Shown here: positions 1-64,000 of the stretch, piece after piece
Numbering within the stretch: position 1 is the first letter of the stretch
Layout of the letters: the number at the start of each line of letters is the position of its first letter
Assembly (NCBI GenBank): GCA_900763875.1
Contig: CAAFLX010000038.1
Location: 18,429-82,428 of the forward strand
Source: Clostridia bacterium
GTDB taxonomy: Bacteria; Bacillota; Clostridia; Christensenellales; CAG-917
Reading direction: 5' to 3'
Length of the DNA: 64,000 nt
Notes under the pieces: generated by a model
What the model was told of the DNA's origin: nothing
Databases searched by the model: none
The model's input: the letters and a program-made list of their open reading frames with translations, nothing else
Translations under genes and position numbers: made by a program

Positions 1-47
1 TTCGAGCTTCTCGCGCGAATTTTGTGCAATTTTTTCTCTTTCTATCA

Positions 48-76
48 TTGACTTTGACGCGCGATAATAATATAAT
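48..76 (+). promoter_or_regulatory. Candidate sigma-A promoter (TTGACT, 17-nt spacer, TATAAT)
   Basis: ttgact at 48-53 and tataat at 71-76. An aaggag RBS at 95-100 and the ATG at 108 follow. Confidence 0.5.
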
Positions 77-107
77 ATCAAAAGAATAGTTTTTAAGGAG
101 ATGAACT

Positions 108-914
108 ATGTACACTAGATGTCCCAGCTGCAGAGCCGAAATCAGTTTCGAGCCTCCTGCGAATATGGAATCGCTTCCCGACGGCTACAAGCATCGCATC
201 AAATGCCCCAGCTGCGGAGTGACCATTGGCGTTAAAATCAACAAAATCGACACAACTCCCGCCACTTTGGTGCAACAAGCGCCGGCATATACACAACCAC
301 AAACCAACTTCGAGCCGGTTTATACCAACGAAAACGAGGATTTCGTCCCCCAAAAGAAGGTCAAAGCAAAACGCAGCGGCGTTGGCAGAAACGTCACTAT
401 GATGATTATGTCGCTCATTTTCATCGCTTTGAACGTTGTGGGCTATCTCGTCACCATCGGCACAATCAAAGTCGATGGCACGTTGTTTGGAATGACTTCA
501 TTTAACGGCATTGCTTTGTGGGCGGTGCTCTGTACATCACCTGAATCTTTTGCCACCTTATTTGAAATGGGCGTTGCTGTTGGCATCTTGTCAATCATTC
601 CTATGATTGTGTTCACGCTTGCTTGTGTCAACTTCCTTGTTGCATTCATTTCCGCTTGCGGCAAAAAATACGGCAGAGCCTACAACCTTGTGTCAAGCCT
701 TCTCTTGGCGGCAGGTTCAATCGTTATGCTTTTCAGCCCGTTTTTGGCAGCCAAAGAGCTTTGGGACAACAACTTGCTCACATACTTTGCCGAAGAAATA
801 ATTGGCAAAGGTTTATATATGCTCTTTGTGTCGGCAGGTCTTGGCTTGATTCAACTCATTCTCGGTCTTTGCTTCTGCAAGTCCTTGAAAATCAAACAAC
901 CCAAAGTCAAATAA
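108..914 (+). CDS. Hypothetical membrane protein with an N-terminal zinc-ribbon (CxxC..CxxC) and a multi-pass TM domain
   Basis: The N-terminus reads MYTRCPSCRAE...KCPSCGV. The C-terminal half has four to five hydrophobic helices. A good RBS and promoter lie upstream. Confidence 0.75.
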   Translation: MYTRCPSCRAEISFEPPANMESLPDGYKHRIKCPSCGVTIGVKINKIDTTPATLVQQAPAYTQPQTNFEPVYTNENEDFVPQKKVKAKRSGVGRNVTMMIMSLIFIALNVVGYLVTIGTIKVDGTLFGMTSFNGIALWAVLCTSPESFATLFEMGVAVGILSIIPMIVFTLACVNFLVAFISACGKKYGRAYNLVSSLLLAAGSIVMLFSPFLAAKELWDNNLLTYFAEEIIGKGLYMLFVSAGLGLIQLILGLCFCKSLKIKQPKVK

Positions 915-984
915 GCAAAAGCAACAACAATCAAAATCCATCGGCAACCCCGATGGATTTTTTTTACAACTGCGTTGCTCATTA

Positions 985-1338
985 ATTACGCCCTGAATGA
1001 GTGTGATTTCTTCCTCTACAAGGGTTGAGCGGCATGTACTCTTAAATGCAACTTCCCCTTTCCTCACGTGTTTTCCCTATCACCGTTCCCCCTCTGCGTG
1101 CCTTGAGGGAACCCACGGTGACCGCGTAGCGGGGGACAACACTCAGCACTCACATAGATTGCTATCGTCCTCTTGTTATGCCACTGCGCTTTGTGCGCCG
1201 GCTTCGCAACAGAATGGCGCAGTCGCTTGTACTATCCGTCAAGTTCGGCGTTCGCTTTTCTCGCCGCCTTGCGGCTCGCACTTTGAATAGGCACATACCG
1301 TGTATAAGAACGCTCCGAATAAGCGTTCGTTTATCCGC
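985..1338 (+). repeat. R1 structured repeat, copy A
   Basis: The core ttcctcacgtgtt...gccactgcgctttgtgcgccggcttcgcaacagaatggcgcagtcgcttgtact...gccgccttgcggctcg is shared with four other loci in this window. Confidence 0.9.
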
Positions 1339-1375
1339 TACGCTTACGCTCGCAATGACAACGTTAGCACGTTTG

Positions 1376-1625
1376 CAAAAACGGGATATTGAGATGAAGA
1401 GCAAGGAAGTGGCGTTTGGGCGGCAACCCTAATGTACAATGCGTACATGAGTCGACGAACAAATGTCACTGACACAGCTATTCGCTCAATAGCACGTTTA
1501 TAAAACGGGATATTTGGATGAATAACAAGGAAGGTTGCGTTCTGAACAGACAGGAGCGTACTTGTTGTACGTGACTGTTTGGGCAGACGCACCTGACGAA
1601 GTTAGTCGCCAAATAGCACGTTTTT
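1376..1625 (+). repeat. R2 long-hairpin array, 2 units (1376-1499 and 1502-1625)
   Basis: Each unit has the conserved flanks attgagatgaagaRcaagg and tgacRcagYtattcgctcaat around a variable self-complementary stem. The 3' arm gcacgttttta contains the ypeB stop codon. Confidence 0.9.
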
Positions 1626-3027
1626 ATGCTGTGCGCGAGCCAAGAGCATCGTCAATAACGTAGAGAATATTGCACTCCTCACCCGTGCGCGCGTCAATAT
1701 AAATATAATAAGTGCCGTTTTGTTGGCATTCAAACTCATAGGTGAGAAGTTCGATGGTTTCACGCAGGGGAATGAGGGCGAGCCTACCCTCGCGAACGGG
1801 CGGAACGGATACGGCTTGAGTGGCTTGGGCAAGAGAGATTGCGGGAGTTGCCAGAGTGCGTGCGCAATGGTTGAAAGCATAGTGCGAGGCATCGAAACCC
1901 GTGACAAACAAGTCGCCCTCGCGCACTTTGACCTTGACAAGGTCGGGATAGAGAATTACGCCGTCCTGCACGGGGGCAAGGTTGACGACGCACTCACCCT
2001 CGGACGAGGACGACCACACGACTTGCATATCCTCAAAACCTGCCGACTTGGCAAATGCCAAGGCGCGAGATTGGCAAGTGTCGTGCGCCTCGATGACGCT
2101 TGCGCGCTGCGCATCGCCGTTTGAGTTGAGCGACACGAGCATTCCGCCCTGCTTTGCGATTTGCACATAGGCACTGCCGCCGTCCGTTTGGACGATATAG
2201 TCAAGGGTTTTTATATCTCCCTCTCCCTCGCAAGAAAAGCGCACGCTTTGGGGATTGAGGCTTGCAAGACGCTTTTTCAGTGCGATTGCGCCCTGCTCGG
2301 CGGTGAGATTTTCACCGTGCAAACCCTTGACTTGCCTATTTTCAAGCGCGGACGAAAAAGGCCCGTCATATATCATTTCGGGATAGTTGAAACTTGGCTC
2401 GGTGAACGCCGAAAACGACTTGACAAACACGTCAAGCGCGCCGTCGTCGGACAAGTTGAGATTTGCCTCGTCAAGATTTTTTTGCACGCTTTCAAGGGAT
2501 TGTTGAAAGACGTCGGCAATCTCGCCCATTTTGTAGAGCCGCTCCCTGTCCTCTTTGCAAAGTTCTTTGCCCCCTGCAAGTTGCAAGGCGAGGGTGTGCG
2601 AATAGTCTCCTAGTTGGTTGACAAACTTTTGCGCCCTCAACACGCCGTCGTCGTTTGACTTGAACGTGGCAAGGTTTCCGCCTGCAAGCTCGCACGCGCT
2701 CCACACGTCATAGAGCAAAGATTGTTGCATCGCCATTGAGTTCGACACGCTGATTTTGCGCAAGTTTATGCCCAAATCGCTTGCGCCGTCAAGCAAATCG
2801 TAGTAGGCGCGCTGATATATTGCGTCCATTTGGCGTTGGTAGGAAAGGTGGGAGTTTAGGCTGGATTGCGCATAGTAGAGGGCAACCGACAGCCCCACGA
2901 TTGCGCAAGAGAACAAACCCATAATCGTGCCCAAAACCGCAATTTTGACGGTATTCGTTGAAGATTTAGGCTTGTTTTCCGCTTGTTTTTTTGCGGTTTT
3001 TCGTTGGTTTTGGTCTGTGTTTTTCAT
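1624..3027 (-). CDS. ypeB: Germination protein YpeB (YPEB N-terminal domain plus PepSY-like repeats)
   Basis: Sits immediately downstream of sleB. It has an N-terminal TM anchor and a YpeB-like sequence. The start was moved to the ATG at 3027, which is preceded by aaggagaa. Confidence 0.85.
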   Translation of the reverse strand: MKNTDQNQRKTAKKQAENKPKSSTNTVKIAVLGTIMGLFSCAIVGLSVALYYAQSSLNSHLSYQRQMDAIYQRAYYDLLDGASDLGINLRKISVSNSMAMQQSLLYDVWSACELAGGNLATFKSNDDGVLRAQKFVNQLGDYSHTLALQLAGGKELCKEDRERLYKMGEIADVFQQSLESVQKNLDEANLNLSDDGALDVFVKSFSAFTEPSFNYPEMIYDGPFSSALENRQVKGLHGENLTAEQGAIALKKRLASLNPQSVRFSCEGEGDIKTLDYIVQTDGGSAYVQIAKQGGMLVSLNSNGDAQRASVIEAHDTCQSRALAFAKSAGFEDMQVVWSSSSEGECVVNLAPVQDGVILYPDLVKVKVREGDLFVTGFDASHYAFNHCARTLATPAISLAQATQAVSVPPVREGRLALIPLRETIELLTYEFECQQNGTYYIYIDARTGEECNILYVIDDALGSRTA

Positions 3028-3038
3028 ATATTTTCTCC

Positions 3039-3743
3039 TTAACAAAAGGCGTGATTGCCTATGGATAGTTTGACGGTGCGAGAGAGCATCCACTTGCTTG
3101 TTGCCGTGCGCGGATTGTAATAGAATAGGCAACCGTAGCTAGGATCCCAACCGTTGAGAGCGTCCCTTGCGGCGTTGTAGGCGGATTGGTTGGGCTTGAG
3201 ATTGATTTGTCCGTCGCTCACGCAATCGAACGCGCCTTGTTGATATACAACACCTGCAACACTGTTGGGAAAGGACGAGGAGCGCACTCTGTTGAGCACC
3301 ACCGCCGCAACCGCCACTTGCCCTGCGTACGGCTCGCCCCTAGCCTCGCCGTAAACAACCCTTGCAAGAAGATTGAGGTCGGTTGACGTTGCGCCGCTTG
3401 AAGAACTCGTCGGCTTGCTTGACAGACTTATGCCGAGTGCCTGCGCCGTGCGTGTGCCGACAATTCCGTCGGCTGCAAGTCCGTTTTTCTTTTGAAACGC
3501 TATGACCGCCGATTTGGTTTTTGCGCCGAAAATGCCGTCCGCACTGCCTTTGAGATAGCCCCATTTTATGAGCTTTTGTTGCACGGCTTTGACTTGCTCG
3601 CCCCTTGCTCCTTGCTTTAACGTTGCGGCATCGGCAACGTTTTCACCGCTCGTTTGGCACAAAAAACCTGCAAGGGTTGCAAGCACCAGCACGGTGGCAA
3701 AAACCAAAATCAAGCCTGTTGTTGCACTTGATTTGCAATTCAT
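3039..3743 (-). CDS. sleB: Spore cortex-lytic enzyme SleB (PG-binding domain plus Hydrolase_2 domain)
   Basis: Contains the VYGEARGEPYAGQVAVAAVVLNRV and GAFDCVSDGQ motifs, a PG_binding_1-like segment and a signal sequence. Confidence 0.9.
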   Translation of the reverse strand: MNCKSSATTGLILVFATVLVLATLAGFLCQTSGENVADAATLKQGARGEQVKAVQQKLIKWGYLKGSADGIFGAKTKSAVIAFQKKNGLAADGIVGTRTAQALGISLSSKPTSSSSGATSTDLNLLARVVYGEARGEPYAGQVAVAAVVLNRVRSSSFPNSVAGVVYQQGAFDCVSDGQINLKPNQSAYNAARDALNGWDPSYGCLFYYNPRTATSKWMLSRTVKLSIGNHAFC

Positions 3744-3827
3744 ATTTCACCTCTTTTGGTGCTAGTTTTTCTCACCGCTCGGTTTTTATGCAGGTATACG
3801 CTTTGAAATTCGGGCAATAATCTTGCT

Positions 3828-4379
3828 ATGAAAAAAAGATTGCGTATCACGTCGGTTTTGGTTTTGACAATGGTTTTGCTTGCCCTTGTGCTGTTTGGGT
3901 GCAGCCAACGCCCCTTGCAACAAACACTTGCAAAAGAGTGTATCCGAATACATATCCGCGCCAACTCTAACAGCGAGCAAGACCAAGCAATCAAGCTCAA
4001 AGTGCGAGATGAAATCACGTCGTATTTGACGGGTAGGCTTGAGGGGTGCAAGAGCAAAGCCGAGGCAAAAAGGACGCTTGATTGCGAAAAGGCAAATCTC
4101 GTGCAAATTGCAAATCAAGCACTTTATACAAACAATTTTGAATATAAAGCCTCGATTGCGCTGAAAAAGGAATATTTTCCCGACAAGCAATACGGCGGTT
4201 ACGACTTCCCCGAAGGCGAGTATGACGCGCTGATTGTCTACCTTGGCGAGGGCAAAGGCGACAACTGGTGGTGCGTTGCTTTTCCGCCGCTGTGCTTTGT
4301 GCCAAACACCTCAAACGGCGAGAGCATTGTGTATAAATCTTGGGTGAAAGAGATGCTTGACAAGTGGTTTGCAAAATAG
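3828..4379 (+). CDS. spoIIR: Stage II sporulation protein R
   Basis: Contains IRIHIRANSNSEQDQAIKLKVRD and DNWWCVAFPPLCF, which are typical of SpoIIR. It has an N-terminal signal or lipobox. Confidence 0.85.
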   Translation: MKKRLRITSVLVLTMVLLALVLFGCSQRPLQQTLAKECIRIHIRANSNSEQDQAIKLKVRDEITSYLTGRLEGCKSKAEAKRTLDCEKANLVQIANQALYTNNFEYKASIALKKEYFPDKQYGGYDFPEGEYDALIVYLGEGKGDNWWCVAFPPLCFVPNTSNGESIVYKSWVKEMLDKWFAK

Positions 4380-4431
4380 AATAACTCACCGATTTGTGCA
4401 AATACTAACAAAAACCAAAAAGGAGAAAACT

Positions 4432-4848
4432 ATGAAAATCTATAAAGAAATCGTGCGAAACACAGAGGCCGGTGTGCAATCTATCGACAATATTTTGAAC
4501 TACGTCAACTCTGAAAAACTGAAAAATCTCATCCTTGCGCAAAAGGAAACGATGGACGAATTCTACCAAAAAGCAAAGTCCGAGCTGTCGGAAAAAGATA
4601 TTGACGATTCAAAAACCAACCCCGTTCAACGTATGATGCTCAAAGCAGGGGTGAAAATGAACGCGGGTATGAACAACTCTCCCTCGCACCTTGCAAGTAT
4701 GCTTATCGACGGCTACAATATGGGCATCGAGAGCGTGCAAAAGTGCGTCAACGAGCTAAACCGCGACGGCGTGGACGTGCCCGACATCGCAAAAGACCTG
4801 ATGAAAGTCTACGACAAAAACATCAAGGCATTGCGCGCGTATTTGTGA
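4432..4848 (+). CDS. Hypothetical helical protein (138 aa)
   Basis: The ATG at 4432 is preceded by aaaggagaaaac and a terminator follows. I do not recognise a family. Confidence 0.6.
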   Translation: MKIYKEIVRNTEAGVQSIDNILNYVNSEKLKNLILAQKETMDEFYQKAKSELSEKDIDDSKTNPVQRMMLKAGVKMNAGMNNSPSHLASMLIDGYNMGIESVQKCVNELNRDGVDVPDIAKDLMKVYDKNIKALRAYL

Positions 4849-4913
4849 CAATGCGCCCCTAAAACCTATTGGAAACAGCGCGCAAAAATCTCTTTTGCGC
4901 CTAAATTCAAAAC

Positions 4914-4950
4914 GAAAACCGCCTAAATCAAGGCGGTTTCTCTTATGTTT
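4914..4950 (+). terminator. Rho-independent terminator
   Basis: The stem aaaccgcc/ggcggttt (4914-4937) is followed by a T-rich run. Confidence 0.6.
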
Positions 4951-5115
4951 TTCGTTTGCAAAAACAGCAATTTTTGAACGTAAATAACGGCATTTTTTTG
5001 CTTTTATTCAACTCTTTTGAATCGTGCGTTTACCGCCCATCCGCCACCTAATTACCAGCTAAATAATGCCGCTTGTCTGCCGTTTGTTTGTGAGGTTTGG
5101 ATGTCTTGAAAAGCC

Positions 5116-7419
5116 TCACGCGCGGGCGTATATGACGTATTGGTCGTTGCCGAGGGGGACGTAACCCCAACTTATAGGCGAAGGACCGCCTTTCAGAGCG
5201 GCGGCACTCATTTGGACGCAAAGTGCCAAATTGCCGTTGGTTTTGCTGTAGCTCAACAACTCGTTGCGCTCGGCAACCGAATCCACTTTCAAATCAACAG
5301 TGGTCAAGCCTATGGTGATAAAAGTGTTTTGGTACACGTTGAAGACGGTGGTTGCGGCAGGAGCTTGCGTGCGCGCGCTGTGAGTGCTTGCAACGTCTGC
5401 GTCGGTTTTGAGGAAATAGCAATAATTGAGATACTCGTGCGTGACAGGCGACGCGTCTCGGACTGCCAAATCGCCCCAAGTGGTGTCCACGACATACCAC
5501 TCGCGTATGCCGTCGCCGTCTGCATCGATGAGAACCTTGTTCCAAGCGTGTCCGCAGGACTTTTGCTCCTCTTCCGTCAAATTTTGCAAGTCTTTGTTGG
5601 CATAGCCCACAACTCTGACCGCTTTGATGTTTTCAATTCCGCAAAGGAGCGCGAACGCTTTGGACTTGCCGTCGCACACGGCGCGGTGGTCGTTGAATAC
5701 TCCCTCAAGATAGAACGCGTTGTATTGAGAGGAGCTTGTGCCGCCAAGAGAGGCAACGGCATAGTCGTAGTCAACGACGTTGATAATCCAATCGTATATT
5801 GCGGCGACTTTTTGATAGTCGCTCATATCGTCGGAAAGGAAAGTTGCAAGCACGTCGCGCGCCTCGTCGTAAAGAGCTTTTAGGGCAACGCCTGCCTCGT
5901 CCGAATCGAAAATCGGCTTATAGCCGCAAGATACCGCGCGATAAAGCTCGTTGGAATTGGCAACTTTTACGCTCTGCGTTGCGCTGTCGATCGGGAGCGC
6001 GGTGCGCTTTTGGGTTTGCTCGCTATATCTCAAATGCCCTTGCACTTGAGTGCTGTCGGCTTTCGGCTCGTACGCCTCGGCGGGAACGCCGAACACCGTG
6101 CCGTCAGAGAACGTCACCGAGCCTGTTGAGCCGCTTACCCTAATAGAATAGCTGAAATTGCCCGATTCGTCGCCGCCTTCTTCAACCGCTTTCGAGAGCT
6201 TTTCACTGAAAGTGGCGTTGTTGCACCAATCTCCTATTGCAAGGTATGCGTCGAAACTCACTCCCTTTTGGTGCTTGGATATTGCGTGTCCCATAAAGGC
6301 GTTGAGGTCGGTTTGAGAGGATATGAACGTGTCGTAATAGTTGCCAAGCCACAGGAATTTGTCCTCCATATGCGCTTTCATCTCGGCGGGGATTTTGCCA
6401 AGGTCATAGTCGAGCGCATAGACGATGATTTGTTTGCTTTCAACGTTTTGAATGGTGGCTTTAAGCACGTTTTTGCCATAGGACAATTTGACGGTTTGGG
6501 TGCGATTTTTGGATTCTAACACGGTGGTTTTGCCCGTCGAATCGGTGAGAGTCCAAACGCAAGCGGCGTTTTGGTCGGCACTCAACGGCATAAGCGACGT
6601 GGAAAAAGTTTTGGTTTTGTTGTCGCCATCGAGCGTTGTTTTGAAATAATAAGTGCCGTCGCAAAGCTCGGTGAGCGAATCGTCCGCGCTTATTGCAACG
6701 CTTTGCGCCATATCGAATTTTTTGACGAATACAAGGGTTAGTTCGCTTGAAGTCGTTTGAACGCCGTCGGTGATTTCAACCTTGATTGCAACTTGACGCT
6801 CGTCCTTAACGTTGCCAACGCCAAACGTAAATTGCGCGCTGTTCTCCTCTTGCTTTGTGCCGTCCACAAACCACGATACGCTCACAACCGTGCCGTCGGC
6901 AAGGTCGGATTGATTCCAATTTGCAACAAGCCGTACATCTTGCGCGCCCGACACGAGATTTTGTTGAATTATGCCGTCTGCCATCGGCAAATTGGCGGAT
7001 ATAGTCGGCTCGGACAGTTTGGCAACTTCAACCTTTACGGTGATTTTGCCCGACGTGATAAGTCCGTTGACAATGACGTAATACTCAAACTTTTTGTTGA
7101 GGTCGCTCTTTGTGAACGTCGTGCGGTAGGTTTTGTCGGTTGCGCCCTCAATTTTGTTGTCCTTGCCCTCGGACACGACGTGCCACTCGACGCGCGCGCT
7201 TGACACTCTGTTGTTGTGCCAGTTGACGGCAAGCACCGTTTCAACGCCCAGTTGCGCCTTATATACGCCGTCCTCGACCTTGTCCAAACCGCTTACAACG
7301 TCAACGTCCGCGCTCGTTATCACCTTTTGCGCGTCAAAAAGTCCGCACGCAACGAGGCTTGCCGACAACAAGGCAATCATAATCGTGAGCAATGCGACTT
7401 TGAATATCTTTTTGTTCAT
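5116..7419 (-). CDS. Lipoprotein with Ig-like repeats and a transglutaminase-like cysteine protease core
   Basis: Has the lipobox LLSASLVAC-G. The Cys/His/Asp core context is DHRAVCDGKSKAF...GHAWNKV...VVDTTWGD. Confidence 0.8.
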   Translation of the reverse strand: MNKKIFKVALLTIMIALLSASLVACGLFDAQKVITSADVDVVSGLDKVEDGVYKAQLGVETVLAVNWHNNRVSSARVEWHVVSEGKDNKIEGATDKTYRTTFTKSDLNKKFEYYVIVNGLITSGKITVKVEVAKLSEPTISANLPMADGIIQQNLVSGAQDVRLVANWNQSDLADGTVVSVSWFVDGTKQEENSAQFTFGVGNVKDERQVAIKVEITDGVQTTSSELTLVFVKKFDMAQSVAISADDSLTELCDGTYYFKTTLDGDNKTKTFSTSLMPLSADQNAACVWTLTDSTGKTTVLESKNRTQTVKLSYGKNVLKATIQNVESKQIIVYALDYDLGKIPAEMKAHMEDKFLWLGNYYDTFISSQTDLNAFMGHAISKHQKGVSFDAYLAIGDWCNNATFSEKLSKAVEEGGDESGNFSYSIRVSGSTGSVTFSDGTVFGVPAEAYEPKADSTQVQGHLRYSEQTQKRTALPIDSATQSVKVANSNELYRAVSCGYKPIFDSDEAGVALKALYDEARDVLATFLSDDMSDYQKVAAIYDWIINVVDYDYAVASLGGTSSSQYNAFYLEGVFNDHRAVCDGKSKAFALLCGIENIKAVRVVGYANKDLQNLTEEEQKSCGHAWNKVLIDADGDGIREWYVVDTTWGDLAVRDASPVTHEYLNYCYFLKTDADVASTHSARTQAPAATTVFNVYQNTFITIGLTTVDLKVDSVAERNELLSYSKTNGNLALCVQMSAAALKGGPSPISWGYVPLGNDQYVIYARA

Positions 7420-7555
7420 ATAGTCCTCGATTTACGCGCGGCAGAGCGCGCACGCGCCAAAGATTTTATGCTTTTATTTTATTCTATATATGCAATATTG
7501 TCAATAAACGCCTTTGCCGTTGCGATTTGCAAAATATTGTGCTACAATTCCATTT

Positions 7556-7981
7556 ATGACAGACAACTCGATTTTCACGCTCAATACCCCCGTATCCAAG
7601 CAAGAGGCTCTTGCGCTGCACCCCATGGCTTTGGCTTTTGTGGGGGACGCGGTGCAATCTCTCTACACTCGCACGAGAGTCACGATAGGCTCGAACCAAA
7701 AGACGGGCGCACTGCACCACGAGGTCACAAAAGTGGTCAAAGCCGTATCCCAAGCCGCCGAGGCGGAAAAACTCCTCCCCCTCTTTGACGAGGACGAGCA
7801 GGATATTTTTAGGCGCGCAAGAAACTGCAAAGTGCAAACGAGCGCAAAACACGCCGAAATGAGCGAATATAGACGTGCAAGCGGCTTTGAGGCTGTGCTG
7901 GGATTTTTGTATCTGACAGGCAACACTCAACGCCTCGAATCCTTTTTGAGCGTATGCTTTGAGGACAACATAAACAACTAG
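7556..7981 (+). CDS. mrnC: Mini-ribonuclease 3
   Basis: Contains the motifs LAFVGDAVQSLYTR and YRRASGFEAVLGFLYL. The mrnC-rlmB synteny matches Bacillus. The start is uncertain: TTG at 7514 or ATG at 7556. Confidence 0.85.
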   Translation: MTDNSIFTLNTPVSKQEALALHPMALAFVGDAVQSLYTRTRVTIGSNQKTGALHHEVTKVVKAVSQAAEAEKLLPLFDEDEQDIFRRARNCKVQTSAKHAEMSEYRRASGFEAVLGFLYLTGNTQRLESFLSVCFEDNINN

Positions 7982-7991
7982 GAAGGAAACT

Positions 7992-8714
7992 ATGTACATT
8001 TACGGACGAAACCCCGTCAAAGAGGCATATATCGCCGGCAAAACCGTTGACAAAATATTCGTGCAAAAGGGCGAATTCGACCCTATGCTGTCCCGCGTTT
8101 TGAAACTTGCAAAAGAGGCGCGCACCGTGGTGAGCTACGTTGACAAAAATATGCTCGACAAGCTCGCGAACGGAGGCAATCACCAAGGCATCGTTGCCGC
8201 CGTCACCGACTTTTCATACTGCGACGTCGAGGATATAATCAACCTCGCAAAGCAAAAAGACGAACCGCTTTTGATTGTCATTTTGGACGGCATCACCGAC
8301 CCTCACAACCTCGGCGCAATCATAAGAAGCGCAGAATGTTTCGGGGCGCACGGCATCGTCATTCCCAAGCATCGCAGTGTGTCCGTCAACGACACCGTTG
8401 TCAAGGTTGCTTGCGGCGCAACCGAGCATATGCTCATTGCAAAAGTCACCAACATCAACGACACGATTCGCGCGCTCAAAGAGCAGAACGTGTGGGTTTA
8501 TGCAACCGATTTTGACGGTAAAGCCCCGAAAGACGCAAATCTCAACGGAAATCTCGCGCTTGTGATAGGCAGCGAGGGAGAGGGGATTCATCGCCTCACA
8601 AAAGACCTTTGCGACGATACGCTCACCATTCCGCAATACGGCAACGTCAACTCGCTCAACGCTTCGGTGGCGGCAGGAATCGTGCTTTACGAGGCTGTAA
8701 GACAAAGAAAATAA
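7992..8714 (+). CDS. rlmB: 23S rRNA (guanosine-2'-O)-methyltransferase RlmB (SpoU/TrmH family)
   Basis: Has a SpoU_sub_bind-like N-terminus and the motifs ILDGITDPHNLGAIIRSAE, LVIGSEGEGI and SLNASVAAGIVLYE. Confidence 0.85.
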   Translation: MYIYGRNPVKEAYIAGKTVDKIFVQKGEFDPMLSRVLKLAKEARTVVSYVDKNMLDKLANGGNHQGIVAAVTDFSYCDVEDIINLAKQKDEPLLIVILDGITDPHNLGAIIRSAECFGAHGIVIPKHRSVSVNDTVVKVACGATEHMLIAKVTNINDTIRALKEQNVWVYATDFDGKAPKDANLNGNLALVIGSEGEGIHRLTKDLCDDTLTIPQYGNVNSLNASVAAGIVLYEAVRQRK

Positions 8715-8723
8715 AGCGTGCGT

Positions 8724-8946
8724 GTATTGTCCTTGCGGACAGTGATATTGCAACTTCGTTGCAGTGATATGCACGCAGTGCGTGCGTGATATTGTCCTTG
8801 CGGACAATGAGATTGCGGCTGTGCCGCAGTTGTGGATAAATGATATCACTGCGTGATGATATCGTGCAGGCACGATGATATCGCCTGCGGCGGTGATGTC
8901 CAAACATGGTTTGGATTGCGGAAGTAGTTTTGCGGCTGTGCCGCAA
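8724..8946. repeat. R4 array: about 10 tandem short hairpins separated by TGATAT(C)
   Basis: Each unit has a 5-7 bp stem and a 2-4 nt loop, for example atcgtgc-ag-gcacgat. Perfect GATATC sites lie at 8842, 8858 and 8877. The array fills the rlmB to sigma-factor spacer. Confidence 0.85.
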
Positions 8947-8959
8947 GCAAGGAAAAAGT

Positions 8960-9529
8960 ATGGATAAAGAGCAAGAAAAACAGCTTATTAGGCTCGCGCA
9001 ACAAGGCGACGTCGAGGCGGAAAACTCCGTCGCTTTGGCGTACCTCAATCTTGCAAAATCCATTGCGCGCTCGTTTGGCGTGGCAGGTGCGTACGACGTG
9101 GACGACCTTGCAGGCTACGGTATGCTGGGGCTTATCCGCGCAATTCACACCTACGACGAAAACGGCAAGGCAAACTTCAAAACATATGCCTCTCATTGCA
9201 TCAAAAACGCCATAGTTGACGCGGTGCGCAAGTCGGATTCGGGCGCAATCGAAATCAAGCTCGACAGCGTGGGCGACGAGATTCAAAGCGAAATGCAAGA
9301 GGCAAACCCCGAAAGCATATTTATTGAAAACGAAACGTCAACATTGCTGTTTGAGGCAATCTCCTCACTGCTCACCCCCACCGAACTCGACGTGTTGAAA
9401 CTGCATCTTGAATGTGTGAGCTATGCCGACATTGCAAAAGAACTGGGCTTGGAGCGCAAAAAAGTGGACAACACAATCTATTCGGCAAAGAAAAAAATCC
9501 GCAAACTTCTTGACAAGGAAAACGAATGA
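8960..9529 (+). CDS. RNA polymerase sigma-70 family factor, SigH-like
   Basis: Region 2 reads GMLGLIRAIHTYD and the region 4 HTH reads VSYADIAKELGLERKKVDNTIYSAKKKI. Its position after mrnC-rlmB matches Bacillus sigH. The start is the ATG at 8960. Confidence 0.8.
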   Translation: MDKEQEKQLIRLAQQGDVEAENSVALAYLNLAKSIARSFGVAGAYDVDDLAGYGMLGLIRAIHTYDENGKANFKTYASHCIKNAIVDAVRKSDSGAIEIKLDSVGDEIQSEMQEANPESIFIENETSTLLFEAISSLLTPTELDVLKLHLECVSYADIAKELGLERKKVDNTIYSAKKKIRKLLDKENE

Positions 9530-9586
9530 AACAGACAATCTAACCGTTTGAAATTGAAAGCATCAACTTTTTGGTATAACAAAAGC

Positions 9587-9618
9587 GCGACTCAATCGAG
9601 TCGCACTTTTGTTTTTTT
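9587..9618. terminator. Bidirectional rho-independent terminator
   Basis: The stem gcgactc/gagtcgc (9587-9604) is flanked by an A-run and ttttgttttttt. It lies between convergent genes. Confidence 0.75.
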
Positions 9619-9627
9619 AAGGTTTGA

Positions 9628-10716
9628 TTATTTGTTGTTTTTGTCTTCAACCTTCGTGAAGTTGATTGTGCCGTTGAGTTCGACGACTGCCTCGTCCTTG
9701 TTTGCATCGTAAACCGCTTTGCCGTTGAGGGTTGCAGTGCCCTTGTAAGAGCCGATCACGGGGACTGTTGCGTTGATTTCGAGGTTGCCGTTCAAAACGA
9801 ACTCGCCTGCGTTGTCAGTGCCTGCTGCATACACGTTGATGGTTGCAACAAAGTCAACGGAGGTGACACCGGTCACGCTTGCGCTGCCGTTGATGGTGAC
9901 GATTGCGCCGTATTTCTTGTTGTCGAGCTTGCCGACTTCAACAGAAAGACCTGCTTTTGCACCGAGCGTTTCACTGATGCCTGCGCCTGCGCCCATTTCG
10001 ATCTTGACAGTGCCTTTTGCGGTTGCGTATGCTTGGATGTTTGCAAATGCGTTTGCACTATCGTTTGCACCTGCGCTTGCGCCGAAGGTGAAGATGGTTG
10101 TGTCTTTTGCTTTGTCAAAGGATGCTTTGCCGCTGAAAGAGGTGAGGAAAACTTCTTTTGCCTCTGCATCGTCTGCGCCCTTGACAACGAGGGTCACTTT
10201 TGCGTCAAAGGAGTAATCCTTTTTGCCTTCAAGCTCTGCGCCTTCGGAAAGTTTGATGTAAAGAGCAAGCTCGCGAGTGGTTTCTTTGCCGGTCTTTTCG
10301 TCAACATAGGTGTAAGAGATTGAGTACTTTTCGGTGTATTCTGCATCGTTGGAATCAACCTTTTCAACCTTGATGCCGTTGTCGTTGAGGACGGTGTCGA
10401 GTTTGTCAACCATGCTTTGAATTGCGGGTTGGAGTGCTTTGCCGATGCCTGCTGCCATAAGTTCAGAACCAAAACTGAGGGAAGCTCCGTTGCTCACGTC
10501 GAGGTTGACGCCTGCTTTGAAGGTTGCGTCTGCTTTGTCGTCTGCCGCAGTTGTCGCACCTCCCGTCATTTGTGATGCCATGACGGCTACGGTTGTGCCG
10601 AGAACTTCTGCGTTGGATGCTTTGCCCGAATCCTTGGGGTTGCACGCTACGAATGCAACGAGAGAGAGGGAAACGACAAGTACAAGTGCCAATACTGATG
10701 CTGCTACTTTTTTCAT
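9628..10716 (-). CDS. Hypothetical lipoprotein (Ala/Gly/Thr-rich, beta-rich)
   Basis: Has the lipobox SLVAFVAC-N and a long ORF with consistent composition. Confidence 0.75.
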   Translation of the reverse strand: MKKVAASVLALVLVVSLSLVAFVACNPKDSGKASNAEVLGTTVAVMASQMTGGATTAADDKADATFKAGVNLDVSNGASLSFGSELMAAGIGKALQPAIQSMVDKLDTVLNDNGIKVEKVDSNDAEYTEKYSISYTYVDEKTGKETTRELALYIKLSEGAELEGKKDYSFDAKVTLVVKGADDAEAKEVFLTSFSGKASFDKAKDTTIFTFGASAGANDSANAFANIQAYATAKGTVKIEMGAGAGISETLGAKAGLSVEVGKLDNKKYGAIVTINGSASVTGVTSVDFVATINVYAAGTDNAGEFVLNGNLEINATVPVIGSYKGTATLNGKAVYDANKDEAVVELNGTINFTKVEDKNNK

Positions 10717-11032
10717 AATATGTCTCCTTTTTGTTTTTCACGTTTGGATTTGCAATTCCTGATTGCACCAATAGAATACGACGCGCAAGTAAATTTGGAC
10801 TAAAAGCAACATAAAGATTGTCTTAAAATCCGATTAAGCGCGCGGATTTTGGCAAATCTCCATATTTTTTTGCGCGTGCGCGAGCATGGAACGTCTACTT
10901 TGCAGATTGTTGGACACCAACTTGACAATTCCGTTTGACAAATATAATTTATTAATATATTATTATTTGAGCATCTAATGATGCGTTTTCCTTTCCCGAA
11001 AGGGACACAAGACCAAAAGGAGGTATAATATC

Positions 11033-11314
11033 ATGGATAAGTACGAGGTTCTCTACATCGTTCGCGGCGACCTTGACGACGACAAGAAAAATCAAGTTGT
11101 TGAAAAATTCGAAAACTTGGTTTCCACTCTCGGCGGCACTGTTGACAGCTTGGACAAATGGGGCATGAGAAAGTTTGCTTACGAAATCAACAAGCAAACC
11201 GAAGGCTACTACGTTCTTATGAACGTCACCTGCTCAATTGATGCTCAATCAGAACTTGACAGATACATGCGCAACGACGAAAACGTCGTCAGACAAATGA
11301 TCATCAAGAAGTAA
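11033..11314 (+). CDS. rpsF: 30S ribosomal protein S6
   Basis: Begins MDKYEVLYIV and contains WGMRKFAYEI. It is part of an rpsF-ssb-rpsR operon. Confidence 0.95.
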   Translation: MDKYEVLYIVRGDLDDDKKNQVVEKFENLVSTLGGTVDSLDKWGMRKFAYEINKQTEGYYVLMNVTCSIDAQSELDRYMRNDENVVRQMIIKK

Positions 11315-11332
11315 TCGACAAGGAGAAACACT

Positions 11333-11716
11333 ATGAACAAAGTTTTTTTGATCGGCAATTTGACAAAGGATCCGGAACTCGCATCCACAAACAGCGGCAT
11401 CAAATTTTGCAGATTTACACTTGCTGTGTCTCGTTCCTACTCTAAAGACGGCAAGAGAGAAACAGATTTTCTCCCCGTCGTGGTTTGGAGAGCGCAAGCC
11501 GACAACTGCGCACGCTACCTCAAAAAAGGCAGCAAAGCGGCCATCAGCGGCAGCATCCAAACAAGAAGCTATGACACGCAAGACGGTTCTCGTCGTTACG
11601 TCACCGAAATCGCGGCTGACGAGGTGCAATTCCTCTCCACCAAGAGTGACGAACAAAGCAATGACGACGTCGATTTCGACGACCTCAAGCCCATCGACGA
11701 AGACCTTCCATTCTAA
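11333..11716 (+). CDS. ssb: Single-stranded DNA-binding protein
   Basis: Has the OB fold sequence MNKVFLIGNLTKDPEL and an acidic tail ending in DLPF. Confidence 0.95.
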   Translation: MNKVFLIGNLTKDPELASTNSGIKFCRFTLAVSRSYSKDGKRETDFLPVVVWRAQADNCARYLKKGSKAAISGSIQTRSYDTQDGSRRYVTEIAADEVQFLSTKSDEQSNDDVDFDDLKPIDEDLPF

Positions 11717-11735
11717 TTTTTAAGGAGTATTGAAA

Positions 11736-11984
11736 ATGGCAGAAGAAGTTAAAGCACCCCGCGCTCCCAAGAGAGTGCCCAAAAAGAAAGTGTGCACGTT
11801 CTGCGTCGACCACATCGATGACATCGACTACAAGGACGTTGCAAAACTCCGTCGTTTCATCACCGAGAAAGGCAAAATCCTTCCCCGTCGTATGAGCGGC
11901 GTTTGCGCAAAGCACCAAAGAACTCTCGCTGTTGCAATTAAGAGGGCTAGAGTTATGGCTTTGCTCCCGTACAAAGCAGACTAA
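11736..11984 (+). CDS. rpsR: 30S ribosomal protein S18
   Basis: Contains KKKVCTFC and [21 protein letters not shown]. The ATG at 11736 follows aaggag. Confidence 0.95.
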
Positions 11985-12057
11985 AAGTTTTTGCAAGCTT
12001 ACAAAAGACACGCATTTGCGTGTCTTTCTTTTATTTGCAAAAACTTTTAGTCTTCTA

Positions 12058-12136
12058 CCGCGCAGAAAATCTTTGCTATCAGTTCGAGCACGGACAAAAA
12101 CTCCTGCCACAATTTCGCAAGATTGTCTGCTTGCTG
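12058..12136 (-). repeat. R3 hairpin repeat (isolated copy, inverted)
   Basis: The reverse complement matches caagcagaMaatcttgcgaaattgtggcaggagtttttg...aactgatagcaaagattttctgcg, which also occurs at 29079 and 34669. Confidence 0.85.
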
Positions 12137-12228
12137 CCCCCCTGAATTGGGGTTGCCTGTCAAGGGGCTTTTTCTTGCTCTTTATCCAATCTGTGGCGTT
12201 TAGTTTTTATATAATGATAACATATCGC

Positions 12229-12258
12229 AAAAACAGCACGCAGATTGCGTGCTGTTTT
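12229..12258. terminator. Bidirectional rho-independent terminator
   Basis: The stem acagcacgca/tgcgtgctgt has an A-run and a T-run on either side. Confidence 0.75.
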
Positions 12259-12277
12259 GTGATTGTGCGATTGTTTT

Positions 12278-13543
12278 TTATGTTTTGCTAGAGCCTGTCA
12301 GCCCTATCAGATTTTTCTCTTGCGACCACTCCTTTTGCGAATTGATTGCAAGTTTGCCGTCTTTGTCTACGCTTACAACAACATGTCCGTTGTTGTCGGT
12401 GCGATACACAAAAATGTTCCTTTCTTTAAATCTGTCAAGCGTGTTTTGACGAGGGTGATTGAACTTGTTGCCCACTGCATTGCAACTTATGATTGCGTAT
12501 TCAAACGTGTAGGCGTCCAAAAACTTGGGTATCGAGGACGTTTCGCTGCCGTGATGTCCCACCTTCAAAACGTCGCAATCAATTTTGCCCGTGCGTTGGG
12601 CAACAAGAGGTTCGTTTATCTCGTTGCTGTCGCCCGTAAGCACGATTCTTCGGCTGTTATACTCCAAAATTCCTATCGGCGAGATTGCATTTTTGCGTTC
12701 TGCCGTTGAGAGATTGGTGTCGTCATAATATTGTTGCGTTGGGCAATAAAACGTCAGTTTGTAGGTTGTTTCCTCAATCACGATTGCGTTGGTTGACTCG
12801 TCGGGATCAACGTTTAGCACTATTTCACAATTAGGCTCGGTGAGCGCGGCAATGAAAAACTCCGCATATGTTCTCGAATCCACGGTGTCTTTGTCCGTGA
12901 ACATATCGGTGTTGAGATTGTCTATTTGCTCTTGCAGTTGTGCCTTTATTGTCGAGTCTGTACCCGGTGCTGCCAACACGTTCGGCATAAAAATTTTGTT
13001 CACTTGATAGCGATCCAGCAAATTGTCCATATAGTAAACGTGGTCGCTGTCGCAATGGGTGAGCATAAGATATTCAATGGTGTTGTCGCTGATATACTTG
13101 TCAAGATAGTCAAAGGCTTGCGTTTGATAGGTGCGGTTATCATTGAAATTGCCGCAATCAATCACCATATCTTTGCCGTCGGGGAATTTGATGTAGATAC
13201 AATCCCCTTGCCCCACGTCAATCATATGCACAAACAAATCCCCTTCTCCTTGTGCAAGAGGCGGTGTATCGCCGCCGGGGGTGTCGCCGCCGGGGGTATC
13301 GCCGCCGGGTTTGTTGCCCTTTATGGACGAGATGATGCTATCCCAAGTGTCGGGGAATGCAAAATATACCACCGCCGTGGCGATTGCCGCAACAAGTATG
13401 ATTGCAACCACGGAGATGATAAACGCCTTCGGATTTGCCTTGTACGCCTTCTTTGCCGCCTTTTTGGCTTGGGTTGCCGCCGTCTTGGAAGATTGCGCTT
13501 TGCCGTTTGATTTCGAGTTTGTGTTTGTAGATTTCTTTGCCAT
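12278..13543 (-). CDS. ComEC/Rec2-related metallo-beta-lactamase fold protein, membrane anchored
   Basis: Contains HMIDVGQGDCIYI, LTHCDSDHV and KVGHHGSETSS, with a Lys-rich N-terminus and a TM helix. The start is the ATG at 13543. Confidence 0.8.
   Translation of the reverse strand: MAKKSTNTNSKSNGKAQSSKTAATQAKKAAKKAYKANPKAFIISVVAIILVAAIATAVVYFAFPDTWDSIISSIKGNKPGGDTPGGDTPGGDTPPLAQGEGDLFVHMIDVGQGDCIYIKFPDGKDMVIDCGNFNDNRTYQTQAFDYLDKYISDNTIEYLMLTHCDSDHVYYMDNLLDRYQVNKIFMPNVLAAPGTDSTIKAQLQEQIDNLNTDMFTDKDTVDSRTYAEFFIAALTEPNCEIVLNVDPDESTNAIVIEETTYKLTFYCPTQQYYDDTNLSTAERKNAISPIGILEYNSRRIVLTGDSNEINEPLVAQRTGKIDCDVLKVGHHGSETSSIPKFLDAYTFEYAIISCNAVGNKFNHPRQNTLDRFKERNIFVYRTDNNGHVVVSVDKDGKLAINSQKEWSQEKNLIGLTGSSKT
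13265..13309 (-). repeat. 15-bp tandem repeat x3 inside a CDS (encodes PGGDT x3 in the linker)
   Basis: The three units are gtatcgccgccgggg, gtgtcgccgccgggg and gtatcgccgccgggt. Confidence 0.9.
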
Positions 13544-13669
13544 ATTCACATTATATAAAAGATGTCGAAAAATGGCAATCCTCAAAATTACCTCTTGCAA
13601 AATTTTTGGTTTTGGCAATGCTATTTGCCCCGTTTCGACACGCTTTTGTCGTTTTTTCAACATTTTCGT

Positions 13670-13698
13670 TTTACAAGGCGAGATTTACAGTATATAAT
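13670..13698 (+). promoter_or_regulatory. Candidate sigma-A promoter for proS (TTTACA, 17-nt spacer, TATAAT)
   Basis: tttaca at 13670-13675 and tataat at 13693-13698. Confidence 0.5.
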
Positions 13699-13749
13699 AT
13701 CAACAAAGTATATTATATATATTATTATCCTTATGGATAGAGGCAGGCT

Positions 13750-15189
13750 ATGGCTAAAGAAAAGGAACAATTCGTCAAAGAAATCACGGATATGACCGTG
13801 AATTTCCCCCAATGGTACACCGACGTGGTGCTTAAAACAGAACTTGTGGACTACGGCCCTGTCAAGGGTACGATGGTCATTCGCCCATACGGCTACGAGA
13901 TTTGGGAGCATATTCAAGAGGAACTCAACGCAAGGTTCAAAGCAACGGGACACAAAAACGCATACTTCCCGATGTTTATCCCGTATAGTTTTCTCGTCAA
14001 AGAGGCGGATCACGTCGAGGGTTTTGCGCCCGAAGTCGCGCTCGTCACACATATCGGCAACACGCCCCTCGAAGAACAACTCGTTGTTCGTCCTACGTCT
14101 GAAACCATCATCTGCTCGATGTACGCAAAGTGGGTGAAGAGCTATCGCGATTTGCCCGTGCTCATCAACCAATGGGCAAACGTCGTGCGTTGGGAAAAAA
14201 CCACTCGTCCCTTCCTGCGTACAAGCGAATTCCTCTGGCAAGAAGGTCACACCCTTCACCAAACCGAGGAGGAGGCAAGAGAGGAAACCCTCAAAATGCT
14301 CGAAGTGTACCGTGAGTTTATGCAAAACGTGCTTGCGATCGACGTTTTGGTCGGTCAAAAATCCGAAAAAGAAAAGTTTGCCGGCGCGGTTGACACCTAC
14401 ACTATGGAGGCTATGATGCTCGACGGCAAGGCTTTGCAATCAGGTACGTCCCACTACCTCGGACAAAACTTTGCATCCGCTTTTGAAATCAAATATCTCG
14501 ACAAAGACGGTCAACTCAAAAACCCCTACCAAACAAGCTGGGGCGTGTCCACCCGTCTTATCGGCGCGCTCATTATGGCGCACGGCGACCAGCGCGGACT
14601 CAAACTCCCTCCGAGAGTTGCACCCTATCAAGTCGTGGTCGTCCCCGTCGCCGCTCACAAAGAGGGCGTAACCGAAAAAGCGCAAGAGGTTGCAAACACC
14701 CTTCGCAACGCAAACGTCAGAGTTATGCTCGACGATAGAGAGCAATCCCCCGGCTGGAAATTCAACGAATGGGAAATGAAAGGCGTGCCTGTGCGTCTTG
14801 AAATCGGGCCTCGCGACATAGAAAACGGGCAAGTTATGATTGCTCGCCGCGATACGCACGACAAATTCGCCGTCAAAATCGACGACCTCGCAACCGAAAT
14901 CCCCGCGCTTCTTGACGATATTCAACAAAATATGTTCAAGCAATCGCACGACTTTTTGCACTCGCACATCGTCACTTGCCACTCCCTCGACGAGATGAAA
15001 GACGCTCTTGACAACCACAACTTTGTCAAAGCTATGTGGTGCGGCGACCGCGCGTGCGAGGACAAAATCAAAGAGCAATTCTCCGCAACCTCGCGTTGTA
15101 TGCCCTTTGACCAAACTCCCGTCGGCGACGTATGCCCCGTATGCGGAAAGCCTGCTCACAAAGTGATTTACTTTGCACGCGCATACTGA
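13750..15189 (+). CDS. proS: Proline--tRNA ligase (archaeal/eukaryote-like short form)
   Basis: Contains FPQWYTDVVLKTELVDYGPVKGTMVIRPYG, class II motifs and a C-terminal zinc-binding domain. Confidence 0.95.
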   Translation: MAKEKEQFVKEITDMTVNFPQWYTDVVLKTELVDYGPVKGTMVIRPYGYEIWEHIQEELNARFKATGHKNAYFPMFIPYSFLVKEADHVEGFAPEVALVTHIGNTPLEEQLVVRPTSETIICSMYAKWVKSYRDLPVLINQWANVVRWEKTTRPFLRTSEFLWQEGHTLHQTEEEAREETLKMLEVYREFMQNVLAIDVLVGQKSEKEKFAGAVDTYTMEAMMLDGKALQSGTSHYLGQNFASAFEIKYLDKDGQLKNPYQTSWGVSTRLIGALIMAHGDQRGLKLPPRVAPYQVVVVPVAAHKEGVTEKAQEVANTLRNANVRVMLDDREQSPGWKFNEWEMKGVPVRLEIGPRDIENGQVMIARRDTHDKFAVKIDDLATEIPALLDDIQQNMFKQSHDFLHSHIVTCHSLDEMKDALDNHNFVKAMWCGDRACEDKIKEQFSATSRCMPFDQTPVGDVCPVCGKPAHKVIYFARAY

Positions 15190-15237
15190 TTCGTTTGGCA
15201 CATCGCCCCGACTAAAACCAAAAACAACTTGAAAAAA

Positions 15238-15261
15238 GGCACTCGGTTGAGTGCCTTTTTT
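15238..15261. terminator. Bidirectional rho-independent terminator
   Basis: The stem ggcactc/gagtgcc is flanked by aaaaaa and tttttt. Confidence 0.8.
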
Positions 15262-15275
15262 GTATGGGTTTGAAG

Positions 15276-18200
15276 TTAGCGGTCAAAATTTTTGATTATG
15301 CATGCGTCGCAAATTTCGTTGCCGTACGGTTTGAAAACGTCGCATACGTCCGCCGTTTCGTTGTCACCCTTGACAACTCCGTCACCGTCGTGGTCGTGCG
15401 CCTTGTCGGCACATTTGCACAGCGTGTAGGTTTTGCGCGCCGCAACTCCCAGATCCCAAGACAGTTCTCTCTTCACGTTGTCCCACTCTTTGTCCGAACC
15501 TTTGAAATAAATTGCCTTCAATCTCGTGCAACCTGCAAAAGCCTCTTTGTCAATATGTTTGAGCGAGGACGGGAGCGTAAGTTTTTTGAGGTTGTTCATT
15601 CTCAAAAACGCGTGAGTTGCAATGCCCACCGTGCCGTCCTTGATTTCAAGATCCACCACGCTCGACTTGTCCCCTCGATATTCATACGCAACCTTGCCGA
15701 TATACAAAATTCCGTTTTCGTTTTCTTTGTCGGCATAATACTTTGTGTGGGCAAACGCACTGCGCCCTATTGATTGCACGCTGTCCGCAACCGACACCGT
15801 TTGCAAATTTTCCGCCATATAGAACGCCTTTGCTCCAATGCTTTTCACACCGCTTTCGATGATGACTTGTTTGAGTGCGCTGTGCGCAAACGCAAACTCC
15901 CCGATTGTTTTGACATTGGACGGAATGGTCATGCTTTCGGCTTGAGTGTATGCAAACGCACCTTTGCCAACGGACGTGACGTCAAATATCTTGGTTTTTC
16001 CGTCGCTTCCGCCCCACACGAAGTCTTTTGAAATCGTGCCGTTGTCAAATGCGGCAACGAGCGTATGCGTGTTTTTGTCAATCAAGCAGTTGCTTTTGAA
16101 AATAAATGTTGCGTTGCCCTCTGCCACGACAAGCGTTTTAATCGGGCAGTGCCAAAACGCTCCTACCCCGATTTCTCGGACAGACGCAGGGATTGTCAGA
16201 CTTGTGATTTGCAACCCCTCGAACGCTCTATCGCCGATTTTCTTTACGCCCTCGCCTATGGTCAGGTCGGGAACTTTCATATCGGCTAACAGCCCTGCCT
16301 CTACATCCTCTCCAACAATTTCAACGTTTTGAACATAGGCAACACTGCCCTTTATTTTGGCAATCACTCCTGCAGGAGCAACGAGGCGTTGCAAACTCAA
16401 AGATTTGTCAAAAGCCGTATCGCCGATATTTTGCAAATCGTATGCTTGGCAATCGTTTTCCTTGCGTGTTTGGAACGTGATTTCCGTCAAATTTACGCCT
16501 GCAAACGCGCCGTTTTCAATGGTCGCGACTCTTGAGGGAATTGTGATTTTCGTCAACTGTGTTTTGCCAAATGCATTTTCGCCGATTTGGGTAAGTTGCG
16601 AATCCTCTCCGAACACCACTTCGCTCAAAGTCGAGCCGCTAAACGCGTCCTTGCCTATCGACGTCACGCTTGAGGGAATTGTGACGCTTGCAAGACCTCT
16701 GCTCTCCTGAAAAGCAGAATTGCCGATTTTTGCAATCGTCGCAGGCAAGCTGACGCCGGTGACGTCCAAACCGCTAAACGCATAATCACCGATTTCGGTT
16801 ATGTCGATTTCGTTGCCTTTGTCGTCTGTATATTTTGCAGGAATTTTGCTATTGCTTGCGCCAAGCACGACGGTGCTGCCCTTTATAAGGCAATTGTCGA
16901 TAAGTGTATAGTTTGTGTTCTCACTCGACAATTCGATATTTTTCAAGCCTCCGCCAAATGCGCATGCGCCTATACTCCTCACCCCTTTGGGCAATTTTAC
17001 GGTTTCGATTTTATCCGTCGGCAAAAATCTGCCAAATGCATAATCACCTATATAGGTCAATGATTCGAGCATACTCAAATCCAGCACTTTTTCATTTGTC
17101 GTATTGCCGTACTGCGCAAATGCGTTGTTGCCAATGGTCGTCAATTTGCTGCCCTCTTCAAAATACAAATTGGCAATGCCCGTCAAAAACGCATTATCTT
17201 TGATTGTCGTGACGTGTTGAGGAATTGTGAGCGTTATGTCTGCGCCAACCTGATTAAAACCAATGCTGAACGCCCCCGATTCGATAGTTTCAACTCCCGA
17301 GGGAATAATGCCGAAGCTACTTCCCAAAATCAAAGATTTTTCGTCATAAGATAGCAAACATGTGTCACTTGACTTGTACGCAGGATTGTTTTGCGAAACC
17401 CAAAAGCTCGCAATAAACGTGCCGAAAAACGCATTTTCTCCTATGTGGGTCAGCGTTGACGGAATAATGACGGAAATCGGGCTGACGGGGCGAATTGCGT
17501 TCAAAGAAAATGCCTCGTCTAAAATTCGGGTTGTGCCCTCTTTGAAGGTCAATTTCTTAACTCGAGATGAATCACCCTTAAAACCGCATGCGATATTGCC
17601 AAGATAGACAATGCCGTCAGGTTGGTTTTGATACCAAGCCGTATCGCTTATAAAATCGGATTCAAGCCGTACGTCTTGACCTATTTCAAGCGTAACGGTG
17701 GCAAGATTCTGCATCGTTTCTTTGGTTATCTTTCCACTCAAAATGGTAAGTTTTGAAAGATTCGCCACGGCTTTTGCGGAAAACACGTCTTCAAGCGTTC
17801 CGTTGTCAATGCTAAGCCCTGCAAAGGGTACGCACAATGTTTTTAACGCCGCTTTTTCACCGCCGACAAATGCGTCTTTGCCGATTGACGTGACGCCATC
17901 CAAAATGGTGATTTCATCAAAAGCATTGCCCAAAAACGCTTCGTTGCCGATGGAAGTCAAACTTTTCGGAAACGAAATCGCGCCCGAAAGTTTGTTATCC
18001 TTGAAAGCTCTGTCGCCGATTGATTGCAAGGTTTGAGGAAGCACAATTCTCTCTAGCGATTTGCCGTTGAAAGCGTCGTTTCCGATTCTTTTCACGCCGT
18101 CGGACAAAACCACCTCCGAAAGCGAATCGCAACCTACAAAATCGTTGCTTTTCACCTCGGACACCGAGGACGGAACAACCACCGATTTCAACTTTTTGCA

Positions 18201-18665
18201 ATCTTCAAAAGCCGCCGAACCGAAACTTTTGATTTTGCTTTGGTCATAAGATACTTTTTCCAGTGACGTACAACCCAAAAACGCGCGGCTTTCTATCTTT
18301 GAAACGGACGAGGGCAAATCGATGCTTTTCAAGGATACGCAACCGCGGAACGCGCACCATTTGATTTCGGCAAGTTTGCTGTTTTTGGCAAACTTCACTT
18401 CTTCAAGGTTGGTGCACCCATCGAATGCGCCCTCCGAAATGCTTGTAACGCTTGCAGGTATCGTTATGCTTTTGGAGTTTGGATTTTTTGGCGAAAGCAA
18501 CAAAACCGTTTTGTCTTTTGCATAATAGTTGAAATCGTCCATACCCTCAACCGTTTGCGACTGCACGGGCGGCTCGGTTGTCGACGAGGGTTTGTCGCAC
18601 GCAACAAGCGCAAGCGCAAGGGTCAAAACGGCAAGAAAAACAAGCACGTATGCAAACTTTTTCAT
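15276..18665 (-). CDS. Large BspA-type leucine-rich-repeat (LRR_5) surface lipoprotein, 1129 aa
   Basis: Has the lipobox LALVAC-D and dozens of repeats of the form IPSSVTSIGxxAFxxCxxL. The C-terminal tail is rich in Cys, Asp and His. Confidence 0.85.
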   Translation of the reverse strand: MKKFAYVLVFLAVLTLALALVACDKPSSTTEPPVQSQTVEGMDDFNYYAKDKTVLLLSPKNPNSKSITIPASVTSISEGAFDGCTNLEEVKFAKNSKLAEIKWCAFRGCVSLKSIDLPSSVSKIESRAFLGCTSLEKVSYDQSKIKSFGSAAFEDCKKLKSVVVPSSVSEVKSNDFVGCDSLSEVVLSDGVKRIGNDAFNGKSLERIVLPQTLQSIGDRAFKDNKLSGAISFPKSLTSIGNEAFLGNAFDEITILDGVTSIGKDAFVGGEKAALKTLCVPFAGLSIDNGTLEDVFSAKAVANLSKLTILSGKITKETMQNLATVTLEIGQDVRLESDFISDTAWYQNQPDGIVYLGNIACGFKGDSSRVKKLTFKEGTTRILDEAFSLNAIRPVSPISVIIPSTLTHIGENAFFGTFIASFWVSQNNPAYKSSDTCLLSYDEKSLILGSSFGIIPSGVETIESGAFSIGFNQVGADITLTIPQHVTTIKDNAFLTGIANLYFEEGSKLTTIGNNAFAQYGNTTNEKVLDLSMLESLTYIGDYAFGRFLPTDKIETVKLPKGVRSIGACAFGGGLKNIELSSENTNYTLIDNCLIKGSTVVLGASNSKIPAKYTDDKGNEIDITEIGDYAFSGLDVTGVSLPATIAKIGNSAFQESRGLASVTIPSSVTSIGKDAFSGSTLSEVVFGEDSQLTQIGENAFGKTQLTKITIPSRVATIENGAFAGVNLTEITFQTRKENDCQAYDLQNIGDTAFDKSLSLQRLVAPAGVIAKIKGSVAYVQNVEIVGEDVEAGLLADMKVPDLTIGEGVKKIGDRAFEGLQITSLTIPASVREIGVGAFWHCPIKTLVVAEGNATFIFKSNCLIDKNTHTLVAAFDNGTISKDFVWGGSDGKTKIFDVTSVGKGAFAYTQAESMTIPSNVKTIGEFAFAHSALKQVIIESGVKSIGAKAFYMAENLQTVSVADSVQSIGRSAFAHTKYYADKENENGILYIGKVAYEYRGDKSSVVDLEIKDGTVGIATHAFLRMNNLKKLTLPSSLKHIDKEAFAGCTRLKAIYFKGSDKEWDNVKRELSWDLGVAARKTYTLCKCADKAHDHDGDGVVKGDNETADVCDVFKPYGNEICDACIIKNFDR

Positions 18666-18714
18666 AATATCCTCCGATATGCCTTTTAATAAAGGTATAT
18701 TAACATAATAATAT

Positions 18715-18779
18715 GATGTATCACTTCATTTGTCAAGATGTAATACATCATTGTTGAGATGTGATACTTCATATATAAT
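18715..18779 (+). promoter_or_regulatory. Three operator-like repeats and a TATAAT box upstream of the XRE regulator gene
   Basis: The repeats are gatgtatcacttcat (18715), the palindrome gatgtaatacatc (18737) and gatgtgatacttcat (18758). tataat lies at 18774-18779. Confidence 0.5.
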
Positions 18780-18814
18780 CTAGTTTGCAACCTGCAAATT
18801 GACGGAGGCGTCTT

Positions 18815-19132
18815 ATGAAAGACGTAAATATCGTGCTTGGCGAAAGAACTCGCGCAAGACGGGCGATGCTGAAAATGACAAGGGAAAGTTTGGCGGAAAA
18901 AATCAACGTGAGTCCGCGCTTTCTTGCAGACGTCGAGGGCGGAAAAGTCGGCGTCTCGATTGAAACTCTCAAAAATTTGAGCGTCGCTTTGGGCGTTTCC
19001 TGCGACTATTTGCTTGGAATAAACGAACAAGACAATGCGTCCGAGCTTGTCAAAAACGAATTTTCAAAACTGCCGCCAAAATACGGCATTGCCGTGCTGT
19101 CGCTCATAAACGAGCTTGCAAAACTTGAATAA
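18815..19132 (+). CDS. XRE-family helix-turn-helix transcriptional regulator
   Basis: The HTH_3 segment reads RARRAMLKMTRESLAEKINVSPRFLADVEGG. Confidence 0.85.
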   Translation: MKDVNIVLGERTRARRAMLKMTRESLAEKINVSPRFLADVEGGKVGVSIETLKNLSVALGVSCDYLLGINEQDNASELVKNEFSKLPPKYGIAVLSLINELAKLE

Positions 19133-19143
19133 CAAAAACAAAA

Positions 19144-19165
19144 ACGCACCGAAAGTGCGTTTTTG
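19144..19165. terminator. Bidirectional rho-independent terminator
   Basis: The stem acgcac/gtgcgt is flanked by aaaa and ttttt. Confidence 0.75.
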
Positions 19166-19194
19166 CTTTATCTTGTGAATATTTGGCTTGGTTT

Positions 19195-19680
19195 TCAGTC
19201 TTTGTCGTCGAAGTCATAATCGTCGTCGTCTTCGTCATCGTTCTCGTCGTCATCGGCATAATCGTCGATGTCGCCAAGGTCGTCGTCAAAGTCGTCGGGG
19301 CAATGCTCCTCTTCCTCGTCCTCGAATTCCTCTTCCTCATCCTCTTGAAGTTGGTTGAGAGAAACCTCGTTTTCGTCGTCGGGCACGATAGGCTCGTCGT
19401 CTTCGACAAACTCTTGCCAATCGTCGTCGTCCTCATCGAGTTTGCTTTGAGCGGCGTTTGCTTGCTCCTCTCTGCACGCCGAACATACGTCCTCGCCGGG
19501 TTCAAGATAGTTGACCTTGCAAACGGGACATATTCTTTCTTCTTCCTCTATTTCGTCATCGTCTTCCAAAAGACAGATTTTGCTTGCTTTGCCGAGTTCC
19601 GCTTTGCAAACTTCGCACAATTCCTCTTCGACAGGAATCCAGTTCAGTTCACAGCGCGGGCATTTTTTGTACTTTCCCAT
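19195..19680 (-). CDS. Double zinc-ribbon protein with an extremely acidic (Asp/Glu) C-terminal half
   Basis: Contains CPRC..CEVC and CPVC..CSAC, followed by about 90 residues dominated by D and E. The start is the ATG at 19680, after gaggt. Confidence 0.7.
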   Translation of the reverse strand: MGKYKKCPRCELNWIPVEEELCEVCKAELGKASKICLLEDDDEIEEEERICPVCKVNYLEPGEDVCSACREEQANAAQSKLDEDDDDWQEFVEDDEPIVPDDENEVSLNQLQEDEEEEFEDEEEEHCPDDFDDDLGDIDDYADDDENDDEDDDDYDFDDKD

Positions 19681-20035
19681 AACAACCTCATCTAGGTTTT
19701 GATTCATATATTATATTGATAAGATGTGATTATGTAAACTATATTTTCATTTTTTTTGAAATTTTTTTCACAAAACCTTATCTTGTGTGAGCAAAAAATT
19801 TTTCAACAATATATTGTGTGTGAAAAAATTGGTGAAATTAATTGTTGAAAACACGACAAATTGCGCTTAAAATGGGCATTGTTAACCGAATTAATGCATT
19901 TATTTGGGAAAATCAAGCCTAATAAACAAATAAAAACATTCATCGACAAAAAATCGTGAAAACTGCGGTTTTCCCTTTGCCGACAAGATTTATAATGCAA
20001 ATTATCAAATATATTTTGTCACTTGGAGGAAAAAT

Positions 20036-20782
20036 ATGAACAAAACTATCCTAATTGCAGACGACAACGCAGCTTTATGCTCAAGTTTGAAAGACTTTCT
20101 CAACACACAAGACGGCTTCGAAGTGGTGGGTATTGCCCAAAACGGAAACGAGGCTTTGAAACTTATCGACCTCTACCGCCCCGATTTCGTGCTGCTCGAC
20201 ATTGTTATGCCCGAATTGGACGGGTTTGGCGTGCTCGCCGCTATGGAAAACAAATCGTCTATCGTCGTGATGACCTCGCAACTTGCAAGCGACGGTTTCG
20301 TGCAAAAAGCAATGCAGTACGGCGCAAGCTACTTCCTTGCAAAACCCTTTGACTACTCAACGCTGCTCAAAGTGCTTTGTGACTTCTCCACGCCGCGCCC
20401 TGCCGCACGCTCGCAAATCAACGTGCGCAAAAACAAAACCCTTGACGAACGCATCGCCAACCTGTTTATTTCCGTCGGTATCCCTGCTCATATAAAAGGC
20501 TACCAATTCCTGCGCGAGGCAATCAAAATGACAATCGAAACGCCCGAAATCATCAACTCTATCACAAAACAGCTCTACCCGGGCATAGCCCAACGCTATC
20601 AAACCTCGGCGTCCAAAGTGGAACGCGCTATCCGTCACGCAATCGAAGTTGCGTGGAACAGGGGCAAAATCGAGAATATAAACAACGTTTTCGGCATCAA
20701 AATATACGCACCCAACGAAAAACCCACCAACGGCGAATTTATCGCCCTCGTTGCAGACAAACTATTGCTCGAATGTGCCTAA
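20036..20782 (+). CDS. spo0A: Sporulation master regulator Spo0A
   Basis: The receiver domain carries DIVMPELDG. The Spo0A_C domain carries GIPAHIKGYQFLREAI and SKVERAIRHAIEVAW. Confidence 0.95.
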   Translation: MNKTILIADDNAALCSSLKDFLNTQDGFEVVGIAQNGNEALKLIDLYRPDFVLLDIVMPELDGFGVLAAMENKSSIVVMTSQLASDGFVQKAMQYGASYFLAKPFDYSTLLKVLCDFSTPRPAARSQINVRKNKTLDERIANLFISVGIPAHIKGYQFLREAIKMTIETPEIINSITKQLYPGIAQRYQTSASKVERAIRHAIEVAWNRGKIENINNVFGIKIYAPNEKPTNGEFIALVADKLLLECA

Positions 20783-20945
20783 ACAAAAATCGCCGTATTT
20801 TTACAACAATATACGTTTTTTGCATCGGCACGCTCCGCGGTCAAAAAAATCGACTTTATCGCCGCAAAATCGCGCATCTACGGCAGGCAAATACACCAAT
20901 CCTCTTTGCGCAAAAGCGCAAAAAGACTCCTTCTCTCCCAACAAA

Positions 20946-20981
20946 GGACAGGGCTACACGTCGTGTGACCCTGTCCTTTTT
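20946..20981 (+). terminator. Rho-independent terminator after spo0A
   Basis: The stem ggacaggg/ccctgtcc is followed by ttttt. Confidence 0.75.
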
Positions 20982-21066
20982 ATATAAACGCTCACGCCAA
21001 ATTCTCGCTATCTAAACCGCCGAATCCCTCGCAAAAAGAATTCAATCAAAAATTTGATAAAATCGT

Positions 21067-21095
21067 TTGACAAACATTCGGGTAAATGATATTAT
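21067..21095 (+). promoter_or_regulatory. Candidate promoter for the tRNA pair (TTGACA, 17-nt spacer, extended TG-TATTAT)
   Basis: ttgaca at 21067-21072, tg at 21087-21088 and tattat at 21090-21095. Confidence 0.6.
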
Positions 21096-21111
21096 CTTAT
21101 AGCATTCACGT

Positions 21112-21187
21112 GGGGATATAGCTCAGTTGGTAGAGCGCCTGATTTGCATTCAGGAGGTCCTCGGTTCGAATCCGTGTATCTCCACCA
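21112..21187 (+). tRNA. tRNA-Ala (anticodon UGC)
   Basis: I folded the cloverleaf by hand. It has a G3:U70 pair, the anticodon loop ttTGCat, the T-loop ttcgaat and an encoded CCA. Confidence 0.9.
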
Positions 21188-21195
21188 CTCAATAT

Positions 21196-21272
21196 TGGAT
21201 TGTAGCTCAGTAGGTTAGAGCACCACCCTGATAAGGTGGGGGTCGGTGGTTCGAGTCCACTCAATCCAACCA
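21196..21272 (+). tRNA. tRNA-Ile (anticodon GAU)
   Basis: I folded the cloverleaf by hand. The acceptor stem is tggattg/caatcca, the anticodon loop is ctGATaa, and CCA is encoded. Confidence 0.9.
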
Positions 21273-21336
21273 AAAGCACTCTCAAAAAGAGTGCTTTTTC
21301 TTTGCCTTTTCGTGTACTTTGACGATTGCATCGTCC
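21253..21336 (+). repeat. 84-bp direct repeat, copy 1 (last 20 nt of tRNA-Ile, its terminator, and 36 nt beyond)
   Basis: Identical to 21417-21500 except for one mismatch (cgtgTact versus cgtgCact). Confidence 0.95.
21275..21300 (+). terminator. Rho-independent terminator after the tRNA pair (duplicated at 21439-21464)
   Basis: The stem agcactct/agagtgct is followed by a tttt run. Confidence 0.8.
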
Positions 21337-21416
21337 ACCTGTCGATGGCAGTCGAACCACCTTTCGGTCTGCACGCTGCGCTCTTGCAAATTCCATTTGC
21401 TCGCTTGCTGTTGAGC

Positions 21417-21500
21417 GAGTCCACTCAATCCAACCAAAAGCACTCTCAAAAAGAGTGCTTTTTCTTTGCCTTTTCGTGCACTTTGACGATTGCATCGTCC
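21417..21500 (+). repeat. 84-bp direct repeat, copy 2 (orphan tRNA-Ile 3' end plus terminator)
   Basis: See 21253-21336. No tRNA body precedes this copy. Confidence 0.95.
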
Positions 21501-22063
21501 TCTGCCCAAGCAAAAATCGACGCTAAGGCAACGGCAACACGCATCTTGCGTATTGTCGAGTGCCTTGCTAGATTTTTGCTTCACTAACCGCGCAACCCCT
21601 CTTCACTCTCAAATCAAGACGGACAAAACTCATGCCGCAACTCCGTGCGTGGGCTTGCTTGGTGTTTAGCGTGCAACGCACGCAAGCGGATAAACGAACA
21701 CTCATTCAAGGCGTTCTTATACACGGAATTTGCTTATTCGGAGTGCGAGCCGCAACGGCGGCGAGAAAAGCGAACGCCGAACTTGACGGGTAGTACAAGC
21801 GACTGCGCCATTCTGTTGCGAAGCCGGCGCACAAAGCGCAGTGGCATAACAAGAGGACGATACTTATCTATGTGAGTGCTGAGTGTGTCCCCACGCGGAG
21901 CGGACGCCGTGGGTTCCCTTTTAAGGGGGAACGGCGGTGGGGGAAACACGTGAGGAAGGGGGAAATTGCATTTAAGAGTACACCCCACCCACCCCTTGTA
22001 GAGGAAGAATCTACACTTATTCGGGGCGTACTTATTAACGGAATGTGCTTATTCGGAGTGCGA
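21501..22063 (-). repeat. Inverted composite: R1 copy B (21686-22063) plus the downstream scaffold (21501-21685)
   Basis: The reverse complement aligns with 34281-34875. The R3 and R5 positions hold different sequence. Confidence 0.85.
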
Positions 22064-22099
22064 ATCGCAAAGCGGCGAGTAATTGATGCCGAGCGTTGC

Positions 22100-22972
22100 T
22101 CAAAGTCGGTGCAAAAACTCGGTGTATGCGCCCAAATACGCAAACGCAGAAAAATATGTGTCTAGGGATAGGGTTTTGTCAAGAAATAAGTCTGCATTTT
22201 CGGCATCGTGCGTGGCAAGGTAGAAAAGATGCGCGCCATAATAGAAAATGTGCTTTTGAAGTTCGTCCTCGACAGGGATATTGTCGCACGCATCAAATGC
22301 GTCACCTGCAAAAAGTTTGAGGGATTGCATATAGCCCGTGTGGTGTCCTATCTCCATATCGGGGTTGAATTTTGCCATATCCGAGGCAACGCTTTTGCCT
22401 TGACGAACGCTGCACGCAACCGTCCAATAGAGAGAGGCAACGTACATATCGCCGTCGTTTTTTGAAAGCTCCACACACTCGTCAAACAGAGTCTTTGCGT
22501 CGTCAAAATCGCCTGCATAATACCTGCAACAGCCGAGCATATACTTTGGATCGAGCACGTCGTTTGTATGCTCAACGCACCAAGAAAGCTCTCTGTCGGC
22601 ATCGGCAAGACGGAGAGTGGACAGATATCTGCCGGCGCGTTTTCTTCTTGCGCCGTAGTCGTCGGGGCGCAATTCCACCGCCTTGTCGTAGCACTCTATC
22701 GCCTCGTGATAGCGCATCTGAAAGGCGAGCGCATTGCCAAGGGCGATGAGGTTGTCAAAGCTCGCGTCCTCGCCCACCTTGACTCTTGCCGCGGCGGTTT
22801 GCTCGTCGTCGGGAATTGTGCGCGATTGCGCCCTGTCCCCCAACTCGTCATCGCGCAAAGCTCTCACGTCACTTATCAAATGAGTGTGGCTGTGAGAGTG
22901 CGTGTGGGTGTGACTATGGGTGTGCGTATGCCCGTCGGTATGGGTGTGTGCGTGGGTGTGAGTAGAACTCAT
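22100..22972 (-). CDS. TPR-repeat protein with an N-terminal (His-Thr/Ser)n tract
   Basis: The N-terminus reads MSSTHTHAHTHTDGHTHTHSHTHTHSHSHTH, followed by TPR-like helices. It is the last gene of the ABC importer operon. Confidence 0.75.
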   Translation of the reverse strand: MSSTHTHAHTHTDGHTHTHSHTHTHSHSHTHLISDVRALRDDELGDRAQSRTIPDDEQTAAARVKVGEDASFDNLIALGNALAFQMRYHEAIECYDKAVELRPDDYGARRKRAGRYLSTLRLADADRELSWCVEHTNDVLDPKYMLGCCRYYAGDFDDAKTLFDECVELSKNDGDMYVASLYWTVACSVRQGKSVASDMAKFNPDMEIGHHTGYMQSLKLFAGDAFDACDNIPVEDELQKHIFYYGAHLFYLATHDAENADLFLDKTLSLDTYFSAFAYLGAYTEFLHRL

Positions 22973-23012
22973 AATTTTCTCCTTGTGACCGAAACGGCAC
23001 TTTATCTGTACG

Positions 23013-23876
23013 TTAATCGCGGTTTATCGTTGCGGTTTGCACGATAACACGGCGAAATTCGATGAATTGCTGAATCATATAAAAGCTGATTTGTATGAGC
23101 ATTATGCAGATGCCGGGCGCAAAAAGCCAGTTGTATTTGGCAAGGCTGATGCCGCCGTAGGTGTAGGCATAATTTACCATAACGCCCCAGGTTTCTTGTT
23201 CAAGACTGCCCATGCCGAGGAAACTCAACGTTGCCTCAACCATAATGCAGCTTGCAACGGAGGGAATAAATTTTGCCGCCGCAACGTCAAGCACGTTGGG
23301 CAAAACGTGGCGGAAAAGTATGCGGCAGGGGCTGTATCCGAGCGTTTTGAGCGAGCGCACGAAATCGGAATTTTTGACGCTCATGGTTTTGGCGCGCACC
23401 GCTCTTGCGGTCGAGCACCAGCAAAGCAAGGATATTGTCAAAATGATGCTCATCGAATCGCCCTTTGTGTAGGTGGCAATGACAATCGCCATGGGAAGCA
23501 TGGGTATGAGCAAGAAAAAGTTGATGATTCCGTTGACAGCCTCGCCTGCAACCTTGCCGGCATAGCCTGCTATGACGCCTACCACGACGCCTATAATCAC
23601 GCATACGAGCGCGCTCGTCACCCCCACAACCAGCGTAGGTCTTGTGGCGATGATGATTTGCGACCATATGTCGTAGCCGATGTTGTTTGTGCCAAGCAGA
23701 TGCTCTTTTGAGCAGGGCAAGAATTTTTCAAAAACTTCATTTGTGCCGTACGGCGCGATTTTCTCGCCGAATATGGCAAATATCGCAAACACGAGCAAAA
23801 TTGCAATGCCCACAACAAACGCAACCGTCGAGAGCGTTCTTCTCGTTTTGTAGCCGATGTGCAAAGCAGGTTTCAT
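23013..23876 (-). CDS. ABC transporter permease (OppC/DppC/NikC family)
   Basis: BPD_transp_1 type with six TM segments. Its start overlaps the upstream permease gene by 4 nt. Confidence 0.9.
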   Translation of the reverse strand: MKPALHIGYKTRRTLSTVAFVVGIAILLVFAIFAIFGEKIAPYGTNEVFEKFLPCSKEHLLGTNNIGYDIWSQIIIATRPTLVVGVTSALVCVIIGVVVGVIAGYAGKVAGEAVNGIINFFLLIPMLPMAIVIATYTKGDSMSIILTISLLCWCSTARAVRAKTMSVKNSDFVRSLKTLGYSPCRILFRHVLPNVLDVAAAKFIPSVASCIMVEATLSFLGMGSLEQETWGVMVNYAYTYGGISLAKYNWLFAPGICIMLIQISFYMIQQFIEFRRVIVQTATINRD

Positions 23877-24832
23877 CCTCTCCTCCTTTGCGACGGGTCG
23901 TCAATGGTGCTTATTGCGTCTGCTATAAAGTTTGAAATTATCACGCTGAGCGCAATCACAAGCAATGCGCCTTGCAGCACGGGAAAGTCCTTGTTGTTGA
24001 TCGCCTCGTTGACGAGCATACCCACACCGTCGATTGAGAAAATCTTTTCGATGACGATCGAGCCTGCAATCATATGTCCGAAACTCGTGCCGAGCATAGA
24101 TATAAACGGCGCGGAAATGTTTGGGAAGATATGCGTGTTGCGTATTCTCGCCCCTTGAAGTCCCTTTGCGCGAGCATACACGACGTATCTGTTTTCGCAA
24201 ACGCTTGCCGCTTGGTTGCGAACGAGAAGATATTTTTTTGGCGTTGATACGAGCGTGAGTGTGAACACAGGCAAAATGAGGTGCAAAAGCCTGTCGCCAA
24301 AGCCGCTTTTGCCAATGGAATTGAGTGCTCCCGATGGCAAAATATGCCACTTGAACGCAAAAAGTATCAACAACATAATTGCCATAAGAAAGTTGGGGAT
24401 TGCGTCGACAAGCACCATTGCCGAGCTTAACCCGACGTCGGTGAATTGCGATTTTTTAGAGCCTGCCAAAAGCCCCAACCAATATGCCAAAAGCGCGGAA
24501 AAGAGCCACGCCGGAAGTGCTATTTGAATTGTGCGAGTGATTTTTTCGCCGATTACGCCGCCCACGTCGCATCCAAGGTGGTAGGAATATCCCCACTCCC
24601 CTTTGAACAAGTTTTTTACGTATAGCCCGAACTGCTCGCCAAGCGGCTTGTCAAGCCCCATTTTTGAATACAATTCGTCATACTCCTCTTGCGTCATAAC
24701 GGTGTCGTCAGAGCCGATGAGGTTGTCAAGAGGGTCGCCGGGCATAAGACGGGGCAAGAAAAAATTGAACACGAAAATTGCGACCAACGCCACAATGGAA
24801 AATATTGCGTTTTTTGCGAATTTTCTTGCCAT
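23873..24832 (-). CDS. ABC transporter permease (OppB/DppB/NikB family)
   Basis: Typical N-terminus with FLPRLMPGDPL, and an EAA-like loop. Confidence 0.9.
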   Translation of the reverse strand: MARKFAKNAIFSIVALVAIFVFNFFLPRLMPGDPLDNLIGSDDTVMTQEEYDELYSKMGLDKPLGEQFGLYVKNLFKGEWGYSYHLGCDVGGVIGEKITRTIQIALPAWLFSALLAYWLGLLAGSKKSQFTDVGLSSAMVLVDAIPNFLMAIMLLILFAFKWHILPSGALNSIGKSGFGDRLLHLILPVFTLTLVSTPKKYLLVRNQAASVCENRYVVYARAKGLQGARIRNTHIFPNISAPFISMLGTSFGHMIAGSIVIEKIFSIDGVGMLVNEAINNKDFPVLQGALLVIALSVIISNFIADAISTIDDPSQRRRG

Positions 24833-24975
24833 TTTGCCCTTTGTTTTTTTGAATAATATTGTTTTTTGGGGCGGACTGCTTACGCCGCCCCTTGTGATTT
24901 TGTTGCTTTTATCGTTTTATCGAGCCGTCGAAAAGGCGGCTCGATAAAAAGTGAGTATTACGCTTTGCGCGCGAC

Positions 24976-26598
24976 TTATTTTGCGCTGGCTTCGCTCTTG
25001 GTGAGAGTTTCAAAACCGACAACGTTGAGAAGTCCGAGCTTGGTGTCGAGCTTGAGTCCGTCAAGTCTTGAAGAATATGCTTGAGTGTACTCATCATAGA
25101 ACATAGGCACAAAGACAACGTTTTTGACCATAAAGTCTTGATATTTGCCTGCCGCGACTTTAAGCTCGTCATCCGTTCTTGCGCCAATCATTGCTTTGAG
25201 GACTTTGCCATACTCGGTGAGATTGCCGTCTTTGTCCTCAACAATCATTTGTCCGTGGCAAGCGGGATTCAACTTGCCGGGCATCATACTGGTGCTTGGC
25301 GCAAGAGTGTATCTTGTTGCGTATCCTGCCTCGAAGCTGTAGCCTGCGTCGGTGATGCCCACAAGGTCAGCCATATGCTCGCCTGCCTTGTATGTAGCAA
25401 CCCAGTCTTCTTTGCCCTTTTCGTCCAAGGTGACGTTGACCATGCCGTTTTCTTCGATTTGAGTTTTGAGAAGTTTGGCATATTGGGTGTCGTTTGCCGC
25501 TTTGTTGACGAGAAGGTGGAACTCGAATTTTTTGGTTTCGCTGTAACCTGCCTCTTTCAAGAGTGCCTTTGCGGCTTCAAGATCGCGTTGCCAAACATCG
25601 GTTTCTTTATATCCGAAGATGGTGGGCGCAACCACGCCTTGTCTTGAGGGCTTGCTTTGTTCAGAACCGAAAGTCGCACGAATCTTGTCAAAGTCGATGG
25701 AGAGCGCGATTGCCTTTCTAACTCTTGCGTCAGTCACTTTTTGGTTGTTGAAGAACAAAGATTTGGGGATTGCTCTTGTTGTGTTGTCAACGTAAAGTTT
25801 GACGTCTTCAACGGTTTTGAGCGATTCGACAACGGCGGGACTAAGACCTTTTGCATAGTTGTAAACCATATCGATTTCCTTGGCTTTGAGTGCGCCGACA
25901 AGAACTTCTTCGTTTTGGAAAATTCTGAAAACAACCTTGTCAAACGCAATCTTTTTTGCGCCGGGATATTTTGCGTACTTGGTGAAAGTCAAAGTGCCGG
26001 CATTTTTGTCGTAGTTTTCATACTTGAACGGGCCTGCGCCGATGACGGAATCCGTGTCGGAGAGCGTTTCTTTGGTTTTGCCATCAAAAAGATGTTTGGG
26101 GACGATGACTTTGGACGCTACCGTTTCAAGGAACTTGCTTTCGGGAGTGCAAAGAGTGTAGACGAGGGAGTTGCCTTCCTTTTTGACTTCCGCATAGTCG
26201 GCATCCTTGGTCAACTTGGAAAAACCTGTTGACAAGGTGAATTCCACGTCATCGATGGTGAGAGGTGTGCCGTCGTGCCAAGTGAAGCCTTCTCTTAGCG
26301 TAACGGTGACGGTTTTTGCGCCTTCGCTTGTTTTGTAGTCGCAAGCAAGCGCGCGATATTCGCCGTCGATTTTTGCAAACGGCGTGAGTTGAGATACTGT
26401 TGCCGAAAGCATACTGAAGTTGTAGCCGGGTTGACCGCCTGTTGCGTCAAGTCTATTGAGGGACTTGACGGGCATTGACGTGCCGACAATCAAGGTCTTG
26501 CTGTCGGAGCTATTGTTGTTGCACGCAACGAGCACAACGCTCATGATAACGAGCATTGCAAGTGCGAGCACAAACAAGATTCTTTTGCTGTTTTTCAT
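24976..26598 (-). CDS. ABC transporter substrate-binding lipoprotein, family 5 (peptide/nickel)
   Basis: Has the lipobox VLVAC-N and SBP_bac_5-like sequence throughout. Confidence 0.9.
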   Translation of the reverse strand: MKNSKRILFVLALAMLVIMSVVLVACNNNSSDSKTLIVGTSMPVKSLNRLDATGGQPGYNFSMLSATVSQLTPFAKIDGEYRALACDYKTSEGAKTVTVTLREGFTWHDGTPLTIDDVEFTLSTGFSKLTKDADYAEVKKEGNSLVYTLCTPESKFLETVASKVIVPKHLFDGKTKETLSDTDSVIGAGPFKYENYDKNAGTLTFTKYAKYPGAKKIAFDKVVFRIFQNEEVLVGALKAKEIDMVYNYAKGLSPAVVESLKTVEDVKLYVDNTTRAIPKSLFFNNQKVTDARVRKAIALSIDFDKIRATFGSEQSKPSRQGVVAPTIFGYKETDVWQRDLEAAKALLKEAGYSETKKFEFHLLVNKAANDTQYAKLLKTQIEENGMVNVTLDEKGKEDWVATYKAGEHMADLVGITDAGYSFEAGYATRYTLAPSTSMMPGKLNPACHGQMIVEDKDGNLTEYGKVLKAMIGARTDDELKVAAGKYQDFMVKNVVFVPMFYDEYTQAYSSRLDGLKLDTKLGLLNVVGFETLTKSEASAK

Positions 26599-26708
26599 AG
26601 TTTTCTCCTATATATAATTTTTATTTTTTATCGATTTATAGCGATTTTGCGAACGTTTTGCCACCATTTCGGCTTTTCACGCAATATCCTGTACGTTTTG
26701 AGCGCCGT

Positions 26709-27407
26709 TTATTGCTCCTTTTCGACAACGCCGTCTTTCAAAAGATAGATTTCGTCGCAAAAATCTTTGACCGTTTCAAGATCGTGAGAGATGAACAGCA
26801 CGGATATGCCCAACGTAGCCACAAGTTTGTCGTACAGGTCGAGTATGCTTTTGGTGGTGGCGGGGTCGAGCATTGACGTTGATTCGTCACTTATGAGCAA
26901 AGTCGGCTGAATGGCAAGCGCACGTGCTATCACAAGCCTTTGCACTTGTCCGCCGCTCAAATGCAGCGGAAGCCTGTTCCAAAGCGTGCGCTCAAGCCCC
27001 ACCGTATCAAACAGTTGCAACGCCTTCTCTTTTGCATCCTTGCCGAGTTTTGCGTGCTTGGTTGCAACAAGTGCCTCTTTCACCGTATCCCCCGCGCGCT
27101 GCATAGGATCGAGCGCAAGCAATGGCTGTTGCGGCACAATCTGAATCTCTTTTCCGAGCAACTTGTCATACTTGCCTTTGTCGCTCCAAAGCGATTTGCC
27201 GTCTTTGAGCGCAACTCCGCAATCGGGAGCAACCGCTCCGCAAAGCACGTTGGCTATTGTTGACTTGCCCTCGCCGCTCTTGCCGATAAGCCCGACTTTT
27301 TTGCCGTCGCCTATCTCAAACGACACGTCCGTGAGGGCAACCGTGGCCGTTGCGCTTTTGCCTTTGCCGACGGAGAAAGTCTTGGATATGTTTTGCAATT
27401 CTATCAT
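26709..27407 (-). CDS. ABC transporter ATP-binding protein (OppF/NikE-like)
   Basis: Walker A is GKSGEGKST and the signature is LSGGQVQR. The start is the ATG at 27407, in an ATGA overlap with the upstream ATPase gene. Confidence 0.9.
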   Translation of the reverse strand: MIELQNISKTFSVGKGKSATATVALTDVSFEIGDGKKVGLIGKSGEGKSTIANVLCGAVAPDCGVALKDGKSLWSDKGKYDKLLGKEIQIVPQQPLLALDPMQRAGDTVKEALVATKHAKLGKDAKEKALQLFDTVGLERTLWNRLPLHLSGGQVQRLVIARALAIQPTLLISDESTSMLDPATTKSILDLYDKLVATLGISVLFISHDLETVKDFCDEIYLLKDGVVEKEQ

Positions 27408-28177
27408 TGTTTCGCCGTCCTTTGCAAAAGCGATTTGGTGTAGTCGTGCTTTGGCGAGGCGACAATGTCTTTTGACAAACCGTACTCCACTTGCTCGCCG
27501 CCTTTTAGCACAAGCATTTTGTCGCAAGTGGTTGCAAGGCTCATATCGTGCGTGACAAAAATCTTGGCACTGTCTTGAAACTCTTGGTTGACGCATTGCA
27601 AAAATACGTCCGCCGTTTCGGCGTCTATGCCGCGCGTCGCCTCGTCGGCAACGATAAGTTTGGGTTGCGAGCAAAGCGCGATTGCAAGCACAACCCTTTG
27701 CGCCTGTCCGCCGCTTATCTCGAAAGAATATTTTTCAAGTACCCTTTCGTCCTCAAGCCCCACTTTTGCCAAATTGAAAAGCGCGTGCTCTTTTTTTTGC
27801 GCCCTGTTGAGTTTCAAACCGCTGCGAGCAAAAGCCTCGTAAATCTGCGTCTTGATTTTCAAAGACGGGTTCAACGATTCGCTTGCGCCCTGCGGAATGA
27901 AAGCTATGCTCTTGCCCAAATTCCGTTTGAGCGCGCGCGAGTTTTTAAGCACGTTTTCGCCGTCGAAAACAACCGCTCCCGTTGCAAAACAGTTGTCGGC
28001 AAGCGCGCCTATGAGTGCGTCAACAATCATAGACTTGCCCGAGCCGGACTCTCCAACGATAGCCAACCGCTGTCCGTCTTCAAGGCTGAAAGATACGCCC
28101 CCGACTATCTTTTCGGTCGAGCGCAAAAACTCTGCGTATACGCAAAGATTCTCAACTTGAAGCACGATTTCACTCAT
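27404..28177 (-). CDS. ABC transporter ATP-binding protein (OppD/NikD-like)
   Basis: Walker A is GESGSGKS and the signature is ISGGQAQR. The start is ATG at 28177, with TTG at 28198 as an alternative. Confidence 0.9.
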   Translation of the reverse strand: MSEIVLQVENLCVYAEFLRSTEKIVGGVSFSLEDGQRLAIVGESGSGKSMIVDALIGALADNCFATGAVVFDGENVLKNSRALKRNLGKSIAFIPQGASESLNPSLKIKTQIYEAFARSGLKLNRAQKKEHALFNLAKVGLEDERVLEKYSFEISGGQAQRVVLAIALCSQPKLIVADEATRGIDAETADVFLQCVNQEFQDSAKIFVTHDMSLATTCDKMLVLKGGEQVEYGLSKDIVASPKHDYTKSLLQRTAKQ

Positions 28178-28247
28178 ACCTAAATTATAACAGTTCAAAA
28201 CAGTTGAATCAAGCTAAATCGCACACTATTGTACGGCAAATTGTCAC

Positions 28248-28282
28248 AAAACAAAACAAATCGAAACAGTTTGTTTTGTTTT
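28248..28282. promoter_or_regulatory. 13-bp perfect inverted repeat in the divergent promoter region
   Basis: aaaacaaaacaaa, a 9-nt spacer, then tttgttttgtttt. It lies between the ABC operon start and the tetR start. Confidence 0.4.
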
Positions 28283-28306
28283 TTTAATAAAATCGTACTG
28301 TATGTC

Positions 28307-28336
28307 TTGACGAGCGTACATCGTGTTTGATATAAT
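28307..28336 (+). promoter_or_regulatory. Candidate promoter for the TetR gene (TTGACG, 18-nt spacer, TG-TATAAT)
   Basis: ttgacg at 28307-28312 and tataat at 28331-28336, with tg at -15. Confidence 0.5.
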
Positions 28337-28366
28337 TCAATCAGCAAAAAAAATGGAGCGGATATT

Positions 28367-28921
28367 ATGAACAAGAAAATCAGCGCAACAACCGAGAAGA
28401 TTTACAACGCTTTTGCAGAGGTCTTGCTTGAAAAAGAGTACTCCGACGTGCGCATACAGGACGTGTTGGACAAGAGCGGCGTGGCGCGCAGCACTTTCTA
28501 TGCCCACTACAAAACCAAAGAGGATTTGCTCAAATCCATTTGCACCACCATTTTCGGGCACGTCTTCTCCCACTCCCTCGAAGAGGAGCAAAGCCACGAC
28601 TTCTCAAAATCGTCAATCTTTGACTACAAGCACTTCATCACGCACATCTTTTACCACCTGCACGACGAAAAAACCCTCGTCCACGCAATTCTGCTCTCGC
28701 AAAGCAAGGATACGTTTCTCAACTACCTACGCGGCGAATTGAGAGAATTTGCAACCGCTTGCGTGGAAAACAACTTTGTCACGGGCAAAGATCTTCCCAA
28801 ACCGCTGAAAATCAATTCGGTCATCGAAAACTTTGTGCTCCTCGTCGAATATTGGGACTCCACCGCCTTCACCGACACCCCCGAACGCCTGACCGAATAC
28901 TTTTTGATCATGAACGAATAA
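28367..28921 (+). CDS. TetR/AcrR-family transcriptional regulator
   Basis: The N-terminal HTH reads IQDVLDKSGVARSTFYAHYKTKEDLL. Confidence 0.9.
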   Translation: MNKKISATTEKIYNAFAEVLLEKEYSDVRIQDVLDKSGVARSTFYAHYKTKEDLLKSICTTIFGHVFSHSLEEEQSHDFSKSSIFDYKHFITHIFYHLHDEKTLVHAILLSQSKDTFLNYLRGELREFATACVENNFVTGKDLPKPLKINSVIENFVLLVEYWDSTAFTDTPERLTEYFLIMNE

Positions 28922-28965
28922 CCGAAAAACCGCATAAAACATGCAAACGGAGTGACACGGGAAAA

Positions 28966-29078
28966 ATGATATCACTTTGTGATGATATCGTGCATTGCAC
29001 GATGATATCGCACTTGGTGCGATGATATCCAACCGATGTTTGGATTGTGGAATATTCCACTTGCGCCAAAGGCGCACA
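28966..29078 (+). repeat. R4 array of GATATC-separated short hairpins
   Basis: GATATC sites lie at 28968, 28984, 29004 and 29024. The hairpins are atcac/gtgat, atcgtgc/gcacgat, atcgcac/gtgcgat and atccaa/ttggat, followed by two further palindromes. Confidence 0.85.
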
Positions 29079-29158
29079 CACCAAGCAGAAAATCTTGCGA
29101 AATTGTGGCTGGAGTTTTTGCCCCTGCTCAAAACTGATAGCAAAGATTGTCTGCGCGG
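29079..29158 (+). repeat. R3 hairpin repeat
   Basis: The stem gcagaaaatcttgc/gcaaagattgtctgc encloses a conserved loop. Confidence 0.85.
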
Positions 29159-29187
29159 TAGAAATTGTGAGAACAAGTGCGGTCGGT

Positions 29188-29270
29188 GGCAACCGCCACT
29201 GCGTTTTCGTTTCTATTTGGGGGATTCCCACGTCGCTTTGCTCCTCTGAATGACAATCTGGGCGGTTGCC
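29188..29270 (+). repeat. R5 hairpin with a conserved 63-nt loop box
   Basis: The stem ggcaaccgcc/ggcggttgcc encloses tttgggggattcccacgtcgctttgctcctctgaatgaca. Confidence 0.8.
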
Positions 29271-29286
29271 ATAACCGCAACGCCGT

Positions 29287-29657
29287 TTGAGCAAGTGAGA
29301 TGAAGAACAAGAAAGAGCCTGCCAACATAGACAGGAGCGTACTCTGTGTACGTGACTGTTTATGGGGCAGACTCTGACACAGTTATTCGCTCAATATTTT
29401 ATAGAATAGTGTGCCAAATCGATAAAGAGCGAGGAAAAACCCCTTGCGCGGCAACCCTAATGTACATAAGGTACATGAGTTGACGAGCAAAGGGCTTTAA
29501 CAATGCTATTTGCAGAGATATTGTTTGTTGTAATAAAGCCGCTATTGAGATGAAGAACAAGGAAGAGCCTGCCAACATAGACAGGAGCGTACTTGGTGTA
29601 CGTGACTGTTTATGGGGCAGGCTCTGACACAGTTATTCGCTCAATAGCGGCTTTATT
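29287..29657 (+). repeat. R2 long-hairpin array, 3 units
   Basis: The units are approximately 29287-29396, 29406-29515 (variant apex) and 29533-29657. The last 3' arm, atagcggctttatt, contains the hypA stop codon. Confidence 0.9.
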
Positions 29658-29997
29658 CTACGGCGATTTCTTTGATAAGCATCTCGTTTCCACGCACCAA
29701 ATACGTCTTTTCACTGCCGCAATGGGGGCAGATTTTGCCGTATTGGACGGTGGGATATTCTTGCTTGCAAGACTCGCAGTAGGTGACGGCATTGATCGGT
29801 TCGATTTCAAGAATGCAACCGCGCAGAAGGTCGGTGCGGTTGGCATTCCAATTCCAACAATCTATAAGTTGCTCGTTCACAACGGTGGACACTTCGCCGA
29901 TTTGCAAGACAACTTTTTTGATTTTGGTCGCTTTGTTTTCGACGGCGACGTCGCGCACGATGTCCGCGATGTGAAAAACTACGCCCAATTCGTGCAT
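29653..29997 (-). CDS. hypA: Hydrogenase/urease nickel incorporation protein HypA
   Basis: Begins MHELGVV and has the zinc site CESC..CPHCG, at the typical length of 114 aa. Confidence 0.9.
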   Translation of the reverse strand: MHELGVVFHIADIVRDVAVENKATKIKKVVLQIGEVSTVVNEQLIDCWNWNANRTDLLRGCILEIEPINAVTYCESCKQEYPTVQYGKICPHCGSEKTYLVRGNEMLIKEIAVE

Positions 29998-30006
29998 TTC
30001 AACCTC

Positions 30007-32868
30007 TTATTTGTTGGCTTTCTTTGCCGCTTTTGCCGCTTTGACCGCCTCTTTATGTTTCTTTTGAGAGGCCTTTTCCTCGGCGGTTTTTTTGCCGAAC
30101 AAGATTCTCATGCCACGCTTGAATGCGTAAGGAAGAATGACTTTGAACTTGTCTTCACTGCGCACCATAGTGGAGCATTCGGGGTGTTCTCTGTGGAGCT
30201 TGATTGCGTCAAACTCGCACTTGGTGGTGCAGACACCGCAACCGATACACTTGTTTTCGTCCACGACGCTTGCGCCGCAACCGAGGCAACGTCCTGCCTC
30301 AATCTTGACTTGCTCGGCGGTGAGAGTGCCGTGCAAATCTCTGAAGGAGTGCTTGTCGCCATCAAGCTCTTTTGCCTCTTGTCTGCCTGCGGTGTCATAA
30401 CTGTCGATGACAAGGTTGTTTTTGTCAAGCTCGACAAATTGTCTGCGATTGCGACCGATTGTCATGCTTGTGCCCGGTTGCACGAAACGATGCAAAGATA
30501 CCGCCGCCATCTTGCCTGCCTCGATTGCGTCGATTGCAAATTTCGGGCCGCTGTACACGTCGCCGCCGACAAAGATGTCAGGTTCTGCGGTTTGATAGGT
30601 GAGTGAATCCGCAACGGGATAATTGCCGTGATGGAATTCAACCTTTGTGCCTTTGAGCAAGTCACCCCACACGATGGATTGTCCGATTGCAAAGATGACG
30701 TGGCTTGCCTCGACGGTGAGGGTTTCGTTTTCGTCATAAACGGGGCTGAACTTGTTGGTGGCGGGGTCAACAACACGCAAGCACTTCTTGAACACGACTG
30801 CCTTGACCGTGCCGTCGTCGTTTTTGAGGATTTCTTTGGGGCCCCAACCGTTGTTGATTGAGATTCCGTCTTCAAGTGTTTCCTCGATTTCGTTTTTGCT
30901 TGCAGGCATGGTATCTCTCGATTCGAGGCAATACATACCGACCTCTTCACTGCCGAAACGAACGGCGGTGCGAGCGCAGTCCACGGCAACGTTTCCGCCG
31001 CCGATGACAACGGTTTTGCCATCGAGTTTTCTGTCGTGATTCTCGGTTGCATCGTGCAAGAACGAAACAGCCATATCCGTGCCGATTGCGTCCTCGCCGG
31101 GGACTCCGGGGAGCCTGCCGCCTTGGCAGCCGATTGCAATGTAGAATGCTTGATAGCCTTGCTTTCTGAGGTCTGCAATGGTGACATCCTTGCCCACATC
31201 TACACCCGTCTTAAACTCAACGCCAAGCTCGCGCAAAACGTCGATTTCCGCATCGATAACGTCTTTTTCGAGCTTGTAGGACGGAATGCCGTAAGTGAGC
31301 ATACCACCGAGTTTCTCGTTCTTTTCAAACACGGTGGGAAGATAGCCCTTGGTTGCAAGATAGTAGGCGCAAGAAAGACCTGCAGGGCCTGCGCCGATGA
31401 TTGCAATCTTTTGTCCCCAATGCTTTTCGACGTTGGACGGAATGACCACTTCGGGAACGTATCTTGTTTCGGCGTGCAAATCTTGCTCTGCGATGAACTT
31501 CTTGATGTCGTCGATTGCAACCGCCTCGTCAATCGTGCCTCTGGTGCAAGCCGCCTCGCAACGCTTGTTGCAAACGCGACCGCAGATTGCAGGGAACGGA
31601 TTGTCCTTTTTGATGAGCGCAAGAGCCTCTCTGTATTTGCCCTCTTTTGCCTTGCGAATGTAGCCTTGGACGGCGATGTGCGCAGGGCATGCCGCCTTGC
31701 ACGGGGACGTGCCCGTTTCATAGCAGTTGATGCGGTTGTTGTCCCTGTAATCTTCGTCCCACTTGTCAGGGCCCCAAGAGAGATTGTCGGGAAGTTCGTG
31801 TTTCGGATATTTGATTTCGCCTTGCTTTGTGCAAAGTTTTTGTCCGAGCTTGACCGCGCCTGCAGGGCAGAATTCCACGCACTTGCCGCAAGCGACGCAC
31901 TTGTCTTTTTCAACGCGCGCGACGTATGCGCTTCTCGACATGTTGGGCGTGTTGAAAAGTTGCGACGTGCGAAGCGCGTTGCAGACGTTGAGGTTGCAGT
32001 TGCAGATTGCAAAAATCTTGTTTTCGCCGTCGATGTTGGTGATTTGGTGAACGAAACCGTTCTTTTCGGCGCGTTGGAGAATCTCCATTGCCTCTTCATA
32101 AGTGACGTCGCGACCCTTGCCCGTTTCGCGGCAGAAGTCCGCCATATCGCCGATGCCGATGCACCACTCTTCACAGCTGTCGCCGCAGCCCTCGCCGAGC
32201 TTCGATCTGCCGTAACGGCAAGAGCAAATGCCAACGCCGAGGTGTCCCTCGTATTTTTTGAGCCAGTAGGAAATATGCTCGATGTCCATCGTGCCGTTTT
32301 CCATCTCGATGGCTTTTTCAACGGGAATGACGTGCATACCGATGCCTGCGCCTCCCGGAGGAACCATGGGCGTGACCATTGTCAAAGGAAGATACGTCAT
32401 ACGCTCGAAGAACATCGCAAGTTCGGGGTGTTCGTCAAGCTGCTTTTTGATCATATTGGTGAACTCGGCAGAGCCGGGCACGAACATCGGCAAAACGTAG
32501 CGACGCTCTTTCTTTGCGCCGGGGATAGGCCCGTCATGATCGTAGTTGTTGCCGTAGTCGTACTCGATTACACCGACATAGCTCATCTTGTCGAGAAGTT
32601 CTTGCAACTTTTCGGCACTCAATTCGGGGTTCATCTTTTTGAGATCCTCGAACGTGTAGTGTTTGCGCACCTTCATTTTGAGAGCAACGTCCGCCATCTC
32701 GTCGGTGACAACGCAACGAAGCCCCCAGTACTCGGGGTCGTCTGCCGTCACACCTTTAATCTTGTGGTCGACGCAGTCCGTGATTTTTCTTGCTAATTTG
32801 AGGATTTTTTCACTCGGATTCTTCTCGCCCATATACTTGGGTTTGAACGCCTTGCTCATCTCAGCCAT
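30007..32868 (-). CDS. Multidomain Fe-S flavoprotein: Cys-rich N-terminal domain, 4Fe-4S ferredoxin, GltD/NfnB-like FAD/NAD(P) oxidoreductase, and a C-terminal 2x[4Fe-4S]
   Basis: Contains [43 protein letters not shown] and CLGCG..CIGCGVCTTKC. The start is the ATG at 32868, after ggagaaaac. Confidence 0.85.
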   Translation of the reverse strand: MAEMSKAFKPKYMGEKNPSEKILKLARKITDCVDHKIKGVTADDPEYWGLRCVVTDEMADVALKMKVRKHYTFEDLKKMNPELSAEKLQELLDKMSYVGVIEYDYGNNYDHDGPIPGAKKERRYVLPMFVPGSAEFTNMIKKQLDEHPELAMFFERMTYLPLTMVTPMVPPGGAGIGMHVIPVEKAIEMENGTMDIEHISYWLKKYEGHLGVGICSCRYGRSKLGEGCGDSCEEWCIGIGDMADFCRETGKGRDVTYEEAMEILQRAEKNGFVHQITNIDGENKIFAICNCNLNVCNALRTSQLFNTPNMSRSAYVARVEKDKCVACGKCVEFCPAGAVKLGQKLCTKQGEIKYPKHELPDNLSWGPDKWDEDYRDNNRINCYETGTSPCKAACPAHIAVQGYIRKAKEGKYREALALIKKDNPFPAICGRVCNKRCEAACTRGTIDEAVAIDDIKKFIAEQDLHAETRYVPEVVIPSNVEKHWGQKIAIIGAGPAGLSCAYYLATKGYLPTVFEKNEKLGGMLTYGIPSYKLEKDVIDAEIDVLRELGVEFKTGVDVGKDVTIADLRKQGYQAFYIAIGCQGGRLPGVPGEDAIGTDMAVSFLHDATENHDRKLDGKTVVIGGGNVAVDCARTAVRFGSEEVGMYCLESRDTMPASKNEIEETLEDGISINNGWGPKEILKNDDGTVKAVVFKKCLRVVDPATNKFSPVYDENETLTVEASHVIFAIGQSIVWGDLLKGTKVEFHHGNYPVADSLTYQTAEPDIFVGGDVYSGPKFAIDAIEAGKMAAVSLHRFVQPGTSMTIGRNRRQFVELDKNNLVIDSYDTAGRQEAKELDGDKHSFRDLHGTLTAEQVKIEAGRCLGCGASVVDENKCIGCGVCTTKCEFDAIKLHREHPECSTMVRSEDKFKVILPYAFKRGMRILFGKKTAEEKASQKKHKEAVKAAKAAKKANK

Positions 32869-33538
32869 TGTCGTTTTCTCCTTTGAAAATTTGTATTGTT
32901 TTGTATATTCTATCTTCAAGCACGTCAAGCCCCTCCCCCGTCTTTGCGCTCACGTAGAAGATTTGCGCGTCGGGATTGAGCCTTGAAATATGCTCTTCAA
33001 ATCTTGATTTGTCAAAGTCGAACGCTTCGAGCGTGTCTATCTTTGTGACGACGATAAGGTCGCACTTTTCAAACATCAAAGGATATTTGAGAGGCTTGTC
33101 GTCCCCCTCGGGTACGGACAAAAGCATCATATTGAGGTGCGCGCCCGTGTCGAACTCGGCAGGACATACAAGGTTGCCTATGTTTTCAAGCACGATGAGG
33201 TCGCAATCGTCAAACGCCGCTTGGTTGAGTGCCTCGCTCACCATATCCGCGTCGATATGGCAAAGTCCGCCGTTGTGAATTTGCACGCTCTCTATGCCTG
33301 CGCCCTCCGCTATGCGGCGCGCGTCAACGTCAGTTTCGATGTCAACGTCCATCGCAACCACTTTGAGCTTGGTTTTGACGCTCTTCAAAAGCGCGCTCAA
33401 AAGCGTGGTCTTGCCGCTGCCCGGCGAGGACATCACGTTGAGAAGGAACGTGCCTTTGCTTTTCAAAGTCGCTCTCAATGCGTCCGCTGTCTTTTCGTTG
33501 TTTGAAAATATACTCTCTTTGACGGAAATAACTCTCAT
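32861..33538 (-). CDS. hypB: HypB-family nickel metallochaperone GTPase, paralogue 2
   Basis: Contains SSPGSGKTT, GGLCHIDA, ENIGNLVCPAEFD, EGDDKPLKYP and VTKID. Confidence 0.9.
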   Translation of the reverse strand: MRVISVKESIFSNNEKTADALRATLKSKGTFLLNVMSSPGSGKTTLLSALLKSVKTKLKVVAMDVDIETDVDARRIAEGAGIESVQIHNGGLCHIDADMVSEALNQAAFDDCDLIVLENIGNLVCPAEFDTGAHLNMMLLSVPEGDDKPLKYPLMFEKCDLIVVTKIDTLEAFDFDKSRFEEHISRLNPDAQIFYVSAKTGEGLDVLEDRIYKTIQIFKGENDNG

Positions 33539-34209
33539 TTCAAGCCCCCTCTCCACTCGTTGTAATTGTCCAGCAGATAGTCCGAAAGCGCGCCTATACC
33601 CTCGCCCGTGCGCGCAGATACCTCAAATACCTTTGCGCTCGGATTGACTCTTGCGATATATTCCTTGCATCTGTCAACGTCAAAATCAAAATACTTTGCC
33701 GTGTCGCACTTTGTGAGCACCACCAAGTCCGCAACAGAAAACATAAGCGAATATTTGAGCGGTTTGTCGTCACCCTCCGGAAGTGCCAACAACACCATTT
33801 TCAAGTGCGCACCCGTGTCGAACTCGGCAGGACAAACGAGGTTGCCGATGTTTTCCAAAAATACCAGCTCCGCACCCGTTGCAAACTCCTTGAAACCTTG
33901 CCTCGACATATCCGCGTCCAAATGGCACATACCGCCCGTGTGAAGTTGGATTGCCTCCGCACCGGCCTCACGCACCGTGTATGCGTCCACGTCGCCGTCG
34001 ATATCCGCCTCCATAACGCCAACCTTGACCTTGTCTTTCAAAGTCTTGGTGAGCGCGCATAGCAGCGTCGTCTTGCCGCTGCCCGGCGCAGACATCACGT
34101 TGACGTAGTAAACCCCTGCCTCGTCAAGCTCGGCACGGAGTTTGTTTGCATCGGCATCATTGTTTTGAATGATGCTCTCTTTCAGTTCAATTGTTCTAAT
34201 AGAATCCAT
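33535..34209 (-). CDS. hypB: HypB-family nickel metallochaperone GTPase, paralogue 1
   Basis: Contains SAPGSGKTT, GGMCHLDA, ENIGNLVCPAEFD, EGDDKPLKYS and LTKCD. Confidence 0.9.
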   Translation of the reverse strand: MDSIRTIELKESIIQNNDADANKLRAELDEAGVYYVNVMSAPGSGKTTLLCALTKTLKDKVKVGVMEADIDGDVDAYTVREAGAEAIQLHTGGMCHLDADMSRQGFKEFATGAELVFLENIGNLVCPAEFDTGAHLKMVLLALPEGDDKPLKYSLMFSVADLVVLTKCDTAKYFDFDVDRCKEYIARVNPSAKVFEVSARTGEGIGALSDYLLDNYNEWRGGLK

Positions 34210-34280
34210 ACTAGCCTCTCTTTGGCTTTTATTGTAACACTTGTAAAATATATTTTCAATATATTTGAAAAATTTAAGTT

Positions 34281-34647
34281 TTGAAGTTGCACATACCGTG
34301 CATAATCACGCTACGAATGAGTGTAACTTCTTCCTCTACAAGGAGTTGGGCGTGAACCCTTAATTCAATTTCCCCCTTCCTCACGTGTTTCCCCCACCGC
34401 CGTTCCCCCTTAAAAGGGAACCCACGGCGTCCGCTCCGCGTGGGGCAACACTCAGCACTCGCATAGATTGCTATCGTCCTCTTATTATGCCACTGCGCTT
34501 TGTGCGCCGGCTTCGCAACAGAATGGCGCAGTCGCTTGTACCGTCTGTCAAGCTCGGCGTTCGCTTTTCTCGCCGCCTTGCGGCTCGCACCCTGAATAAG
34601 CACATTCCGTTAATAAGAACGCCCAGAATGAGTGTTCGCTTATCCGC
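34281..34647 (+). repeat. R1 structured repeat, copy C
   Basis: A full element including both flanking direct repeats, gcacataccgtgcataat... and gcacattccgttaataag... Confidence 0.9.
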
Positions 34648-34668
34648 TTGCGTGCAAAGCACGCTAAA

Positions 34669-34748
34669 CACCAAGCAGAAAATCTTGCGAAATTGTGGCA
34701 GGAGTTTTTGCACCTACCTAAAACTGATAGCAAAGATTTTCTGCGCGG
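34669..34748 (+). repeat. R3 hairpin repeat
   Basis: The stem is gcagaaaatcttgc/gcaaagattttctgc. Confidence 0.85.
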
Positions 34749-34778
34749 TTAGCAGACTGAAAACCTAGCAAGGCTCTT

Positions 34779-34860
34779 GGCAATCGCCACTATGCTTACG
34801 CTTCTATTTAGGGGATTCCCACGTCGCTTTGCTCCTCTGAATGACATTAGAGGCGATTGC
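34779..34860 (+). repeat. R5 hairpin with the conserved loop box
   Basis: The stem ggcaatcgcc/ggcgattgc covaries with the copy at 29188. The same loop box is present: tttaggggattcccacgtcgctttgctcctctgaatgaca. Confidence 0.8.
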
Positions 34861-34875
34861 AATTGCCTTAGCGAC

Positions 34876-35251
34876 GATTTTCAGTCGGATGAAGAACACG
34901 GAAAAGCCTGCCAACATAGACAGGAGCGTACTTGTCGTACGTGACTGTTTATGGGGCAGGCTTTGACAAAGTTATTCGCCAAATCATCTTTAATCTTGTA
35001 AAAACGCACTATTTGGATGAAGAACAAGAAAACGCCCTTTTGCGAACTCGCCTAGCGTACTTGAAGTACGTGACGGGTGAGCAAAAGGGCGTTGCCGCAG
35101 TTATTCGCCAAATCATTTATAACTTTGTAAAAACGCACTATTTGGATGAAGAACACGGAAAAGCCTGCCAACATAGACAGGAGCGTACTTGTCGTACGTG
35201 ACTGTTTATGGGGCAGGCTTTGACAAAGTTATTCGCCAAATAGTGCGTTTT
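34876..35251 (+). repeat. R2 long-hairpin array, 3 units
   Basis: The units are approximately 34876-34985, 35000-35115 and 35128-35251. The last 3' arm, atagtgcgttttt-a, contains the stop codon of the ABC/FtsX gene. Confidence 0.9.
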
Positions 35252-38200
35252 TAGTCTACGCGGAGAGCATCCACAACGTTCTTCCTCGACGCCATAATCG
35301 CAGGAATTATGCCTGAGATTATCGTCAGTGCCAAGCTGAGGCAGACGAGAATGAAGGCGTGGAGCGGATGGAAGTGCAACAGCGAGCCGATGCCTGCAAC
35401 TGCTTTGATGATGACGGACACGATTGGACAGAGAATGTAGGTGACGAGAATACCTATGAGCCCGCTTGTGAGTCCGATGAGCGAGGTTTCGGCGATAAAG
35501 ACGTTGCGTATATCCTGCTTTCGCGCGCCGATTGCGCGGAGTATGCCGATTTCACGAGTACGCTCGACAACGGAGTTGGAGGTGATGACGCCGATCATAA
35601 CGGTGGATACGACAAGAGATATTGCCGCAACCGCGATGAGCATTGCAGATACGAGGTCGAGCGTGCTGCGCATATTGACAAGGAACATTTCGGACACGTC
35701 AAAGTAGCCAATCTCGCCCTTGCCGTCGTGTTGCCATGCCTCGATATACTTGCCCGACTTAACCTTTTGATTGCTGTCGTTGGGGAACACGGTAACGTAA
35801 TACGGGCTTCTATCCGCTCCGATTGCTCTCATAAAGTAGGTGTATTGGAGCGCGGGAACGCCGCTCATTGCATAAAGTGCCGTCGAGCCTTGTTGCGAAA
35901 AGTCAACTTCGTTGTTCAAGCGCACGTTCTTGAAAACCGTCTTTTTGCCGGTGGTTGTGTTTTTGTCAAGTTCGAGTTGGCGTTTGACAAGAGTGCTCTC
36001 GCTCGCGCTCTTGAGGGTGCTTTCGGCAAGCGCGCTCGTATAGCATATGGACGAGGTGACGTAGGTGTGTTCGGTTTGCTTTTTCGCTCTTATAACGCCG
36101 ACAACTTTGATTTCATCGTTGGAATCCTCATACATCTTTTTGAGCAACGCTTGAGATTCGGTTGAATCGTCATAGCTCCACATCAACGTGCTGCTTGCTT
36201 TTTCGCTGAACGGGTCAAGAAAGCTGCTGCTACCGCCGTCTTCTTCCTCCGTTTTGCTTTTTCCGATGCCGACGTTGTTGAGATACTTGCCGCTTGCCTC
36301 GTCATAGACGTAATAGTTGTCGTTTCCCACAAGTTTGAAGGTTTGACCGAGGAAATATTCGTACGGCACGTTGTCGGTGTCCATTTTTTTGGGTTTGCCC
36401 TCGTCGTCAAAAACTATATTGCCGTTTGCGTCCTTTTCGTAAACGTCGATGCCAAATGCGTTCAGCACGTCTTTGGATATGGTGTTGTCGGAGTTTACGC
36501 AAAGCAAAACTTCGTTTTTGTTTTTGGGATAACGACTGCCCTCGCCCACAAAATCATAGGAGCGCATCGTGACTTCTTCGCTTGCGACAAGTTCTTGCCA
36601 ATACTTGGCTTGAAGTCCGTTTTCGCCGAGTACGGTGGTTGCAATCGCCGTGGTTGTCAAGGGCTTCGGTTGTTGCGATACGTCCTTGTAGGTGACGTTG
36701 CCGTCGGCGTCGTACGTCTTGCGCACAAGGTTGTACCTCAAGCCGTAGGAGATGCCGAGAGCAGTGTAATAATCCTTGGGCATCGCTTTCATATAATCGG
36801 CAAATTCCTCGGTCAACTCGTTCTTTTGAACGCCGTTCATAAAGGAAGTGACCATTGACAAAGTCATCTTTGCAATCATACTGTTTGCGCTGCCTGCGCT
36901 GCCCGACACTTTGATGTCGTCCGTATCGGGAGCGGGCTTTGTCGAGCCTTGACCGGACGGTCTTTCCATCATGCTGGACATCAAGTCCATAATCGCGCTG
37001 CTTGACACGTTGTATTGATAAACGCCAAGAGGCACGCCTGCGAGCAAGTCGTTTTCCATTCTTGCAAGGTAGAGATTGAATCCGTTGTAAATGGACAGCA
37101 CGAGCGCAAGACCTATTATGCCGATTGCGCCTGCAAAAGACGTGAGCAACGTGCGGCGTTTTTTGGACACGAGGTTTTTAAGGCTCAATCCAAACGCCAT
37201 ACCCGGACTCATAGACGTGGGCTTGAACGCCCTGTCCCTCTTCTTTTTCTTTTTGGAAAGGCTGTTGAGGCCGAGCTTGTCAAAGAGCGCGTCCGTCTCC
37301 TCTCCGACGTTTTTCATTGCGTTTTTACGCTTGCGATTCGACACCTTTTTCTTTTTGGGCGCGTCCTCGCAATGTTGTTCGGTTTGAGGGTTTATGCTGT
37401 CATTTTGAGCGGTTGGAGTGCTTGTTTGGACATTTTGTGCATCGTCAACGTCGTCTGTCGTAACGATGCCGAACACTGATTTTTCGTCGTCGCTTGCGAT
37501 TGAAATTTCCTCGTCTTGCACCGTGGACACGTCGTCCGTTTGCGCCGTTTCGCCGCTCTCGACGTCCTCTTTTTTCTCGATTTCGGGATAGAAAGGATTG
37601 GTATCTTCGATGAGCTGTCCGTCCTTAAAACGGCAAATACGCGTGGCGTATTGATAGGCAAGTTCGGCGTTGTGCGTGACCATAATGACGAGGCGATTTT
37701 TGGAAATCTCTTGCAATATATCCATAACCTGCACGCTAAGCTCGCTGTCCAACGCGCCCGTCGGCTCGTCCGCCAAAATGATTTTGGGGTCGTTGACGAT
37801 TGCACGCGCAATCGCTACGCGCTGCATTTGACCGCCCGAAAGTTGGTTGGGCTTTTTGTCAATCTCCTCGTGCATATTGACTTTGTGAAGAGCGGCAACC
37901 GCCTTTGCTCTTCTCGCCTTTTTCTTTTCGCCCACAAGGCTCAAGGCAAGCTCGACGTTTTCAAGTACGGTGAGGTGAGGAATGAGGTTGTAGCTTTGAA
38001 AAACAAAACCGATGGTTGCGTTGCGGTAGGCGTCCCAGTGCTCGTCGTCGAAATCGGCAGTGGAAACTCCGCCGATGACGAGATCGCCCGACGTATATCT
38101 GTCAAGACCGCCTATGATGTTGAGCATGGTCGTTTTGCCGCAACCGCTCGGGCCTAGAATCGCCACAAACTCGCTTTCGCGGAAGTTGAGTGACACGCTC

Positions 38201-38265
38201 CTCAGTGCGTGAACGGTTGTCGTTGCGGTGGGATAATCTTTTACTACGTCTTTTAGTTGAAGCAT
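35251..38265 (-). CDS. Fused ABC transporter ATP-binding domain and FtsX/MacB-type permease (1004 aa)
   Basis: The N-terminal ABC domain has GPSGCGKTT and LSGGQMQR. A low-complexity linker follows, then a large extracytoplasmic domain and a C-terminal FtsX 4-TM module. Confidence 0.9.
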   Translation of the reverse strand: MLQLKDVVKDYPTATTTVHALRSVSLNFRESEFVAILGPSGCGKTTMLNIIGGLDRYTSGDLVIGGVSTADFDDEHWDAYRNATIGFVFQSYNLIPHLTVLENVELALSLVGEKKKARRAKAVAALHKVNMHEEIDKKPNQLSGGQMQRVAIARAIVNDPKIILADEPTGALDSELSVQVMDILQEISKNRLVIMVTHNAELAYQYATRICRFKDGQLIEDTNPFYPEIEKKEDVESGETAQTDDVSTVQDEEISIASDDEKSVFGIVTTDDVDDAQNVQTSTPTAQNDSINPQTEQHCEDAPKKKKVSNRKRKNAMKNVGEETDALFDKLGLNSLSKKKKKRDRAFKPTSMSPGMAFGLSLKNLVSKKRRTLLTSFAGAIGIIGLALVLSIYNGFNLYLARMENDLLAGVPLGVYQYNVSSSAIMDLMSSMMERPSGQGSTKPAPDTDDIKVSGSAGSANSMIAKMTLSMVTSFMNGVQKNELTEEFADYMKAMPKDYYTALGISYGLRYNLVRKTYDADGNVTYKDVSQQPKPLTTTAIATTVLGENGLQAKYWQELVASEEVTMRSYDFVGEGSRYPKNKNEVLLCVNSDNTISKDVLNAFGIDVYEKDANGNIVFDDEGKPKKMDTDNVPYEYFLGQTFKLVGNDNYYVYDEASGKYLNNVGIGKSKTEEEDGGSSSFLDPFSEKASSTLMWSYDDSTESQALLKKMYEDSNDEIKVVGVIRAKKQTEHTYVTSSICYTSALAESTLKSASESTLVKRQLELDKNTTTGKKTVFKNVRLNNEVDFSQQGSTALYAMSGVPALQYTYFMRAIGADRSPYYVTVFPNDSNQKVKSGKYIEAWQHDGKGEIGYFDVSEMFLVNMRSTLDLVSAMLIAVAAISLVVSTVMIGVITSNSVVERTREIGILRAIGARKQDIRNVFIAETSLIGLTSGLIGILVTYILCPIVSVIIKAVAGIGSLLHFHPLHAFILVCLSLALTIISGIIPAIMASRKNVVDALRVD

Positions 38266-38340
38266 AATTCACCTCAAAAATGCAAGAATGTGTGTATCTA
38301 ACCTAGTATATTCCAATTTTTCAACGACAAAGAGAATGAC

Positions 38341-38363
38341 GACGCGTCATTCTCCTCTTGTGC
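38341..38363 (-). terminator. Rho-independent terminator after the TetR gene
   Basis: A 10-bp stem gagaatgacg/cgtcattctc is followed on the minus strand by tttgtcgtt. Confidence 0.6.
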
Positions 38364-38394
38364 GTTTCATCCTTTGCTCCCCTATTTTCTCGGA

Positions 38395-38988
38395 TCAGAG
38401 CGCTGTTTGATCCGTCATCAAGGAAATGCCCTTGCCCACTGCGTCTGAAATGTTTTTGCAAAGTTCCTCAAGAGAAAGCGAGCTCTTGTGGTTGAACCAA
38501 ATCTTGAAGCATTCCGTCATACCTGCCGCGGCAAACGCTACGATGTATTTCACCCTGCCGATGTCGCTCGTTGCGCCCTCGTGCTCGGAAAACCAGTGCA
38601 TGTACGCCTCAACGATGCGGTCGTTGATTTTGTCCATAAGCTGTCCCGAAGTGCTGGACGAAAGAATGTATCTGTTGTTTTGATCTTGTTTCAAAATCTC
38701 GTCGGCGAGCATGCTCAAAAGAGGATAAGGATTGGTGATGCTGTTGCGGATGTCCGTTTCGCTCATAATCCTGTCGATACGCGCCATAATGGTGTTTTCG
38801 ATGTCCGTGCGCACGTCGCTGACGGTGTCGTAGTACATATAAAAAGTGCTGCGCGTGATGTTGGCTTTTTGCGTCAGTTCGCTGATGGTGATGTCTGCCA
38901 TGTCCTTTTCTTGGACGAGTTGTTTGAACGCTTCAAAAATAGCGTTTTTGGTCTTGATGACTCTTTTGTCAATGCCGCCGTTTTTCAT
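38395..38988 (-). CDS. TetR/AcrR-family transcriptional regulator
   Basis: The HTH reads ISELTQKANITRSTFYMYYDTVSDV. Confidence 0.9.
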   Translation of the reverse strand: MKNGGIDKRVIKTKNAIFEAFKQLVQEKDMADITISELTQKANITRSTFYMYYDTVSDVRTDIENTIMARIDRIMSETDIRNSITNPYPLLSMLADEILKQDQNNRYILSSSTSGQLMDKINDRIVEAYMHWFSEHEGATSDIGRVKYIVAFAAAGMTECFKIWFNHKSSLSLEELCKNISDAVGKGISLMTDQTAL

Positions 38989-39157
38989 ATTTTTCTTCCT
39001 AATTGAATTGTTTTATATTGCAAAATGTATCATATCATATATTTGTGCGATTTTCTACCTTTTTATAAAATATTAATGAAATTAATAAATTATTAAGGTT
39101 TGAACATACTATTCACACAATATTACAATATGGGCAAAATCGCCCGAAGGAGACTGT

Positions 39158-39331
39158 ATGAAAATCAAAAAAGCAAGAAAAACTCCCCAATCTCACAGCA
39201 ATTTGTCAACGCACGAGAATATGCGCTCGCTCTACGACCCCAACGGCAGCTACACCGGCACACCCGAAGAGAACGGCTACCCCAAAACGCCTGACGGCGA
39301 CCTCCCCGTCCAAGACGCGGACGACTTGTGA
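39158..39331 (+). CDS. Possible small protein (57 aa), not in the ORF track
   Basis: The ATG at 39158 is preceded by gaaggagactgt. The translation is MKIKKARKTPQSHSNLSTHENMRSLYDPNGSYTGTPEENGYPKTPDGDLPVQDADDL. Confidence 0.45.
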   Translation: MKIKKARKTPQSHSNLSTHENMRSLYDPNGSYTGTPEENGYPKTPDGDLPVQDADDL

Positions 39332-39351
39332 TTTTGGCTTTGATAAATGTT

Positions 39352-39731
39352 TGGGGGGGGGTGAACTCTAAATTGCAACTTCCCCCTTCCTCACGTGTTT
39401 TGTTCGTACTCTACAAGAGTTGGGCGGGGTGTACTCTAAATTGCAACTTCCCCTTTCCTCACGTGTTTTCCCCATCACCGTTCCCCCTTAAAAGGGAACC
39501 CACGGTGACCGCGTAGCGGGGGACAACACTCAGCACTCACATAGATAAGTATCGTCCCCTTGTTATGCCACTGCGCTTTGTGCGCCGGCTTCGCAACAGA
39601 ATGGCGCAGTCGCTTGTACTATCCGTCAAGTTCGGCGTTCGCTTTTCTCGCCGCCTTGCGGCTCGTGTTCCGTCTTTGAAGTTACACATACCGTGTATAA
39701 GAACGCCCTGAATAATTGTTCGTTTATCCAC
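39352..39731 (+). repeat. R1 structured repeat, copy D (with an internal 68-bp tandem duplication)
   Basis: ctctaaattgcaacttccccYttcctcacgtgtttt occurs at 39366 and 39434. The core is otherwise as in copies A and E. Confidence 0.9.
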
Positions 39732-39732
39732 A

Positions 39733-39812
39733 ATCCAAACAAAGTTTGGATATCATCGTGCAACGCACGATATCATCACGAAGTGATATCACCGCAGCAG
39801 GCGATATCATTT
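39733..39812 (-). repeat. R4 array of GATATC-separated short hairpins (inverted relative to 28966)
   Basis: GATATC sites lie at 39749, 39769, 39785 and 39803. The linker is ATC rather than GAT. The array abuts the M28 peptidase stop codon at 39811. Confidence 0.85.
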
Positions 39813-41130
39813 ATTTTGTATGGCTTTGGTCGATTTTGTCGATTACTCGAAGGACGATATCCAGTCCAAGCCCAACCGTGTCGGCGGAAAAACGCTCGGG
39901 CACGTCGCGGAACGTGTGATAATAATCGCTCATAACGGGGTTTTGGGCGGCAAAAGTGATTGACTTTACGCCTGCTTTTTGGAAAGGCGTTGAATCGCAA
40001 CCGCCGACGGGATTGGCGATGTCGCCGGGATTTTTGATGCCTGCCTCGCGCATTGCCTCTTTGAACATACGCTCCAAGTCTTTGTCAAAATGAGGGCAAA
40101 GCCAACTGTCGCCGTGTATGACCTCGAAGTGGTCGGGGTCGGCGATTGAGTCGATGTTGATGTGATAGGCATTGTCGAGCATACCGTCGTTTTTATGCTT
40201 GCGCGTAAAGGCAATCGAGCCGCGCAGTCCCGACTCCTCCGCACCGACGTTGCAATCGACGATACGGCAGTTTTTGGGCATTCTATCGGGGTTTTCTTTG
40301 AAATATTTGACAACTTGATAGGCGATTGAAACGCCCGTTGCGTTGTCCATTGCGCCGGGAGAGGCGATTGCCTCGGTCTTTTCGTTGTACATCGTGAGCA
40401 AGAACGCGCACACTAGGGTGAGCGGCGACGAATACAACACGATTTGCGCAATCACGGAATACGCTTTTGCAACGCCGACAATGGTTGAGTATTCCATTGC
40501 GCTTGTTCTATAATAAAGCACCATTGAAAGAATGAGCAAAATCAAACTGAATATGCTCACAAGCGCGACCGCAAGCGCGCCTACTGCGATGCGCAACACC
40601 ACTCCTACAAAGCCGAGTTTGTGTTGTGACGCGCTCAGTTTGAGCGTCCAGCTGGTGTCGGTGTGCCCCGAAAGAAAAACGGTGTAGTCGTATTGTCCGT
40701 CTTCGGGGAGCAATTCGGCATACGTATTGTGGGACACTTTGTGCTTAAAGCACCAATCGAAACAGGTGTTGTACTTGAACACGCTCACAACAAGCCAAAT
40801 CCACACAAAAACCATATACATTGTGGTGACAAAATGCAACGCAAGCCCCGCAAAAGACGAAATGCTTGCAAGCATGGTTGCAATAATCGTAAGCACACAG
40901 CCGATTATGCCTGCCCACCCTGCATACGGCAAACCGCCGATTGACGAGTGTGGCGCAAAAACAAAACTCTCCGTGACGGGTTTCAGCCCGATTTCTTTGA
41001 GCTTGTCCGACATATAATCGTGATATTTTTTCTCGTTTTGAGAACCGGGAAGGCGAGGGCCAATCTCGCGCGCGGCATATTCAACCATTTCGTAGGCGTC
41101 GTCGCCGTACTTTTTGAGTTCTTCTCTCAT
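39811..41130 (-). CDS. M28-family metallopeptidase with an internal multi-TM insertion
   Basis: Contains GAMDNATGV and NVGAEESGLRGS, with about 5 hydrophobic helices between the N-terminal and catalytic parts. The start is the ATG at 41130. Confidence 0.8.
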   Translation of the reverse strand: MREELKKYGDDAYEMVEYAAREIGPRLPGSQNEKKYHDYMSDKLKEIGLKPVTESFVFAPHSSIGGLPYAGWAGIIGCVLTIIATMLASISSFAGLALHFVTTMYMVFVWIWLVVSVFKYNTCFDWCFKHKVSHNTYAELLPEDGQYDYTVFLSGHTDTSWTLKLSASQHKLGFVGVVLRIAVGALAVALVSIFSLILLILSMVLYYRTSAMEYSTIVGVAKAYSVIAQIVLYSSPLTLVCAFLLTMYNEKTEAIASPGAMDNATGVSIAYQVVKYFKENPDRMPKNCRIVDCNVGAEESGLRGSIAFTRKHKNDGMLDNAYHINIDSIADPDHFEVIHGDSWLCPHFDKDLERMFKEAMREAGIKNPGDIANPVGGCDSTPFQKAGVKSITFAAQNPVMSDYYHTFRDVPERFSADTVGLGLDIVLRVIDKIDQSHTK

Positions 41131-41199
41131 AATTATCCTTTCCTTTTCGTATTTGCTATAAAAAGGCAAAGCGATTGTACGCCTTGCCTTAAAGCCGTG

Positions 41200-42483
41200 T
41201 TATTTTGTGATTTTTTCCATACCGCCCATATACTTGCGCAGCACTTCGGGAATGGTGATCGAGCCGTCCTCGTTTTGAAATTGCTCCACGATTGCAGGGA
41301 TAAGTCTGCTTGTTGCAAGACCGCTGCCGTTGAGGGTATGCACAAAACGAGGTTTGCCCGTTTCGCTGTCGCGGAAACGAGTGTTGTTTCTGCGCGCTTG
41401 ATAGTCGTTGGCGTTGGAGACGGACGAACATTCCTTGTAGATGCCCATAGACGGAATCCAAAGCTCGACGTCATACGTTCTTGCCATAGAAGCAGAGCAA
41501 TCGCCGGCTGCAAGTTTGCTGACTCTAAAGTGCAAGCCGAGTTGCTCGACGAGCCTTGCCGCCTTGTTGACAAGCTCTTCAAAAGCCTCTTTGCTGTGGT
41601 CGGGGTGAGCGTATTGCACCATTTCGATTTTGTTGAATTGGTGACCTCTTATCATACCTCTCTCTTCCGCTCTTGCGCTGCCTGCCTCTTTTCTGAAACA
41701 GGGCGAATACGCAAAGAACTTCATAGGGAGCTTGCTCTCGTCGATGATTTCGCCCGCATACATATTCACGAGCGCGGTTTCGGCGGTTGGGAGCATAAAG
41801 CGGTTGCGCTTTCTGTCCTCGTCGCAATCGAGCCAATACACCTCGTCGCTGAATTTGGGGAATTGTCCCGCACCGTAGCCGCAGTTGTAGCCGAGTTGAT
41901 AGGGCGGCAAAATAAACTCGTAACCATCTTTCAAATGTTCGTCCACAAAGTAGTTGAGCAAAGCCCATTCGAGCCTTGCGCCCACTCCCCTATATATCCA
42001 AAAACCGTTGCCCGAAAGTTTGACGCCTCTCTCATAGTCGATTAAGCCGAGGTCGGTGCAAAGGTCAACGTGGTTTTTGAGGGGGAAGTCGAACTTGGGT
42101 TGCTCGCCCACGATTTTGATGACTTGGTTGTTTTCCTTTTCACCGGGGAGAAGGTCGGGGTCGGGAAGGTTGGGCATGCCTGCAAGCGCGTCGTTGATTT
42201 TTGCGATGAGGTCGTTGATTTTCGCGTCGCCTGCGGCAATTTCATCACCGAGCTTTCTCATCTCGTCAAAGATAGGCTCGACGGGTTGTCCCGATTTTTT
42301 GAGAACGGGGATTTGCGCGGAAACTTTGTTCTTTTGCGCTTTGAGTTGCTCGATTTCGGTTATCGTGGCCTTTCTTTCGTCGTCCCACTCGATGATTTCT
42401 GAAAAGTCCGCTTTGTAGCCTTTCTTTGCAAGGGCGTCAACCACCTCTTGCGGATTGTTTCTGATTCTTGCCAAATCCAACAT
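41200..42483 (-). CDS. serS: Serine--tRNA ligase
   Basis: The N-terminal coiled coil begins MLDLARIRNNPQEV, and class II motifs are present. Confidence 0.95.
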   Translation of the reverse strand: MLDLARIRNNPQEVVDALAKKGYKADFSEIIEWDDERKATITEIEQLKAQKNKVSAQIPVLKKSGQPVEPIFDEMRKLGDEIAAGDAKINDLIAKINDALAGMPNLPDPDLLPGEKENNQVIKIVGEQPKFDFPLKNHVDLCTDLGLIDYERGVKLSGNGFWIYRGVGARLEWALLNYFVDEHLKDGYEFILPPYQLGYNCGYGAGQFPKFSDEVYWLDCDEDRKRNRFMLPTAETALVNMYAGEIIDESKLPMKFFAYSPCFRKEAGSARAEERGMIRGHQFNKIEMVQYAHPDHSKEAFEELVNKAARLVEQLGLHFRVSKLAAGDCSASMARTYDVELWIPSMGIYKECSSVSNANDYQARRNNTRFRDSETGKPRFVHTLNGSGLATSRLIPAIVEQFQNEDGSITIPEVLRKYMGGMEKITK

Positions 42484-42576
42484 AGTTTTGTCCTCTATTG
42501 TCGATATTGTCGTTTATAATTTTTTATTTTCCAAAACGCGCGGTTTATCTTTCGATTTCGAGCGTTAAAGTGTCGA

Positions 42577-44997
42577 TTATGCGATTATATTCACAAGTCT
42601 GCCGGGCACGACGATGACCTTTTTGGGTGCGTTTGCAAGCTGGTCTTTGACCGCTTCGAGCGCAGCTTTTTCGATTTCCTCTTTGCTTGCAGAGGTCGGC
42701 ACGGTGACTTTGGCTCTCATCTTGGAGTTGATTTGAACTGCAAGTTCCACCTCGTCAAGCACCATTGCGGCAGGGTCGAAAGTCGGGTACGCTTGGTTGA
42801 ATACGCTGTATTTTTGACCGAGCATTTCCCAAAGCTCCTCGCAAAAATGGGGTGCGAACGGAGCAAGCAACAACACCAAATCTTTGGCGCAGTCCTTGTA
42901 GATTGCGTTCTTCCTTGCAACGTTTGCCTCGTAGTTGTACATTGCGTTGACAAACTCCATAAGTCTTGCAACCGCCGTGTTGAACGAGAATGCACCAAGG
43001 TCGTTCGTGACGCACTTTATGGTGTTGTGGCGCACGCGGTTGAGTTCCTTTTCCGCCTTGCCGAGGGGTGCGTTGTCAAAGTTGACTTCATAGCACTTTT
43101 TGACGATGCGCTCCACCCTGTCGAAGAAACGGCTGATTGATTCAAGTCCGTTGTCGTTCCAAGGGCCGCCCTCGACATAGTTGAAACCAAACATCAAATA
43201 CACTCTGAAAATATCCGCGCCGTACTTGGAAATCGAATCGTCGGGAGATACGACGTTGCCCTTCGATTTGGACATCTTGTTGCCGTCCGGGCCGAGGATT
43301 GTGCCTTGGTGGACAAGGGAGAGGAACGGCTCGTCAAAGTTGAGGTAGCCCATATCTCTCAATGCCTTGGTGAAGAAACGCGCGTAAAGAAGGTGCATAC
43401 AAGCGTGTTCCGCGCCGCCGATATACTTGTCAACGGGGAGCATTTTGTTTATCCACTCACTGTCAAAAGGATTGTCCGAATTGTTTGCGTCGGGGTATCT
43501 CAAGAAATACCAGCTCGAACACACAAACGTGTCGAGAGTGTCCGCGTCACGCTTTGCGGGACGACCGCATACGGGGCAAACCGTATTGATAAATTCGTCG
43601 CACTTTTTGAGAGGGGATTCTCCGTCGGGCGTAAAGTTGACGTTGTGCGGAAGTTGCACGGGCAAATCCTTTTCGGGGACGGGAACGTCGCCGCAGTGCT
43701 CGCAGTGAATGATGGGAATAGGCGCGCCCCAATAGCGTTGACGGCTCACGAGCCAGTCACGCAAACGGTAGTTGGTTTTCAAGCCGCCTTTGCCCTCTTT
43801 TTCGAGTTTTTTGAGTATGGCAAGTCTGCCTTCCTCGCTGCTCAAACCGTCAAACTCGCCGCTGTTGCAAAGAATACCGTCGTCGCAGAACGGCAGGGAA
43901 TCGTCCGCGCCCTCTGCGCCCTTGATGACTCTCTTAACGGGAAGTCCGAGCTTTTGAGCAAACACAAAGTCGCGCTCGTCGTGAGCGGCAACGCCCATAA
44001 CCGCGCCCGTGCCGTAGCTTGCGATAACGTAATCGGCAACGAGAACGGGCACTTCCTCGCCGTTTGCGGGGTTGATTGCATATGCGCCCGTCGGCACGCC
44101 CGTTTTCTCTCTTGTCGAGGACATACGGTCAATCTCGCTTGCCTTTGCGCTCTTTTCCTTGTACTCCTCGACCGCCGCCTTTTGCTCGTCTGTGACAACG
44201 AGGTCAACGAGGGGACTTTCGGGAGCAAGCACGACGTAGGTTACGCCGAAAACGGTGTCCGCTCTTGTGGTGAACACTTTGAAAGACACGTCGCTGTTTT
44301 TGACTTTGAACTCAACCTCGCCGCCAAAACTTCTGCCAATCCAATTCTTTTGCATAAGTTTGGTTTTTTCGGGCCAATCGAGCTTGTCGATGCAATCGAG
44401 CAATTCGTCGGCGTAGGCGGTGATTTTGAAAAACCATTGATTGAGGTTTTTGTGGGTGACTTGACTGCCGCATCTCTCGCAAACTCCGCCTTGAGCCTGC
44501 TCGTTGGCAAGCACGGTGTTGCAAGACGGACACCAGTTGACGGGAGCTTCTTTGCGATATGCAAGCCCCTTTTTGTAGAGTTGCAAAAACATCCATTGCG
44601 TCCACTTGTAGTAGTCGGGCATACAGGTTTTGATCTCGTAGTCCCAATCGTACATTGCGCCGATACGCTTGAGTTGCTCCTCCATAGTGGCAATATTTTT
44701 GAGAGTGCTCTGCTCGGGGTGAATGCCCGTCTTTATGGCGTAGTTTTCGGCAGGCAAACCGAACGCGTCAAATCCCATAGGTTGAAAAACCTCGTAGCCT
44801 TGCATACGCTTAAAACGCGCAAACGAATCGGCAGGGCCGTAGTTGTACCAGTGTCCTGCGTGCAGTTTTGCGCCCGAGGGATAGGAAAACATCTCAAGAC
44901 AGTAATACTTTTTGTCAACTTTGGAGCGGTCAAACTTATAAAGCCCGGTATCCGCCCAGATTTTTTGCCATTTGCTTTCAATTTGCTTATAGTCCAT
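42577..44997 (-). CDS. leuS: Leucine--tRNA ligase
   Basis: Contains [20 protein letters not shown] (the HIGH region) and KMSKSKGN. Confidence 0.95.
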
Positions 44998-45325
44998 AAG
45001 CCGTGAGGCACTCCTCTATGTTAAAATAATAATATTTAGTTTAATACCAATACAAAACATTGTCAAGCGCGGATAAAAACTCCGCCCGTTCAAAAGCGAC
45101 ATATTGTGCAAAAAAGTCCGTGTCCAAAGCGATTTTTTTCGCGTGTCGGCGCAGTTTTCAAAGGATTGCTATTGAATACAACAAAAAAAATTGCTATAAT
45201 CCACTTGCCGAAAAAAAGCCGATTTGTATCATTCGCCAAATCCGCAATCTAGGATTGAGCAACATCGTTGGACAGAACGGCTTTATCGTGGTATAATAAT
45301 CAAATCAACAAAGGCGAGGAACGTT

Positions 45326-45937
45326 ATGTTCGTATCATTTGAAGGTTGCGAAGGCGTTGGGAAATCCACCCAACTCAAACTTCTCAAAGACTATCTTGAA
45401 TCCACCAATCAACACGCGGTTTACGTGCGCGAACCGGGCAGCACCCATATATCCGAGCAAATCCGCAAAATCATTCTCAACCCCGAAAACAAAGAGATGA
45501 CGGGCATCACCGAGGCATATCTTTACGCCTCGTCAAGAGCGCAACTCGTGCGAGAGGTCATACGCCCCGCACTTGACAGAGGCGAGCTTGTGGTGTGCGA
45601 CAGATACGTGGACAGCTCCATTGCCTACCAAGGCTACGCACGCGGACTTGGCGCGGATTTGATACGCAAAATCAATGCTCCCGCAATCGACGGACTTTTG
45701 CCCGACGTCACGATTTTCCTTGACTTGAAGCCGAGCGAAGCGTGGCGCACTTTCCGCATCACCGACGATAGGTTGGAGCTTGAATCCGCCGACTTCCACG
45801 ACAGAGTATATGCAGGCTTTAATGCCGAAATGGACGGTTCAGACCCCCGTTTTGTGCGCATAAAACCCGATTTCGACAAAAACGTGACGTCGCAAAAGAT
45901 AATTGCGGCACTCAAAGAAAGAGGTGCGATAAAGTGA
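45326..45937 (+). CDS. tmk: Thymidylate kinase
   Basis: Begins MFVSFEGCEGVGKSTQ and contains the DRY motif as CDRYVDSS. The start is the ATG at 45326. Confidence 0.9.
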   Translation: MFVSFEGCEGVGKSTQLKLLKDYLESTNQHAVYVREPGSTHISEQIRKIILNPENKEMTGITEAYLYASSRAQLVREVIRPALDRGELVVCDRYVDSSIAYQGYARGLGADLIRKINAPAIDGLLPDVTIFLDLKPSEAWRTFRITDDRLELESADFHDRVYAGFNAEMDGSDPRFVRIKPDFDKNVTSQKIIAALKERGAIK

Positions 45938-46908
45938 GTGACATCACCTTTGAAAAAGCCTTGCGCGCCTCGCGCGCCTATGGCCTTATCAAAAACGACT
46001 TCTCTTCGGGGCTTGGTCATGCCTATATGGTTGTATCCCCCGACGACGAAATCGTTGACGAGTTTTTCACTCTCGTGGCGGCGAGCGTCTATTGCCAATC
46101 GGGCGACGCCTGCCTTGAATGTTCAGAGTGCAGAAAGGTGCTTCACAACAACCACCCCGACATATATCACGTCTTCCCCACAAAGGACAAAATCAAGGTT
46201 GACGACATAGAGCAAATGCTCGACACGGTTGCCGTCAAACCTCTTTCTGGACGAAAAATCTACTTTGTGCATCGCGCAGATCAAATGAACGCGCAGGCGC
46301 AAAACAAACTTCTAAAAACCCTCGAAGAACCGCCCAAGGACGTGACGATTTTCCTTGGCGTTGCCAACGAGGCGAGCATGCTCGACACCATAAAATCGCG
46401 TGCGAGAGGGGTTGCAATCGACGTTTTCGACGAGGACGTCGTATATCAATCCTTGCTTTCGCTCGGCATCGACAAGGACACTTGCGCCGTCGCCGCGGCG
46501 TGCAGCGAGGGACAGCTCGGCAAGGCGCACAAAATCGCGCTTTCGCCAAAATATGCCGACCTATACAAGTTGGCAATATATCTGCTCAACAACCTAAGCC
46601 GCAGCTCGGACGTCGTCAAAGTGGACGGACTCGTTGCAACCGAACAGGATTTGAGCGGACTTTTGGACGTGTTGTGCATAATTCTTCGAGATATGCTCGT
46701 GTGCAAACAAAATCAAAATCTAATGTTGTCCAAACACCTATCATCGGATATAATAAATTTGAGTGGTCGCTACTCGGAGCGCGCCTTGGCGGAGATTCTT
46801 TTTCACGTCAATGTCGCACGCAGAAAACTCTCGCTCAACGTCAACGTTATGGCGACGGTGGACGACCTTCTCTTTTCAATGCTGGAGGCAAAACACAAAT
46901 GGCAATAA
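45934..46908 (+). CDS. holB: DNA polymerase III subunit delta'
   Basis: Has the zinc module CLECSECRKV and the motif NKLLKTLEEPP. The GTG start overlaps the tmk stop codon. Confidence 0.85.
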   Translation: MSDITFEKALRASRAYGLIKNDFSSGLGHAYMVVSPDDEIVDEFFTLVAASVYCQSGDACLECSECRKVLHNNHPDIYHVFPTKDKIKVDDIEQMLDTVAVKPLSGRKIYFVHRADQMNAQAQNKLLKTLEEPPKDVTIFLGVANEASMLDTIKSRARGVAIDVFDEDVVYQSLLSLGIDKDTCAVAAACSEGQLGKAHKIALSPKYADLYKLAIYLLNNLSRSSDVVKVDGLVATEQDLSGLLDVLCIILRDMLVCKQNQNLMLSKHLSSDIINLSGRYSERALAEILFHVNVARRKLSLNVNVMATVDDLLFSMLEAKHKWQ

Positions 46909-47753
46909 TCGTAGGTATAAAGTTTAGAAACACCAACAAGGTGTATTATTTCGACCCCAAAGACCTCTCTTTTGAGGAGGGCGACGGCGTTATCGTGGAA
47001 ACGGCGCGCGGACTGGAATACGCAATTTGCGCAATAGCAAACAAGAGCGTTGACGACTCCGAAATCGTGCAGCCCCTCAAACCCGTCGTGCGCAAAGCCA
47101 CCGCCGAGGACTTGAAATGCGTGGAGAAAAACCTGCAAGACAAGGAGCACGCCCTCAAAGTCATTCGCGAAAAAGTGGCGGAAATGAACATAAATATGAA
47201 ACTTGTGGACGCAGAATATACCTTTGACCGCTCAAAGCTCATATTCTACTTCACCGCCGAGGGCAGAGTCGATTTTAGAGAGCTTGTGCGCGTGCTTGCG
47301 TCGATATTTAAAATCCGCATAGAACTGCGCCAAATCTATGAGCGCGACGACACAAAAATGCGAGGTGCGCTTGCGCCTTGCGGTCGCCCCTGCTGCTGCA
47401 CCACCCACCTGCCCGACTTTGAAAAAGTGTCCATAAAAATGGCAAAAGTGCAGGGGTTGAGCCTAAATCCACAAAAGATAAGCGGCGTGTGCGGCAGACT
47501 TATGTGCTGCCTCAAATACGAAAACGCCTACTACACCGAAACGTACAAACTTATGCCGAAAGTGGGCAGCAAGGTCAAAACACCGGACGGCGAGGGCACT
47601 GTTGAGTCAAACGACCTCATCAAGCAAACCGCTCGTGTGAAAGTAATGCTCAAAGACGGCAGTTTCGACGTGCGCACCTATCCCCTCGACGATATGAAAA
47701 TCGGCGAGAGGCAATCAACTGCCGAAATCGATTCGATGTCCGATTCCGAATAA
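46901..47753 (+). CDS. ricT: PSP1-domain regulator RicT/YaaT
   Basis: Contains MAIIVGIKFRNTNKVYYFDP and the Cys cluster GRPCCC..GRLMCCLKYE. The tmk-holB-yaaT synteny matches Bacillus. Confidence 0.9.
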
Positions 47754-47785
47754 AATCGCTCGTCAACAAATTCCCAAAAAACTAA

Positions 47786-47850
47786 AAGCCTCTGCCAAAG
47801 CAATTCGCATTTTCAATACGTTATGTTTGGCGGAGGCTTTTTTATTTTTC
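47786..47850 (+). terminator. Rho-independent terminator (long hairpin)
   Basis: The stem aagcctctgccaaa/tttggcggaggctt is followed by ttttttattttt. Confidence 0.65.
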
Positions 47851-47927
47851 AAATAGTTGCGTTTTTTGCGTGTTTTTGCGTGTTTTGCAGTTGCAAGGCA
47901 CAAATCGATGGCAACATCAACCGAACT

Positions 47928-49142
47928 TCATTCGACTTCTTTCAACAGTATATCTCCTTGGTCGAGAGGCAACGGACATTCAAACGAATAGACGTGTTGC
48001 ACAAGTTTTGCGTCGTCCGTGACGGTGTTGTCGTTTGTGTGCGTAAGCGCGCCGAGCGTAAACGTTTTGCCGTTGAGAGCGGACGGCGCAAGCACAACGA
48101 GCGTTTCGCCCGTTTTGAATCGGTTGCGCATCTCAACGGTTACAATGCCGTTTTCACACTTCTGCACAACGGCGGTAAAGACGTATTTTTCGGGAGATTG
48201 CCCCTCGTCCAAACATATCGTGTCAAGGTTGTCACCCTCAAAATATGCGTCGGTGTAGGTGCGGTGCGCCACGGTTTCGAGGTCTGCATTGTACTTGTCC
48301 GCATTTTGAATCGCACCCGTTGCGAGATATTCGTCAATTGCGTGACGGTAAGCATTTGCAACCGTCGCAACATAAAACTCGCTCTTCATACGTCCCTCGA
48401 CTTTGAGCGAAACTATTCCGCATTCGGCAAGGTCGGGAATGTGCTTTAACAGGCGCAAATCCCTGCTGTTCATAAAATACGTGCCGCGCGAATCTTCCTC
48501 GACGTCGAGGGGTTTTGAGGCGTGGCGTTCGGTTTCGGCAATACGGTATCCCCACCTGCAAGGCTGTATGCACGCGCCCCTGTTGGCACTGCGCCCTGCA
48601 AAATACGTGGACAAAAGACAGCGACCGCTGTAACTCATACACATCGCTCCGTGGACAAATGCTTCAAGCTCCATATCGGGCACGGCGGCGTGGATTTGTT
48701 TTATCTCGTCAAGCCCCAATTCTCTTGCAAGCACCACGCGCTTTACCCCCATACTCTGCCAAAACTTGACGGCGAGAAGATTTGTCGTATTCGCTTGCGT
48801 CGATAGATGAATTGCAAGATTCGGCGCAACTTCTTTGCAAAGCGCAACAAGCCCGACGTCGCTGACAAGCACGGCGTCAACGTTTGCCGATTCAAGAAAA
48901 ACAAAGTAGTCTTTGAGTGCGTCAAGGTCGGCGTTTCTTGCAAAAATGTTTGCCGTGACATAAACTTTTTTGCCAAGATTGTGCGCATAATTCACGCCCT
49001 CGACGATTTCGTCGTTTGAGAAATTGTCTGCAAAAGCGCGTAAAGAAAACGCTTTGCCACCGATGTACACGGCGTCCGCGCCAAAGTGAAAAGCCGTTTT
49101 GAGTTTTTTCAGGTTGCCTGCCGGCATAAGAAGTTCAAGCAT
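47928..49142 (-). CDS. Peptidase U32 family protein
   Basis: Contains MLELLMPAGN..GADAVYIGG, and ELEAFVHGAMCMSYSGRC. The start is the ATG at 49142. Confidence 0.85.
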   Translation of the reverse strand: MLELLMPAGNLKKLKTAFHFGADAVYIGGKAFSLRAFADNFSNDEIVEGVNYAHNLGKKVYVTANIFARNADLDALKDYFVFLESANVDAVLVSDVGLVALCKEVAPNLAIHLSTQANTTNLLAVKFWQSMGVKRVVLARELGLDEIKQIHAAVPDMELEAFVHGAMCMSYSGRCLLSTYFAGRSANRGACIQPCRWGYRIAETERHASKPLDVEEDSRGTYFMNSRDLRLLKHIPDLAECGIVSLKVEGRMKSEFYVATVANAYRHAIDEYLATGAIQNADKYNADLETVAHRTYTDAYFEGDNLDTICLDEGQSPEKYVFTAVVQKCENGIVTVEMRNRFKTGETLVVLAPSALNGKTFTLGALTHTNDNTVTDDAKLVQHVYSFECPLPLDQGDILLKEVE

Positions 49143-49269
49143 ATTCAGTCCCTTTCGCTTGCGCCGATTTTGCGCTTGCCAAAACCGATTGTTTTGGCAC
49201 AAAAAGCCTTTTATCAACACAAATCGGCATTGTAAAATGCCGATTTGGTGAGTTGTGTATGATTCTCGA

Positions 49270-49812
49270 TTAGTCAGTTATGATGGGAATTTGGGCAAGA
49301 TACACGATGTCGTCGCGCTCTGCCGCGTCACCCTCTGCAAGCACGAAAGCCTTTTTGCAAATGATTCCGCCTGCAAGATTGACGATTTGTTCAAGACCTC
49401 TGAGGCTGCCTCCCGTTGACACAACGTCGTCAACGATTGCAACTTTTTTGCCCTTGATGAGGTCTGCGTCGTGCTTGGACAAATAAAGCGTTTGCTCATT
49501 GCCCGTTGTTATCGACTTAACCGTCGTCGATATGCCGTCTTGCATATAGAGTTTCTTTGATTTTCTGCACACGGCGTAGTATCTTTGTCCAAGCTCACGC
49601 GCAATGACGTGGCTCAGTTGCAAGCCTTTTGATTCCGCCGTGATGACAACGTCGCAATCGCCAAGAAGTTTTGCAAGTTCCTTGCCGCAGTGCTCCGTCA
49701 GCGCGGAGTCGCCGTGAAGATTGAAAAAGCAAATGCTTATACCGTTTGGAAGCGGAAGTATTGGAAGCTCCGCCTCGAAGCCTTTGATGTCAACTTTGTA
49801 AATTCTGTCCAT
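49270..49812 (-). CDS. Phosphoribosyltransferase (purine PRT-like)
   Basis: The PRPP-binding loop reads KKVAIVDDVVSTGGS. Confidence 0.8.
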   Translation of the reverse strand: MDRIYKVDIKGFEAELPILPLPNGISICFFNLHGDSALTEHCGKELAKLLGDCDVVITAESKGLQLSHVIARELGQRYYAVCRKSKKLYMQDGISTTVKSITTGNEQTLYLSKHDADLIKGKKVAIVDDVVSTGGSLRGLEQIVNLAGGIICKKAFVLAEGDAAERDDIVYLAQIPIITD

Positions 49813-49869
49813 TGTATCCTCCGAAACTCAATCGTTTCGCAAAGTGTATTCGTTGCAAACAACCCGTAT

Positions 49870-49898
49870 ATTATATGATATACGCGCGCACTTTTCAA
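49870..49898 (-). promoter_or_regulatory. Candidate sigma-A promoter for the PRTase gene (TTGAAA, 17-nt spacer, TATAAT)
   Basis: On the minus strand, ttgaaa lies at 49898-49893 and tataat at 49875-49870. Confidence 0.5.
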
Positions 49899-49939
49899 GA
49901 CAAAAAGGAATATTCCTTGCAAGAAAATGAAAAGGCGAT

Positions 49940-50221
49940 TCAGTCCTCTTTTTTAGGGGCGCAATCCGTTGAAACACAAGCGTTCTGCTCGGCTGTGTCG
50001 CTGTCAATCTTGCTTTGGTCAACGTTGTTGTAGGCGGTGAGTTTAACCTTGTTTTCGTCTTTGTCCACAACGTAGGTGTTGTCAAGCTGCGCGCGAAGAT
50101 TGCCCACCACGCTTTGCACGTATTCCTTGCGGAGCTTTGCCTGCTCCTCTTTTTCTTCGGGAGTAAGTCCGACGGTTTTTGCTTTTTTTGCCAGTTCGTT
50201 GATTCTTTGAATGTTCAGCAT
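49940..50221 (-). CDS. UPF0291/DUF896 (YnzC-like) protein
   Basis: Contains RINELAKKAKTVGLTPEEKEEQAKLRKEY. Confidence 0.7.
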   Translation of the reverse strand: MLNIQRINELAKKAKTVGLTPEEKEEQAKLRKEYVQSVVGNLRAQLDNTYVVDKDENKVKLTAYNNVDQSKIDSDTAEQNACVSTDCAPKKED

Positions 50222-50222
50222 A

Positions 50223-50903
50223 TCATGCCTCCGAATATGTGTGCCAATCTATCGGCGTTTCGCCGTGAGATTGAAGAAAGTCGTTGCATTTTGAAAAGTG
50301 TTTGCACCCGAAAAACCCTGCGTATGCCGACAAAGGCGATGGGTGCGGACACTCCAAAATCAAGTGTTGCGGATTTGTTATCAACGCTTTTTTCGAGCGT
50401 GCGTTGCCGCCCCAAAGCATAAACACGATTGGCTCTTGGCGCGCGTTTAGCTTTTTGATGATGCTGTCCGTCAGCACTTCCCAGCCCTGCCCCTTGTGGG
50501 AGTTTGGCTGTCCCTCTCGCACGGTCAGCACCGTGTTGAGCAACAACACTCCTTGCTTTGCCCAGTTGACAAGATAGGGAGAGGTGTTTTTCACCCCGAC
50601 GTCCGCCGCGATTTCCTTGAATATGTTGACAAGCGACGGCGGAGCAGGCACGTTGGGCTTGACCGAAAAGCACATACCGTGAGCCTGTCCTGCGCCGTGA
50701 TAGGGGTCTTGCCCCAAAATCACGACCTTGACCTTTTCGTAGGGAGTGTATTTGAGCGCGTTGAAGATGTCGTGCATATCGGGATAAACCGCCCTCGAGC
50801 GGTATTCCGTCGCAAGAAACTTGCGCAAATTCTGATAGTTTTCGCTGTCAAAGTCCTCTTTGAGCACCTCGTCCCAGCTGTTGCCGATGTTCACCATATC
50901 CAT
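50223..50903 (-). CDS. ung: Uracil-DNA glycosylase
   Basis: Contains VVILGQDPYHGAGQAHGMCFSV and LLLNTVLTV. The start is ambiguous among 50915 (TTG), 50903 and 50897 (both ATG). Confidence 0.9.
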   Translation of the reverse strand: MDMVNIGNSWDEVLKEDFDSENYQNLRKFLATEYRSRAVYPDMHDIFNALKYTPYEKVKVVILGQDPYHGAGQAHGMCFSVKPNVPAPPSLVNIFKEIAADVGVKNTSPYLVNWAKQGVLLLNTVLTVREGQPNSHKGQGWEVLTDSIIKKLNARQEPIVFMLWGGNARSKKALITNPQHLILECPHPSPLSAYAGFFGCKHFSKCNDFLQSHGETPIDWHTYSEA

Positions 50904-51020
50904 ATTATACCACAATTTTTTTTGAGCGCAACTGTATATAACCGCAACCTTTTTCCCATACTATCATCAATCCGCAAGGATACACAAAAAAAGGCTATAC
51001 GCCAAAAAAAGGAGAACATT

Positions 51021-51152
51021 ATGGCAAAATCCGAAACCAAAACAAAACGCAACGGCGCATGTCATTGCGACGAACAAAAAGAAAGCAAAACAACCAAATC
51101 TCGTGCAAAGAGCGGCGGCAAAGAACCCACCGATTGCAAAAACTGCAAGTAA
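51021..51152 (+). CDS. Possible small basic Cys-containing protein (43 aa)
   Basis: The ATG at 51021 is preceded by aaaaggagaacatt. The translation is MAKSETKTKRNGACHCDEQKESKTTKSRAKSGGKEPTDCKNCK. Confidence 0.4.
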   Translation: MAKSETKTKRNGACHCDEQKESKTTKSRAKSGGKEPTDCKNCK

Positions 51153-51261
51153 TCGATTTTTGTAAATTTGAACAACTCACGCGGCTGTAAATCGGAGCGT
51201 TTAATCACTCCTGCTATCACAGCAGTTGATTAAAACTGCGCCAAATCTTGGTTAGAAAATG

Positions 51262-51384
51262 AAAACCGCGATATTGAGATGAAGAACAAGGAAAAACCGC
51301 TCGCACAGATAGGAGCGTACTTATCGTACGTGACTATTTGTGTGAGCGGTTTTGACACAGTTATTCGCTCAATAGCGCGGTTTT
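51262..51384 (+). repeat. R2 long hairpin, single unit
   Basis: The outer stem is aaaaccgcgatattgag/ctcaatagcgcggtttt. The 3' end contains the stop codon of the phosphoesterase gene. Confidence 0.9.
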
Positions 51385-52867
51385 AGTGTTGGGTGGCGTA
51401 ATCGTTTGCCCCCTCAAAATCCGCATAATAGTTCTTGGCGGCGCAATCAAAATTGCCTTGTGCGTCAAGAGTGATGACGGTGCAGCCGCGTTGAGCGGTC
51501 TGTTTGAAGATGCCGGGATAGGCAAGGTAGTCAACGGACATGCTGTAAGTCAAGCGAATGGAGCGGTCAGCACCGGCAGGAGTGTAGTTGACGGAGAAGT
51601 TGTTGAGGTGGTCGTGGCCGCAGAACACGCCTTGCATGCCGTGAGCAAGTCCTTTGGCAAAGAGGTCGTCCTCGCCGTAGCCGCAGGATACGCCGTAGGT
51701 GCGCACGCCGTTTTTGGGCTTGTCGGTTTCGTGCATTTCGCCGTAGATAAGCTCGGTCGTGCCTATGTCGGTGGTGATTTTGTCACCGGGTTTGACAGCA
51801 TAGTCCTTGTTGCCTGCCTTATGCTCTTTTTCGGTGGTGTCGATGACATTTGCCCACGCGTCACGGAACTCTCTGAGCGGAATGTGGAAGAAGGAAAGGT
51901 TTTTGACTTCCTTACCGTTGTTGGCGGCTTTGAGCTTGTCCATCTCGGTTGCGTACCAATCGGTTTGTTTTTGATGGATATTGTCGTATTTCCATGCCAT
52001 GCCGAGATAGTCGCCGTCGGTGTAGCTGTGGCTGTCGAACATAACGAGGGCTTGATTGATTGAGCCGTCGCTGTTTTTGACGACGATCATATCGTTGCCA
52101 AAGCCGATAGAGTCCTTGCTCATGACGTCCTTGGTGTCGCAAAAACCTGCTCTAAACAAGCAATATTTGAAGTTTTCATCGGCATAGTAGTTGCAGATTT
52201 CGTCACGAGAATAGAGGCTGTAAAGCTCGGTGTCGTGGTTGCCGAACGTAAACGTCCAGTACACGCCGAGGTTTTCCATCATCTTGGCAAAGATTCTCGT
52301 TGCGTTGAGGTTGTTGAACGTGCCTGCTTGCACGGGGACGGGATATGCGATATCGCCGGTGACGACCACGAGGTCGGGTTTAGTTTGGCGCACCATAGTT
52401 GCAACGGCGTTCATTGCCCAGTTGTCTTTCGAGCCAGAGAACGCGCCGCCGCCGATATGTACGTCGGTCAACTGCAAAATCTTAAATTCCCTGCCGTCGG
52501 GTTTTGTAAACGTCCAATAACCCAAGTTTTCGTCGTAAGTCGGCTTGAGTTGGTCGGTGTACTCAACCTTGTCAAAGCTGTCGGCGAGTTTGAGATGTGC
52601 GGTGGTGTAAACCGACGAAGCGATTGCACAGCCGCTGAAGAATATCACAAGCGCGAGAACCACGCATCCCGTGATAATCAACGCTTTTGCCGTTCTTTTC
52701 TTTTTCTGTTCGGGGGTGAGGTTTTTCTTTGCTTTTTTGCATTTTTTGGCTTTTTTGCCGTCAACGTCTTTGCAGACGTCCTCTTGCCCGTTTAGGTCTT
52801 GACTTTCGTCGCAGACTTGTTGTGATTCTTCTTGCGCGATTTCTGAATTTTTGATTTCGTCGCTCAT
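51383..52867 (-). CDS. Membrane-anchored metallophosphoesterase (calcineurin-like)
   Basis: Contains LTDVHIGG, VVTGDIAYP, GNHDTE and GHDH. Confidence 0.85.
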   Translation of the reverse strand: MSDEIKNSEIAQEESQQVCDESQDLNGQEDVCKDVDGKKAKKCKKAKKNLTPEQKKKRTAKALIITGCVVLALVIFFSGCAIASSVYTTAHLKLADSFDKVEYTDQLKPTYDENLGYWTFTKPDGREFKILQLTDVHIGGGAFSGSKDNWAMNAVATMVRQTKPDLVVVTGDIAYPVPVQAGTFNNLNATRIFAKMMENLGVYWTFTFGNHDTELYSLYSRDEICNYYADENFKYCLFRAGFCDTKDVMSKDSIGFGNDMIVVKNSDGSINQALVMFDSHSYTDGDYLGMAWKYDNIHQKQTDWYATEMDKLKAANNGKEVKNLSFFHIPLREFRDAWANVIDTTEKEHKAGNKDYAVKPGDKITTDIGTTELIYGEMHETDKPKNGVRTYGVSCGYGEDDLFAKGLAHGMQGVFCGHDHLNNFSVNYTPAGADRSIRLTYSMSVDYLAYPGIFKQTAQRGCTVITLDAQGNFDCAAKNYYADFEGANDYATQH

Positions 52868-52972
52868 AAATCCCTCCTTGATTGCTACAATTGTAGATAC
52901 ATTATATACTATTTTTGTGTATTTTCAATAGTCAATTTCGTCAATACTCGCATTTTTTGGCGGCATATCTCC

Positions 52973-53929
52973 CTATTTCTCTGCATTTTGAAACGGTTTT
53001 TCAACGCTATCGTCGGTTTTGCAATCGTTTGACGTCGCGCTGTCCTCACCGCCCGCGCTTGCATTGTCTTGATTTTTTTCATCTTCGCTTGCGCTTTGAC
53101 TTTGCACGGCGATAAACGTTATCTCGGCGTTGGTTGCCGCGCGCACCTCGTCGCTCATTTTGTCAAAGTCCGCCTCGCAAGGCGAAAGCACGTAGGCGTT
53201 GCCGATTTTTGCACCGTAGCCGTAGTCGTGAATATCCGTCTTGTCAAGAGTTGCGCCAAAGTTTCGGCAAGTTGTTTCGATTGCGGCAATCTCGTCCTTT
53301 GCGCCGTCGCCGACAACGATTGCGCGCACGTTTTCAACCACCATTTTGATGCCGAAAACAATGACGACAACGCTTATGACAATCCCGACTATTGCATCGG
53401 CGGCATAATTTATCCTTGACGTCACCGAAAACGCAACCACGCTCGTTGCGGTTATGCCGAGGTCGAGAAAACTGTCGAGCATCACCGCGCGCAGAGCTTG
53501 CGAACGGAACTTCTTGTTTGAAAAATAATACATCAATCCCATACCGAGTTTTATCGGCACGCACACGCTGATAAGCACCATATTTTGCCAGCCGTAAAAC
53601 ACGGGTTCGGGCATCGCCAAACGATTGATTGAGCGGAACAAAAACAAACCGCCCATAGCCACCGACACGACGGCGACGATAAAGCCTGCAAGATACTCGC
53701 CCCTGCCGTAGCCGTGCGGCGCACTCTCTTGCTTTGGCGCAAGCAAAACGAAAAACACGACGAGCGTCACTATGCAAGTGATAACGTCAAGAAAACTGTT
53801 GATTGAGTCAAGCATTATGCACAAACTGTTTGAGGAAAGCCCCACGTACATCTTGATTGCGGCAAGTGCAACGTTGATGAGAATGCCGATTGCTATGACC
53901 AAAATTGACTTTTTTACACGCGTTTTCAT
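52973..53929 (-). CDS. Cation diffusion facilitator family transporter
   Basis: Six TM segments. TM2 has the metal-site context LDSINSFLD, and there is a C-terminal cytoplasmic domain. Confidence 0.9.
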   Translation of the reverse strand: MKTRVKKSILVIAIGILINVALAAIKMYVGLSSNSLCIMLDSINSFLDVITCIVTLVVFFVLLAPKQESAPHGYGRGEYLAGFIVAVVSVAMGGLFLFRSINRLAMPEPVFYGWQNMVLISVCVPIKLGMGLMYYFSNKKFRSQALRAVMLDSFLDLGITATSVVAFSVTSRINYAADAIVGIVISVVVIVFGIKMVVENVRAIVVGDGAKDEIAAIETTCRNFGATLDKTDIHDYGYGAKIGNAYVLSPCEADFDKMSDEVRAATNAEITFIAVQSQSASEDEKNQDNASAGGEDSATSNDCKTDDSVEKPFQNAEK

Positions 53930-54027
53930 TTGTCGGATTTACGTTCGTTTTCGTTGGATTTGTCGGCGACAAACTCGCTGTCTTTTTGCGGCTCTGTTTG
54001 TCGATTGCTTTTTGTGTCTATCTCGCG

Positions 54028-54339
54028 CTACTCGTTTTTAGCTTTGGCGTTTTGCGCTTTTGCAAGTTTGTTCTTTTTGCCGTGTCGCGCTTTTTTTGAG
54101 GCGGAATCACCTTTCGATTTTCTATCCGAATTTGCGTCGGTTTTTGCAGAATCGGGGGTTTTTGTCCACGTTTCTTTGACATAAACGTGCTTTTGCATCA
54201 TTTTGATATCCGCTTTACGCCGTTGCAAAAGCATAAGCGACATCACGCAAACGGCAACCGCGAGCATGCCTGCAAGAGCAAGCAAAAAAGCAAACAGGAA
54301 GTTGGAAACGTCAAACGCGGCGCACACAAAAGTTGTCAT
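54028..54339 (-). CDS. Small membrane protein with a Lys-rich tail
   Basis: The ATG at 54339 follows aaggagg and forms an ATGA overlap with the upstream gene. There is one TM helix. Confidence 0.6.
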   Translation of the reverse strand: MTTFVCAAFDVSNFLFAFLLALAGMLAVAVCVMSLMLLQRRKADIKMMQKHVYVKETWTKTPDSAKTDANSDRKSKGDSASKKARHGKKNKLAKAQNAKAKNE

Positions 54340-56003
54340 ACGAGATACCTCCTTTGCTTTTTCCACGCAATGCAAAGCGCAACCAACACGCACGCAAGAG
54401 CCGAGCAAACGACAATGAGCGCAATGTTTGCAGGCGTCAATACGTCAGCGACTTTTTCGCCCTCGAACAAACACAGCACGTTGTTCGACTTTGACAAAGT
54501 TACGCCGCCAACGCTTATATCGAGCAAATCTTCAACGCCGTAAACCGCAACGTATTTTATGTCGTCAAACGCGCTTTTCCAGGACACGGAAAAGCCGTCC
54601 TCCGGGGTGACGTCGTTGCCGTTTTCGTCCAAAAACTCAAACTTATACGCCGCCGCAAGCGTTTTGCCATAGGTGTTTTCCACCTCGACTTTGCTCACGC
54701 GGATTTCAACGTCAACAAGTCCGTCACCGTAAAAAACGTAGAAAATTCGCCCGTCCTCGGTGACGATTTCGATTTGTTTCGCATACACGAAATAGCGGCC
54801 GTAATTGGCAAAATTACTCTCGAAAGAAAGGCAGTCCGCAACGTAGTTCGGGTTGTCGAAAACAACGTAGGTGCGATAGGACATACTTGCAACGTCCTTG
54901 TCGGCGCGGTGCTCGATTCTTGCACCCAGGCTCTCGACGGTGTCCCCTTCAACGAGCGGAGTATAAATCTTGTAGGTTGGAAAAACAAGCTCCTCTCCCA
55001 CAAGCGAATATGCGTCGTGAATACGCACAAACAGCGAGCGCGGACTGATCGTAACTTGCACGGGCAAGTCTTTGAGTCCGTTGTAGTTGGCATTGTCGGG
55101 GATAAAATCGTAAAAGACGGTGTGTCCGCCCTCGTTTACGCCGAGGTATATCGAGCTTTTGTCGGCGGCTGAGGATATTGCCTCGTCCGTTTGACTCTCG
55201 CTCGGCACAAAACGTCCCGATATATCCATGTCGGAAAAATCGGCAATTTTGAGGGTTTTTGCAATATCGGCAAGGCTTTGACCGTAAATCACGCTCTTTT
55301 CAACGCTTTTTGTTGCAGTTATATCCGCCTTATCCAAGGTACATTCGCAAGCCTCTCCATATCGTTTGACGGTGTAAGCGAACGGCTTGTCTTGCGAATC
55401 GCTCTCATAGTTGAACGATTCGGCGGACACAAGGCGCACCTCGTAAGTGCCGACACTCACGCCCCTGCCGAAATAATAGCCACCTGCCGTGGGAGTTGCC
55501 TTTGCCTCTTGCCACTCTCCGCCCGAAACTCTATACTCAAACGAAACGTTCGGCGTGGATATTATATCGCCGACGCTTGCGCTGAAAAACACTCCGTTTG
55601 CGCCGTAGATTGCAGTATTATCGGATACGGCCGAAGCGATTTGGGGCAAACTAAACTCTATGTCGCAGTACTCTGCAACGGCAAACTCTCCCGTGCTCGG
55701 CACTTGCGCCCCGATAGCGCGCAAATGGTCGCGCATCGCCTCGTACATCTTGCGCGCAACCGATTGACCGTCAAGCGAGCCGAATCGCCCAACGCACTCT
55801 TTTCCGTCAAGATTTTCACCGTTGAAAGACAACGTCCAGTTGTTGCCGTCCTCGGTTGCTATGACAAACTTGCCTCGCCCCTCGCTCGCGGCATCGACAA
55901 CAAGTCCGCCGTGCGGATACAACCCAAGCAATACGCAAACCGCCGCGCATAGCACGACGAGCAAACAGCATATAAGCATAAGCGTAACCTTTTTTGCGGA
56001 CAT
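54336..56003 (-). CDS. Cell-surface protein (N-terminal signal anchor, Ig/MBG-like repeats, C-terminal TM anchor)
   Basis: Both the N-terminus and C-terminus are hydrophobic. I cannot name a confident family. Confidence 0.75.
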   Translation of the reverse strand: MSAKKVTLMLICCLLVVLCAAVCVLLGLYPHGGLVVDAASEGRGKFVIATEDGNNWTLSFNGENLDGKECVGRFGSLDGQSVARKMYEAMRDHLRAIGAQVPSTGEFAVAEYCDIEFSLPQIASAVSDNTAIYGANGVFFSASVGDIISTPNVSFEYRVSGGEWQEAKATPTAGGYYFGRGVSVGTYEVRLVSAESFNYESDSQDKPFAYTVKRYGEACECTLDKADITATKSVEKSVIYGQSLADIAKTLKIADFSDMDISGRFVPSESQTDEAISSAADKSSIYLGVNEGGHTVFYDFIPDNANYNGLKDLPVQVTISPRSLFVRIHDAYSLVGEELVFPTYKIYTPLVEGDTVESLGARIEHRADKDVASMSYRTYVVFDNPNYVADCLSFESNFANYGRYFVYAKQIEIVTEDGRIFYVFYGDGLVDVEIRVSKVEVENTYGKTLAAAYKFEFLDENGNDVTPEDGFSVSWKSAFDDIKYVAVYGVEDLLDISVGGVTLSKSNNVLCLFEGEKVADVLTPANIALIVVCSALACVLVALCIAWKKQRRYLV

Positions 56004-56119
56004 ATTCCCTCTAATATCGATTTTGCGCCTACAATTATATCACGAAACCCACCCTTTCGCAATACGCGCGCAATATTATGTTATATTAAATATACATATA
56101 ATATGGTATTTTTATTGGC

Positions 56120-56560
56120 TTGAAGTTGCACATTGCGTGTATAAGTGCGCTTTGAATAGTGAAGATTCTTCCTCTACAAGGGGTTGGCGTTGTGCACCCT
56201 TAATTAGATGCGCCCCCTCTTTCCCTATCGGGCTTTGTTCGTCCTCTACAAGAGTTGGACGGCGAGAACTCTAAATGTAATTTTCCCCTTTCCTCACGTG
56301 TTTTCCCCATCACCGTTCCCCCTCTGCGTGCCTTGAGGGAACCCACGGTGACCGCGTAGCGGGGGACAACACTCAGCACTCACATAGATAAGTATCGTCC
56401 CCTTGTTATGCCACTGCGCTTTGTGCGCCGGCTTCGCAACAGAATGGCGCAGTCGCTTGTACTATTCGTCAAGTTCGGCGTTCGCTTTCTCGCCGCCTTG
56501 CGGCTCGTGTTCCGTCTTTGAAGTTGCACATACCATTTATAAATGCACTTTGAAAGTGTT
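56120..56560 (+). repeat. R1 structured repeat, copy E
   Basis: A full element with a partially duplicated 5' module. It has a 1-nt deletion (cgctttctcgcc) relative to the other copies. Confidence 0.9.
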
Positions 56561-56687
56561 ATAAAGCCCGCAAAATCGATGCATAACGCGAAAGCACCCT
56601 TTGATTGGCAAACCCAGCGTACAATGACGTACGTGGTTTGACAAGCAAAGGGTGCTGACAAAGTTAGGCGCGATTTTGCGGCTTTAT
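56561..56687 (+). repeat. R2 long hairpin, divergent single unit
   Basis: The outer stem is ataaagcccgcaaaatcg/cgattttgcggctttat and the inner stem is gcaccctttg/caaagggtgc. The 3' arm overlaps the SDR gene stop codon. Confidence 0.85.
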
Positions 56688-57406
56688 AAGCCGGCGGTGA
56701 GTGAAAGAATCGCCCCCACACAATACCCACTCTCCGCCAAATAAAGTATTCCGTTGGCTATTTCGGTGGGGGTGGCAAGTCTGCCGAGAGGAATGAAATC
56801 GCGACAGAGTTCGTCTTTTTCGGATTGGGTGTAAACGCTCATCATATCGGTGTCAACTGCGCCGGGGGCGACGGCGTTGACGAGAACGCCCATGGGGGCA
56901 ACCTCTTGAGCGAGAGCTTTGGTGAATCCGATGATTGCGGCTTTTGAGGCGGAATAGGCAACTTCCATGCTTGCGCCCTTCTCCCCCCAAACGGATGACA
57001 CGTTGACGATTGAGCCTTGTCCTCTTGAAAGCATATCGGGCAGAACGGCTTTTGTGACGAGGAACGTGCCGTTGACGTTGACGTCGAAAATGCGCTTGAA
57101 GTCGTCAAGCGACGTGTCGATGAGCAACGCGCTCTTGGCAACGCCGGCGTTGTTGACAAGAATATCTATCTTGCCAAAACGTTTTTTTGCGGCATCTACC
57201 GCACTCGATACGCTGCAAGGATTGGTGACGTCGCACTCGATTGCAAGCACTCCGCCGCAACGCGAATTTAGCTCTTCTTGCAAAGCAAGAGCTTTTTCTT
57301 TTGAGGAATTGTAAGTGAAAGCGACGTTGTATTTGCCTGCCGCCTCTCTCACCACTGCCTCGCCTATTCCTCGGCTTCCGCCCGTGATAAAAATGGTTTT
57401 CGTCAT
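56684..57406 (-). CDS. SDR-family oxidoreductase (FabG-like)
   Basis: Contains TGGSRGIG and YSASKAA, with NNAG present as VNNAGV. The start is the ATG at 57406. Confidence 0.9.
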   Translation of the reverse strand: MTKTIFITGGSRGIGEAVVREAAGKYNVAFTYNSSKEKALALQEELNSRCGGVLAIECDVTNPCSVSSAVDAAKKRFGKIDILVNNAGVAKSALLIDTSLDDFKRIFDVNVNGTFLVTKAVLPDMLSRGQGSIVNVSSVWGEKGASMEVAYSASKAAIIGFTKALAQEVAPMGVLVNAVAPGAVDTDMMSVYTQSEKDELCRDFIPLGRLATPTEIANGILYLAESGYCVGAILSLTAGL

Positions 57407-57467
57407 TCTAACCGCACAAAAAAACAAGGCTTGCCGAAATTTTTTCAACAAGCCTCGTTTGGTTTAT

Positions 57468-58865
57468 TTATTCTTTATCTTTTTTGTCGAGTCTGTCAAT
57501 CGGGCAGCCGACGTAGGTGCTTTTTGCGTCCTTTGCGTCCTTGTCAAAGGTGGAGAGGTTGATTGTGTGCATATAGTTGTCGTCATCGCTTGCAAAGAAG
57601 AAGAAATCGTCACCGACAAAGTCAAGTGCGAGCCAATCGGTCTTGATACCCTCTTCCATAATGACGGTTGCATTGTCCTTTGCCTCTTTGTAGGAGATTT
57701 TGGAAATGCTCTTTGCAGAGGAAGTTGCGGTGTAATACACAACGCCCTTTTGTGCGTCAACCTTCCAAATGGTGGTGGTCTTGCCCGTCACAACGGGAGC
57801 GTTTTGGGCATTTGTGCCGTTGTACCAAGCGTAAACGCTGTCGCTGTTGTAAGCAAGCGCGCCGTCCTCATATCCGAGGGGGAACAACGTTGTAGATGCA
57901 ATGGTGTTGAGCAATTTTTGAGTGCCCTTCACGTCGCTTGCCTTTGCCATAAACAAACCGTCGGTCACGTTGCCGTTGTTGAGGGTGTGCGTCTTGGTGT
58001 AGTAGAGAGTGCACTCGCCGTCCTTTTCGACAAACATACTCACGAGGTTGTATTTGAACACGTTGAGTTGGTCTTGCACGGGGTCTTTGCCCTCGGCGAC
58101 GAACGTATTTTGCGTTGCGAGCACTTTTTTGTCGCTGCCGTCGAAGTTTACGGAGCAGAGGTTGTTGTAGTTTTTGTAGCTATCCTCGCTCTTTGCGTTT
58201 TGGACGAAGAAGATTTTGCTTGCGGCATAGTCCCAAACGACGCTTGCAACGTTTTCCTCAAGCACGCCCTTGACCGCACCCTTTGCGCTGTTGGTGGGCT
58301 TGTTGCTCATACCCGAAAAGTCGATGTAGGAGATTGTGTTGTTGACGTAGTAGAGCACTCTTGACTCGGTGAAGAGATATTTTGCCGAACGAGAGCCGAT
58401 TGTGCCGATGAGTTGAGTCACCGAGCCGTCGGTTTTGGTGCGCATAAAGTCGGTATTGGTGGTGGACGCCGTGCCGCTCTTATCCTTGTCGGTGTTGACC
58501 GAGGTGTAGTAAATCCAGTCGCCGTGGATTGCGATGCCGCCGGCGGTCGAGGAGTTGTAAACGCTCTTGGGGACGACGAGTTTTGCCGATTTGGGGTCGA
58601 TAACGCCGTCTTTCATTTCTGCGCGAACGATGCCTTGTTTGGTGGCTTTGCCCCAAGCGTTGTCTGCGCTTTCGCCAACGAAACCGTTGATGAAGTAAAC
58701 AAATTTGCCTTGTCTTACGACGTAGCCGCCGTTTGATTCGACAGCGGCGTCGGAATCGCCTTTGCCGATAGAGTCCGCTTTGTACGGATTGCAAGCAACG
58801 AGTGCAGCGACGCAAAGCACGAGCACCAAAACTGCCGCAAATACGCTAAAAAGTTTCTTTTTCAT
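57468..58865 (-). CDS. Lipoprotein, DUF5050-like beta-propeller
   Basis: Has the lipobox ALVAC-N and repeated YYxN/W motifs. Confidence 0.8.
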   Translation of the reverse strand: MKKKLFSVFAAVLVLVLCVAALVACNPYKADSIGKGDSDAAVESNGGYVVRQGKFVYFINGFVGESADNAWGKATKQGIVRAEMKDGVIDPKSAKLVVPKSVYNSSTAGGIAIHGDWIYYTSVNTDKDKSGTASTTNTDFMRTKTDGSVTQLIGTIGSRSAKYLFTESRVLYYVNNTISYIDFSGMSNKPTNSAKGAVKGVLEENVASVVWDYAASKIFFVQNAKSEDSYKNYNNLCSVNFDGSDKKVLATQNTFVAEGKDPVQDQLNVFKYNLVSMFVEKDGECTLYYTKTHTLNNGNVTDGLFMAKASDVKGTQKLLNTIASTTLFPLGYEDGALAYNSDSVYAWYNGTNAQNAPVVTGKTTTIWKVDAQKGVVYYTATSSAKSISKISYKEAKDNATVIMEEGIKTDWLALDFVGDDFFFFASDDDNYMHTINLSTFDKDAKDAKSTYVGCPIDRLDKKDKE

Positions 58866-58903
58866 TATATTTCTCCTGGGGATAGCAATCCCTTTTGATA
58901 TGC

Positions 58904-60655
58904 TTATTTATTCTCTTGCGGCATATCGATTTTGATATGCACGTCTTTGAGTTGTTTTTCGGTGACGGTGCTAGGCGCGCCCATGAGGATATCGCGAGCG
59001 TTTCTATCCATCGGGAAAGTGATGATTTCTCTTATGCTCGGCTCGTTTGCAAGAAGCATAACGATGCGGTCAACGCCCGGTGCGATGCCTGCGTGAGGCG
59101 GTGCGCCGAATTTGAACGCGTTGTAAAGCGCAGAGAACTTCTCCTCGATGACGTCTTTGCCGTAGCCGACGATTTCAAAGGCTCTTTCCATAATTGCAGG
59201 CTCGTGGTTTCTCACCGCGCCCGAACTCAATTCCACGCCGTTGACAACGCTGTCGTATTGGTATGCAACGATGTCGAGGGGGTCTTTGCTGTTGAGTGCT
59301 TCAAGTCCGCCTTGCGGCATAGAGAACGGGTTGTGGCAGAATCCGAGCACGCCCTCGTCGTCGTATTCGTACATCGGGAAGTCCACAATCCAGCAGAAAC
59401 GGAATGCGTTTTTCTCAAGCAAATCAAGCCCCACGCCCAGCTCGGTGCGCACGTAGCCCGCTTGTTTTTCAACGCCCTTTTCTTCTGCAAGAACGGCAAC
59501 GAAAGTGCCTGCTTTCAAACCGAGGCGTTCGCAAAGAGCGTCTTTGCTGTCGGCAAGGAATTTGGAAATTCCGCCCGCAAGCTCGCCTTTTTCGTCGAGT
59601 TTGAACCAGAACATATTGCTTGCGCCGTTTTGTTTGGACTTTTCAACGAGAGCGTCAATCCACTTTCTCGTTTCCTTGAAGTTGTCAACGGCGATTGCTT
59701 TTATCGTCTTGCCTTTTTCGAAGAAAGGTGCTTTTTCGGTGAGGATATCCGTCACGTCCTTGACAATGAGCGGGTTGCGGAGGTCGGGCTTATCCGAGCC
59801 GTAATCTCTCATTGCGTCGCGATACGTTATGCGGCGGAACGGGCCTTGGTCAACTTTGTATCCTTCGGGGGAGAACTCCTTGAACACGCCGCTCAAAACT
59901 TCTTCCATAACCGCAAAAACGTCCTCTTGAGTTGCAAAGCACATCTCAGTGTCGAGTTGGTAGAACTCACCGGGGCTTCTGTCTGCGCGCGCGTCCTCGT
60001 CTCTGAAACAGGGCGCGATTTGGAAGTATTTGTCAAAGCCCGACGCCATAAGCAACTGCTTGTATTGTTGCGGTGCTTGCGGAAGGGCATAGAAATGGCC
60101 GGGATAGAGCCTTGACGGCACGATGTAGTCCCTTGCTCCCTCGGGTGAAGACGAGGTGAGAATAGGAGTTGCAATCTCCAAGAATCCGAGTGAAGTCATC
60201 TTGTTGCGCAGCCAGCTGACCACTTTTGAACGGAAGATGATTTTCGCCTTTACGTCGGGGTTTCTCAAATCGAGGAAACGATATTTGAGGCGCACGTCCT
60301 CTCTTGATTGAGTGCTTGTGGCAATCTCGAAAGGAAGTTGCTCATAGCACTTGCCCAAAACCTCGATGGTGTCGGGTTCGATTTCAATCATACCCGTAGG
60401 CATTTCCGAGTTGGGTGCGCTACGCAAAACGACTTTGCCCTCAACGCTTATCGTACTCTCGCGCGGGATAGCGCGAATTTGCTCTTTTTTCGCCTCATCG
60501 CTCACCACCGCTTGAGTGTAGCCGTAGTAGTCGCGCAAAACGAAAAAGATGACTGCGCCAAGGTCGCGAATGCTTGAAAGCCATCCGCAAAGTTTGACGT
60601 GTTTGCCTTCGTCTGATTGACGCAATTCTCCACAATTGTGTGTTCTGAGTTCCAT
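58904..60655 (-). CDS. aspS: Aspartate--tRNA ligase
   Basis: Contains RTHNCGELR, FRDEDARADR and GGLEALN..APGVDR. The start is ATG at 60655, with GTG at 60661 as an alternative. Confidence 0.95.
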   Translation of the reverse strand: MELRTHNCGELRQSDEGKHVKLCGWLSSIRDLGAVIFFVLRDYYGYTQAVVSDEAKKEQIRAIPRESTISVEGKVVLRSAPNSEMPTGMIEIEPDTIEVLGKCYEQLPFEIATSTQSREDVRLKYRFLDLRNPDVKAKIIFRSKVVSWLRNKMTSLGFLEIATPILTSSSPEGARDYIVPSRLYPGHFYALPQAPQQYKQLLMASGFDKYFQIAPCFRDEDARADRSPGEFYQLDTEMCFATQEDVFAVMEEVLSGVFKEFSPEGYKVDQGPFRRITYRDAMRDYGSDKPDLRNPLIVKDVTDILTEKAPFFEKGKTIKAIAVDNFKETRKWIDALVEKSKQNGASNMFWFKLDEKGELAGGISKFLADSKDALCERLGLKAGTFVAVLAEEKGVEKQAGYVRTELGVGLDLLEKNAFRFCWIVDFPMYEYDDEGVLGFCHNPFSMPQGGLEALNSKDPLDIVAYQYDSVVNGVELSSGAVRNHEPAIMERAFEIVGYGKDVIEEKFSALYNAFKFGAPPHAGIAPGVDRIVMLLANEPSIREIITFPMDRNARDILMGAPSTVTEKQLKDVHIKIDMPQENK

Positions 60656-60685
60656 ATACACCTTATAAAGTTTAGTTTTTGTATC

Positions 60686-61696
60686 TTACAGCAGGTGGAT
60701 ACCCGCTTTTTCACATTCGTCGTGCATCTCGTCGGGCCAGAGGCTTGATTGCACCTCGCCGACGTGTGCTTTTTGCAACAGCAGCATACAAAGCCTCGAT
60801 TGACCTATTCCGCCGCCTATCGTGAGAGGAAGATTGCCCTCGCTCACGTCTTTGTGGAATTGATTTTGAAGCCTGTCCTCGCACCCTGCGATTTTGAGTT
60901 GCTCGGCAAGGCTCTTTGCGTCCACGCGGATGCCCATAGACGAGATTTCCACACTCTCGTCAAGCACCTTGTCAAAGAAGATTATATCCCCGTTGAGATG
61001 CCAATCGTCATAGTCGGGAGCGCGTCCGTCGTGGGGTTTGCCGTTTGAGAGCGCGCCGCCTATTTGCATAAGGAATACCGTGCCAAACTCTTTTGCAAGA
61101 GCACGTTCTCTCTCGTGAGCGTCAAGGTTCGGATACCTATCCAACGCCTCTTGCGCGGTGACAAAAGTCACTTCCCTTTTCAAGTCCACGTCTATGCAAG
61201 GGAACGCCCTTTTCGTATCTTCCGCCGTGTCGCAAATCGCGCCTACAATCCGTTGCACGATCATTTTGAGAAAGTCGAGATTGCGTTGTTCTTTGCTTAT
61301 CACCATCTCCCAATCCCACTGATCGACGTAGATTGAGTGTTGGTTGTCGCACTTGTCGTCGCGACGGATTGCGTTCATATCGGTATACAAACCCTCGCCG
61401 CTCCTAAACCCGTAGCGTTTGAGAGCCATTCGTTTCCATTTGGCGAGAGAGTGGACGATTTCCACTTCAACTCCACCCTGCTCCTTGACGTCGAAACGCA
61501 CCGCGCGTTCAACTCCGTTGAGGTCGTCGTTTACGCCCGTCTTGCTCTTTACGAAAAGAGGCGCGGACACACGCTCGAAACCGAAGTTCTTGATAAAGTT
61601 GCGTTGAAAGCAGTCTTTTACAAATTTGATTGCCTTTTCGGTTTCGCGTATCGTCATTTTCGATTGATAATCGCTCGGAATCACAAGGCTATACAT
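60686..61696 (-). CDS. asnA: Aspartate--ammonia ligase (asparagine synthetase A)
   Basis: Contains TIRETEKAIKFVKDCF and GGGIGQSRLCMLLL. The start is the ATG at 61696. Confidence 0.9.
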   Translation of the reverse strand: MYSLVIPSDYQSKMTIRETEKAIKFVKDCFQRNFIKNFGFERVSAPLFVKSKTGVNDDLNGVERAVRFDVKEQGGVEVEIVHSLAKWKRMALKRYGFRSGEGLYTDMNAIRRDDKCDNQHSIYVDQWDWEMVISKEQRNLDFLKMIVQRIVGAICDTAEDTKRAFPCIDVDLKREVTFVTAQEALDRYPNLDAHERERALAKEFGTVFLMQIGGALSNGKPHDGRAPDYDDWHLNGDIIFFDKVLDESVEISSMGIRVDAKSLAEQLKIAGCEDRLQNQFHKDVSEGNLPLTIGGGIGQSRLCMLLLQKAHVGEVQSSLWPDEMHDECEKAGIHLL

Positions 61697-61802
61697 CGTT
61701 GTCGCTCCTTTTCGCTCTTGCAAAGTTTGCAAAACCGATTGATAAGTTTCCCCTCTTATCACAAGCGTTTATCTTTGTTGATTGCCAATTTTTGAAAATT
61801 TA

Positions 61803-63194
61803 TTACGCCATCAAGTCGCCCGCCGTCCTCGAGTAGAGTTGGACGTCGCGGATGTTGCCGATGCCCGTCACGTACATAAGAATACGTTCAAGTCCAAGCC
61901 CGAATCCGCTGTGAGGCACAGAGCCGTACTTTCTCAAATCCATATAGCCGGTGTAGTCGTCAAGGTTCATGCCTCTCTCCACCATAGCTTGTTTGAGTTT
62001 GTCGTAGTTCTCCTCTCTCTCGCTGCAACCGATGATTTCGCCAACGCCGGGCACGAGCAAGTCGGTTGCCGCAACGGTGAGTCCGTCGTCGTTTTGTTTC
62101 ATATAGAAAGACTTTATCTTCTTCGGATAGTTGATGACAAACACGGGCTTGTTGAACACTTGCTCGGTGATGTATCTCTCGTGTTCGCTTTGAAGATCAA
62201 GCCCCCACTCGACGGGATATGCAAACTCCACCTTGCTCTCTTTGAGGATGTCGATTGCCTTTGAATAATCGAGCACCACAAAATCGCTGTCCACAACGTG
62301 TTGAAGTTTGTCTTTAAGCCCCGGCTCGAATGCCTTTTCAAAAAACGCGATTTCGTCGGGACACTCGTCGATGACCGCCTTAATGATATATTTTATCATC
62401 TTGGTTGCAATCTCGATGATGTCGGGAAGTTTTGCAAAAGCCACTTCCGGCTCGACTTGCCAAAACTCCGCCGCGTGACGAGGAGTGTTGCTGTTTTCCG
62501 CTCTGAACGTCGGGCCGAACGTGTAAATCTTGCCCATAGCCATTGCCGCAACTTCGCCTTCGAGCTGTCCGCTGACGGTAAGCCCCGCCTTTCTGCGGAA
62601 GAAGTCGTTTGCGATATATTCCGCCTCGTCCTTTGCATGTTTTGCGTCTTGATAGCCTTGAGTCGTAACTCTGAAAATCTCGCCCGCCCCCTCGCAGTCG
62701 CTGCCCGTTATGATGGGCGTGTGAATATAAGTGTAGCCGTTCTCTTGGAAGAAACGATGAATTGCGAAACTGAGTTTCGAGCGCACGCGGAGCATTGCGT
62801 TCATAGTGTTCGTTCTGGGACGCAAGTGCGGAATGGTGCGCAAAAACTCCATTGTATGATACTTCTTTTGAAGAGGATAATCTCCGGGGCAATCACCCAA
62901 AAGTTCGATTGTGTCGGCGTTGAGTTCAACCTCGCCCTCTTTCATAGCAGGGACGATTACGCCCTCTGCAAGCACGGACGCGCCGTTTTTCATAACCGTC
63001 GCAAGTGCGTTTTGGTCAAACTTGGTCTTGTCGATGACAATTTGCAAGTGTTTGAGAGTCGTGCCGTCGTTGAGAGCCAAAAACGCCATTGTTTTGCTGT
63101 CGCGCGCAGTGCGTACCCAGCCTGCCACAGTGACGTGCTTGCCTTGGTACTCCGCGCCGTTTTTGAAAATTTCTGAAATGTCTACGTTTTGCAT
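61803..63194 (-). CDS. asnS: Asparagine--tRNA ligase
   Basis: Contains VTVAGWVRTARDSK, FRAENSNTPRHAAEFW and HSGFGLGLERI. Confidence 0.95.
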   Translation of the reverse strand: MQNVDISEIFKNGAEYQGKHVTVAGWVRTARDSKTMAFLALNDGTTLKHLQIVIDKTKFDQNALATVMKNGASVLAEGVIVPAMKEGEVELNADTIELLGDCPGDYPLQKKYHTMEFLRTIPHLRPRTNTMNAMLRVRSKLSFAIHRFFQENGYTYIHTPIITGSDCEGAGEIFRVTTQGYQDAKHAKDEAEYIANDFFRRKAGLTVSGQLEGEVAAMAMGKIYTFGPTFRAENSNTPRHAAEFWQVEPEVAFAKLPDIIEIATKMIKYIIKAVIDECPDEIAFFEKAFEPGLKDKLQHVVDSDFVVLDYSKAIDILKESKVEFAYPVEWGLDLQSEHERYITEQVFNKPVFVINYPKKIKSFYMKQNDDGLTVAATDLLVPGVGEIIGCSEREENYDKLKQAMVERGMNLDDYTGYMDLRKYGSVPHSGFGLGLERILMYVTGIGNIRDVQLYSRTAGDLMA

Positions 63195-63370
63195 AAGTTA
63201 CCTCATTATGTTTAATAATTATATAAGGCAATAAATTATTTGTAAAGTAAATTTTGCGCGTTTGTGCGCGCGCAAAGCCCAAAACTCCCAAAACTGCCGA
63301 AAAAAATCGTCTTGATTTTTAATAATTGACTACTTTCGACGCTCGCTATATAATCTTTTTGAGGTGAATT

Positions 63371-64000
63371 ATGTACGATACAATCATTATAGGCGCAGGG
63401 CCTGCAGGTCTTTGCGCAGGAATATACGCAACAAGAGGCGGTCTAAAAACCGCCGTTGTCGAATGCAAAAGCGTGGGCGGACAAGCCCAAACCGCCGCGG
63501 ATATCCAAAACTATCCGGGCATACCTTCGACGAGCGGATTTGACCTTTGCTATGCAATGATGAATCAATGCGAGCAATTCGGCGCGGAGTTTATCTTTGA
63601 CGAAATCTCGTCGCTATCGCTTGAGGGGAAGGTGAAAACCCTCGCCCTTTCGAGCGGACAAACTCTAAAAACCAAAACCGTGATAATCGCAAGCGGAGCA
63701 AGTTCGCGCAAGCTGGGCATTTCCAACGAGGATAATTTTATAGGAAAAGGCATAAGCTATTGCGCAACTTGCGACGGCGCGTTTTTCAAAGGCAAAACGG
63801 TTGCCGTGATAGGCGGCGGAAACACAGCGGCAGAGGACGCTCTCTATCTTGAAAAACTTGCAAAAAAAGTCTATCTCGTGCATAGGCGCAATGCGTTGCG
63901 TGCGGACAAAATCCTTTGCGACAGGCTTGAAAAAAGCAGTGTCGAAATTGTTTGGGACAGCGTTGTTGACAGCTTGCACGGAAACGACAAAATCACCGAA
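63371..64000 (+). CDS. trxB: Thioredoxin-disulfide reductase (3' end truncated by the window edge)
   Basis: Begins [20 protein letters not shown], with the redox site CATCDG and the motif [12 protein letters not shown]. The frame is still open at 64000. Confidence 0.9.

Follow-up and report, generated by a model that had tools for sequence, protein, structure and literature searches.

Introduction

The BOX elements of Streptococcus pneumoniae are multicopy, non-coding and modular repeats that lie between genes, contain variable tandem internal units, are predicted to form RNA folds once transcribed jointly with their neighbours and have no linked transposase. The REP/BIME and NIME/Correia repeats also form mosaics of several families between genes, lying preferentially on the 3′ side of genes and between convergent or tandem genes. 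REPs are imperfect palindromes of 20–40 nt, which function in both orientations and have evolved together with RAYT transposases, and REP/BIME sequences have roles in the protection of mRNA 3′ ends and in attenuation. Among the RNAs of mobile elements, the HEARO and omega RNAs (of IscB and TnpB, in IS200/IS605 elements) are structured, 200–300 nt long and present in many copies, some of them without a protein gene; their conservation boundary is sharp, terminal inverted repeats are lacking, and the hairpins at the two ends are alike. Class C group II introns are structured RNAs that lie, in a preferred orientation, a short distance from intrinsic terminators.

Here we analyse a 64,000-nucleotide stretch of DNA from a gut Clostridia bacterium (the window), in which an element that we call R1 occurs five times, and compare it with these systems. 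In behaviour, which is what we compared rather than sequence, R1 resembles BOX in all the respects given above, but its core is larger (230–300 nt), it is a multi-helix structure with a long-range helix, and its compensatory conservation extends across many species of uncultured gut Clostridia and not one species group. R1 shares the mosaic arrangement and the 3′ preference of the REP/BIME and NIME/Correia repeats, and the known roles of REP/BIME represent a plausible cis function for it; unlike a REP, R1 is not palindromic (its core is not self-complementary overall), is about ten times longer, is biased in orientation and has no RAYT gene within 1.5 kb of its copies. The likeness to HEARO and omega RNAs covers size, copy number, boundary and end hairpins, whereas R1 has no Rfam HEARO or IS605-orfB match and no adjacent IscB or TnpB, and its flanks in the window are repeated modules. 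In contrast to class C introns, R1 has no domain V/VI signature, Rfam group II match or reverse transcriptase, is between a third and a half as long as ORF-less introns, and stands 15–78 nt from terminators instead of at the U-tract. Gut-1 (RF01706) comes from the same kind of organism, with matches at window positions 8740–8818 and beside R1 and its module X at one related locus (L087), but it is much smaller (77 nt) and has no sequence or structural similarity to R1.

Results

R1 is a multicopy, non-coding repeat family

The repeat search and the copy alignments placed five R1 copies in the window, at the positions given by the initial annotation. A core 30-mer has five matches in the window at up to 3 mismatches and none in 100 dinucleotide shuffles. 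The cores, of 230–240 nt, share 86–97% pairwise identity, and as no two copies are identical there is no sign of a recent burst. Copy A is a whole unit at 980–1338 (plus strand; nhmmer 402 bits over profile positions 4–354; alignments A1 and A2), composed of a partial module X (983–1005), a leader L (1006–1052), the core (1053–1287, TTCCCC to CTTTGAA), which is conserved across genera (alignment A4, 55 distinct copies), and a module X (1290–1336). Copy B (21686–22096, minus strand; partial X, L, core at about 21738–21964, X) begins 4 nt past the stop codon of a TPR gene (22100–22972), and copy C (34281–34647, plus; X′, L, core 34370–34596, X) lies between the stop codon of an ABC/FtsX gene (35251) and a promoter-like site (34259–34231, minus) of a CobW/HypB gene. 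Copy D (39352–39731, plus; core 39448–39680, X 39683–39729) carries a 68-nt duplicated leader/tail piece at 39354–39400 (repeat family D4), and copy E (56119–56566, plus) consists of X′, a duplicated leader, the core (56283–56522) and a degenerate X. The genes that flank the copies are YpeB, TPR, CobW/HypB, ABC/FtsX, M28 peptidase and SDR.

As had been proposed, R1 is non-coding: six-frame translation of eight copies gave no shared open frame. The alignment confirms the 1-nt deletion described for copy E, and indels among R1 copies measure 1, 6 and 8 nt. The lack of a conserved frame in six frames rules out a coding gene or pseudogene. A riboswitch or T-box leader was also rejected, since the downstream genes are unrelated (TrkH, IF3, PlsX, a CobW-type GTPase and DnaE, among others) and convergent genes flank several of the copies.

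R1 extends well beyond the window. A profile search with nhmmer gave 176 R1 matches, with 58 non-redundant near-full copies. In a separate motif scan, among the matches listed, more than 110 motif-bearing loci fall in at least 21 species-representative MAGs of uncultured gut Clostridia, with up to 12 loci per genome, some in tandem arrays. The wider family was detected only through spurious ORFs translated from R1, which make up 44 clusters in the protein database, and through the shorter tail motif described below; an exact 27-mer of the window core has no match in GTDB representatives and occurs at only three loci in JGI metagenomes.

R1 matches no family in Rfam 15 (4227 covariance models). 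At the gathering threshold, with both strands considered, only two tRNAs and Gut-1 pass in the whole window, none of them on R1, and in permissive searches (E up to 10 for copy A, 5 for the tandem array L017 and 0.5 for four variant loci) the only overlap with R1 was a chance Antizyme_FSE match of 20 bits, against a cutoff of 40. A literature search on the motif and on multicopy structured RNAs in Clostridia found no description, while R1 could be among the thousands of microbiome RNA candidates that have been catalogued (PMC8040213). R1 is thus a probable new family, either of structured RNAs or of mobile repeats.

R1 keeps a complex fold through compensating mutations

Helices were drawn from mutual information and local inspection, and their pairs were then counted. 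Across 55 distinct copies the 36 proposed pairs are 89.3% paired, compared with 35–50% for slid partners. In a comparison in which the helices derive partly from the sequences used for counting and the shuffle control ignores phylogeny, compensatory change affects 20 pairs (13.4 ± 1.8 in shuffles) and double changes fill 133 cells (35.9 ± 4.8 in shuffles), with a covariation score of 0.211 against 0.107 for shuffled data, which none of 500 shuffles reached. RNAalifold on a MAFFT alignment of full units gave one hairpin only, because the variable hairpins are misaligned, and an automatic stack search was dropped as too noisy in G/C-rich runs.

Domain A is a three-way junction at 1068–1142 (coordinates of copy A, plus strand, here and below), supported by pair counting on alignment A5. 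It is 89.4% paired and holds 50 double-change cells, against 15.1 ± 2.8 when shuffled, with none of 500 shuffles as high. Its helices are P1 (1068–1072 and 1074–1077 with 1133–1136 and 1138–1142), H1 (1080–1084/1117–1121), H2 (1085–1090/1107–1112) and H3 (1122–1125/1129–1132). H1 and H2 had been put forward from the window sequence as signs of structure, and covariation in many genomes confirms them. P1 (GTGTTyCCCC/GGGGnAACAC) is 97% paired, with T-A to C-G covariation in 18 of 45 sequences. The complementarity ggggac/gtcctc, from which a helix and the choice of sense strand had been argued, is present in the sequence; but its GGGG belongs to P1, so neither the helix nor the strand argument built on it is supported.

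A long-range helix, PLR (1145–1251), encloses the central domain with the pairs 1145-1251, 1146-1249, 1147-1248, 1149-1247, 1152-1244 and 1153-1243. These are 91–97% paired and five of the six covary (for example GC 33/AU 19 and CG 42/UA 11), and they change independently of each other between copies A and C. A variable hairpin, S3, occupies 1182–1232. In the window its stem is actgcgc (1183–1189) with gcgcagt (1217–1223), which was described as invariant and is so within the window copies, and it has an inner TGCG/CGCA stem; in other genomes the same site carries at least four unrelated stem sequences, each of them a hairpin. The previously noted swap of the stem tcaccg/cggtga for cgccg/cggcg is present in the window copies, as is the loop of variable length (16 nt in copies A and E, 8 nt in the other three). 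The hairpin H7 (GCCGC/GCGGC, 1263–1275) is 95% paired, with one pair that is CG in 39 cases, GC in 5 and UA in 4, and the flanking pair 1260-1278 (A4 columns 398 and 418; coordinates counted from copy A, with no indels between H7 and either column) covaries as well (CG 44/GC 8). Some copies contain optional structured insertions.

Conservation sets in sharply at TTCCCC, both in alignment A4 and in the comparison of flanks. An unpaired pyrimidine tail, TCCCCYTTCCTCAC, occupies 1054–1067 (invariant columns 1–17 of A5) and on the other strand reads GUGAGGAARGGGGA. The last three bases of the tail and the first three of P1 form the palindrome CACGTG (1065–1070). The invariance of the tail is partly due to ascertainment, because most loci were fetched by the tail motif; the tails of motif-independent copies are C/U-rich variants.

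Strand and position relative to genes

The base-pairing pattern suggests that the folding strand is rather more probably the reverse complement of the strand that the initial annotation took as sense (hereafter the complement and the annotated strand), and most of our tests oppose the earlier choice. Where pairs switch between A-U and G-C, the intermediates are A.C on the annotated strand and G.U on the complement in about 16 cells, compared with 4 for the reverse, and two extra G.U pairs in H2 are possible on the complement only (59 cells). The H3 tetraloops on the complement are GCAA, GUAA and GCGA, and the complement is rich in G (34.8%) and A (25.7%), like typical structured RNAs. Raw folding energy was dropped as a strand test after a shuffle control: the shuffle-corrected z-scores are similar (−1.95 for the annotated strand, −1.44 for the complement), which indicates that the lower raw energy of the complement reflects base composition. 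Against the complement stand a GAAA tetraloop in a variant central domain and a CC[UUCG]GG mini-hairpin in a variant tail, both on the annotated strand, and an AT-rich hexamer resembling a −10 box (TAAATT, TAATTG or CATAAT), 6–7 nt upstream of the conservation boundary on that strand in most copies.

R1 copies are found on the 3′ side of genes, and the host terminator usually comes after them. For 12 loci with supplied gene calls, the complement is co-oriented with both flanking genes at 7 and lies between convergent genes at 4, with 1 co-oriented the other way and none divergent. Our own crude gene calls for 42 loci gave a weaker orientation bias (17 vs 10), and statistics from these ORF and codon-bias calls were set aside as unreliable in mixed genomes (thrS, for example, is miscalled in L013). 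Canonical terminators occur within 160 nt past the 3′ end of the complement in 10 of 47 copies, and between the upstream gene and R1 in 2 of 47. Counted from the annotated strand, a terminator stands 15–78 nt from the 5′ end and points towards it in 13 of 47 copies, ten of these terminators being bidirectional, whereas the other end has one in only 3 of 47. At locus A, a bidirectional intrinsic terminator (933–965) separates the gene at 108–914 from copy A and, on the minus strand, is downstream of the R1 reverse complement. The same layout is found in the syntenic locus L016, so that in two species, with flanking proteins 70% identical, the YpeB stop codon and a shared terminator enclose R1. 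At locus E, a relative (L011) has no R1 and carries a canonical terminator in its place, a replacement that is also reminiscent of REP/BIME.

A scan for sigma-70-type consensus detected no promoter-like site within copies A, C, D and E or directly ahead of them. The promoter-like sites reported near copy C match the adjacent gene, and those near copy D belong to the ATATCA hairpin array. The terminator-like sites inside the element are only weak 5-pair stems on the minus strand, at 34440–34423 in copy C and at 39513–39501 and 39516–39500 in copy D.

These data bear on the possibility that R1 copies are independently transcribed, trans-acting RNAs of the annotated strand, which would start at the conservation boundary and pair with the ribosome-binding sites of mRNAs through an unpaired, anti-Shine-Dalgarno-like 5′ end (UCCCCYUUCCUCAC). 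C-rich seeds are known from RsaE/RoxS, LhrC and the streptococcal csRNAs, and tandem or multicopy sRNA families are known too. The sharp TTCCCC onset with its −10-like hexamer would suit such a start site, the upstream terminator would insulate R1 from the preceding gene in the 13 copies that have one, and the slightly better z-score and the GAAA and UUCG loops of the variants point to the same strand. However, the promoter scan found nothing within or directly ahead of copies A, C, D and E, a terminator follows the 3′ end in just the three copies mentioned, the strand has 35% C and 23% G, which is unusual for a folded RNA, and its A.C mismatches exceed G.U. Moreover, an RNA of 280 nt with a long-range fold and tens of copies lies well beyond the range of the known seed-type sRNAs, and most copies would be antisense to nothing in particular. 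A trans-acting multicopy sRNA is possible but not favoured, and we consider this version of it quite unlikely.

Alternatively, the fold could form in single-stranded DNA, as a large REP/BIME-like or single-strand-origin-like structure that is recognised in replication or by an HUH enzyme, in which case R1 orientation would follow the direction of replication. R1 does share its intergenic regions with other repeat families rich in hairpins, among them arrays in which a constant ATATCA separates variable hairpins, its orientation bias could stem from the co-orientation of genes with replication, and the cumulative GC skew falls through nearly the whole window (net −0.48), which fits a single replichore. 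Yet within this apparent replichore copy B runs opposite to C, D and E, neither RAYT nor TnpA is linked to R1, and bulged long-range helices, GNRA-type loops and optional domains are characteristic of RNA, which makes a DNA structure very improbable. Copy B, oppositely oriented, directly follows a co-oriented gene; given its orientation and the inversion at locus C described below, a strictly strand-specific cis function cannot apply to all loci.

Mosaic build, turnover and the question of mobility

The module X of copy A (1290–1340, plus strand, repeat family D5) contains TTTATCCGC and forms an imperfect hairpin with 19-nt arms (1296–1314/1322–1340). The direct repeats reported to bracket each copy do exist (40–56 bp, 311–315 bp apart; families D5 and D14), but they are not the ends of R1, because X also occurs alone (L011, L020, L070 and L087) and forms the junctions between units in tandem arrays (L017, L012 and L087). 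In the flanks of 52 copies, the words common to several copies are parts of X or of AGTGAGTGC modules. Beyond the conservation boundary, distant copies have unrelated AT-rich sequence, and the window copies and close relatives share a 45-nt leader module. With five copies in the window and many more in other genomes, R1 is the multicopy mosaic that the initial annotation supposed.

That annotation also suggested a comparison of orthologous sites for presence and absence, which shows R1 retained, absent or inverted. In relatives with 76–89% identical flanking proteins, R1 is absent at the ortholog of locus D (L052), where a Gut-1-like sequence takes its place, and inverted at locus C. One locus (L017) has three diverged tandem units where its ortholog (L007) has one; Tandem Repeats Finder detected nothing in this array, because the units are too diverged. 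The BOX/MITE-like mosaic proposed earlier is the closest description of this behaviour, with shuffled modules, tandem units and presence, absence and inversion, but its MITE half does not hold: copies A and D have no terminal inverted repeats, only internal hairpins, their ends being direct repeats, and the flanks of 52 copies contain no consistent short target-site duplication. An orphan guide-RNA scaffold, also considered earlier, is not supported, as the flank at the boundary is, in the window, a repeated module instead of a unique guide, and the copies have no linked effector gene.

As had been observed, R1 has no transposase or integrase close to it, and the survey of neighbours extends this to other genomes. 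Clustering of 857 ORFs within 1.5 kb of copies at about 120 loci produced clusters of spurious in-element ORFs and of housekeeping orthologues such as DnaE, with no recurring gene family and, in particular, no recurring transposase, reverse transcriptase, IscB, TnpB, TnpA or RAYT. Similar DNA is absent from 50,697 phage and 72,556 plasmid records and neither R1 motif is present in IMG/VR viral contigs, so a phage or plasmid origin was rejected. No Rfam match to group II intron domains, HEARO or IS605-orfB RNAs appeared at E up to 5–10, and alignment A4 has no D5-like hairpin.

R1 might nevertheless be a non-autonomous mobile element, whose fold would be recognised by a trans-acting enzyme and kept for propagation and not for the host, either as an RNA-level retroelement that inserts near intrinsic terminators in the manner of class C group II introns or as an orphan IscB/TnpB omega-RNA scaffold in ORF-less IS200/IS605-like elements. 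Several features would suit such an element: the many copies per genome, at which contigs often end; the differences between orthologous loci; the window paralogues, closer to each other (363–402 bits) than to the orthologous copy in L016 (260 bits); the terminators at one specific end (13 vs 3 of 47 copies); the sharp boundary; a similar hairpin-bearing module at both ends in direct orientation; and invariant unpaired segments with optional peripheral domains that resemble ribozyme or RNP scaffolds. On the other side are the lack of a recurring mobility gene, of an intron, HEARO or IS605-orfB match and of any viral, phage or plasmid match, together with flanks that show no target-site duplication or conserved tetranucleotide and that, in the window, are repeated modules instead of guides. 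In addition, no window copies are identical, the tandem units of L017 are strongly diverged, and the locus A copy has been kept across species. On balance we regard mobility of this kind as unlikely.

Discussion

The reading that we favour, tentatively and at a little less than even confidence, is that R1 is an undescribed family of modular, multicopy, non-coding intergenic elements in a lineage of uncultured gut Clostridia, transcribed within the 3′ UTRs of host genes. The unit is built around a conserved fold of about 230–300 nt, comprising the P1/H1/H2/H3 junction, the long-range helix, the hairpin with swapped stems, a terminal hairpin and the optional domains. Read as the complement, it usually follows a co-oriented gene's stop codon and precedes an intrinsic terminator or the next promoter, and it would probably be transcribed as part of the 3′ UTR of the upstream gene, with no separate promoter. 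R1 is long-lived at some loci and has been lost, replaced or inverted at others, and the leader, the X hairpin, the type of S3 stem and other repeats are reshuffled by recombination and tandem duplication. Of these points, the data show the repeat family and its lack of coding capacity, the covariation, the mosaic build, the placement relative to genes and terminators and the lack of a linked protein gene, whereas the strand that is transcribed, co-transcription with the gene upstream and any activity are inferred.

As for activity, we can only suggest that the fold may act in cis as an RNA–protein or RNA–ribosome docking module on the host transcript. It would present the conserved unpaired purine tail, GUGAGGAARGGGGA, which is predicted to pair over 9–10 bases with CCUCCUUUCU at the 3′ end of the 16S rRNA; this anti-Shine-Dalgarno pairing is our own proposal from the sequence. 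It would in addition shield or set the 3′ end of the mRNA, although a simple 3′-end stabiliser would not need so elaborate a fold or invariant unpaired segments of this kind. A bolder version, which we think rather doubtful, is that R1 represents a new class of large structured RNA with an activity of its own (a ribozyme, or the RNA core of an RNP that either propagates at the RNA level or engages the ribosome through its Shine-Dalgarno-like or anti-Shine-Dalgarno-like tail), of which housekeeping genes throughout the lineage would carry tens of copies in their 3′ UTRs.

OLE, GOLLD, ROOL, HEARO and raiA each opened new biology, HEARO being the guide RNA of the IscB nucleases, and to our knowledge few large bacterial RNA folds with strong covariation are still undescribed. 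R1 joins three traits: a complex fold, the behaviour of a mosaic repeat and a consistent place between stop codons and terminators of ordinary genes. In practical terms, short-read assemblies of this abundant uncultured gut lineage are broken at R1 copies, and it yields the spurious ORF calls that now stand as public protein clusters. If R1 serves its own propagation, it points to a mobility system without a linked gene; if the fold does act on the host transcript, R1 would be a new kind of 3′-UTR device.

R1 copies in the window

The multicopy intergenic element R1 occurs at the five places claimed by the initial annotation, as established by repeat search, alignment and profile search: copy A at 980-1338 (+), copy B at 21686-22096 (-), copy C at 34281-34647 (+), copy D at 39352-39731 (+) and copy E at 56119-56566 (+). 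A core 30-mer has exactly five matches in the window at up to three mismatches and none in any of 100 shuffled windows, and the cores share 86-97% pairwise identity. The copies have no open frame in common on either strand, so the description of R1 as non-coding stands. The alignment also contains the 1-nt deletion reported for copy E, the loop of either 8 or 16 nt and the paired change from tcaccg/cggtga to cgccg/cggcg, with actgcgc/gcgcagt invariant in the window copies.

The genes flanking these copies are unrelated housekeeping genes (YpeB, TPR protein, CobW/HypB GTPase, ABC/FtsX transporter, M28 peptidase and SDR), and the host encodes Spo0A. Tandem duplicated CobW/HypB/UreG-type GTPase genes lie at 32861-33556 and 33535-34209 (repeat families D7, D8, D16), and the same gene pair is carried by L042, one of the loci fetched outside the window. 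In the stretches 21112-21269 and 21252-21500, an 85-nt piece with a canonical terminator hairpin comes after two tRNA genes; the piece is duplicated 164 nt apart with 99% identity.

R1 in related genomes

R1 is multicopy in other genomes as well. The exact core 27-mer is absent among GTDB species representatives and present at three further loci in JGI metagenomes. Comparison of translated R1 with a protein collection revealed 44 public clusters of spurious ORFs (P0001-P0044; 90-145 aa, 49-92% identical, no Pfam domain), which are translated non-coding R1, and diverged copies were recovered from their contigs. Loci in GTDB representatives were fetched with the most conserved stretch, TCCCCNTTCCTCACGTGTTT, which among the matches listed hits more than 110 loci; these include R1 loci in at least 21 genomes, up to 12 per genome, many of them at contig ends. 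The genomes are labelled uncultured Clostridia or Clostridiales, Firmicutes CAG:475 and CAG:238, and Christensenella sp. UBA6880, and some bins are evidently mislabelled. A profile search gave 176 matches, with 58 non-redundant near-full copies. No R1-like sequence was found in phage records, plasmid records or IMG/VR contigs. Rfam 15 has no match to R1 at gathering thresholds, and at permissive E-values copy A, a tandem array and variant copies gave chance-level matches only; literature searches found no description of R1.

Fold and covariation

The helices of R1 were identified on an alignment of 55 distinct copies, in which compensatory changes bear out its structured character. The three-way junction (domain A) comprises the closing helix P1 (GTGTTyCCCC/GGGGnAACAC), H1 (CGCCG/CGGCG, CGTCG/CGACG, CGACG/CGTCG or CGGCG/CGCCG, with the central pair in all four Watson-Crick forms), H2 (GTTCCC/GGGAAC) and H3 (CCGC/GCGG, CCTGC/GCAGG, GGTGC/GCACC or GCCC/GGGC). 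A previously proposed ggggac/gtcctc helix is unsupported, because its G-run belongs to P1. In the long-range helix PLR, which joins window positions 1145-1153 and 1243-1251, five pairs covary independently of each other, and the terminal hairpin H7 appears as GCCGC/GCGGC, GTCGC/GCGAC or GGCGC/GCGCC.

Over 36 pairs, 89.3% are paired in the 55 copies, compared with 35-50% when partners are slid, the helices being partly derived from the same sequences on which they were counted. Compensatory change affects 20 pairs (13.4 ± 1.8 in shuffles), double-change cells number 133 (35.9 ± 4.8) and the covariation score is 0.211 (0.107), a value reached in none of 500 shuffles, in a control that ignores the relatedness of the copies. 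Domain A alone (45 sequences) behaves in the same way.

The variable hairpin S3 is framed by the anchors TTATGCCAC and TTGTAC; its stem comes in at least four unrelated sequences, every one of which folds as a hairpin. Some copies have a three-hairpin replacement of the central domain, and others a structured 82-nt insertion directly after CACGTGTTT (L011 17957-18502, L012, L017, L020, L031, L047, L067, L073 and L120), with hairpins TTGC/GCAA and CAACACAT/ATGTGTTG, the second of which covaries with CAACTCGTCC/GGACGGGTTG. In L011 and L120 the 3' strand of PLR is additionally preceded by a purine-rich insertion of ~150 nt.

Module X and the intergenic mosaic

The direct repeats said to bracket R1 are present, 311-315 bp apart, but their nature had been misread: they are module X, a separate hairpin module that also occurs alone. 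With the following TTTATCCGC, it makes up an imperfect hairpin whose arms are 19 nt long, at 1296-1340, 34596-34650, 39689-39735 and 21685-21730. Module X separates the units of tandem R1 arrays; locus L017 has three diverged units, against one at the orthologous locus L007. In other R1 subfamilies the 3' flank has another hairpin, one based on the shared word AGTGAGTGC, which recurs ~28 nt upstream of the R1 core.

Among the modules of an intergenic mosaic, R1 is the largest; the others include X, two further repeat families, variable-hairpin arrays and Gut-1. The second family (D2, D3, D6, D11; unit ~120 nt) lies at 1393-1632, 29285-29663, 34874-35259, 51221-51391 and 56655-56694; it has weak terminator-like hairpins on the minus strand, and its D3 piece starts exactly at the stop codons of minus-strand genes (1624, 35251, 51383, 56684). 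The third (D12/D9) is found at 29078-29288 and 34668-34879, inverted at 12083-12136, and in L007 (~10450-10500) and L052 (~4830-5040). It is often preceded by the X hairpin (TTTATCCGCT, hairpin, ACACCAAGCAG), and takes the place of R1 at the orthologous D locus in a relative. The hairpin arrays (28967-29051 and 39727-39791; L007 ~10260-10360; L011 ~17900-17960) have stems that all differ, such as CCAAAC/GTTTGG, GTGC/GCAC and TTGCGC/GCGCAA, separated by a constant ATATCA(C/T); a constant spacer with a variable palindrome is the reverse of REP. Gut-1 (RF01706), so far an orphan gut-metagenome motif, matches at 8740-8818, inside a 65-nt tandem pair (8725-8765/8790-8830). A second match adjoins R1 and X copies (L087 1488-1568), and Gut-1-like sequence lies at the orthologous place of copy D (L052 ~4650-4750). 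Gut-1 seems to be a further module of the mosaic in this lineage.

Strand and genomic context

The strand initially called sense (reader's strand) is probably not the one that folds; the evidence favours its complement. By raw folding energy the complement is the more stable strand in 52 of 55 copies, but shuffle-corrected z-scores are similar (-1.95 for the reader's strand, -1.44 for the complement), so the energy gap reflects base composition. Pairs switching between A-U and G-C pass through intermediates that are A·C on the reader's strand by ~16 cells to 4, two G·U pairs extend H2 only on the complement (59 cells), and four-base H3 loops read GCAA, GUAA or GCGA there. The complement is also rich in G and A, a composition typical of folded RNAs. 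For the reader's strand speak a GAAA loop in a variant central domain, a variant tail with a UUCG mini-hairpin and a -10-like hexamer lying 6-7 nt upstream of the abrupt onset of conservation. A trans-acting RNA on that strand is a rather doubtful reading, and a structure formed by single-stranded DNA a very improbable one.

The position of R1 relative to genes and terminators favours the complement. In the 12 loci for which gene calls were supplied, the complement runs in the same direction as both neighbouring genes seven times; four copies lie between convergent genes, one has the opposite co-orientation and none lies between divergent genes. Of 47 copies, 13 have a canonical terminator no more than 160 nt from the reader's 5' end (10 of the 13 bidirectional), and only three have one after the reader's 3' end; read on the complement, a terminator follows R1 in 10 of the 47 and precedes it in two. 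At locus A, R1 has the YpeB stop codon on one side and, on the other, a terminator that also serves the convergent gene; L016, with 70% identical flanking proteins, is arranged in the same way. Within the window, copy B breaks the pattern: there the reader's strand comes straight after a co-oriented gene.

At locus E, the window carries R1 and no terminator-like site. The relative L011 lacks R1 there and has a canonical terminator, and both keep the downstream promoter. At locus D, a relative with 85-89% identical flanking proteins carries other repeat modules and no R1, and at locus C R1 is inverted in relatives. Around R1 copies we found no terminal inverted repeats, no target duplications and no recurrent gene family besides R1 translations and orthologous housekeeping genes. 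Set beside this turnover, a structure-dependent, non-autonomous mobile element served by an unlinked enzyme is conceivable, if unlikely.

Interpretation

The best-supported reading, which we hold tentatively, is that the complement would be transcribed as part of 3' UTRs, that recombination would keep or shuffle the copies, and that R1 may play a cis role on its host transcript. As a speculative lead, the most conserved unpaired segment (complement GUGAGGAARGGGGA) might pair with 16S rRNA: presumably it can do so over 9-10 bases at the 3' end, which, we assume, the same segment resembles on the reader's strand. Part of the invariance of this segment reflects ascertainment, since it served to fetch most of the loci.

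The R1 finding holds up, and no family in the libraries searched accounts for it. R1 behaves similarly to BOX or BIME mosaics, but its fold is far more elaborate. Its conservation in many species, accompanied by compensatory change, implies selection on structure. We class R1 among multicopy structured intergenic repeats, with an appreciable chance that it represents a new class of large functional RNA.

What the first reader, a model, noticed from the sequence alone, without database searches (positions are those of the whole stretch)
1376..1625. R2: ten covarying ~125-nt long hairpins at five loci, every array ending on the TAA stop codon of a minus-strand gene
The arrays lie at 1376-1625 (2 units), 29287-29657 (3), 34876-35251 (3), 51262-51384 (1) and 56561-56687 (1), all in the same orientation. 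Each unit has five parts. (a) A locus-specific outer stem with an A-tract and a T-tract: aataaagccgctat/atagcggctttatt, aaaaacgcactat/atagtgcgttttt or aaaaccgcgatat/atagcgcggtttt. (b) A conserved helix that covaries as ttgag/ctcaa or tttgg/ccaaa. (c) Conserved asymmetric segments gatgaagaacaagg and tgacacagttattcg. (d) A long inner stem whose sequence is completely different between units but always complementary: gagcctgcc/ggcaggctc, aaaccgctcgcac/gtgtgagcggttt, aacgcccttttgc/gcaaaagggcgtt or gcaccctttg/caaagggtgc. (e) In most units, a conserved apex agcgtac-N5-gtacgtgac. Units 1376-1499 and ~29406-29515 carry a different apex (gcggcaaccctaatgtaca...), and 56561-56687 has a variant. Several G:T appositions recur at the same stem position, so the plus-strand RNA folds better than the minus-strand RNA. 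The 3' arm of the last unit always contains the stop codon of the converging or upstream minus-strand gene: ypeB at 1624, hypA at 29653, ABC/FtsX at 35251, the phosphoesterase at 51383 and the SDR at 56684. I see three possible readings. They may be giant bidirectional intrinsic terminators recruited from a repeat family. They may be a mobile hairpin that targets the loops of native terminators, which would explain the locus-specific A/T-tract outer stems. Or they may be 3'-UTR or antisense RNA modules.
Basis: seen in the sequence. Interest (0 to 1): 0.78.

Follow-up and report, generated by a model that had tools for sequence, protein, structure and literature searches.

The report
Hairpin repeats anchored on stop codons
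The ten long hairpins are real copies of an apparently undescribed repeat family, found in several bacterial phyla, that always sits directly behind a gene in one orientation with the gene's stop codon built into the base of the hairpin; what installs it there is unknown.

Summary
A covariance model finds exactly ten units at the five stated loci, all on the + strand, and each array ends on the TAA of a minus-strand gene.

The family is large. I found 167 copies in 47 assemblies of uncultured gut Clostridia. The same invariant core, GATGMAKARC...GYTAKKCGC, also occurs in Selenomonadaceae-like, Patescibacteria-like and deltaproteobacterial contigs. Rfam, plasmid and viral collections gave no match.

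- **Placement:** the 3' end abuts the stop codon of an opposite-strand gene in 93 of 131 copies that have a neighbouring gene on that side. The 5' side is unconstrained.
- **Stop codon:** it closes a roughly 17-bp outer stem, and its type is subfamily-specific (TAA, TGA or TAG).
- **Orthologues:** those with and without the element end at the same residue.
- **Turnover:** units are lost, replaced or decayed between strains and species.
- **Pairing:** variable stems pair Watson-Crick with almost no wobble.

My best reading is a REP/REPIN-like DNA repeat read as a folded single strand. In this genome it probably doubles as a bidirectional terminator. That role is not general, because other subfamilies lack T-tracts. 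The loop-insertion idea is not supported. How copies land exactly on stop codons is unexplained.

The parts
1376..1499 (+). Unit U1. It is the distal unit of the ypeB array and has the type B apex (GGCAACCCTAATGTAC..GTACATGAG).
   Evidence: CM hit at 1373-1505, 122.7 bits. Folds at -44.4 kcal/mol, z = -6.1.
1500..1625 (+). Unit U2. It is gene-proximal, and its 3' outer arm ATAGCACGTTTTTA contains the ypeB stop codon.
   Evidence: CM hit at 1506-1629, 101.4 bits. Folds at -57.8 kcal/mol. The sequence was read.
1624..1626 (-). TAA stop codon of ypeB (ORF 1624..3132), lying inside the outer stem of U2.
   Evidence: ORF list. Pfam YPEB_PepSY1-2 and YPEB_N.
29287..29404 (+). Unit U3. It is the distal unit of the hypA array and lacks a paired outer stem.
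   Evidence: CM hit at 29279-29406, 116.4 bits. Alignment A1.
29407..29528 (+). Unit U4. It is the middle unit, has the type B apex, and is the most diverged of the ten.
   Evidence: CM hit, 78.5 bits.
29535..29657 (+). Unit U5. It is gene-proximal, with outer stem AATAAAGCCGCTAT/ATAGCGGCTTTATT that contains the hypA stop codon (29653-29655, minus strand).
   Evidence: CM hit, 136.5 bits. Folds at -75.6 kcal/mol, z = -12.8. HypA Pfam match. The orthologues L112 and L084 keep the outer stem but carry a different interior.
34876..34993 (+). Unit U6. It is the distal unit of the ABC/FtsX array and its interior is nearly identical to that of U8.
   Evidence: CM hit, 119.8 bits. U6 and U7 are absent in strain contig L248.
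35003..35120 (+). Unit U7. It is the middle unit, with a different inner stem (ACGCCCTTTTGC). The same class is the only unit present in orthologue L003.
   Evidence: CM hit at 34996-35124, 117.8 bits. Alignment A5.
35131..35253 (+). Unit U8. It is gene-proximal, and its outer stem AAAAACGCACTAT/ATAGTGCGTTTTTA contains the stop codon of the ABC_tran+FtsX gene (35251-35253, minus strand).
   Evidence: CM hit, 142.7 bits. Pfam.
51262..51385 (+). Unit U9. It is a single unit whose outer stem contains the stop codon of the metallophosphoesterase gene (51383-51385, minus strand).
   Evidence: CM hit, 128.6 bits. Folds at -70.2 kcal/mol. A strain whose protein is 98% identical carries a different unit plus an arm remnant at this site.
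56561..56687 (+). Unit U10. It is a single unit of the GATGCATAAC/GTTAGGCGC core variant, and its outer stem contains the stop codon of the SDR gene (56684-56686, minus strand).
   Evidence: CM hit, 113.2 bits. Folds at -66.5 kcal/mol. The orthologue in L027 has a unit of another class at the same stop codon.
12130..12210 (-). Truncated eleventh copy. It keeps the 5' outer arm, the core GATAAAGAGCAAGAAA and part of a type B interior, and is fused to a copy of another repeat (the D16 type).
   Evidence: Found in the half-motif scan and read. Weak CM hit at 12062-12206 on the minus strand, 11.1 bits.

Best explanation
R2 is the local lineage of a phylum-spanning superfamily of imperfect palindromes about 125 nt long. 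They behave like REP/REPIN-type non-autonomous DNA repeats.

**Anatomy.** Each copy has four parts:
- an invariant asymmetric core: 5' G-A(bulge)-T.G-G-M-A-G.A-AAC, an unpaired spacer, and 3' GTT-A-TKCGC;
- a variable but perfectly paired inner stem;
- a GTAC/GTAT-type apex;
- an outer stem of about 17 bp whose outermost triplet is the stop codon of the gene lying on the opposite strand.

**Shown.**
- The fold is conserved, with compensatory changes across four bacterial groups.
- Copies sit immediately 3' of genes, in one orientation only.
- The stop-codon type is characteristic of each subfamily, while the protein's C-terminus is unchanged.
- Copies are gained, lost, replaced, shuffled and decayed between species and even between strains.
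- Arrays change length by recombination between units.

**Inferred.**
- The element is maintained and spread at the DNA level, by copy-and-replace or gene conversion among copies and possibly by transposition.
- A trans-acting protein, not identified, reads it as a folded single strand through the invariant core. The folded strand is the one antisense to the gene, which carries the invariant T.G/U.G.
- In this low-GC genome the A-tract/T-tract outer stem makes the gene-proximal unit serve as the hairpin of a bidirectional intrinsic terminator and 3'-end protecting structure for the anchor gene.

**Not explained.** I cannot say how copies come to lie exactly on stop codons.
For: **Reality and fold.**
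- Ten units of 78-143 bits, + strand only.
- In a 52-sequence cross-phylum alignment, 29 of 38 pairs show compensatory change.
- In that alignment 88.9% of cells pair, against 65% when shuffled and 31-43% when slid. The covariation score is 0.584 against 0.16.

**Breadth.**
- 167 copies in 47 assemblies of uncultured Clostridia.
- The same core occurs in a Patescibacteria MAG, a 483-kb deltaproteobacterial contig and a DeMMO MAG.
- It occurs in more than 120 metagenome stretches. These include a subfamily whose host SecA is about 80% identical to Selenomonas/Mitsuokella.

**Placement.**
- The opposite-strand stop codon abuts the 3' end in 93 copies, and 28 more copies lie 16-400 nt from such a stop, several of them array-internal. 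Only 4 same-strand stops abut the 5' end.
- The first base of the stop lies 14-18 nt from the core in 69 of 87 copies.
- The same rule holds in the other subfamilies.
- Both orientations occur within one locus, each obeying the rule (L029, L087). Orientation therefore follows the gene, not replication.

**Stop codon as part of the element.**
- TAA 88% against 52% background in the low-GC clade.
- TGA 77-78% against 45-53% in the high-GC and Selenomonadaceae subfamilies.
- TAG 71% against 28% in the Patescibacteria-like subfamily.
- Filled and empty orthologues end at the same residue.

**DNA-level dynamics.**
- Orthologous stop codons carry units with different inner stems and apex types.
- Decayed and half copies exist.
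- A strain with a 98% identical protein has a different unit at the U9 site.
- A strain with an identical protein has 1 unit instead of 3, a 257-nt indel between identical units.
- Wobble pairs are rare and symmetric in the variable stems: G.T 62 against A.C 53 of about 3900.

**Terminator-like role here.**
- The distal neighbour is convergent in 41 of 71 cases.
- Plain terminators occupy empty orthologous sites.
- A/T tracts are seen.
Against: - **No mobilising protein found.** No transposase or recombinase recurs next to copies in 240 loci.
- **One weak candidate only.** The single RAYT-like ORF is below the family cut-off (51 against 80 bits) and lies 4 kb from a copy.
- **Not like a classical MITE.** There is no direct target duplication, and the termini are the most variable part.
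- **Placement unexplained.** No known transposition mechanism accounts for placement exactly on true stop codons. The palindrome sometimes extends 6-17 nt into the coding sequence.
- **RNA signals.** The invariant U.G and the G.U/A-U alternation at one apex pair are what a functional RNA would show.
- **Terminator role not general.** T-rich tails are absent from most copies outside the low-GC clade.
- **No expression data.** None were available.
Confidence: 0.45

Rival explanations
1. The element is a cis-acting structured RNA. It would be either the hairpin at the very start of the anchor gene's 3' UTR or an antisense or convergent-transcript hairpin. A conserved protein would bind the invariant core to control mRNA stability, termination or ribosome release at the stop codon. 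Spread through the genome would be secondary.
For: - Only translation or transcription 'knows' where a stop codon is, and the rule is tied to gene direction.
- The outer-stem length of about 17 nt is constant in all subfamilies. From my own knowledge, this is close to the mRNA length covered 3' of a ribosome at a stop codon.
- U.G is invariant in 52/52 sequences, and one apex pair alternates G.U and A-U.
- The distal arm tracks orthologue-specific changes in the last codons (L007 and L115).
- E. coli REPs within 15 nt of a stop codon are reported to stall ribosomes (PMC12306157, citing Liang et al.).
Against: - The wobble-bearing strand is antisense to the anchor gene, so the mRNA-sense hairpin has C.A and C.U mismatches in the core.
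- Variable stems show almost no G.U and no strand bias, which is unusual for RNA under structural selection.
- No promoter-like site lies upstream on the element strand at two loci.
- Interiors turn over rapidly and are mosaic, and tandem arrays and half copies are repeat-like.
- No Rfam family matches.
Confidence: 0.25
2. The units are simply unusually long bidirectional intrinsic terminators. They look alike because terminators in this clade share ancestry.
For: - All five gene-proximal units in the window have A- and T-tracts flanking a GC-rich stem base.
- They sit at the ends of transcription units and are enriched between convergent genes.
- Plain terminators occupy the empty orthologous sites.
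Against: - T-rich tails occur in only 33-48% of low-GC copies and 3-5% of the Selenomonadaceae subfamily.
- The core is invariant across four phylum-level groups.
- Orientation is strictly single although the hairpin is nearly symmetric.
- The stop-codon type is subfamily-specific.
- Arrays hold 2-3 units.
Confidence: 0.1
3. A mobile hairpin core inserts into the loops of pre-existing native terminators, so the outer stems are the old terminator stems.
For: - Outer stems are better conserved between orthologues than interiors. An example is the hypA locus in the window, L112 and L084.
- Units within one array share the same outer arms.
Against: - Empty orthologous sites carry terminators that begin 18-45 nt after the stop and share no sequence with the outer stems of the filled orthologues.
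- Outer stems begin on the stop codon and have a constant length of about 17 bp in every subfamily.
- The stop-codon type goes with the subfamily.
- In the Patescibacteria-like and Selenomonadaceae subfamilies the outer arm is itself conserved between copies.
Confidence: 0.08
4. The units are attC-like, structure-specific recombination sites. They would be folded bottom-strand hairpins at the 3' ends of genes, used by a tyrosine recombinase.
For: - They share a topology with attC: a helix ending in AAC/GTT (conserved in 105-134 of 135 copies) next to an unpaired spacer, then a variable stem.
- The better-folding strand is antisense to the ORF.
- The stop codon lies inside the site.
- Sequence subfamilies are lineage-specific and the length is about 125 nt.
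Against: - The R-box purine/pyrimidine pattern (RYYYAAC/GTTRRRY) is not met.
- The hairpin continues about 22 bp beyond the R-like helix.
- The genes between copies are syntenic housekeeping genes, not cassettes.
- Tandem units have no ORF between them.
- A crude motif scan of 1533 ORFs found no recombinase signature.
Confidence: 0.07

Closest known systems
REP / BIME elements and REPINs (REP doublets forming hairpins) mobilised by RAYT transposases
   Same: - Both are high-copy extragenic palindromes at gene 3' ends, often in short arrays.
- Many E. coli REPs lie within 15-20 nt of a stop codon (PMC12306157).
- REPINs are hairpins about 100 nt long with conserved bases and less conserved interiors (from my own knowledge).
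- Both are thought to be recognised as folded single-stranded DNA.
- Both show lineage-specific sequence families.
   Different: - The conserved halves here are not themselves small palindromes.
- There is no GTAG/CGTC head.
- The invariant core is shared across phyla, whereas REP families are species-specific.
- Orientation relative to the gene is strictly single.
- The stop codon is part of the stem, with a subfamily-specific codon type.
- No RAYT was linked to the element. The one sub-threshold RAYT-like ORF lies 4 kb from a copy in one contig.
ERIC/IRU, Correia (NEMIS), RUP and BOX: MITE-like intergenic repeats about 100-150 nt long
   Same: - They have a similar size, about 125 nt.
- They are imperfect palindromes co-transcribed with neighbouring genes.
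- They have documented effects on termination and mRNA stability (from my own knowledge).
   Different: - Those elements have conserved terminal inverted repeats and TA target duplications, and they insert in either orientation.
- Here the termini are the variable part, no direct duplication is seen, and placement is on the stop codon in one orientation.
Integron attC sites
   Same: - Both are structure-defined sites with little sequence conservation apart from AAC/GTT next to an unpaired spacer.
- Both have a variable terminal structure.
- Both sit at the ORF 3' end, often overlapping the stop codon.
- In both, the functional strand is antisense to the ORF.
   Different: There are no cassettes, no integrase and no RYYYAAC/GTTRRRY pattern. 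There is an extra outer stem, and copies are dispersed among syntenic core genes.
Rho-independent (intrinsic) bidirectional terminators
   Same: In this window the units are GC-rich stems flanked by an A-tract and a T-tract, at the ends of transcription units and between convergent genes.
   Different: The stem is about 55 bp with fixed internal loops. The sequence core is invariant. Most copies outside the low-GC clade have no T-tract.

Membership tests
Intrinsic terminator | A stable GC-rich hairpin immediately followed by a U/T-rich tract | tested here: inconclusive
   By reading the sequence, this is met for the five gene-proximal units of the window. Family-wide, a T-rich 10-nt tail occurs in 33-48% of low-GC copies, 21-29% of high-GC relatives and 3-5% of the Selenomonadaceae subfamily.
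Intrinsic terminator | Location at the end of a transcription unit | tested here: met
   The distal neighbour is convergent in 41 cases. It is co-directional in 30, mostly more than 100 nt away.
Intrinsic terminator | Transcript 3' ends map to the tract | not testable with these tools
   No expression or Term-seq data were available.
REP/REPIN with RAYT | Short (20-40 nt) palindromic REP units with a conserved GTAG or CGTC head (PMC3733652) | tested here: not met
   The conserved halves GATGMAKARCRMGRAA and TGACRMWGYTAKKCGC are not self-complementary and carry no such head.
REP/REPIN with RAYT | High-copy extragenic location near gene 3' ends and stop codons | tested here: met
   93 copies abut a stop codon. 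There are ten units per 64 kb in the window.
REP/REPIN with RAYT | A cognate RAYT gene in the same genome, typically flanked by the repeats | tested here: inconclusive
   A motif scan of 1533 ORFs from 240 loci found one RAYT-like ORF, L175:6813-7388. It scores 51.3 bits on NF047646 against a cut-off of 80. It has no Pfam hit and is not flanked by copies. Whole genomes could not be scanned.
MITE (TIR transposon derivative) | Conserved terminal inverted repeats at the element ends | tested here: not met
   The outermost 17 bp are the most variable part and covary between copies.
MITE (TIR transposon derivative) | Direct target-site duplication | tested here: not met
   The flanks are inverted complements (TAA...TTA, TGA...TCA, TAG...CTA), not direct repeats.
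MITE (TIR transposon derivative) | An autonomous element with the same ends around a transposase gene | tested here: not met
   Half-motifs far apart did not enclose a shared ORF, and no recurring protein cluster was found. The search covered only the fetched loci.
Integron attC | R'' RYYYAAC and R' GTTRRRY boxes | tested here: not met
   AAC/GTT is present and paired (128, 105+23 and 132 of 135). The preceding and following bases are GMAG and ATKC, which is not YYY/RRR.
Integron attC | Arrays of ORF-attC cassettes next to an integron integrase | tested here: not met
   Genes between copies are syntenic core genes shared at 76-87% nucleotide identity with other species. Tandem units have no ORF between them. 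No recombinase motif was found (a crude test).
Described RNA families (Rfam 15) | A match to a curated covariance model | tested here: not met
   No family matches the units at gathering or E-value thresholds, in the window or in six loci of other subfamilies.

The most novel reading that the evidence does not exclude
This would be a new class of structure-specific genetic element that brings its own stop codon and is installed exactly at the last sense codon of genes, in one orientation. Installation would be coupled to transcription or translation of the target gene, or would use an unknown hairpin-specific recombinase. It would be shared by Clostridia, Negativicutes, Patescibacteria and Deltaproteobacteria, and it would renew itself within species.
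Probability: 0.2. Interest if true: 0.9.

Novelty: new variant of a known kind. Interest (0 to 1): 0.74.

Why it matters
If this holds, a single conserved nucleic-acid architecture marks the 3' ends of many genes in distant bacterial phyla, including abundant uncultured gut Clostridia and candidate-phyla-radiation bacteria.

- **A selection or mechanism not yet described.** The stop codon is built into the stem. The codon type is set by the element, while the protein end is untouched. No known transposition or terminator model explains this.
- **Practical consequences.** The repeats break short-read assemblies at gene ends. They provide hypervariable strain markers. They could bias 3'-UTR, terminator and small-RNA predictions in metagenomes.
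- **Testability.** The Selenomonadaceae subfamily offers cultivable relatives in which the question can be tested directly.

Tried and rejected
**Searches that found nothing**
- Rfam at gathering and permissive thresholds, on the window and on six loci of other subfamilies. Only tRNAs and Gut-1 matched, and nothing matched the units.
- Viral contigs with the family pattern: 0 hits.
- Plasmid collection by blastn with an R2 unit and with a Selenomonadaceae-type doublet: no match.
- Literature searches for repeats of this kind in these taxa, or anchored on stop codons. Nothing specific turned up beyond the E. coli REP/stop-codon work.

**Ideas tested and set aside**
- A small ORF starting at the conserved ATG of GATGAAG. 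I rejected this because unit lengths differ by 1-3 nt, so the frame and the stop are not conserved.
- A box C/D or K-turn, a hammerhead or hairpin ribozyme, or a sigma-70 promoter formed by the TTGACA in the 3' arm. I rejected these by inspection: spacing and partner motifs are absent, and Rfam gave no hit.
- A partner protein, sought by all-against-all clustering of 1533 ORFs. Only housekeeping paralogues recurred, plus spurious ORFs inside another repeat.
- A dedicated promoter on the element strand. None was predicted at two loci.

**Limits of the strain-level look-ups**
- Look-ups by exact protein for HypA gave only the identical strain.
- The SDR look-up found no record.
Full report

An alignment of the ten units has 70% mean column identity. 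RNAalifold predicts one long hairpin of 34 pairs, and 20 of those pairs show compensatory changes.

Single units fold at -44 to -76 kcal/mol, with z-scores of -6 to -13 against dinucleotide shuffles. The + strand folds 4-16 kcal/mol better than its complement.

I built a covariance model from the ten units and scanned both strands of the window without filters. It returns exactly those ten units, all on the + strand, at 78-143 bits. The best unrelated hit scores 16.7 bits.

Each array ends on the TAA of a minus-strand ORF. Pfam confirms the five gene identities:
- YpeB, ABC_tran+FtsX and adh_short;
- HypA;
- Metallophos.

A half-motif scan also found an eleventh, truncated copy on the minus strand near 12130-12210. 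It is fused to another repeat.

**2. How far does the family reach?**

Almost all are uncultured gut Clostridia. They are labelled Christensenella sp. UBA..., Firmicutes CAG:475, UMGS..., or Stercoripulliclostridium, and one is a closed 1.65-Mb MAG chromosome. The model finds 167 non-redundant copies in these loci plus the window.

Three hits lie far outside this clade: a Patescibacteria MAG, a 483-kb contig of a deltaproteobacterial MAG, and a deep-mine MAG. All three show the same fold and the same core.

It resolves three further subfamilies, each with its own conserved outer arm:

| Subfamily | Source | Approx. GC | Outer arm |
|---|---|---|---|
| G1 | human gut | 58% | GTGACGCGGAAGTTTG |
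| E1 | groundwater | low | TAGGACTTACGTGTTTG |
| E2 | peat and soil | 55-60% | CCGGCCGAGGGGATTTTT |

The G1 host's SecA is about 80% identical to Selenomonas and Mitsuokella SecA. E1 resembles the Patescibacteria hit.

A 52-sequence alignment across all groups keeps one architecture:
- 38 pairs, of which 29 show compensatory change;
- 88.9% of cells paired, against 65% for shuffled partners and 31-43% for slid partners;
- covariation score 0.584 against 0.16.

The invariant positions in that alignment are:
- G-C, U.G (52/52) and G-C;
- A-U and C-G of an AAC/GTT triplet;
- a lone G-C inside the unpaired spacer;
- the first A-U of the inner stem.

No Rfam family matches any subfamily. Viral contigs and the plasmid collection gave no match.

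**3. The placement rule**

I used a simple long-ORF gene call on every locus. The neighbour on the element's 3' side is an opposite-strand gene whose stop codon overlaps the element in 93 copies. A further 28 copies lie 16-400 nt from such a stop, and several of these are internal units of arrays. The 5' side shows no preferred distance or strand, and only 4 same-strand stops lie within 30 nt of it.

The first base of the stop codon lies 14-18 nt beyond the conserved core in 69 of 87 anchored copies. The palindrome normally ends within 0-3 nt of the stop. The same peak, at 12-20 nt, appears in G1 and E1. The median outer palindrome is 16-17 bp in every subfamily with enough copies to measure.

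Two copies in opposite orientations can sit a few hundred bases apart, each on the stop codon of its own gene (L029, L087). Orientation therefore follows the gene, not the replication direction.

The distal neighbour is convergent in 41 of 71 cases and otherwise usually more than 100 nt away. So copies mark the ends of transcription units.

**4. The stop codon belongs to the element**

Anchor genes use a stop codon typical of the subfamily, not of the genome:

| Subfamily | Stop codon at anchor genes | Background in the same loci |
|---|---|---|
| Low-GC clade (R2) | TAA 88% | 52% |
| High-GC relatives | TGA 78% | 53% |
| G1 | TGA 77% | 45% |
| E1 | TAG 71% | 28% |

Orthologous proteins with and without the element nevertheless end at the same residue. 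For example, the ProRS-like gene ends ...YFARAY-TGA in the window without the element, and ...YYAKAY-TAA in L015 with it.

Some ORFs read through the outer arm and stop at the TGA or TAG of helix b, or at the TAA of GAATAAC.

In 14% of copies the palindrome extends at least 4 nt into the coding sequence, against 1% in the control, and it reaches up to 17 nt. In the orthologues L007 and L115 the distal arm mirrors lineage-specific synonymous differences in the last codons.

**5. Dynamics**

*Between species.* Blocks syntenic with the window at 76-87% nucleotide identity allow orthologous comparison.
- At the same stop codon, different species carry units with unrelated inner stems and even the other apex type, while the outer arm is often retained.
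- Inner-stem classes recur at many loci and in many genomes, in different combinations with spacer, R-like box and helix b. The copies are therefore mosaics.
- Some sites are empty. They carry ordinary terminators 18-45 nt after the stop, with no sequence relation to the outer stems of the filled orthologues.
- Other sites hold decayed copies. L012 has lost the apex relative to L087, and L039 is a half copy followed by a plain terminator.

*Within the window's own species.*
- A strain whose metallophosphoesterase is 98% identical has an arm remnant plus a unit of a different class at the U9 site.
- A contig encoding the identical ABC/FtsX protein has one unit instead of three. This is a clean 257-nt difference between the identical U6 and U8.

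Short-read contigs regularly break inside the first unit.

**6. Which strand and which molecule?**

In 135 copies, the variable stems hold 62 G.T and 53 A.C appositions among about 3900 Watson-Crick pairs. The cross-phylum alignment gives 57 against 47. Wobble pairs are thus rare and show no strand bias. This fits complementarity maintained in DNA, or arms always transferred together, better than RNA-level selection.

Two positions are asymmetric. They favour the element (+) strand, which is antisense to the anchor gene:
- the invariant T.G, where the complement would be C.A;
- an apex pair that alternates G.U (29) with A-U (17).

The core also has a bulged A and a G.A apposition on this strand.

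Family-wide, the + strand folds only modestly better: -61.1 against -57.0 kcal/mol on average, and better in 117 of 160 copies.

No promoter-like site precedes the arrays on the + strand at two loci.

**7. Terminator or not?**

In the window, every gene-proximal unit has a GC-rich stem base between an A-tract and a T-tract. Together with the positional data, a bidirectional terminator or 3'-end protecting role in this genome is a reasonable inference.

It cannot be what defines the family. A T-rich tail follows only 33-48% of low-GC copies and 3-5% of G1 copies. Termination also needs neither the invariant core nor a single orientation.

**8. Search for a partner**

Clustering 1533 ORFs from all loci found no family that recurs beside the element across subfamilies.

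A motif scan found one RAYT-like ORF in a Patescibacteria-like contig, 4 kb from a copy:
- it scores 51 bits on NCBIfam REP_Tyr_transpos, against a cut-off of 80;
- it has no Pfam hit;
- it has no flanking copies.

This is a lead, not evidence.

**9. Interpretation**

The best-supported description is a REP/REPIN-like dispersed palindromic DNA repeat. It has an unusually conserved, asymmetric core and an unusually strict relation to stop codons. It is renewed by copy-and-replace or gene conversion and by unequal recombination. In this low-GC clade it has been co-opted as the terminal hairpin of transcription units.

Proximity of REPs to stop codons has a precedent in E. coli (PMC12306157). The following features, as far as my searches reached, do not:
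- single orientation relative to the gene;
- the stop codon sitting inside the stem;
- a stop-codon type set by the subfamily;
- a core shared across phyla.

The rivals remain open. They are a functional RNA read by a conserved protein, a plain terminator, insertion into terminator loops, and an attC-like site. The report sections weigh each one. The precise installation on stop codons is the main unexplained fact.

Noticed in passing
window 8740-8818 (+), 28964-29033 (+), 39745-39812 (-): There are three copies of the Rfam Gut-1 RNA motif, scoring 56.9, 46.7 and 41.8 bits against a gathering score of 50. Each lies 0-43 nt downstream of the stop codon of a same-strand gene, so the motif behaves here as a 3'-UTR or terminator-region element. 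At 39811 it occupies the gene end that carries an R2 unit in the orthologues L063 and L074.
   Followed up: partly
window 1008-1336, 34281-34645, 39354-39729, 56120-56554; inverted at 21685-22070: This is a second repeat family (D1, about 250 nt, plus a TTGAAG..TATAAG box, D5). It lies on the distal side of R2 arrays in three of the five loci and is also present in other species (L037, L034, L047, L013). It contains a GAGCCGCAAGGC hairpin. It has no Rfam match, and the ORFs across it look spurious.
   Followed up: partly
window 29078-29288, 34668-34879, and about 12060-12130 (-): This is a third repeat (D16 plus D13, about 200 nt; the two long copies are 80-93% identical). It lies directly upstream of the distal R2 unit in two arrays, and it is fused to the truncated R2 copy near 12.1 kb.
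   Followed up: no
window 21112-21272 and 21252-21336 / 21416-21500: A tRNA-Ala(TGC) and tRNA-Ile(GAT) pair stands without adjacent rRNA genes. An 85-nt segment that starts in the 3' end of tRNA-Ile is repeated at 99% identity 164 nt downstream. This may be the scar of an integration or a duplication.
   Followed up: no
L077:6448-6616 (-); L154 about 8250-8420 (-); L191:2423-2592 (+): These copies carry a nested insertion of 22-40 nt, itself a small hairpin, inside the apex or inner stem. The element can therefore itself be a target for another small palindromic insert.
   Followed up: no
L175:6813-7388 (-): This is a 192-aa ORF with a PNHLH HUH motif and a sub-threshold match to NCBIfam REP-associated tyrosine transposase (51.3 bits, cut-off 80). 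It lies in a 128-kb groundwater contig that also carries an E1-type copy 4 kb away.
   Followed up: partly
L138:2671, L168:4594, L183 (-), L152, L234: In the Selenomonadaceae-type subfamily, several 3' halves (TGACACAGCTATGCGCCAAAATCCCG..) are joined to unrelated 5' sequences. One contains a GAGCCGCAAGGC hairpin like that of the D1 repeat. This suggests composite or chimeric elements.
   Followed up: no
L118-L120, L241-L246, L249-L250: Short-read assemblies of this species end 54-76 nt after the anchor gene's stop codon, inside the first repeat unit. The family therefore systematically fragments assemblies at gene 3' ends.
   Followed up: partly

Follow-up and report, generated by a model that had tools for sequence, protein, structure and literature searches.

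The proteins HypA and HypB deliver nickel to [NiFe]-hydrogenase in E. coli and Thermococcus and to urease in Helicobacter pylori. In the 64,000-nucleotide stretch of Clostridia bacterium DNA analysed here (contig CAAFLX010000038.1; hereafter, the window), one hypA and two hypB genes instead surround the gene of a large iron-sulfur flavoprotein, which raises the question of which protein these chaperones serve. An initial annotation, made from the sequence alone, had suggested that a new HypAB-dependent nickel enzyme or a nickel-handling redox module was possible. The part of that suggestion concerning a client relationship was strengthened here by gene adjacency and by the host's own genome, while its newness fell away, since the IsrA (“putative isoprene reductase”) clade 9 family and its link to HypA and HypB were described by Kronen et al. 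(2023, mSystems, PMC10134865), and nickel in the IsrA family is what we infer from the chaperones alone. The window operon is a further, unusually clean example of an IsrA gene cluster. As the nickel-enzyme idea is already published, the value here lies in corroboration, with a distinct HypB2 paralogue as a new lead, and with a second flavoprotein-hypA module and a Cys6 subdomain lacking a solved-structure match as other new details. The best explanation, to which we assign a probability of roughly 0.65, is a four-gene operon in which HypA and HypB serve the IsrA-family flavoprotein and load nickel into its Cys6 centre.

Organization of the operon and its hyp genes

On the minus strand, hypB1, hypB2, the flavoprotein gene, and hypA follow one another as a single four-gene operon (Table 1). 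The hypB1 stop and hypB2 start share the tetranucleotide ATGA (33535-33538), the flavoprotein start overlaps the hypB2 stop by 8 nt within ATGGCTGA, and the flavoprotein-hypA junction reads TAA-gaggttgaa-ATG, leaving a 9-nt gap. The readout of open reading frames and junctions thereby bore out the layout, both overlaps, and the gap as initially annotated, and the proposed coupled translation of all four genes agrees with hyp genes that directly adjoin the flavoprotein gene at overlapping or near-touching junctions.

Table 1 Features of the hyp-flavoprotein operon and its surroundings in the window
Feature	Position	Strand	Basis or remark
hypB1, HypB GTPase, 224 aa	33535..34209	-	TIGR00073 230 bits
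hypB2, HypB paralogue, 225 aa from ATG	32861..33538	-	TIGR00073 234 bits
IsrA-family (“clade 9”) Fe-S flavoprotein, 953 aa from ATG	30007..32868	-	Pfam domains and alignments
Cys6 site region, residues 215-296 (CSC ... C ... H ... CNC ... C)	31981..32226	-	Candidate nickel or Fe-S catalytic site
hypA, nickel metallochaperone, 114 aa	29653..29997	-	9 nt after flavoprotein stop, GAGG before start
Promoter-like site TTGAAA-N17-TACAAT, TG-extended -10	34231..34259	-	22 nt upstream of hypB1 ATG
Hairpin repeat, ~90 nt, terminator-like stem, T-rich tail	29549..29636	-	Directly 3' of hypA
Hairpin repeat, two further copies (35140-35232 and 34887-34975)	34887..35232	-	Upstream of operon, after MacB-like gene
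TetR-family regulator	28367..28921	+	TetR_N and TetR_C_8 domains; convergent with operon
Nik/Opp/Cnt-type ABC importer: two ATPases, binding protein, two permeases	23013..28198	-	NCBIfam matches

Transcription would start at a sigma-70-like promoter shortly before hypB1 and stop at the hairpin repeats 3' of hypA. The promoter-like site was the top score of a promoter scan, with 10/12 matches as a consensus match alone, and identical hexamers precede hypB1 in the relative L015. At the other end, the hairpin repeat that follows hypA, with a terminator-like site at 29585-29568, is the probable endpoint of the operon; another copy lies at 29299-29386, and blastn with the element as query returned 35 copies in the genome. 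A Rfam scan of the 650-nt untranslated stretch upstream of hypB1 returned no riboswitch or other RNA element.

Both HypB copies clear the 121-bit cut-off of the NCBIfam HypB equivalog TIGR00073 by a wide margin, and the hallmarks first listed for them are all in place, i.e., a GSGKTT P-loop in each, the G-domain metal sites GGMCHLDA and GGLCHIDA, and ENIGNLVCPAEFD, with ENIGNLVCP present in HypB1 and HypB2 alike. The HypBs thereby retain the Cys-His...Cys metal site of the G-domain. Neither N-terminus is Cys- or His-rich, and both proteins resemble the H. pylori-type HypB, in which the N-terminal CxxCGC or His stretch is likewise absent. The two copies share 55% identity (BLASTP). In the tree, HypB1 groups with single-copy module HypBs, and by this sequence relationship hypB1 is the orthologue of the single hypB in most modules of the IsrA type, while HypB2 and the second copies of loci L013-L015 and L046 form a separate clade (support 100/98). 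Judged from the same tree, hypB2 represents a distinct and rare HypB paralogue clade, a detail that is new.

HypA matches Pfam PF01155 with 106.7 bits (cut-off 28.9) and NCBIfam TIGR00100 with 76.7 bits, the latter under the equivalog cut-off of 88.1, which suggests a diverged HypA subfamily. All of the 38 module-linked HypAs compared carry the N-terminal MHE nickel motif and both Cys pairs, C74/C77 and C90/C93; Cys pairs of this type in HypA bind zinc.

Candidate clients in the host genome and in relatives

The window genome, a small gut-type genome of 1.6 Mb in 39 contigs that is an estimated 98% complete, returned no match to PF00374 ([NiFe] large subunit), PF00346 (Complex1_49kDa), PF01924 (HypD), PF03063 (CODH/HCP), PF00449 (urease alpha), or PF09861 (LarA). 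The initial annotation had seen no client other than the flavoprotein within the window, and this holds genome-wide for the hydrogenase, urease, CODH, and LarA families searched; its statement that hypCDEF are missing stood for HypD, the member of that set covered individually by the whole-genome search. Because the searched nickel enzymes are absent, this genome gives a clean argument for the flavoprotein as the HypA/HypB client. Further, an N-domain search of the genome matched, besides the window flavoprotein, only an 887-aa paralogue on contig C17, which has its own hypA and a TetR gene directly upstream. The earlier annotation did not include this second module, and the genome hence encodes a pair of flavoprotein-HypA modules along with two HypBs, and no member of the known nickel-enzyme families covered by the search.

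Comparison across genomes adds to this picture. Among 53 species-level loci with full flanks, hypA adjoins the flavoprotein gene in 52 and hypB in 42, with hypB non-adjacent in 10. A 75%-identical homologue retains hypB-flavoprotein-hypA with overlapping junctions beside NAPRTase and pst genes, and the three-gene linkage persists in Bacillota, Bacteroidota, Spirochaetota, and Actinomycetota amid turnover of all other neighbours. Within a sample of 399 genomes from the same class as the window genome, 27 carry a full-length flavoprotein homologue, adjoined by both hypA and hypB in every case (27/27), and 18 of these 27 have no [NiFe] large subunit. HypB itself was found in 47 genomes of this sample, 46 of which have this flavoprotein or a [NiFe]-hydrogenase; where flavoprotein and hydrogenase co-occur, most genomes hold a separate hypA at each locus and three a separate hypB. 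The co-occurrence of the flavoprotein family with hypA and hypB, which had been put forward as a check, therefore proved to be near-universal adjacency across phyla, and a family usually found without hyp genes, named at the outset as evidence against the proposal, is the opposite of what these genomes contain. Comparative genomics thus leaves the flavoprotein well supported as the HypA/HypB client.

Two other assignments of the chaperones bear on this point. The hyp genes could be accessory genes that have become displaced from a standard [NiFe]-hydrogenase, urease, or CODH locus in another part of the genome, and a draft assembly of 39 contigs could miss a small region; however, we regard this as highly improbable, as the 98%-complete genome yielded no large subunit of any group, HypD, urease alpha, or CODH/HCP, and thus no standard [NiFe]-hydrogenase of the kind that the initial annotation had set against its own proposal, and most module-carrying genomes in the class sample likewise do without the large subunit. 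Alternatively, HypA and HypB might serve some other, unrecognised nickel protein, with the flavoprotein a mere neighbour or a nickel-handling redox helper. A small nickel enzyme (glyoxalase I, acireductone dioxygenase) or Ni-SOD, outside the families searched, could be such a client, and the genome needs a nickel source either way and has a Nik-like importer nearby. We nevertheless consider this very unlikely, since the overlapping three-gene linkage spans four phyla amid changing neighbours, a separate hypA stays beside the flavoprotein in genomes that also have a hydrogenase, and the other nickel enzymes of A. wieringae have their own maturases (PMC10134865).

With the flavoprotein as the preferred client, HypB2 may form a heterodimer with HypB1 or have a separate task. 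The notion that HypB2 is the chaperone of the second (C17) module was weakened, as those sampled genomes that encode a pair of flavoprotein paralogues have just one HypB. Only one flavoprotein paralogue was found in three of the four other tandem-hypB genomes, the completeness of which is not established.

Regarding the surroundings of the operon, the neighbouring ABC importer is a possible nickel importer whose place in the system is uncertain. Its best NCBIfam matches are nickel-type but under cut-off (Opp2B nickel permease, 229 bits vs 350; NikD, NikE, and CntD/F), one other Nik/Opp/Cnt-type transporter occurs in the genome, and CbiM and NiCoT were not found there. The idea that the importer belongs to the module as a conserved component was rejected, as it was not found beside the module in relatives and its family scores are all under cut-off; the contig of the nearest relative with shared upstream genes (L015) ends just past hypA, limiting this comparison. 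The convergent TetR gene is a candidate only for a link to the operon, and TetR_N is found next to 21% of homologues (Kronen et al., PMC10134865).

The flavoprotein and its candidate metal centre

Both the open reading frame and the Pfam scan agree with the multi-cluster Fe-S flavoprotein first annotated. Pfam assigns Fer4, Fer4_20, Pyr_redox_2, and a C-terminal Fer4, and leaves the N-terminal ~300-320 residues without a family, such that the domain order runs from a winged-helix-like N-terminus through a Cys6 subdomain, a ferredoxin motif, Fer4_20 (2x[4Fe-4S]), and a GltD/NfnB-like FAD/NAD(P)H core to a C-terminal ferredoxin motif. It aligns over its full length with homologues of 883-945 aa, and, judged by published domain order, CxC spacing, and hyp linkage, it is a member of IsrA clade 9. 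More than 8000 homologues were matched (2969 sequences fall into one 90%-identity cluster), e.g., in Lachnospiraceae, Oscillospiraceae, Erysipelotrichaceae, Bacteroidales, Spirochaetes, and Eggerthellaceae, and the family is very common in gut and rumen bacteria. Carriers available in culture are, among others, Pseudobutyrivibrio xylanivorans DSM 14809 (L031), Pseudobutyrivibrio ruminis AD2017 (L022), and strains of Subdoligranulum variabile, the species of the MAG locus L070. Against NCBIfam, every model stayed under its cut-off, the best being PRK12771 with 438 bits vs 516.

Within the N-terminal region, C215, C217, R218, C236, H274, C289, N290, C291, and C296 are invariant in the alignments, and all six Cys recur without exception in a set of 47 sequences that includes stand-alone N-domain proteins and the C17 paralogue. 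The CSC, CNC, and ferredoxin motifs lie at 215, 289, and 324 in the window flavoprotein and at 182, 256, and 291 in the C17 paralogue, while IsrA has Cys180/182, Cys254/256, and a ferredoxin motif from residue 289 (PMC10134865); the spacings of 74 between the CxC pairs and 35 from CxC to ferredoxin motif are identical in all three. A nickel-bearing Cys6 site has been proposed for IsrA (Kronen et al. 2023, PMC10134865).

Structural models were searched for relatives of this site. The model of the whole N-domain (pLDDT 78) matched winged-helix regulators alone, over residues ~14-168 and with Z up to 6.9, a value within the range of common arrangements. For the Cys6 subdomain model (pLDDT 74) there was no PDB match (best VIA Z 2.9, best Foldseek E-value 0.28), and neither this search nor the one with the N-domain pointed to a likeness with the ACS A-cluster, CODH, or double-cubane proteins; for a predicted model, a missing structural match does not imply that the Cys6 fold is novel. 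Complex prediction for the flavoprotein N-terminal domain with HypA (alignments A3 and A4) scored 0.00, which gives no verdict either way.

In the mechanism that we propose, NAD(P)H would reduce FAD in the GltD/NfnB-like core, and a relay of [4Fe-4S] clusters would carry electrons to the N-terminal Cys6 subdomain, where a catalytic metal centre would be held by the six invariant Cys (two CxC and two more) together with the invariant His and Arg. The dedicated HypB GTPase(s) and HypA would load nickel into this centre, which would make the flavoprotein, not a hydrogenase, their client. By analogy with the reduction of isoprene to methylbutene, an unsaturated compound of hydrophobic character is the probable substrate; isoprene reduction itself is not expected of the window flavoprotein, and other Acetobacterium strains with homologues show no isoprene reduction (PMC10134865).

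It is also conceivable that the chaperones mature the flavoprotein but deliver zinc, iron, or cobalt, or assist in building an atypical Fe-S cluster in the Cys6 site, which, as Kronen et al. noted, resembles P-cluster or double-cubane sites as well (PMC10134865). The linkage evidence speaks to the client relationship and does not give the identity of the metal, and the HypA score falls under the TIGR00100 equivalog cut-off. Besides Ni, the Cys/His site in the G-domain of HypB also accepts Zn, and one site of HypA is a structural zinc site, so that a different metal could be delivered. Against this, the Met-His-Glu motif is invariant across the module-linked HypAs, both HypBs lie well within the HypB equivalog, and to our knowledge no HypA/HypB pair delivers another metal; we judge delivery of something other than nickel unlikely.

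Comparison with known systems

NfnB is the large subunit of NADH-dependent ferredoxin:NADP+ oxidoreductase, and GltD is the small subunit of glutamate synthase. These and DsrL-type flavoproteins have in common with the window flavoprotein the Fer4_20 two-cluster domain and the Pyr_redox_2 FAD/NAD(P)H core, and PRK12771 and gltA/GltD-type models are its best NCBIfam matches. Taken alone, the core looks like that of common, nickel-independent electron-transfer proteins of the GltD/NfnB type, which counts against the nickel-enzyme reading; unlike the window protein, however, NfnB and GltD lack the ~320-residue N-terminal domain, the extra ferredoxin motifs, and the hyp linkage.

With the HypA/HypB systems of hydrogenase and urease, the window operon shares the protein families and the conserved MHE motif, Zn Cys pairs, P-loop, and CH...C site. 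It differs in that its candidate client is a flavoprotein with a Cys-rich site, without large subunit, HypD, or urease, and in that the candidate client gene lies between hyp genes within a single coupled operon. With neither the large subunit nor HypD found, the genome gives no sign of a [NiFe]-hydrogenase maturation system.

The isr system has several features in common with the window operon. IsrA (VUZ27132.1) has the same N-terminal domain with Cys6, ferredoxin motif, Fer4_20, FAD/NAD(P)H core, and C-terminal ferredoxin motif (901 aa vs 953 aa), and in both systems hypA and hypB are adjacent, HypB is of the short type 1 without an N-terminal metal site, a TetR gene is nearby, and the host is without [NiFe]-hydrogenase and hypCDEF (here, from the hyp set, by the HypD search). 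Published co-occurrence in the IsrA family is 0.73 for HypA and 0.56 for HypB (PMC10134865); the isr operon proteins of A. wieringae are induced by isoprene, and in Pelotomaculum with isoprene hypA rose 373-fold and hypB 585-fold (PMC10134865; bioRxiv 10.64898/2026.02.25.708027).

Confirmation of nickel would make the IsrA family a new catalytic class among the few nickel enzymes known. A bolder and rather unlikely extension is that the family is a new nickel(-iron-sulfur) enzyme class of gut and rumen anaerobes, matured here by heterodimeric HypB1/HypB2, with the chaperones and perhaps nickel import kept solely for two reductases of unactivated C=C bonds in dietary or host hydrophobic compounds. 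In composition, the isoprene-regulated isr operon of five genes combines isrA with two hypA genes, a single hypB, and the gene of a 4Fe-4S ferredoxin whose N-domain is related to that of IsrA, whereas the window operon has two hypB and one hypA and is without such an IsrA-like N-domain ferredoxin. Finally, A. wieringae has CODH/ACS and LarA, which cloud the client inference there, whereas the window host has none of the known nickel enzymes searched.

Organisation of the operon and its surroundings

The genes hypB1, hypB2, the flavoprotein gene and hypA lie on one strand at the positions reported in the initial annotation (see the table), and the junctions described there also held, i.e., an ATGA overlap, an 8-nt ATGGCTGA overlap, and a 9-nt gap with GAGG. 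HypB1 and HypB2, which are 55% identical to each other, scored 230 and 234 bits against a cut-off of 121 (NCBIfam HypB equivalog), and HypA scored 106.7 bits, above the threshold of Pfam PF01155. Pfam searches of the flavoprotein revealed a ferredoxin motif, a two-cluster Fer4_20 domain, a GltD/NfnB-like FAD/NAD(P)H core, and a C-terminal ferredoxin motif, with ~300 N-terminal residues ahead of the first motif matching no Pfam family. Because a promoter-like site precedes hypB1 and a hairpin with a T-rich tail lies 3' of hypA, the unit looks like a self-contained operon.

Flanking the operon, two copies per side, is an intergenic repeat of ~90 nt that forms a long hairpin (-31 kcal/mol), is present in 35 copies in the genome, looks like a REP/MITE-like element, and may double as a terminator. 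A sub-threshold Gut-1 RNA match sits just 3' of a TetR gene, between this gene and the hairpin repeats. The ~1 kb between the MacB-like gene and hypB1 (34260-35250) held no convincing gene (a 109-aa ORF at 34274-34603 matched no family) and, outside the repeats, no Rfam match.

Coordinates of features in the window and of the second module on contig C17
Feature	Coordinates	Strand	Remarks
hypB1	33535-34209	minus	
hypB2	32861-33538	minus	
Flavoprotein gene	30007-32868	minus	953 aa
hypA	29653-29997	minus	
Promoter-like site, TTGAAA-N17-TACAAT	34259-34231		22 nt 5' of hypB1; top-scoring in region
~90-nt hairpin repeat, window copies	35140-35232, 34887-34975, 29549-29636, 29299-29386, 51278-51364, 1512-1586		
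Gut-1 RNA (Rfam), sub-threshold	28964-29033	plus	46.7 bits vs gathering score 50; E = 9e-7
MacB-like ABC/FtsX gene	35251-38265		
Nik/Opp/Cnt-type ABC importer	23013-28198	minus	1.5 kb downstream of hypA
Second module, C17 (locus L012)	8546-12292	minus	TetR, 887-aa IsrA-family paralogue, 137-aa HypA

Search for nickel enzymes, possible nickel supply and a second module in the host genome

The initial annotation had allowed that these might be displaced accessory genes of a hydrogenase encoded elsewhere, and whole-genome searches (1.61 Mb, 39 contigs, estimated completeness 98%) spoke against this, as no [NiFe] large subunit (PF00374) was matched. Matches to a Complex1_49kDa-type subunit (PF00346), HypD, urease alpha, CODH/HCP, and LarA were likewise lacking genome-wide. 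CbiM/NikM and NiCoT transporters were not found in the genome, which encodes two Opp/Nik-type ABC systems. The best NCBIfam matches of the one in the window are nickel or opine-metal systems, below cut-off, and it was not found adjoining the module in relatives, so it is listed only as a possible nickel importer.

A second module was found on another contig, C17, where frr, uppS, cdsA, and dxr lie just downstream of it. In this module, which has no hypB, a paralogue 50% identical overall to the window's flavoprotein is preceded by a TetR gene and directly followed by a HypA gene (34% identity to HypA of the window). The genome thus encodes flavoprotein, HypA, and HypB in two copies each.

Linkage of hypA and hypB to the flavoprotein across genomes

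A 75%-identical homologue, present on hundreds of contigs, keeps the hypB-flavoprotein-hypA order and overlapping junctions among unrelated neighbours (NAPRTase and pst genes). Scanning species-representative genomes yielded 80 loci, hosted by Christensenellales-like MAGs (88-89% identity), Erysipelotrichaceae, Lachnospiraceae, Oscillospiraceae, Bacteroidales, Spirochaetes, Eggerthellaceae, and Acholeplasmatales. Among the 53 loci at which the gene was complete and flanked by at least 1.6 kb on each side, hypA was adjacent in 52 and hypB in 42, the commonest order being hypB-flavoprotein-hypA (35 loci).

In an evenly drawn sample of 399 genomes of the window's class, a full-length homologue was present in 27, every one with hypA and hypB beside it, and no [NiFe] large subunit was found in 18 of these; the nine genomes with both systems mostly have a separate hypA at each locus, and three have a separate hypB. 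HypB occurred in 47 genomes (flavoprotein only in 18, both in 9, hydrogenase only in 19, neither in one). All these figures are counts rather than statistics because related genomes are not independent. It is clear that HypB in this class is almost confined to genomes with a hydrogenase or an IsrA-type flavoprotein. In the window genome's own family, an IsrA-like gene beside hypB and hypA (G008:C15:37415-38653) carries two in-frame stops (TGA, TAA) and may be a pseudogene or an assembly error. Separately, nine genomes of family f31 (G170, G195, G061, G220, G267, G091, G144, G244, and G027) have a HypA-like gene that is diverged (58-68 bits over profile positions 7-110) and yielded neither a [NiFe] large subunit nor an IsrA-like gene nor a match to HypB; HypA may occur there in a third context.

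N-domains from Bacteroidales (L027, L033, L034, L038, and others), Spirochaetes, and Coriobacteriia are 61-69% identical to the window's, and some pairs in the HypB tree cross phyla (e.g., L081 Oscillospiraceae/L090 Alloprevotella, L021/L025 Coriobacteriaceae), which together suggest that the module as a whole has been transferred horizontally.

Tandem hypB was rare. Among the 80 loci, four have it, those of the three closest relatives and of an Oscillospiraceae MAG, and within the class sample the window's genome alone does. In a maximum-likelihood tree (in which the L046 rows have long branches), HypB1 clusters with single-copy module HypBs and the second copies fall into a separate clade (support 100/98), which indicates that hypB2 is an older, distinct paralogue rather than a recent duplicate. 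It probably does not serve the C17 module, since other two-paralogue genomes have one HypB and a single paralogue was seen in three of the other four genomes with tandem hypB; a putative HypB1/HypB2 heterodimer is a reasonable idea.

The Cys6 site and comparison with IsrA

IsrA, a 901-aa protein of Acetobacterium wieringae, was named a putative isoprene reductase, with ~900-aa homologues ("clade 9") throughout anaerobes (Kronen et al. 2023, PMC10134865). Among 988 homologues, hypA lay within five genes at 73% and hypB at 56%, the A. wieringae strain lacks [NiFe]-hydrogenase and hypCDEF, and nickel was proposed to occupy an N-terminal-domain Cys6 site with two CxC motifs (PMC10134865). By architecture and context, we file the window's flavoprotein and the C17 paralogue as IsrA-family members. 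The N-terminal domain has >8000 homologues, and C215, C217, R218, C236, H274, C289, N290, C291, and C296 were invariant in 47 aligned sequences, including distant full-length members, stand-alone N-domain proteins, and the C17 paralogue. The N-terminal 375 residues, modelled with AlphaFold2 (pLDDT 78, pTM 0.79), contain a winged-helix-like region (~residues 14-168; generic matches only, Z up to 6.9). A separate model of the Cys6 subdomain (pLDDT 74) matched no solved structure (best Z 2.9, best Foldseek E-value 0.28); this is not proof of a new fold, but it leaves no solved metalloenzyme to serve as a template for the site.

In the chaperones, the N-terminal Met-His-Glu and both Cys pairs are retained by all 38 module-linked HypAs, and the HypBs keep the P-loop and CH...C site, without an N-terminal metal site. 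The main rival, that they bring another metal or help build an unusual Fe-S cluster, seems to us unlikely. The published IsrA reading is the most likely (probability roughly 0.65), in which NAD(P)H would reduce FAD, electrons would pass along the Fe-S chain to a Cys6 centre supplied with nickel by HypB and HypA, and a hydrophobic unsaturated substrate would be reduced there. Our analysis shows the gene organisation, the family membership, the conserved linkage, and the lack of matches to other known clients among the families searched; we infer the nickel, its site, and the substrate.

N-domain-only proteins of the class sample (nine genomes, ten matches, 110-131 bits, frames of ~376-461 aa; e.g., G398:C142:93952-94746 and G330:C44:37059-37838) keep the Cys6 residues in the examples aligned, did not adjoin hypA in the one case checked, and are similar to the isr operon's "4Fe-4S ferredoxin". 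In the full-length proteins, CSC, CNC, and the ferredoxin motif start at residues 215, 289, and 324 (window) and 182, 256, and 291 (C17), and the corresponding IsrA motifs at 180, 254, and 289 (PMC10134865), with identical spacings of 74 and 35 residues. A HypAB-linked IsrA-type flavoprotein is already published, as a hypothesis (PMC10134865), to which the window contributes a host that gave no match to any of the known nickel enzymes searched for, a pair of modules within one 1.6-Mb genome, and a distinct HypB2 paralogue.
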